From an uncultured virus (IMG/VR IMGVR_UViG_3300042249_000005) (Duplodnaviria; Heunggongvirae; Uroviricota; Caudoviricetes): 20,000 nucleotides of DNA. The position numbers and the translations under genes were made by a program. Below the pieces are notes generated by a model, which had not been told where the DNA came from, did not search any database, and saw only the letters and a program-made list of their open reading frames with translations. Each line of letters begins with the position of its first letter. Position 1 is the first letter of the stretch. Shown here in pieces: positions 1 to 20,000 of this stretch. Location: the IMG/VR virus record IMGVR_UViG_3300042249_000005, one strand, 5' to 3'.

Positions 1-321
1 GCCGCCGAAACGCCCGAGCAGCGCAGTGCCATTGCCGAGCAGTTGAAGATCCTGAATGGCAGCAACGCTGACCGCAAGGTATCCGACAACTACGTGATGG
101 TGGATCAGGTTTACACGAACGAGTACGGCCAGCCTGAAAAGGTCCGGGTAGCCATTGACCCGGCAAGCGGCCAGGTACTCGGAGGCGTCCAGCAATCACA
201 GAAATGGCCTCAGCCAACCAAGGCCAATATCGCCGCCCTGAAAAACGATCCCAAGAGCGCAGCCCAGTTTGACGCCATGTTTGGCCCCGGCGCAGCCGCC
301 CGTTATGGAGTGAGTCTCTAA
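1..321 (+). CDS. 3' part of a probable internal virion/DNA-ejection protein (truncated at window start)
   Basis: Frame is open from base 1 (AAETPEQRSAIAEQLKILNG...), so the TTG at 43 is unlikely to be the true start. Ends ...ALKNDPKSAAQFDAMFGPGAAARYGVSL. Stop TAA 319-321 overlaps the ATG of the giant gene. Product inferred from position only. Confidence 0.7.
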   Translation, partial: AAETPEQRSAIAEQLKILNGSNADRKVSDNYVMVDQVYTNEYGQPEKVRVAIDPASGQVLGGVQQSQKWPQPTKANIAALKNDPKSAAQFDAMFGPGAAARYGVSL

Positions 322-3300
322 TGTCGCAAAACCCCTTTAGTGATCCGAACTTTGGCAGTGAATTTCTGAGCGACGAAGAAAAGCAGTCGCAGGCCCAGAC
401 TCCGGCACCGGCTCAAGCTCAAACTGCCGCACAACCGACAGGCTTCAAGCCGCGCAGTACCAACCCGTACAGCGACCCCAACTATGGCGCAGAGGAAGAA
501 GGGCGCACATTTGGTGAAATTGCGAAGGATTCTGGTGCCGCTCTAATGCAAGGCTTCGCCACAATGGGGGGCGATATAGCATGGCTGGCGGACAAGGCAA
601 CCGGCGGCGTAGTAGACATTGGCTTCCAGAAAGCCGCCGACCGTGCTACCGAATACTGGCAGGACGCTAAAAGCGACAAGATGAAAGCGTCTAATCAAGC
701 ACTGGCCGAAGCCGAGGGCTTCACTGGTATCTTGAAAACAGCGTGGGACCGCCCCGAAGTGATCCCGGATATTGTGATATCCTCAGCACCTAACGCGCTA
801 CCGGTGGGTGCAATGTCTCGCGCCGCAAGAGCCGTCAAGGGCGCCAAGGCTGCAGTCGCTACAGCCATTGGTGCTGGCGGCGCACTGGAAGGCGCAAACG
901 CTGGCCGCGAGACTGAAAACAAAGTGCGCGATATGACCGCTGAAAAGCTGGCCGAAGTGTCGCCGCAGTATATGCAGTTGATCAACCAGGGTGTCAGCCA
1001 TGAAGAAGCGGCCGCTCAAGTGGCGAACCGCGCAGGCTTGACCGCCTTCGCAGTATCCGCACCGCTGGCGATGCTGGCATCCAAAGTAACTGGCGCTGGC
1101 AGACTTGAGGCTGACTTCTTCACCGGCAAGGGACTCAAAGGCTTCTTTGATACGGTACTGCGCGAGTCTGCCGAGGAGATGGCGCAGGAAGCATCCAACC
1201 CGTTTGGCTCCAACGTGGGCATCAAGACTCAGGTCAACCCGAATCAGTCGCTTGCCGAAGGCGTACCAGAAGGCGCTGCGCTGGGCTTAATTGCTGGTGC
1301 TGGTCAAGGTACCCCGATGGCGGCATTGCAGAGATTTGTGCCGCCAGCAAAGGTTCAGCCGACCCCGACCCAGGACAATCCCGATCCCGAACCTGTTGAG
1401 CGTCCCGATCCGAGCAATGGCCCGATCTCTGCCGCTGCCGCACAGATGGCGCCGGTACAGACCGCCGAAGATTTGGGTGTTCAGTTCCCAGAAGCGCAGG
1501 ATTGGAGCCAGTACGACCGCCCAGCTGTTCAGCGACAGCAGGACCGGCAGCCGCAGCGTGCCGATGATGTAGTGTCGCAGATGGTAGGTCAGGCCCGCCA
1601 GATAGGCGATGCTGACGCTGAAGTGCGCCTTGAGACTGCCAACCGTCTATACCGCACCATTGACCGGCTGATGAAGGAAGGCAACGAAGAGCAGGCTCGC
1701 TGGAATGCCTACCGTGCCGACCAGATCATCCGGGAGGTATCACCGCGACTGCCGCAGGCACAGCAGGCCGAAGGCGCACAGACAGCCGTCTCAACGCTTC
1801 CGGCATTGATCACTGATGATGGTGTCGATCTGCGCGATCTGGCCGCACAGGGGCAGGAGCGAGCCATTACCGGCGCGGCAGAAACCGCCGCCAAGAACCA
1901 GCTGATCCGCAAGACCGTGGATGACCAGACCTTTGCCATTGGCAAGGTGAACCAGCGCAGCGAGTATTACGGCAAACTGGCTGATCTGGCGCAGTCGCTG
2001 CCCAAGGGTACGCAGATGGTGGATGCAGCCACCAATGAGGCATGGAGCGTTCAGGCTAGCGAGAGCGGTGTCACACTAACAAATGACGCCACCGGCCAGA
2101 CCACTACGCTGCAGCAGAATGAAACCGGCACATGGACTCGTACTGGTGAAGTGTTGCCGCCGAGCGAGTTCAAGCTGCGCGGCAATCTGACACCAGCTGA
2201 GCAAGTTGGCACCCAGGCCCAGGGCGCAGAGCAGAAAAGAAACAGTGTGATTAAAGCAGGGCGTGATGATAAATACGGCATTGATGTGCAGATGAAGCGC
2301 GACAATGAAGGCTTTACGATCACAGAATCAGATCCGAATACTCAGGACGTTAAGATCACAAGCGGCATGGGTGGTGTGTACCGGAACGATCAAATTCTCA
2401 ACAGGGAGGGTGAGTTCGTAGATGCTCTCCAGATCGTTCAGATGGGTAATGCTACAGCAGAGCAAACACCATTCAGGGGCAGCAAAGATGAGATGAAAAA
2501 GGCTGTAGAGCTTGCTGCAGAAATAGAGTTTGCCAGAAAAACAGGGGATATGCAGAAAGTCGATTCGCTTGAATCGCAGCTTTCCGACTTGGTATCAGGC
2601 GTCAAAACCAAGCCCGCACCAGTACAGAAGAACATGATCGAGCGGGCGCTTGATCGACTGACCAGTGAAGGCGCAACAGGCCCGGAAGTAAATCAGCAGA
2701 TCGCAGAGCTTGAGCGTATCCAGCAAGGGCTTGCCAGAAGCGGCCGCACCGCCGATGAGGCGTTGGCGTATCTGGACAAGCAGGGGCGTTATGATCTGGT
2801 TCGTGCCATTGATCCAGAAGCGATCCGCCTTAGTTCGGGCAACAAACCGTTCCAGACAGAGGATAAGGCCAAAGCCTCACTCTACTTTGAGCAGAACAAG
2901 AAGTTTGCCAGCGTGGTACCGTATGGCGATGGCTTTGCCGTCCGGGTGGACAAGGCCCGCCAGAAGGAAGAGCAGCGCACTGGCCAGCAGGAAACCGCCT
3001 ATCTGCCGGACAACACCCCGATCAACACCCGGTTCGTGGTTGTGGATCTGGACGAGCTGGTGCCGTCCAATATGCCGGACGGTAAGATCAACCAGGCATA
3101 TCCTGGCGAGCTTCAGCCGCGTGACCGAACCAATGCCAACAGCATGGTTCAGGTGCGCAATATCAGCGCGAATCTCAACCCTGAGCGTCTTGGTAGCAGC
3201 CGTGATGCCAGCACCGGGGCCCCGATTGTTGGGCCTGACGGAGTGGTTGAATCCGGCAATGGCCGCACTATGGCTATTGCAGCAGCCTACCAGCAGGGCG

Positions 3301-6300
3301 GCGACCGAGCCGGTGCCTACCGCAAGTATGTGATCGAACAGGCCCGCCAACAGGGCATGGACGTTGATGCCGTATCCAGACTGAAACATCCGGTTCTGGT
3401 CCGCGAACGGATCAGCAGCATTGACCGGGCCGAGTTTGCGCGCCGGGCAAACGAAAGTCAGGTGGCTGGCATGACCGCCTATGAGCAGGCCATGTCCGAT
3501 GCTGACATGCTGAAGGCTGATGATCTCCAGCTGTGGGAACCGGACCAGTCAGGCGATCCGCTGGCGGCAAGTAACCGCGACTTCCAGCGGATTTTTGTGC
3601 GCTTGCTGGGCAACAATGAGGCAGCCAGATACACAACACGCAGCGGTCAGGCCAGCCCGGAGCTGGGTGCCCGGATGCAGCGGGCGGTGTTCGCCAAAGC
3701 GTACCGTGATGCCGATATGGTGGAAATGGTCACAGAACAGAGTGATCAAATGCGCAACCTGGTAGCCGCACTGCAAGAGGCGGCGCCTGATCTTGCGGTG
3801 GCCCGCGAGTATGGCGGACAGAATGCAGTTGCTGCTATCAGCACCATTAACGACGCGGTGCGCATTGTTCGCAAGTCCCGACAGGACGGCACCAGTGTGC
3901 ATGACCTGACACGACAGAGCGATGTGTTCAGCGAGCCAGTGCCCGAAACAACAGCCTACGTTGCAGAGCAGATCGACCTGAACATCCGCAGCCGACGGGC
4001 GCTGGCGGATGCCATGCGCTATATTGGTCATGCGGTGCGCAATGAAGCCGAGACCGCTATGAACGGCTCCCTGTTCGGGGATTCAGTAACCAACGAGGAC
4101 ATATTCGGTGCAGCGTTCAGACAAAATCAAGATAACGGTGACGGACAACAGTCACCTGAATGGGATGTTCCAGCAGGCATTCAAGAAGGCGAACAAAACC
4201 CGGCGGCAGGAGGATCGGAGCAGGAAGCAGAAGTAGAGCCCCTGCTCCAGTCCTACACCGAGGAGGAACTGGCCGAGCGTGAGCGGGAGCGCTTGGCCGA
4301 AGAGGCGCGCATTGCTGAAGAACAGCGCAAGACTGAAGAGAAGGCAGAGGCTGACGCACAGGTTGACGGCTTCACACTGTCCGGCTCTAATCGCCCGGCT
4401 GACGTTGCAGCCTCACAAGGCCAGCAGGATCTACTGGGCGGCGGCCAGGTGTCGCAGCCAGACCCAAATACCGTCAGTGAAAACTGGAAGGTTATTGGTG
4501 AAAACCTGCAGGGGCATGAAGTATCCGAAAACACTGTAACTGGTCTGCGTTCTTGGAAATCGAACAGTGGCTCAAATACCGAGCAGGGCCGAATCGAGGG
4601 TGATAACACCTACGAATCCGCAACTGATCAGGTTATTCGTAATCGCCGCGTTCAGTACAAGACTCGATCCGAGATTGAGGCCGAAAACGAGGCCGCAAAT
4701 CCGCCCAAAACGTCCGATGGCCGGGAGATTGTCGAACACACCACCAAGAAAGGCAGATTGTTGCGTGGCGTTATTGTTGAAGGCTTGAACCTCAAGCAAG
4801 CCAAGGCAATCGATCAGTACAGCTTCAAGAAAGGCAATGGCTTCTATATCAAGGTGGAGAATTGGGAGGCGCACCTTGCCGAGCAAAAACCGGAGTCCAA
4901 GCCAGAGCCGAAACCGGAGCCTAACCAGGAGACGGCCGTAGGTATCGAGCTTGATCCCGATGAGGCGCTAGGCGGTGCTACAGCGGATGGGCAGGTTACT
5001 GGCATGGCAGATAATGCGCCTGCAGCCGGTGATGATGGTAAAGCTGCCACTTTGCAAAAAATGGTTAGCAAGGGTGAAGGCGTCTTTAACCGCATGTATC
5101 AGTCATTGAAAAAAACGACTGAGACAGAGGGTGTTGATTATCTTGAATCACAAAGCACGCTTGGATTGAGTCAGCGCAAAAACCTTGAGGTATTCCTTGA
5201 TAGCCGTGGCTACTCACGCAAAACCAATCAGGCTGGCAGTACCCGCGTCAATGTAGAGGATAACAGTAACGAGCAGATTTCGATCACTTTCTCACCCGGT
5301 GGAAGTGCCGTTATGCGTGTGGCCAGGGGCACTGCGGAAGATTCGGTTGCTGTAGAGCAGGCCGAACCCGGCCAGTCTCAGCGCACCTACACCCAACAGG
5401 AGCTAAGAAACGCGCATCGCATGGCCGCTTCAGTCATGCATGGAAAGCTGAACGGGCTTAAAGCCTTACCGCTGCGACAGATAGCCAAGCCGTTTCTGGA
5501 ATCGCAAGGCGTACCTGTACCAAGAACCAAAGCGGAAACCATTGCGGCTGTTACTGATTTTGACAGGGTAAGCGCACTGGCATCCGTTGGTGTATTCAAT
5601 GTCGAGTTGAGCGACAGCGTAATGGGGCCGCTGCAGGCAGAAATGGAAGGCCGTATAGCTACGGAGCAGGCCGAGCCAGCACCTGCTGTAGATATCCGCA
5701 CCGAAGGCCGAGAGAACGCAACCGAAGCCGAGCAGGCGCAAGCCGAAAATCAGAGGCCACAGGTCAGCGAAAACACTATCTTCACCGAGGATGCCGCAGA
5801 GGAAGCACGCCGTATCCTCATGGCTTCGCTTGGCCAGGTGAACAGCGGTATCGATCCGAAAGTGATGCAAGCCGGGATCACCCTGGCTGGTTACCATATC
5901 GAGAAAGGGGCACGCACCTTTGCCGCTTACGCCAAAGCCATGACAAACGACTTGGGCGAGATGGTCAAGCCGTACCTGAAAAGCTGGTACATGGGCGTCA
6001 AGTACGACCCGCGTGCCGCAGGCTTTGATGGCATGGATGATGCTGCAACCGTGGACGCAGCGGATATAGACGCACTTCTCAGCGCACCTGCTACACTTGA
6101 AACAGAGGCCAACAGCCAAGAGGTAGGCGATGGAACAACTGAGTCCGAAATGGATCAGCCAGATCAAACTGGAGTATCAGCGACTGCAGAGGGACGAGGA
6201 GGTTTTACACAACCAAGTTCTACACAGACGGATACTCAAGACCTGGCGGGAACAGAGCCCGGCAATGTGGAGCCGACTGCGAGCGGCGAAACTGACGGAG

Positions 6301-9300
6301 GCGCTGGCGTTCGTGCTGCAACAGAGAATGTGGCAGATGACGGACGAACTGGAGGCAGCGGGGTATCCGCCAACGGACGCCCGCGAACAGGCGGAAGCCG
6401 AACACCTGATGCTGGAACCGGAAGCGGATCTGCAGCAGAGGGAGGCCGACCGACTGGAGGAAATGCAGCGCCGAAACCTGGCGTAAAAGATCCCGCATCC
6501 ACTTCACCGGCCTACACTGGGCCGGGTAACTATCACATCGACAATCCGCTTGAAGTTGTAGGCGGCGGCCAAGTGGCACGCTTCAACAAGAACAAGCAGG
6601 CTATCGAGCTGTTCAATGATATCCGCGACAACGGACGCACCGCGACCCGTGAGGAGCAGGATATTCTGGCCGGTTACACTGGCTGGGGCTCGTTCGGCCA
6701 AGAGCTTTTCCAAGGCACATGGAATAACCCGAAACCGAAAGCAGGCTGGGAAGCGCGTGATGCTTGGCTACGTGAACAGCTTGGTCAGGCGGAATGGGAA
6801 TCCATGCAACGCTCGATCACCAATGCGCACTACACTGACCCGCCCACAGTTATGGCTATGTGGGATATGGTCAAGCGCATGGGCTTTGAAGGCGGTCGCG
6901 TGCTTGAGCCCTCAATGGGTATCGGTAACTTCTACGGCATGATGCCGAGGGAGCTTAAAAACCGCAGCCAGCTATCCGGTATTGAGCTGGATATGATGAC
7001 CGGCGGCATGGCTCAGATGCTGTACCCGAATGCCAACATCAAGATCATGGGGTATCAGGAGTCAAAAACACCGGATGACTTCTATGACGTTATCATCGGC
7101 AACTGGCCGTTTGAGAACACTGCCATTGCAGATCGACGCTACAACAAGTTCAGTCCGATGCTGCATGACTACTTCTTCCTGAAAACGCTGGACCAGGTGC
7201 GACCTGGCGGTATCGTGATCGGTATCACCAGCAAGGGATCGATGGACAAGAAGGACAGCAAGATCCGCTCAGAACTGGCGAAGAAGGCCGAGCTGGTGGC
7301 GTCCTTCCGTTTGCCAAGTGGTGCGTTTGAGGAGTATGCGGGCACCAAAGTTGTGACCGATATTATCATCCTCAAGAAACGCGCAGAGCCGTTGGGAATG
7401 GCGACCAATGAGGGCTGGATTAAGTCGGTGCCATATATGACGCCGCAGGGGCAGGAAGTGTTCATCAACGAATACTACGCCAGCCACCCAGATCATGTAA
7501 TCGGCACCATCGAGTATGGCCACGGCACCACATTCAACCGCCCAGGCATGATCGTGACCCGGCCAAACAACATGGCCGAGCAGCTTCAGCGCATTGTGAA
7601 CATGGTGCCGCAGGGCGTATTTGAATCACGCCGAGTCGATAACAATGTCGCCTACATTACCAACCACACCGCCGACCGTGAGGGCTCACTTACACAACAG
7701 GACGGCAAACTGTATGTGGTGCGCGGCGAACACTTGGCCCCTGCAGAACAGGTGGTGAAGTATTCCGTCAAGTCCGAAAAGACAACCGCCGAGCGCGAGC
7801 AGCAGTTGCGGGATCTGATCGGCATACGCCAAGCCTACGCCCATCTGATTGAAGCCGAGAATGGTTTGTCAGGCAGCGACCCTGAACCGCTGCGTAAGGA
7901 GCTGCGCAAACAGTACAACGCCTTCACGAAAGCCAATGGCCCGCTGAATGAGTCCTGGGGGCTGCAGTACCTCAAACGCATTGACGACCCCTTCCGTCCC
8001 GCATTGGCGGCACTGGAGAGCGAGCGCAACGGCAAGACCGTCCCGGCTGCCATTCTTGAGCGCAGCACCATCCGCACGCCAAGGACGATTGATAATCCGA
8101 CTGTGCGTGAAGCCTTTGTATTGGCGCGAAACGAAAGCGTCAATCCAACACTGGACAAGATCGCGCAACTGTCCGGCAAGCCTGCTGAAGAAGTCAAAAC
8201 GGAGCTAATTGATTCTGGCGCCGTATTTGAACTACCAGGGGGTGATATTGTGCCGTCTGATATCTACCTGTCCGGCAATGTGCGAGAGAAGATGCGCCAG
8301 GCTGTTGCCGCGCTGGAAGAAGGAAATGCAGCGATGCAGCACAACATTGACGAGCTGCAGAAGGTGATGCCGAAGGATGTGCCTTACTTCAATATCGAAG
8401 CCCAGCTTGGCGCATCATGGGTGCCGACAGCGGTGTACGAGGAGTATGTCGCGCACATGCTGGATGCAGGCAGCACTGACGATATTCGCGTTACCTATGC
8501 TGGCGGCAAGTGGAAGGTGGACATTGCCAGCCGCCTATACCTGAACACAGCAGGCAGCACCGGCTTTGGCACGCCTCGCTACAACTTCAATAAGCTGGTA
8601 AACGCCGCCTTTGGTAACCAGACCGTGACCATTAAGGCCAAGGACCCGGACGGCAACGAGTTTGTAGACGAGGAAGGCAGCGCCGAAGTAAACGGCAAAA
8701 TCAGTGATATGCGATCCAAATTCAAGGAATGGCTGTGGCAAGACCCGGACCGTCGCCTGAATGTTGAACGCGAGTACAACGAGGTGCGAAATGCCTACGC
8801 CACGCCGCGCTTTGATGGCTCATTCCTTCGTTTTGATGGCATGGCACTGACGCTGGGTACTGGCCCGTTCAACCTACGTCAACATCAGGCGGATGCTATT
8901 TGGCGTGCGCTGGTCACGCGCCGTTCACTGAATGCGCATGAAGTCGGCACCGGCAAGACCTTTACCATGGGGGGTATTGCCATTGAATCCCGCCGCTACG
9001 GCATTGCCAAGAAGCCGCTGATTCTCGCTCATAACGCCAATAGTGCGAGCGTGGCGCACGAGATTGAGATGATGTATCCCGCCGCCAAGGTGCTGTATAT
9101 CGACAACCTTGATCCGAAATCTATTGAGCGCAAGATGCGCCAAATCGCCAACGATGATTGGGATGCCGTGGTATTGCCGCACTCACAGTTGAGCAAACTG
9201 GCATTGCGTGAAGATACCTTGATGGCGATGGCTCAGGAAGATATTGCCGATTTGGAACGCCAGGCGATTGAAGCCGCCGAGGAGGACGGGGCTGCGCTGG

Positions 9301-12300
9301 ATGTTGATATGATGGACGCCCTACTGGATGGCGATAAAACAGCCTTGAAGAAGGTGCGATCACCAACGGCCAAGGATCTGGTGAAGATGCGCAACCGCGT
9401 TATTGAAACCATCCGCAAGCAGGGACAGAAAGCCTCCAAAGCCAATGCAATCAGCTTTGAAGAGCTGGGTATTGATATGCTACTGGTGGATGAGGCGCAT
9501 GTATTCAAGAAGCCGCCCTTCGCCACCCGCATGAAGATGAAGGGATTGAACACCCAAGCCAGCGATGCGTCCATTGCGCTGAACTTCTTGGCCCGATATG
9601 TTCGCGCAAACAACAACGGCGGCAACATCCATCTGTTCACTGGCACGCCTGTGACCAATACCCTGACTGAAGTGTTCCACATGATGCGCTACATCATGAA
9701 CGAGGAAATGCAGCAGCAGGATCTGGATCAGTGGGATGGATGGTTCAACTCTTTCGCCAGTGAGGTGATGGATATCGAGCTGAACGGTGCCGGTGAATAT
9801 GAGCCGGTAACCCGACTGGCTGGATTCATCAACGTACCAGAACTGCGCAAGATGATTGGGCAGTACATGGATACGGTCTTTGCTGACGATATGCCGGAAA
9901 TGCAGCCGCGCAAAACAGCCAGCGGCAAAACCCTGTCCTCGCCGGACCTGACGGAGCTTGAACGTGCCGACCTGCTGAATGGCCGCACCGAGGGCGCCAA
10001 GGACCGACCATACAAGAAGGTGATCAACGAGTCATCGGACCTGTCACCAGAACAAATGGACGCATTCAACGAGGTCAAACGGTATGCACAAGCATTCAGG
10101 AACATGACCCCTCTTGAGCGCAAACAGGCAGCACAGAATGGCGAACCTGAAGCACCATTGATCTATGAGCGGATTGCAAATGAGGCGTCTTTTGATGTGC
10201 GTCTACTCAAGAAAGAAGAGCTTGCCGGACAGGAAGGCAAGGTTCCAGACCACCCGAACAGCAAAATTTCAAGAGCTATAAATAACATTCTGGAAATCTA
10301 CCATTCAGATGACCGCGCAACGCAAGTCGTATTTTCCGACACCGGTTTGCATAAAACCGGCAGTAGAAGCGTTGGTGAACCGGGTGAAAAACAGCAGATC
10401 ACCTTCCCGGCGTTCTCACCAATACACGATATGATCGAGCGGCTGGTGCAGGCAGGGATACCGAGAGAACAGATCGCACTCATAGCCGGGTCTAATACCA
10501 GCAAGGAGAAGCGCAAGGAGATCGCTGAAAAGATGAACCGTTCCGAGATCCGTGTTGTTCTCGGATCTACGGCTTCACTTGGTGTTGGTGTCAATATGCA
10601 GAAGAATCTTCGCGCTATGCACCACCTTGATGCTCCGTGGATGCCAGGGGATCTGGAACAGCGTAATGGCCGAGGCCACCGCCAGGGCAACCAGTGGAAC
10701 ACTGTGCTGGAATACCGCTATTTGACCGACCGAATTGACGGGCGCCGCTGGCAGGTGCTGGCAGTGAAACAGCGCTTCATTAACGCCTTCCTGAAAGCCA
10801 ACGAGGACAGTCGCATCATTGAGGGCGATGCCGCCTCTGATGATGGTTCCGATATTCTTGAATCCTTCTCTGAGGCCGCAGGTGATCCGCGCATCCTGAT
10901 TCGCAAGAAGATGGAAAGCAAACTGGAACAGATGCGACAGCGCCGCCGTTTGCACGATCAGGGGATGGTCGATGCCAAAAACCGTGTCGCTGGCCAGCGT
11001 GAAAAGCTGCGCCGCAATCAGGAGGAGGCTAAGCGTTTCGAGCAATCCGGTGCTATTGAACGCGCACAGCAGATTATTGAACGTAACGCCGGTGCCAATT
11101 TCACCATGAAGATTGGCGATCAGACCGTGACGGATCGCAAGACTGCGCAAGAGCTGATCGAGTCCTTTGTTGCTGAAAATGTGCGCATGGGGGACGCCTA
11201 CCAAGTATTCGGTGAATTCGATGGACTTCCGGTACAGATCGCACTTGAACAAAGAGCTGCGGTGCCGTACCTGAAAATGGACATCAACGGAATCGAGGTT
11301 AAGAGCAACAGCCAGAAGGTTATCACCCTGGAGAACGCGCTACGCGCCTTGCCGAAAACCTATAACGATCTGGTAGCTGAAAACGCTGAAACCGAACAGA
11401 ACATTCAGCGACTGATCCAGGTATCAAATGAGCCGTTCTCGCAAGAGAAGGAGCTGCAGCGCATGGAGCAAGACCTGGCCGCACTGGAGCAGGATATTCA
11501 GGATAACCCTGTGGCACCGCCGGTATGGCTACGCAACGGCGCACCACTGGAAACCGAGGTGCAATGGAAGGGTAAGCCGTTTGAAGTTACCGGCCACCGA
11601 TGGAACAGCGATGGATGGTTTGTACTGGCGAAGGACGCACGCGGCAGCGTAGTCATTCCGTACACTGAAGTGACCGACAACCAAGGGATGCCACTGTATG
11701 AGGAGCGAGAGTTTGAATCACCCGATGTTGTGACCAAGGATCAGGATCAGTCAGGCGATGATGCGATCATCAAGAACACGCCGCAATTCTCCCGCTCAAT
11801 CCCGCAGACCAATAAGCGCGAGCGCGAGGGCGTTGCGCTGTCGGCGGCGGGCGGGCAGGTGCCGGAGCAAAGTGGCGTGGTCCGCGTGATCTACCGGGGG
11901 ACCAACGATTCTGGCGAGCGCATCTCGGGCGGCATTGCGGAGGGCACGCTGTTCGCCGCGGCCGACGAGGCGACCGCCAGAAACTACGCCGGTACAGGCG
12001 GCAAGATTGAGCGGATTGGTGTCAAGCAAGACGCCAAGGTGCTTGTCGAGGGGACCAAGGAGTTCGCCCAAGTAACGGGCCGCAGGCGCGGCAAGCTGAT
12101 CGACACGATGCGCAAGGGTGAAAACCTCAAGACAGCGGCCGACGATGCCGCTGCCAAAGCGCGTGCTGCGGGGTACGACGCGCTTGAGTTCACATCACTC
12201 AAAGACCTCGGCATCGCGATCTTCAACGAGGACAAGTTCGTGCGCGACTATTCGCCGTCGCAGCAGCTCAACCAATCCCCCGCCTTCGACGGCCCCGAGG

Positions 12301-15300
12301 TCGGCAACACGCCCATCGGCGACGCCACCGAGATCGAGGTGGACGGCAAGCAGCGCCCGACCCGCAACAGCGCGGGCCAGCTGATCCACCCGACCGAGGA
12401 GGGCATCCGCAACTTCTTTCGGTGGTTTGGTTCGAGCCGCGTGGTGGACGAGCAGGGCCGGCCGCTGGTGGTGTATCACGGTACGGCGGAAGATTTTGAT
12501 GCCTTTCGCAATACGCCGAACGGTGCTTTCTTCTTCGATGACAAGGAGCTTGCAGAGCTATATGGCAAGCCAGTTCCGGCTTACCTCTCGCTCAAGAATC
12601 CGGCGATTGTCGATGCGCAGGGGCAATTCTGGAATGAGATGGACGCGGTGCAGTCCCCCGTGCTGGATGAGTTGCGCAAGCACGTCCCGAAACTTTTTAC
12701 CGTGGACCACATTAAGCAGGCGGCGCAAAAAGCCGGCTATGACGGCGCAATCATCCTCAACACCGTAGACAACGGAGGGGCCGGCAATCAATACATCGCC
12801 TTCCGCCCCGAACAGGTCAAGTCCGCCACCGGCAACAACGGAGCATTCGATCCTGACAATCCTGATATCCGTTTCAGTCAGGGCGAATCAGTCACCGGAA
12901 CCCCGTTGAGTGTAACGGATCTCGATACGGTCTTTAATCGGATCGCTCCCCGCCTCAAAAACGGGCAGGGTTATCGAATCTTCGAGAACGTCCGCGACCT
13001 TTTTGCGGCGTACCCGGCGATAGAGCAGCACGCACGCAAGCAGGGCAGCAACGGCAGCGATGTAGAAGGCGTATTCCATAAAGGTCAGATCCTGATTGTC
13101 CGAAACAAGGTAACCAGCCGGGCACAGGCCGAGGCGCTGATGTTCCATGAAGCCACACATGGCGGCGTGAATGCAATGATGGCGGACGAGGGTATCACCA
13201 AGGCCGCCAACCGCCTGTTCATGGCAATGGGTGGTGGCCGTGGCTTCAAGCAGCACATGGAGCGCCTGGGGCTGCAGGATAAACTGAGGCCCTATATCAA
13301 GGGATCAATGGAAACCGGCAAGGATGGCAAGCTGGTAATGACACCAGAGGAGCGCCGTGCGATGCTGGTGCATGAGCTGTTGGCCTTTACCGGCGAGAAG
13401 AACAGTAAGGGCATCAAGCAGAAAGCGCGGGAGCTGATCGGCTTTATCCGCCAGTGGTTCCGCAAGCATGGCTATCTGGCATCATCCGAATTGAGCACTG
13501 CGGAAATTTCCTACATGGTACGACAGGCACGGAAGTACACGCTGGGCGGCAAGGGTAAAGCCGGTGCGCCAAGGTTCATTGCGCCGACTATGTTCTCGCG
13601 TTCGCAGGAGTCTGGTAATGTCGATCCTTCAAATGGAGGTGATGTGGTGCATAACAACCGGACACTTACAGGAAAAGCGATCCCTATATTGGTTATCAAG
13701 GATAGTGACGCACCTATGGCAGGCATTCTTACCAATGCAGGTAACAGCCGGTTTGAGTTCAGGGTGCATCCAGCGGCTGACGCTCACGACATGATAGATA
13801 TCGCTGTAAAAGAATTTATTGGTGAGCCAAAGTACCTAAACGATGGTGAATACTACCGTTTCACGAACAGTAAAAATGAGCAGTCACTGATCAGAAGCGG
13901 AAAGTTCAAGGCATCCACTAATCACGCAGACGGCATAACTGAAGATGGTATTTCGGTTGCAGATGGACCGCACTACGGTGTTATGGGGTACAAGTATGGC
14001 TACAGGGTGACTGGTGATGTAATAGGAACCGGTGCTGACGGCGAACCTGTGATGAATCCATCCACCATGAAGTTTGGCAAGGTCAAAACAACAGAGGATA
14101 TAGAAGCCGAAGCACGCGATATTAGAAATAAATTCTTTGCTCAACGAGCTAATGATTTAGGTATTAGCGAGAATGTCCTTCGCTACTTATCTATGCCTGG
14201 AAACTTCAATTTGGACGGCGAGCTTCAAGGCAGGCAGCTTATCCGCGATAAAACTAGGTTTGAGAACGCCTATGGCGAGGCATTTGTTGATGACGGAGCG
14301 AATGCAGCCCCAATGTTCCGCCGCAGCGGTGAGTCTGATGCCGATCTATCCGTGGTAGCCAAAGCACAGCGCACACTGGGCAACAACGACCGCAACGCAT
14401 GGGACAAGGTGAAGCGCACCTTTAAGCGCAACTTCACAGCTGCAGGTCTGCTGCCTGACAGTGTGTTCCGCGAGAAGGTACTGCGTGATTCCGAGGTGAA
14501 CGCGCATGAGTTTGATACCGCGCATTATATCGGCGCCTTGGATCGTGCGATCAGCAAGGCATACGGTGCCAGCTACAACAAGCTGACCGATGCCCAGCGT
14601 GAAGCGCTGGATGCGCAGATGAAATCCACCGAGCCGGATATGTCGATCCCTGAGCCGGTACGTGTAGCGCTGATGGATATGCGCCGCTCCATTGCCGGCC
14701 TATCACAGCAGTATGCTGAAATCCTGCAGCAGCAGGTTGAGGAACTGCAGGCCCAGAGTAATGATGCTGATGCGATGGAAAATGCCATGCTGCTTGAAAC
14801 CATCATCAACAACATGGATACCTACGCCCACCGCAGTTACCGGGCGTTTGACGATCCCGATTGGCCAGCCAAGGTAAGCAAAGATCCTGAGATATTCCCG
14901 CAGGCCGTGGAATATCTGAAAAACCGCCAGATGGAGCAGGGCATGCAGGAAGCCGAAGCCGAACAGCAGGCGATCCGCATTGCGCGCACCATTCTGGAGG
15001 AAGGTACCGCATACGAAGATATGACCAGCATGATCAAGGAGAGCAAGCTGGGTGCCAAGGATCTTTCTATCCTGAAACGCCGCAAAGATATCGCGCCTGA
15101 GATCCGCGCCCTGCTGGGTGAGTACAAGGACGTGAAAATCAACTACGCCAAGACGCTTGCCAAAATGAGCCGGCTGGTGGCGAATACCAAGCTGCTTGAC
15201 CGCATCAAGGAGATCGGACTGGCTGAAGGCTGGTTGTTCACTGAGGATAACAAGCCACTGGATCAGAGTGTGACGAAGGTGGCCGGTGACGCCTCCGAAG

Positions 15301-17021
15301 TGTACGCGCCATTGAATGGCTACTACGTTCCGAATGAGATCAACCAGGCGCTGATCGACACGCTGGGCAAGGAGCAGATGGCAGACTGGCTGCGTGCAGT
15401 GATCCGTATGAATGGCCTTGTTAAATATGGAAAAACCGCCCTTAGTCCGACAACCGCGTTCCGTAACTGGATGAGTGCCGCATTCTTCGCAATGGCGAAT
15501 GGTCACTTCGATATTACCCAGATGCGCAAGTCGATCAGCGGCTTCAGTGAATACTTCGGCCACGGTGAAAACCCAGAGAAGGTTGCATACCTTCGCAAGC
15601 TGAAAGAGCTTGGCGTGGTGTACGACACCGCCTATGCCGGTGAGATGATGGATCTATTGGCTGATGCCAAAGGCGGTTGGGCTGAAAAGCTTTTTGAGAA
15701 GCCCGGGTTATCCAGCCTCAAGGCAGCAAACGGGCTGGCACAGAAGTTCTACCAGTACGGTGATGACTTCTGGAAGATCATGGGCTTTGAGAACGAGAAG
15801 GCCATGCTGATGAAGCACAAGGGAATGAGCGAGGCCGAGGCGGAAGTGGAAGCGGCAGAGCGTATCCGTAACACCTACCCGACCTACAGCATGACCGGTC
15901 GAGCTGTAAACTGGCTGCGCCGGTTCCCGCTGGCGGGTACCTTCGTATCCTTCCCGGCCGAGATCATCCGCACGCAGTTCCACATGCTGCGGTATCTCAA
16001 GCAGGATATGAAGGATTCCCCGGCCTACGCTGCCCGCAAGGTGGTGGGCCTGGCGATGGTGTCCGGTCTGGCGTATGCCGCCCAGGCATTGAGCAAGGAT
16101 CTGTTTGATATCGGGGATGATGAGGAAGAGGCGGTTCGCTTGCTGGCAGCCAGCTGGAACAGCAACTCCAACATCTGGTTCATGGGCCGGGACGAGAATG
16201 GAAGCATCCGCTATCTTGATTTCAGCTTCTTGGACCCGTACAACTACTTCAAGCGTCCGATCAACGCCGTGATGCGTGACCAGCCGCTGGACAAAGCCGC
16301 AATTCAGGCAGCCGGTGAGATGCTGTCGCCTTTCTTCGGAACGGATATCGCCTTTGGTGCGATCTCGGAAATCTGGAACAACAAGAAGGAAGGCGGGGGT
16401 CGGGTGTATAACCCGCAGGATATGGCGCTGGATCAGGCCCAGAGTATTGCCAAGCACTTGCGCAAGGCGATACAGCCCGGCTTTGTCGGCAACATGGAAC
16501 GGGCATGGATGGCGGCCAATGATCAGGTAACAGCAAGCGGCAAGCGGTATAAGGCAGAGGAGGAGTTGGCAGCCTTCTTTGGCTTCCGTGCTTCAACCTT
16601 CGACCCCAAGACTGCGCTGTACTACAACAGTTTTGAGTTCAAGGATCGCAAGCGGGATGCCACGGCTGTGCTGATGAATGTCGCCAAAGACCCGAACAGC
16701 GTCAGTGATGGCGATCTGATGAGGGCTTACGACACGGCCAGCCGGTCAAGGCTGCGTGCCTACACTGATATGATCCGTCTGGTGCAAGCAGCCAGGGCAG
16801 CTGGTATGAACAATATGCAGGTGAATGCCTCACTGCGCCGCAGTGGTATCAGTAAGGCTGATATCAGGGCGCTCATGCAGGGACGGATACCGGCATGGCG
16901 CCCCGATCAGAGCATGATGCGTAACACGATCCGCAAGGCAGAGCTTCTGTACGGACCGGACGTGGTGCGCGAAATGCGCGAGCGTGAAAGGGCTATTATT
17001 CAGCGGGGTTACAGGGAGTAA
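321..17021 (+). CDS. Giant phage large polyvalent protein (5566 aa): DarB-like MTase-helicase with ParB, ART and metallopeptidase domains; probably virion-packaged and injected
   Basis: Uninterrupted ORF, GGAG at 307-310, TAATG coupling. Catalytic motifs listed in the domain features. Ala/Gly-rich N-terminus typical of ejection proteins. Confidence 0.93.
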   Translation: MSQNPFSDPNFGSEFLSDEEKQSQAQTPAPAQAQTAAQPTGFKPRSTNPYSDPNYGAEEEGRTFGEIAKDSGAALMQGFATMGGDIAWLADKATGGVVDIGFQKAADRATEYWQDAKSDKMKASNQALAEAEGFTGILKTAWDRPEVIPDIVISSAPNALPVGAMSRAARAVKGAKAAVATAIGAGGALEGANAGRETENKVRDMTAEKLAEVSPQYMQLINQGVSHEEAAAQVANRAGLTAFAVSAPLAMLASKVTGAGRLEADFFTGKGLKGFFDTVLRESAEEMAQEASNPFGSNVGIKTQVNPNQSLAEGVPEGAALGLIAGAGQGTPMAALQRFVPPAKVQPTPTQDNPDPEPVERPDPSNGPISAAAAQMAPVQTAEDLGVQFPEAQDWSQYDRPAVQRQQDRQPQRADDVVSQMVGQARQIGDADAEVRLETANRLYRTIDRLMKEGNEEQARWNAYRADQIIREVSPRLPQAQQAEGAQTAVSTLPALITDDGVDLRDLAAQGQERAITGAAETAAKNQLIRKTVDDQTFAIGKVNQRSEYYGKLADLAQSLPKGTQMVDAATNEAWSVQASESGVTLTNDATGQTTTLQQNETGTWTRTGEVLPPSEFKLRGNLTPAEQVGTQAQGAEQKRNSVIKAGRDDKYGIDVQMKRDNEGFTITESDPNTQDVKITSGMGGVYRNDQILNREGEFVDALQIVQMGNATAEQTPFRGSKDEMKKAVELAAEIEFARKTGDMQKVDSLESQLSDLVSGVKTKPAPVQKNMIERALDRLTSEGATGPEVNQQIAELERIQQGLARSGRTADEALAYLDKQGRYDLVRAIDPEAIRLSSGNKPFQTEDKAKASLYFEQNKKFASVVPYGDGFAVRVDKARQKEEQRTGQQETAYLPDNTPINTRFVVVDLDELVPSNMPDGKINQAYPGELQPRDRTNANSMVQVRNISANLNPERLGSSRDASTGAPIVGPDGVVESGNGRTMAIAAAYQQGGDRAGAYRKYVIEQARQQGMDVDAVSRLKHPVLVRERISSIDRAEFARRANESQVAGMTAYEQAMSDADMLKADDLQLWEPDQSGDPLAASNRDFQRIFVRLLGNNEAARYTTRSGQASPELGARMQRAVFAKAYRDADMVEMVTEQSDQMRNLVAALQEAAPDLAVAREYGGQNAVAAISTINDAVRIVRKSRQDGTSVHDLTRQSDVFSEPVPETTAYVAEQIDLNIRSRRALADAMRYIGHAVRNEAETAMNGSLFGDSVTNEDIFGAAFRQNQDNGDGQQSPEWDVPAGIQEGEQNPAAGGSEQEAEVEPLLQSYTEEELAERERERLAEEARIAEEQRKTEEKAEADAQVDGFTLSGSNRPADVAASQGQQDLLGGGQVSQPDPNTVSENWKVIGENLQGHEVSENTVTGLRSWKSNSGSNTEQGRIEGDNTYESATDQVIRNRRVQYKTRSEIEAENEAANPPKTSDGREIVEHTTKKGRLLRGVIVEGLNLKQAKAIDQYSFKKGNGFYIKVENWEAHLAEQKPESKPEPKPEPNQETAVGIELDPDEALGGATADGQVTGMADNAPAAGDDGKAATLQKMVSKGEGVFNRMYQSLKKTTETEGVDYLESQSTLGLSQRKNLEVFLDSRGYSRKTNQAGSTRVNVEDNSNEQISITFSPGGSAVMRVARGTAEDSVAVEQAEPGQSQRTYTQQELRNAHRMAASVMHGKLNGLKALPLRQIAKPFLESQGVPVPRTKAETIAAVTDFDRVSALASVGVFNVELSDSVMGPLQAEMEGRIATEQAEPAPAVDIRTEGRENATEAEQAQAENQRPQVSENTIFTEDAAEEARRILMASLGQVNSGIDPKVMQAGITLAGYHIEKGARTFAAYAKAMTNDLGEMVKPYLKSWYMGVKYDPRAAGFDGMDDAATVDAADIDALLSAPATLETEANSQEVGDGTTESEMDQPDQTGVSATAEGRGGFTQPSSTQTDTQDLAGTEPGNVEPTASGETDGGAGVRAATENVADDGRTGGSGVSANGRPRTGGSRTPDAGTGSGSAAEGGRPTGGNAAPKPGVKDPASTSPAYTGPGNYHIDNPLEVVGGGQVARFNKNKQAIELFNDIRDNGRTATREEQDILAGYTGWGSFGQELFQGTWNNPKPKAGWEARDAWLREQLGQAEWESMQRSITNAHYTDPPTVMAMWDMVKRMGFEGGRVLEPSMGIGNFYGMMPRELKNRSQLSGIELDMMTGGMAQMLYPNANIKIMGYQESKTPDDFYDVIIGNWPFENTAIADRRYNKFSPMLHDYFFLKTLDQVRPGGIVIGITSKGSMDKKDSKIRSELAKKAELVASFRLPSGAFEEYAGTKVVTDIIILKKRAEPLGMATNEGWIKSVPYMTPQGQEVFINEYYASHPDHVIGTIEYGHGTTFNRPGMIVTRPNNMAEQLQRIVNMVPQGVFESRRVDNNVAYITNHTADREGSLTQQDGKLYVVRGEHLAPAEQVVKYSVKSEKTTAEREQQLRDLIGIRQAYAHLIEAENGLSGSDPEPLRKELRKQYNAFTKANGPLNESWGLQYLKRIDDPFRPALAALESERNGKTVPAAILERSTIRTPRTIDNPTVREAFVLARNESVNPTLDKIAQLSGKPAEEVKTELIDSGAVFELPGGDIVPSDIYLSGNVREKMRQAVAALEEGNAAMQHNIDELQKVMPKDVPYFNIEAQLGASWVPTAVYEEYVAHMLDAGSTDDIRVTYAGGKWKVDIASRLYLNTAGSTGFGTPRYNFNKLVNAAFGNQTVTIKAKDPDGNEFVDEEGSAEVNGKISDMRSKFKEWLWQDPDRRLNVEREYNEVRNAYATPRFDGSFLRFDGMALTLGTGPFNLRQHQADAIWRALVTRRSLNAHEVGTGKTFTMGGIAIESRRYGIAKKPLILAHNANSASVAHEIEMMYPAAKVLYIDNLDPKSIERKMRQIANDDWDAVVLPHSQLSKLALREDTLMAMAQEDIADLERQAIEAAEEDGAALDVDMMDALLDGDKTALKKVRSPTAKDLVKMRNRVIETIRKQGQKASKANAISFEELGIDMLLVDEAHVFKKPPFATRMKMKGLNTQASDASIALNFLARYVRANNNGGNIHLFTGTPVTNTLTEVFHMMRYIMNEEMQQQDLDQWDGWFNSFASEVMDIELNGAGEYEPVTRLAGFINVPELRKMIGQYMDTVFADDMPEMQPRKTASGKTLSSPDLTELERADLLNGRTEGAKDRPYKKVINESSDLSPEQMDAFNEVKRYAQAFRNMTPLERKQAAQNGEPEAPLIYERIANEASFDVRLLKKEELAGQEGKVPDHPNSKISRAINNILEIYHSDDRATQVVFSDTGLHKTGSRSVGEPGEKQQITFPAFSPIHDMIERLVQAGIPREQIALIAGSNTSKEKRKEIAEKMNRSEIRVVLGSTASLGVGVNMQKNLRAMHHLDAPWMPGDLEQRNGRGHRQGNQWNTVLEYRYLTDRIDGRRWQVLAVKQRFINAFLKANEDSRIIEGDAASDDGSDILESFSEAAGDPRILIRKKMESKLEQMRQRRRLHDQGMVDAKNRVAGQREKLRRNQEEAKRFEQSGAIERAQQIIERNAGANFTMKIGDQTVTDRKTAQELIESFVAENVRMGDAYQVFGEFDGLPVQIALEQRAAVPYLKMDINGIEVKSNSQKVITLENALRALPKTYNDLVAENAETEQNIQRLIQVSNEPFSQEKELQRMEQDLAALEQDIQDNPVAPPVWLRNGAPLETEVQWKGKPFEVTGHRWNSDGWFVLAKDARGSVVIPYTEVTDNQGMPLYEEREFESPDVVTKDQDQSGDDAIIKNTPQFSRSIPQTNKREREGVALSAAGGQVPEQSGVVRVIYRGTNDSGERISGGIAEGTLFAAADEATARNYAGTGGKIERIGVKQDAKVLVEGTKEFAQVTGRRRGKLIDTMRKGENLKTAADDAAAKARAAGYDALEFTSLKDLGIAIFNEDKFVRDYSPSQQLNQSPAFDGPEVGNTPIGDATEIEVDGKQRPTRNSAGQLIHPTEEGIRNFFRWFGSSRVVDEQGRPLVVYHGTAEDFDAFRNTPNGAFFFDDKELAELYGKPVPAYLSLKNPAIVDAQGQFWNEMDAVQSPVLDELRKHVPKLFTVDHIKQAAQKAGYDGAIILNTVDNGGAGNQYIAFRPEQVKSATGNNGAFDPDNPDIRFSQGESVTGTPLSVTDLDTVFNRIAPRLKNGQGYRIFENVRDLFAAYPAIEQHARKQGSNGSDVEGVFHKGQILIVRNKVTSRAQAEALMFHEATHGGVNAMMADEGITKAANRLFMAMGGGRGFKQHMERLGLQDKLRPYIKGSMETGKDGKLVMTPEERRAMLVHELLAFTGEKNSKGIKQKARELIGFIRQWFRKHGYLASSELSTAEISYMVRQARKYTLGGKGKAGAPRFIAPTMFSRSQESGNVDPSNGGDVVHNNRTLTGKAIPILVIKDSDAPMAGILTNAGNSRFEFRVHPAADAHDMIDIAVKEFIGEPKYLNDGEYYRFTNSKNEQSLIRSGKFKASTNHADGITEDGISVADGPHYGVMGYKYGYRVTGDVIGTGADGEPVMNPSTMKFGKVKTTEDIEAEARDIRNKFFAQRANDLGISENVLRYLSMPGNFNLDGELQGRQLIRDKTRFENAYGEAFVDDGANAAPMFRRSGESDADLSVVAKAQRTLGNNDRNAWDKVKRTFKRNFTAAGLLPDSVFREKVLRDSEVNAHEFDTAHYIGALDRAISKAYGASYNKLTDAQREALDAQMKSTEPDMSIPEPVRVALMDMRRSIAGLSQQYAEILQQQVEELQAQSNDADAMENAMLLETIINNMDTYAHRSYRAFDDPDWPAKVSKDPEIFPQAVEYLKNRQMEQGMQEAEAEQQAIRIARTILEEGTAYEDMTSMIKESKLGAKDLSILKRRKDIAPEIRALLGEYKDVKINYAKTLAKMSRLVANTKLLDRIKEIGLAEGWLFTEDNKPLDQSVTKVAGDASEVYAPLNGYYVPNEINQALIDTLGKEQMADWLRAVIRMNGLVKYGKTALSPTTAFRNWMSAAFFAMANGHFDITQMRKSISGFSEYFGHGENPEKVAYLRKLKELGVVYDTAYAGEMMDLLADAKGGWAEKLFEKPGLSSLKAANGLAQKFYQYGDDFWKIMGFENEKAMLMKHKGMSEAEAEVEAAERIRNTYPTYSMTGRAVNWLRRFPLAGTFVSFPAEIIRTQFHMLRYLKQDMKDSPAYAARKVVGLAMVSGLAYAAQALSKDLFDIGDDEEEAVRLLAASWNSNSNIWFMGRDENGSIRYLDFSFLDPYNYFKRPINAVMRDQPLDKAAIQAAGEMLSPFFGTDIAFGAISEIWNNKKEGGGRVYNPQDMALDQAQSIAKHLRKAIQPGFVGNMERAWMAANDQVTASGKRYKAEEELAAFFGFRASTFDPKTALYYNSFEFKDRKRDATAVLMNVAKDPNSVSDGDLMRAYDTASRSRLRAYTDMIRLVQAARAAGMNNMQVNASLRRSGISKADIRALMQGRIPAWRPDQSMMRNTIRKAELLYGPDVVREMRERERAIIQRGYRE
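330..488 (+). repeat. Duplicated N-terminal peptide motif NP[FY]SDPN[FY]G (330..356 and 462..488)
   Basis: Translation gives NPFSDPNFG and NPYSDPNYG separated by a Gln/Ala/Pro-rich spacer; synonymous codons differ between copies. Confidence 0.85.
2991..3480 (+). other. DdrB-like ParB/sulfiredoxin-fold domain in the giant protein (helical extension to about 4120)
   Basis: Motifs FVVVDLDELVPS, LQPRDR (3111-3128), GAPIVGPDGVVESGNGRT (to about 3269), PVLVRER and FARRANES. Boundaries approximate. Confidence 0.8.
6130..6486 (+). CDS. Nested overprinted gene in the +1 frame of the giant ORF; 118-aa helical protein with weak resemblance to TnpV-like proteins
   Basis: SD AAGAGGT at 6118-6124, 5 nt before ATG. 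Gene-like codons (mostly CTG for Leu; GAA/GAG, CAG, GCG). Globular-looking helical sequence, while the giant frame here is a G/T/S/P/R-rich linker. Confidence 0.75.
   Translation: MEQLSPKWISQIKLEYQRLQRDEEVLHNQVLHRRILKTWREQSPAMWSRLRAAKLTEALAFVLQQRMWQMTDELEAAGYPPTDAREQAEAEHLMLEPEADLQQREADRLEEMQRRNLA
6528..7385 (+). other. DarB-like N6-adenine DNA methyltransferase domain
   Basis: YTGWG, NAHYTDP, SAM-binding motif I VLEPSMGIGNF (about 6900-6932), GIELD, motif IV IIGNWPF (7092-7112), FRLPSGAF, TDIIILKKR. Confidence 0.9.
8870..10800 (+). other. SF2 (SNF2-like/DarB-type) helicase/ATPase domain
   Basis: LRQHQ Q-motif, Walker A HEVGTGKT (8937-8960), DEAH (9489-9500), motif III TGTP, motif V LGVGVNMQ, motif VI EQRNGRGHRQGN (about 10656-10691). 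Confidence 0.93.
11880..12245 (+). other. ADP-ribosyltransferase-fold module A (divergent ART-PolyVal-like)
   Basis: IYRGT (11889-11903), GTLFAAADEATARNYA, ARAAGYDALEF, IAIFN; same layout as module B. Confidence 0.6.
12280..12872 (+). other. ADP-ribosyltransferase module B (ART-PolyVal-like)
   Basis: NFFRWFGSSRVVDEQGRPLVVYHGT (YHGT 12474-12485), GAFFFD, YLSLKNP, GYDG (12735-12746), QYIAFRPEQVKSATGNNGAFD. Confidence 0.82.
12900..13545 (+). other. Zincin-like HExxH metallopeptidase domain
   Basis: VEGVFHKGQILIV beta strands, then HEATH (13146-13160) and a candidate third ligand Glu in VHELLA (13374-13376). Confidence 0.75.
13830..14070 (+). other. Candidate R-S-E clade ADP-ribosyltransferase module D in a lower-GC insert
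   Basis: YYRFT (R 13857), GISV (S 13953), GADGEP (E 14043) occur in the expected order. Confidence 0.5.
14330..17018 (+). other. Large helical C-terminal region, LPD38-like/internal virion protein-like
   Basis: AAERIRNTYPTYS...LRRFPLAGTFVSFPAE, hydrophobic KVVGLAMVSGLAYAA, YLDFSFLDPY; typical terminus of phage polyvalent ejection proteins. Family name tentative. Confidence 0.5.
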
Positions 17022-17231
17022 CTACCGCCCCTGATAGTATGGCTTAGGTGGGTCCGGGGGATACCTCGGGTCCACATACTCCTCATGCACAAATATGAAG
17101 TAGCCGAAGAACAGCAGGATTCCTCCGAGTACAATCCACGGCCACACGTTGTCGATGAACCATTGCTCCTTTTGAACATACCGCAGGCGCTTCCTGAATT
17201 GCTCCTAGGTTTCGTCTTTGCGTCTACCCAT
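17022..17231 (-). pseudogene. Small single-pass membrane protein gene with an in-frame TAG at codon 9 (not in the ORF track)
   Basis: Hand translation: MGRRKDET*EQFRKRLRYVQKEQWFIDNVWPWIVLGGILLFFGYFIFVHEEYVDPRYPPDPPKPYYQGR*. SD GAGG about 6 nt before the ATG at 17231. Internal TAG at 17207-17205. Final stop abuts the giant gene's stop. Confidence 0.72.
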
Positions 17232-17266
17232 GACCGGCCTCACTTTTGTTATGCTGTTGTTATGTT

Positions 17267-17288
17267 TCGGCACACAAACGGCACACAA
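17267..17288 (+). repeat. Left integrase arm-type sites, 2 x CGGCACACAA (17268-17277, 17279-17288)
   Basis: TCGGCACACAAACGGCACAC matches 17463-17482 at 19 of 20 positions. Confidence 0.85.
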
Positions 17289-17303
17289 AAACACCTCTAT
17301 TCA

Positions 17304-17316
17304 CAACACATTGAAA
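17304..17316. promoter_or_regulatory. IHF-like binding site
   Basis: CAACACATTGAAA versus consensus YAANNNNTTGATW, one mismatch. Confidence 0.55.
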
Positions 17317-17372
17317 ACAAAGGTGTTTTATGTCGTCAACAGAACTGAATTCGTGTTCTTTTCATGCACTCT

Positions 17373-17385
17373 TAATGCCTTGTTT
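17373..17385. promoter_or_regulatory. IHF-like binding site
   Basis: TAATGCCTTGTTT versus consensus YAANNNNTTGATW, one mismatch. Confidence 0.55.
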
Positions 17386-17430
17386 ATATTGAAGTTTTAG
17401 GAATTTTTATGGATGGATGAACAGTGTTAA

Positions 17431-17460
17431 CTGTCCCATGTTGTCCCATGCTGTGCCATA
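17431..17460 (+). repeat. Three tandem 10-bp repeats, candidate Xis/RDF binding sites
   Basis: CTGTCCCATG TTGTCCCATG CTGTGCCATA; roughly one helical turn apart, between the IHF-like site and the right arm sites. Confidence 0.7.
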
Positions 17461-17462
17461 AA

Positions 17463-17482
17463 TCGGCACACAAGCGGCACAC
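17463..17482 (+). repeat. Right integrase arm-type sites, CGGCACACAA (17464-17473) and CGGCACAC (17475-17482)
   Basis: Direct repeat of the left pair, 5 bp from the int stop codon. Confidence 0.85.
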
Positions 17483-17487
17483 GGCGA

Positions 17488-18702
17488 TCACTCTGATTCA
17501 GGCAGCCTGAATTGGTATTCCTGATGCCTTGATGCGGCCAGCTTCACCGCTTTGGCGTAGTGCTTTTCGAGCATGGCAAGACTGGTATGCCCGGCCTGTT
17601 GTGCAACCCAGGTCAGCGGCTTGCCGGTGGCGATCATCAAGCTGCAGAAGGTGTGCCGCGTCTGCTTCGGTGATCTGTGCTTGCGCGATATCCCAGCCTT
17701 CTCAAGATACCGATCCCAGAAGCTGCGTATGTAGGTCCGCGTCATCCAGTAGTATTGGCTCTTTGCCATATTATAGATGGGCGGGAACACATAGGGACAG
17801 CCGGGCAGGGTAAATTCCTGCTGTGCGATCAGTGCCTGTCTGGCCGGGCCTGTCAAATCAACGATTCGATCCTCCCCAGTCTTGGTGGTTTTCAGAAACT
17901 CCCGGTTGTTGGCAATACCAACGGCTCTACGGACGTGAACCGTACCAGCCTCCAGGTCTACGTCATCCCAGCGCAAAACGCGCCCCTCCTGCAGCCTCAA
18001 GCCCGAGAAGAACATAAACTGCAGGTAGTTTCTCAGGGCAGGCTTATCGACTACCGACAGCAGCCGATACACTTCATCTTCACTGAGCGGGTTAATCTCC
18101 TCCTTCCGTTGCTGTGTGGTTTTCTGACCCAGATAATCAGCAGGGCGGACGTGCTCGAACGGGTGTTTCTCCAGCACGCCATCCGCCACCGCTGCCCGGA
18201 CCACCGGATTTATTAACGACAGCAGTAACTGCCCGTAATTGAGCGCGAAGCTGGATCGCTTCAGCCAATTCTGGATATGCCGCCCAGACAGCTCGCCCAA
18301 TGTAATGCCCTGAAACTCGGGATAGATATGCAGGTTAAACTGCTTCATCCGTTCGCTGTAGGTGGATTCGGCCCAGCCGTACCGCCCGGTCAGCTTGCGC
18401 TTGCGCTTCATGTACTCCAGCACGGCATCGGTCAGCAGCTGGTTTGCCGGGTCTGCAGTATCGAAGCGCTCAAAGTGATTGTCAGGCTGGAACACGCCCA
18501 TTTGAATTTCAAGGCGGATCTGTTCCAGCTTGCGGTTGGCTGCGCGGATATTGTTTGCGGTAGGCGGGACGTTGAGTGAATACCGGTAACGCTTGCCTTT
18601 GAAGGTGTAGCCGATCTGGATGATCTGATTACCGGCCTGAGTGGTGCGGATTGTTACGCCGCGGATCGGCGCCTCCGTGCGGCTGTTTTGTTTTCTAACC
18701 AT
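17488..18702 (-). CDS. int: Phage tyrosine integrase with N-terminal arm-binding domain (DUF3596/Arm-DNA-bind_2-like), 404 aa
   Basis: Catalytic R (FSGLRLQE), K (KTTKTG), PKQTRHT, QAGH, Y (EKHYAK); N-terminal IQIGYTFKGKRYRYSL...PTANNIRAA. Confidence 0.96.
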   Translation of the reverse strand: MVRKQNSRTEAPIRGVTIRTTQAGNQIIQIGYTFKGKRYRYSLNVPPTANNIRAANRKLEQIRLEIQMGVFQPDNHFERFDTADPANQLLTDAVLEYMKRKRKLTGRYGWAESTYSERMKQFNLHIYPEFQGITLGELSGRHIQNWLKRSSFALNYGQLLLSLINPVVRAAVADGVLEKHPFEHVRPADYLGQKTTQQRKEEINPLSEDEVYRLLSVVDKPALRNYLQFMFFSGLRLQEGRVLRWDDVDLEAGTVHVRRAVGIANNREFLKTTKTGEDRIVDLTGPARQALIAQQEFTLPGCPYVFPPIYNMAKSQYYWMTRTYIRSFWDRYLEKAGISRKHRSPKQTRHTFCSLMIATGKPLTWVAQQAGHTSLAMLEKHYAKAVKLAASRHQEYQFRLPESE

Positions 18703-18857
18703 GATGACATTGCCCTCACGTTTACCCAGACGCGACCGCTCTTGTCGAGCCGGTAATGTTTGTCCTCAAGCAGTTCGCCTGATTCTCTCAATCTGTACCA
18801 GGTTGAACGGGATTCACCCGTCTGGCTCAGGTATGTTTGCAGTCGTACCCATTCCAT
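18654..18857 (-). CDS. xis: Excisionase / recombination directionality factor, 67 aa
   Basis: Small basic winged-HTH pattern (WVRLQTYLSQTGESRSTWY...GRVWVNVRAMSSWL), SD GGAGGA, overlaps the int start by 49 bp. Confidence 0.85.
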   Translation of the reverse strand: MEWVRLQTYLSQTGESRSTWYRLRESGELLEDKHYRLDKSGRVWVNVRAMSSWLENKTAARRRRSAA

Positions 18858-18858
18858 A

Positions 18859-18987
18859 CTATGTCCTCCGGTTAATCTGCCGTGACACCGCTCGCCAGTC
18901 CCAATACTGCGGCTGTGCAGGCCGGGTCTGTGCGGGTTTTGGTGTGTGCTTGCACCACTTCAGTTGGCGGGTGATTTTGTCGTTCAC
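18859..18987 (-). CDS. Hypothetical phage protein, 42 aa (MNDKITRQLKW...)
   Basis: GTG at 18987 overlaps the upstream TAG, with SD GAGGGG; fills the gap to xis. The track start at 19047 is probably too long. Confidence 0.55.
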   Translation of the reverse strand: MNDKITRQLKWCKHTPKPAQTRPAQPQYWDWRAVSRQINRRT

Positions 18988-19253
18988 TACGCACCCCTCA
19001 CTGCCTTCCTTCCGGCGTTTCCCAGCTGATCTGCGTGCCTGTCGCACATAGCGGCATGCCCATCATCGCCAATGGCTCGAAATTGTTTTGCCGCCTCTCG
19101 TAGCATGTCGGTAGCGCCTGAAGCTGCTTTTTTCATCCGCATCACATCATTCTCAAAAGCGATTTTCTCTTTAAGCCATAGCGTCTTTTCGCGCTCGTAC
19201 TGCTCTTTGTATGCCACGTTTGGCATATCACCGTTTCGACTCCTATCCAGCAT
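18987..19253 (-). CDS. Hypothetical phage protein, 88 aa (alternative coupled start at 19286)
   Basis: Strong SD AAGGAGG (19267-19261) 7 nt before the ATG at 19253; helical composition. Confidence 0.7.
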   Translation of the reverse strand: MLDRSRNGDMPNVAYKEQYEREKTLWLKEKIAFENDVMRMKKAASGATDMLREAAKQFRAIGDDGHAAMCDRHADQLGNAGRKAVRGA

Positions 19254-19282
19254 TTCCACGCCTCCTTCGCCTAACAACAAAT

Positions 19283-19744
19283 TCATGAGTGGCCGAACGC
19301 ATACATCGAATCAATCAGCCGGTCATCCTCATCCTCACCCCGCGCAGCTTTCCATCCGGCGTTGCTGCCTTCTATCCATGCCGCCTTCGTCATCTCATGC
19401 GCGGCCCTGAGTGCTTCGGCCATCTGCTTGACGTGCTCCACCAGCGAAGGGAAGTCGCCGTCATGCTCGGCTGCAATACGTACCTGACTCAGGTAGGTCA
19501 TGACCTGGCGTTCGTCCAGTCTGGAGCGTTTCAGCTCACCATTCAGAAACTCATTGTGCTTCTGTAGGCTTTCGACTTCGGCGGTCAACCGCTCCACATC
19601 GGCCTGCAGCCGCTCGTTTTCTTCCTGCAGATTCTCAGTGCAGTAATCGGCAAAAAACTTGGCGCTGGCAGTGGTGACGTACTTGCCGTTACTGCCGTCC
19701 GGGAACTCGATGAACTCCTCAAACGCTTTATCTATATCCATCAT
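19283..19744 (-). CDS. Phage coiled-coil protein, 153 aa, Ead/Ea22-like architecture
   Basis: ATG at 19744 with SD GAGGA and ATGA overlap; heptads LQEENERLQADVERLTAEVESLQKHNEFLNGEL; position upstream of xis. Confidence 0.72.
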   Translation of the reverse strand: MMDIDKAFEEFIEFPDGSNGKYVTTASAKFFADYCTENLQEENERLQADVERLTAEVESLQKHNEFLNGELKRSRLDERQVMTYLSQVRIAAEHDGDFPSLVEHVKQMAEALRAAHEMTKAAWIEGSNAGWKAARGEDEDDRLIDSMYAFGHS

Positions 19745-19902
19745 CGCTCGATCCTCACAAAGCCTGTGCATTTCACAATCACTTCCTCGCCGTCCTTTTG
19801 CATTGGCGGCATGGATTCAAAGTCTCGCCAACTGCAGTCGGCGTCACGGTGCTTGCAGGCGGAGCATCTTCCGCCTTTGGGGTATGTCTTTGGCTGATTC
19901 AC
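19741..19902 (-). CDS. Small four-cysteine phage protein, 53 aa, putative Zn-binding (below ORF-track cutoff)
   Basis: Hand translation MNQPKTYPKGGRCSACKHRDADCSWRDFESMPPMQKDGEEVIVKCTGFVRIER; GTGA and ATGA overlaps at the two ends. Confidence 0.78.
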   Translation of the reverse strand: MNQPKTYPKGGRCSACKHRDADCSWRDFESMPPMQKDGEEVIVKCTGFVRIER

Positions 19903-20000
19903 GCCACCGCCCTCACTGTTTCCGACACGCCAAACTCGGTGCGCAGCACATACTTGATCTGGTCTATCTCCCGTCTGAATGCCTGCTCAATACCGGCGCG
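19899..20000 (-). CDS. 3' end of an upstream phage gene (partial)
   Basis: Open frame ...RAGIEQAFRREIDQIKYVLRTEFGVSETVRAVA*; its TGA overlaps the next GTG. Confidence 0.6.
   Translation of the reverse strand, partial: RAGIEQAFRREIDQIKYVLRTEFGVSETVRAVA

Follow-up and report, generated by a model that had tools for sequence, protein, structure and literature searches.

The DarB-like giant gene of the uncultured phage IMGVR_UViG_3300042249_000005 carries a second, 118-aa gene in its +1 frame, just before the region encoding its methyltransferase. Comparison across relatives confirms this as an independently initiated nested gene in a phage of temperate type, and we put slightly better than even confidence in the reading that its product is a separately expressed regulator, probably an inhibitor, binding the injected methylase-helicase. 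The window, the whole 20,000-nt stretch of DNA analyzed here, has the following features.

321..17021, + strand: giant polyvalent DarB-like gene of 5,566 aa (phrog_10089, DarB-like antirestriction)
3009..3410, + strand: DdrB-like ParB domain of the giant (PF18763, E 1e-35)
5754..6020, + strand: conserved helical domain of the giant, often 5' of the nested gene in phages and in a few records fused in frame to the small protein
6089..6097, + strand: candidate internal promoter TGcTACACT, an extended -10 motif with its hexamer 38 nt before the ATG and no good -35
6118..6124, + strand: Shine-Dalgarno sequence AAGAGGT, 5-nt spacer to the ATG at 6130, pairing energy -7.1 kcal/mol
6129..6488, + strand: giant-frame linker (aa 1937-2056) spanning the nested gene, G/T/S/P/R-rich, poorly conserved and stop-free
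6130..6486, + strand: nested 118-aa gene, +1 frame of the giant; product all-helical, net acidic, TnpV-like, putative partner of the MTase-SNF2 module
6489..7589, + strand: N6-adenine methyltransferase (MTase) module, NWPF motif near 7098-7112
7737..8000, + strand: segment between the MTase and SNF2 domains where the small protein is predicted to dock (giant aa 2473-2484 and 2549-2560; model only)
8946..10688, + strand: SNF2-like helicase, Walker A to Helicase_C
12447..12848, + strand: ART-PolyVal domain of the giant (PF18760, E 3e-22)
17488..18702, - strand: tyrosine integrase, temperate phage context

An adenine MTase followed by an SNF2 helicase in a giant multidomain protein places the host gene in the DarB-like polyvalent class, and it shares the DdrB-ParB, adenine MTase, SNF2, and ART-PolyVal domains with the DarB-type methylase-SNF2 dyad of polyvalent proteins (Iyer et al. 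2017, PMC5512222) and with Bcep22-type giants. In phage JC1, a DarB-like giant is reported as a virion protein (PMC9144972).

The nested gene and its conservation

The small ORF runs from an ATG at 6130 to a TAA ending at 6486 and encodes four tryptophans. An earlier note, made from the sequence alone, had described this ORF with its own SD and 5-nt spacer, and these features hold; its start of 6118 is the position of the SD and not of the start codon. GC content by codon position in the small frame is 0.70/0.37/0.71, compared with 0.62/0.42/0.63 for the entire giant and 0.71/0.70/0.37 for the giant frame across the overlap. As the note had also observed, the giant frame is a linker here, with 57.5% G/T/S/P/R against 30.3% for the giant overall, and no other 120-aa stretch among 545 sampled from the giant contains a smaller share of hydrophobic residues. 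An AF2 model of the small protein is confident (pLDDT 92.8), all-helical, and free of strands, and net charge is negative in 67 of 71 homologs.

The length of the ORF is within chance because the giant contains three further + strand out-of-frame ORFs of at least 100 aa; the reality of the gene is shown by its conservation across relatives, not by its length. A +1 homolog was nested in 136 of 160 loci fetched with the MTase alone (88/105 clusters at 90% identity), with four more in split giants, and viral loci found with the small protein had the same +1 nesting in 22 of 22 and 9 of 9 cases (one record being common to both sets). Among 10,884 segments, the small protein had no match in the +2 frame, on the opposite strand, or in the reading frame of the MTase. 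Some 200 relatives were found among 50%-identity representatives.

Across the overlap, identity is 0.50 in the small frame and 0.34 in the giant frame, and the small frame was the better conserved in 350 of 351 pairs, bearing out the suggestion of selection on the +1 frame. Where a T ending of a codon would create a stop in the giant, it occurs in 0 of 605 cases, versus 154 of 1,333 elsewhere. Both frames are open and constrained across divergent relatives, and from the aligned sequences the small frame is the conserved one, the giant frame being a linker kept open. The pN/pS above 1 in the giant frame was read as a side effect of the constraint that acts on the small frame. That the ORF is a chance shadow of a GC-rich linker, as the frequency of such out-of-frame ORFs in the giant and the lack of a Pfam or PHROG family at cut-off might suggest, is already refuted: W, P, L, A, G, and D residues of the small protein are invariant among homologs of 30-55% identity, in contrast to the drifting giant frame, the fold is predicted with confidence, and bona fide TnpV occupies the same frame in integrative and conjugative elements (ICEs).

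The gene has escaped annotation, as had been anticipated. It is present and unannotated in the cultured phages PEp14, VvAW1, Atu_ph08, USP_18, and Bcep22, where the giant is the sole annotation over the nested spot. The small gene occurs without an intact giant in 4 of 11 genome loci. In P1 and in three plasmids (one of Campylobacter, one of Chryseobacterium, and a Ti plasmid), the MTase had no detected homolog next to it.

Expression signals and in-frame fusions

Among 27 homologous loci, 25 have an SD-like site ahead of the start, with a pairing energy of -5.3 kcal/mol or better (a figure without a background control). The extended -10 motif was present in 17 of 80 regions upstream of homologous starts, against 1.9-2.7 in three shuffle controls and three antisense, in a test devised after the RNA contig had been seen, with related loci that are not independent and 63 of the 80 regions lacking the motif. 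A consensus promoter scan gave nothing at 5600-6600. A contig from an RNA library covers 6118-6728, beginning at the SD, but this contig is the only one, comes from a single study, and could derive from DNA; three of its four differences within the overlap alter the small protein. RNA cover was otherwise limited to 8604-8809, and its absence elsewhere is uninformative.

It is very improbable that the ORF is instead the tail of a programmed-frameshift product joining the N-terminal half of the giant to this domain. The small protein is indeed fused in frame to the domain that precedes it in the giant in phage PBC5, a Psychrobacter locus, and the representatives P0011, P0060, and P0101. However, an in-frame TAG lies two codons 5' of the nested ATG in the window, the open +1 frame beginning at 6127, and a stop closes the frame six codons or fewer before the start in 7 of 27 loci; the SD-like sites likewise point to independent starts. 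The PBC5 fusion results from one base missing relative to Atu_ph08 and leaves the MTase half without a start, so it may be a record error, and the Psychrobacter genome gave no MTase match. The top BFVD match, Q8W6J4, which we take to be the PBC5 protein, and phrog_938 were read as this fused record and not as a new domain.

Kinship with TnpV and direction of the overlap

The earlier note had likened the small protein to TnpV by eye, and a remote relationship stands while membership of the family does not. Neither the small protein nor 150 relatives reach the Pfam gathering score of 27 bits for TnpV (PF14198); a TnpV search of the phage genome also returned no match, though no control matched either. 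In gut ICE loci, in contrast, the SNF2/MTase gene encloses a true Pfam TnpV (E 1e-35 to 1e-45) in its +1 frame, the position occupied by the small gene in phages. The profile of the small family matches PEp14-type nested proteins (local E about 1e-8), which in turn match TnpV at E 4e-4 to 0.015, and phage nested proteins range from below to above the TnpV cut-off, one nested ORF scoring 34 bits. The same profile matches an above-cut-off TnpV from Acaryochloris (hhalign 75%; E 5e-5). Direct profile-profile comparison with ICE TnpV gave a nonsignificant probability of 0.6% over 18 columns around a W..P motif, with a TnpV alignment of only 12 rows. Through these intermediate families, the small protein appears to be remotely related to TnpV without being a true member. 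TnpV of Tn4451/Tn4453 and gut ICEs is of similar size (about 110 aa), and it lies 1-4 kb before the MTase in ICEs, compared with about 0.4 kb for the nested gene in the window.

A second small helical protein, DUF1896 (PF08989), is encoded directly upstream of the MTase-SNF2 gene in 4 of 4 Bacteroidota loci; it differs in being stand-alone and about 145 aa long, with an extra C-terminal part. Structure 2APL (PG0816), presumably a DUF1896 protein, ranked first of 48,161 in a fold search (Z 5.2, rmsd 3.4, 67 aligned), with a Z score within the chance range for helical proteins. Cross-matches in sequence were faint (E 0.029; locally 0.003-0.018), the profile comparison was not significant, and no DUF1896 sequence or profile match to the small protein was obtained. 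Searches of Pfam, PHROG, and PDB sequences with the small family gave nothing at cut-off, and Foldseek found no PDB match to the small protein at E 0.001. A SurA_N match (18 bits, cut-off 30.8) was taken as chance. The best Atlas match (0.89) was unnamed, the TnpV cluster reaching only 0.79 with 11% of its members.

Stand-alone upstream forms, namely the Acaryochloris TnpV and the Bacteroidota DUF1896 genes, together with the stable fold, lead us to read the small gene as the older frame. This suggests that the giant linker was overprinted on an ancestral small gene, reversing the initial view of a new gene overprinted inside the giant. Ordinary 1- or 4-nt stop-start overlaps were dropped as the cause of the constant +1 frame because the stand-alone Acaryochloris gene and one Bacteroidota gene overlap the MTase gene in the other frame. 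A small phage gene lying entirely within another frame of its partner gene is familiar from Rz1 within Rz of lambda. The present case differs in that the embedded gene is apparently the older of the two, that the frame around it encodes a linker in a protein of 5,566 aa, and that phages share the arrangement with conjugative elements of Firmicutes.

Predicted binding and possible functions

That the small protein is a dedicated partner of the MTase-helicase, as first proposed, is probable from complex modeling. With the giant, its helicase half left out, the small protein scored 0.61 compared with 0.00 for the best of three controls, passing a mark reached by 116 of 157 solved pairs and 2 of 215 mismatched pairs; the model was run with our own alignments, so this calibration holds roughly. 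The runs share at least 54% of contacts, with a partner pLDDT of at least 73. The model supports docking just past the methyltransferase, on the segment between MTase and helicase. No solved DarB-like relative was found by sequence. The main contact segment, small-protein residues 23-30, is absent from the PEp14-type subfamily, and the modeled interface is therefore not universal. Indels at the modeled interface are matched: of 71 rows, 51 have both segments, 15 neither, and 5 are discordant. Several other signals were set aside: the top pairs in inter-protein mutual information are conserved-column noise, the raised mean at modeled contacts (z 1.0) derives from the same alignments as the model, and the identity correlation of the small protein with the MTase half (0.85) is a linkage effect and no evidence of binding.

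We consider it improbable that the protein binds DNA as an excisionase-like mobility factor or a transcriptional regulator and merely travels with the helicase gene. The literature searched treats TnpV as a transposon or excision gene; TnpV of Tn4451 was postulated to aid excision from its homology to lambda Xis (PMC3158075), and TnpV is also reported on mobilisable elements (PMC9815147); the small protein itself has weak fold matches to TetR-family helical domains. Against this stand the strandless, all-helical model, the predominantly negative charge, the passing complex model, and the fixed place within the MTase-SNF2 gene, far from the integrase.

A clearly less probable reading than the inhibitor, yet one to be taken seriously, is that of a positive partner, which would work on the MTase-helicase as Ulx does on P1 DarB, by chaperoning it, aiding its packaging, or activating it as a subunit. 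Conservation and complex evidence fit it equally, and the confident model contacts avoid the catalytic NWPF motif, placing the predicted site away from the MTase active site. One source (PMC9024508) lists Ulx, a small protein with a gene next to that of a DarB-like protein and a functional link to it, under “Aids DarB localization,” and another (PMC9144972) leaves room for a hidden helper in reporting Bcep22-like phages without identified Ulx, DdrA, DdrB, or Hdf homologs. The earlier analogy with Ulx, however, has no basis in sequence (hhalign probability 0.3%, from a single Ulx sequence); ulx is a separate gene downstream of darB, and P1 DarB begins at the MTase with no nested or upstream homolog detected. 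Furthermore, the same family sits beside the enzyme in phages and in conjugative elements, whose delivery differs, a late packaging helper would need no promoter of its own, and a required subunit could simply be part of the enzyme, whereas none of 160 loci showed the small protein joined in frame to the MTase.

In the inhibitor reading that we favor, the locus would be the phage form of an old two-gene cassette, a small TnpV-like gene followed by an adenine MTase-SNF2 helicase. N-terminal delivery modules would have been joined to the enzyme via a second frame opened across the small gene, which we infer to be the direction of the change, and the giant would read the small gene as a floppy linker. 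The small protein would be made from its own SD, and probably from its own internal promoter, would bind the segment between MTase and helicase, and would restrain the enzyme. As a separate chain, it would allow the giant to be packaged and injected without it, the enzyme being kept in check in the producing cell or lysogen and released from restraint once a new cell is infected.

A broader proposal, rather unlikely with all its parts taken jointly, is that TnpV, DUF1896, and the hidden phage family form one antidote superfamily for delivered DarB-type methylase-helicases. A promoter inside the giant late gene would then give constant production in lysogens and ICE carriers, keeping their own enzyme off and disarming the injected enzyme of related elements, which would be left open to restriction by the host. 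Those mobilisable elements that disrupt snf2 genes would bring a second TnpV against the helper enzyme in trans.

The nesting is undescribed in the literature searched, whose coverage excluded most subscription journals and supplements, and a term search of Iyer et al. (2017; PMC5512222) returned neither “TnpV” nor “overlap.” It represents a deep case of a gene within a gene, found both in phages of proteobacteria and in ICEs of Firmicutes and overlooked in the records examined. Earlier virion proteomics could not have detected a protein missing from the search database, and existing data can therefore be searched again. In some phages a DarB-like giant occupies a fifth of the genome, and such giants are also frequent in conjugative elements; a hidden partner at a fixed place is a direct candidate for their control. 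TnpV, which is common on mobile elements and for which the literature searched gives no tested function, thereby gains a testable role.

Dual-frame constraint on a gene nested in the giant

The giant DarB-like polyvalent gene contains an out-of-frame ORF with a Shine-Dalgarno (SD) site of its own:

321-17021, + strand: giant ORF, 5,566 aa
6118-6124, + strand: Shine-Dalgarno AAGAGGT, preceding the nested ATG
6130-6486, + strand: nested ORF, ATG 6130 to TAA 6486, 118 aa, 4 Trp, +1 frame of the giant
2710-3333, + strand: other out-of-frame ORF of at least 100 aa inside the giant (ORF scan)
6616-6942, + strand: second such ORF
12427-12768, + strand: third such ORF

Because three further ORFs of this size exist, the length of the nested ORF is no proof of a gene. 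Over the overlap, the codon-position GC pattern is normal in the small frame and abnormal in the giant frame, and the giant-frame peptide has the lowest hydrophobicity among 545 sampled windows of the giant. The giant carries DdrB-ParB, SNF2/Helicase_C and ART-PolyVal domains and matches a DarB-like PHROG on either side of the overlap. Its source record is a 45.9-kb viral fragment, and the integrase, repressor, anti-repressor, RecET-like and lambda O/P-like genes on it indicate a temperate phage. Beyond the helicase (window 11560-13300) the giant shows a composition shift and the ART-PolyVal domain, with a GC content of 0.62-0.64 at 11601-12400 versus 0.47-0.49 at 13601-14400; this stretch is probably a patchwork of exchanged modules.

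A word-indexed search with the small protein gave 4 homologs in 16 candidates, and a profile search gave 200 representatives (E <=0.001). All 22 viral loci fetched with it (identity 44-98%) have the +1 nesting, directly 5' of the N6-adenine methyltransferase (MTase) module and in a host frame open for more than 2,900 codons. The same arrangement is found in 9/9 loci fetched by distant members (one record common to the 22) and, within an intact giant, in 7 of 11 loci from bacterial genomes (three duplicating viral records), the other four being remnants or a fusion with no adjoining MTase. In bacterial copies at L060:7001-7378, L063:1093-1494 and L065:6977 the overlapping giant frame has decayed; the small ORF is intact in two, and one adjoins, by eye, an apparent type I restriction gene.

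Over the bases shared by the two frames, 27 aligned loci have an amino acid identity of 0.50 for the small protein and 0.34 for the giant; the MTase value is 0.71. Of 351 pairs, themselves not independent, 350 show the small frame as the better conserved one. Synonymous T is used 0/605 times where it would create a stop in the giant and 154/1,333 times at other sites, which shows constraint on both frames. An SD-like site (<= -5.3 kcal/mol against the standard anti-SD sequence, with no background control) precedes 25 of the 27 starts. The earlier note had proposed a real ORF with its own SD and selection on the +1 frame, and named a conserved counterpart in homologous giants as a check; these comparisons show a conserved ORF with an SD, constrained in both frames.

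Occurrence beside the methyltransferase

We also fetched 160 loci by MTase alignment alone (the best 80 of 336 viral and the best 80 of 417 metagenomic matches, a sample skewed toward closer relatives) and compared profiles seeded from nested proteins, three of them iterated, with 10,884 open segments on both strands. A +1 nested match was present in 136 of these loci (70 viral, 66 metagenomic), or in 88/105 MTase-identity clusters at 90% and 42/53 at 70%, and among the same loci and segments no match occupied the +2 frame, the opposite strand or the MTase's own frame. In four additional loci the giant is split and its front half contains the +1 match. Several of the remaining 20 end short upstream, and in each of seven viral ones inspected the MTase is immediately preceded by a +1 ORF that has an SD-like start and looks, by eye, like a diverged family member. 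A divergent +1 nested subfamily with an altered core motif occurs at L133:4510-4827, L138:4708-4989 and L141:4222-4860, the last with two tandem ORFs in the +1 frame.

All eight cultured-phage records examined contain a +1 ORF with an SD before the MTase, with local E <=1e-8 in USP_18, Mwe-JY07, PEp14, VvAW1, Atu_ph08, Itty13 and LASTA and 0.002 in Bcep22, whose form of the ORF is shared by 41 records of Burkholderia and Ralstonia phages. None of the eight annotates it, as had been anticipated for a gene of this kind, and no published report of the nesting was found in the literature searched, the coverage of which was limited. One paper describes the methylase-helicase dyad, and a term search of it gave no mention of TnpV or overlap (PMC5512222); related work includes PMC9024508, PMC10782964 and PMC8788219.

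The PBC5 record (NC_003324, L046:9458-9809) is one base short relative to Atu_ph08, at a point some 50 nt upstream of the nested ATG. The giant is thereby divided into gp22, its front part fused to the small protein at the end, and gp21, whose annotated start is downstream of the MTase; the gap is possibly a record error passed on to PHROG 938. In Itty13 (NC_070969, L043) three hypothetical genes are annotated opposite the DarB-like frame, and the giant is unlisted in the stretch shown. At Psychrobacter L059:6173-7297 a helical domain that precedes nested genes is fused in frame to the small protein; that genome gave no MTase match, and the following gene resembles, by eye, a MotA/ZorA-kind membrane protein. 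Similar fusions occur in protein representatives P0011, P0060 and P0101.

Relation to TnpV and order of the two frames

The suggested resemblance to TnpV stands through intermediate families, not by a direct match: the window protein and 150 relatives gave no TnpV hit, and the direct profile-profile match was insignificant. The family profile matches PEp14-type proteins, themselves below-cut-off TnpV matches, and an above-cut-off TnpV of an Acaryochloris plasmid, which is stand-alone and immediately upstream of a methylase-helicase (MTase-SNF2) gene. By these scores the small protein is TnpV-like, not a TnpV member. Nested ORFs tested in gut ICE-like loci are full-strength TnpV (8/8 at E <=1e-35) and lie 1-4 kb upstream of the MTase; nested TnpV-like genes are found too in Anaerococcus, S. 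agalactiae and Aerococcus elements. DUF1896, present in 4 of 201 sampled genomes from one phylum, lies directly 5' of the MTase-SNF2 gene in 4/4 loci. An AlphaFold2 model of the small protein is all-helical (pLDDT 92.8, pTM 0.80), and its best fold match, the DUF1896-linked 2APL, is weak (Z 5.2).

P1 Ulx, offered earlier as an analogy, is unrelated to the small protein by sequence. P1 DarB (L045:10469-16000, L233) begins at the MTase module, with no upstream or nested homolog detected. P1 and 3/7 plasmid loci yielded no small-protein homolog, so the partner gene is not universal.

Extra stand-alone downstream TnpV genes occur in L096, L159, L164, L174, L190, L193, L196 and L210, all with a shortened snf2 frame (964-1,327 aa from the MTase versus ~1,630). 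An 11-nt IME inverted repeat lies at the snf2 break in three of the eight, and an ORF of ~715 codons separates break and second TnpV in four. IMEs inserted into snf2 and carrying tnpV are reported in PMC9815147, and PMC3158075 cites a postulated excision role for TnpV. These second copies tie TnpV to snf2 by another route, which does not identify its role.

The small ORF had been taken as overprinted on the giant. The reverse order appears more likely: stand-alone homologs beside minimal MTase-SNF2 genes suggest that the small gene is older than the linker, since it encodes a folded protein while the linker drifts. In the simplest history, a small-gene/enzyme cassette would have had differing N-terminal modules joined later across the small gene, virion-type in phages and ArdC-like (by eye) in ICEs. 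Synonymous changes alone can open the second frame if T is avoided before AA, AG or GA, and the aligned loci show this avoidance.

Expression, predicted binding and role

One metatranscriptome covered part of the region (share 0.09). A 611-nt RNA-library contig corresponds to window 6118-6728, from the SD through the entire nested ORF, with 14 differences, and a second piece to 8604-8809. The contig is a weak hint of separate expression, coming from one study in which contigs lack start, strand and level and may derive from DNA. Sequence inspection after this observation located an extended -10 motif, a well-known promoter pattern:

6089-6097, + strand: extended -10 motif TGcTACACT

Of 80 loci, 17 have the motif at a distance of 26-71 nt upstream of the start and most are without it; other stretches of these genes predict 1.2. 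Shuffling by codon, by base or synonymously gave an expectation of 1.9-2.7 (17 reached in 0/1,000 of each) and antisense gave 3. The test was post hoc, and the loci are related to one another. The nested gene may have its own promoter and separate timing.

A complex of the small protein and aa 2057-2930 of the giant was modelled from paired 71-row alignments. The complex scored 0.61 (runs 0.61, 0.57, 0.63) and the best of three controls 0.00; the calibrated mark is reached by 116/157 solved complexes and 2/215 mismatched pairs, counts that apply only roughly to custom alignments. Runs had at least 54% of contacts in common, with partner pLDDT at least 73; a sequence search gave no solved DarB-like relative. 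On the giant, the predicted contacts fall at aa 2473-2484 and 2549-2560, in the stretch that separates the MTase from the helicase and off the catalytic motif; on the small protein they involve residues 23-30, 68, 71 and 81. The main contact segments are both kept in 51 rows, both lacking in 15 and discordant in 5. The 15 may reflect one event, and they indicate a different site in the PEp14-type group. The fold and binding are predicted, and the proposed partnership with the MTase-helicase is favoured by the model.

The small protein is net acidic in 67/71 homologs. A chaperone or subunit of the enzyme would account for the binding data equally well, though we consider this rather unlikely. 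PMC9144972 reports the DarB-like protein in JC1 virions and identified no P1 helper homologs. We lean slightly toward a small protein that restrains the MTase-helicase, because in none of the 160 loci is it fused to the MTase, though these giants fuse many domains, because it accompanies the enzyme across differing delivery routes, and because its expression may be separate from that of the late operon.
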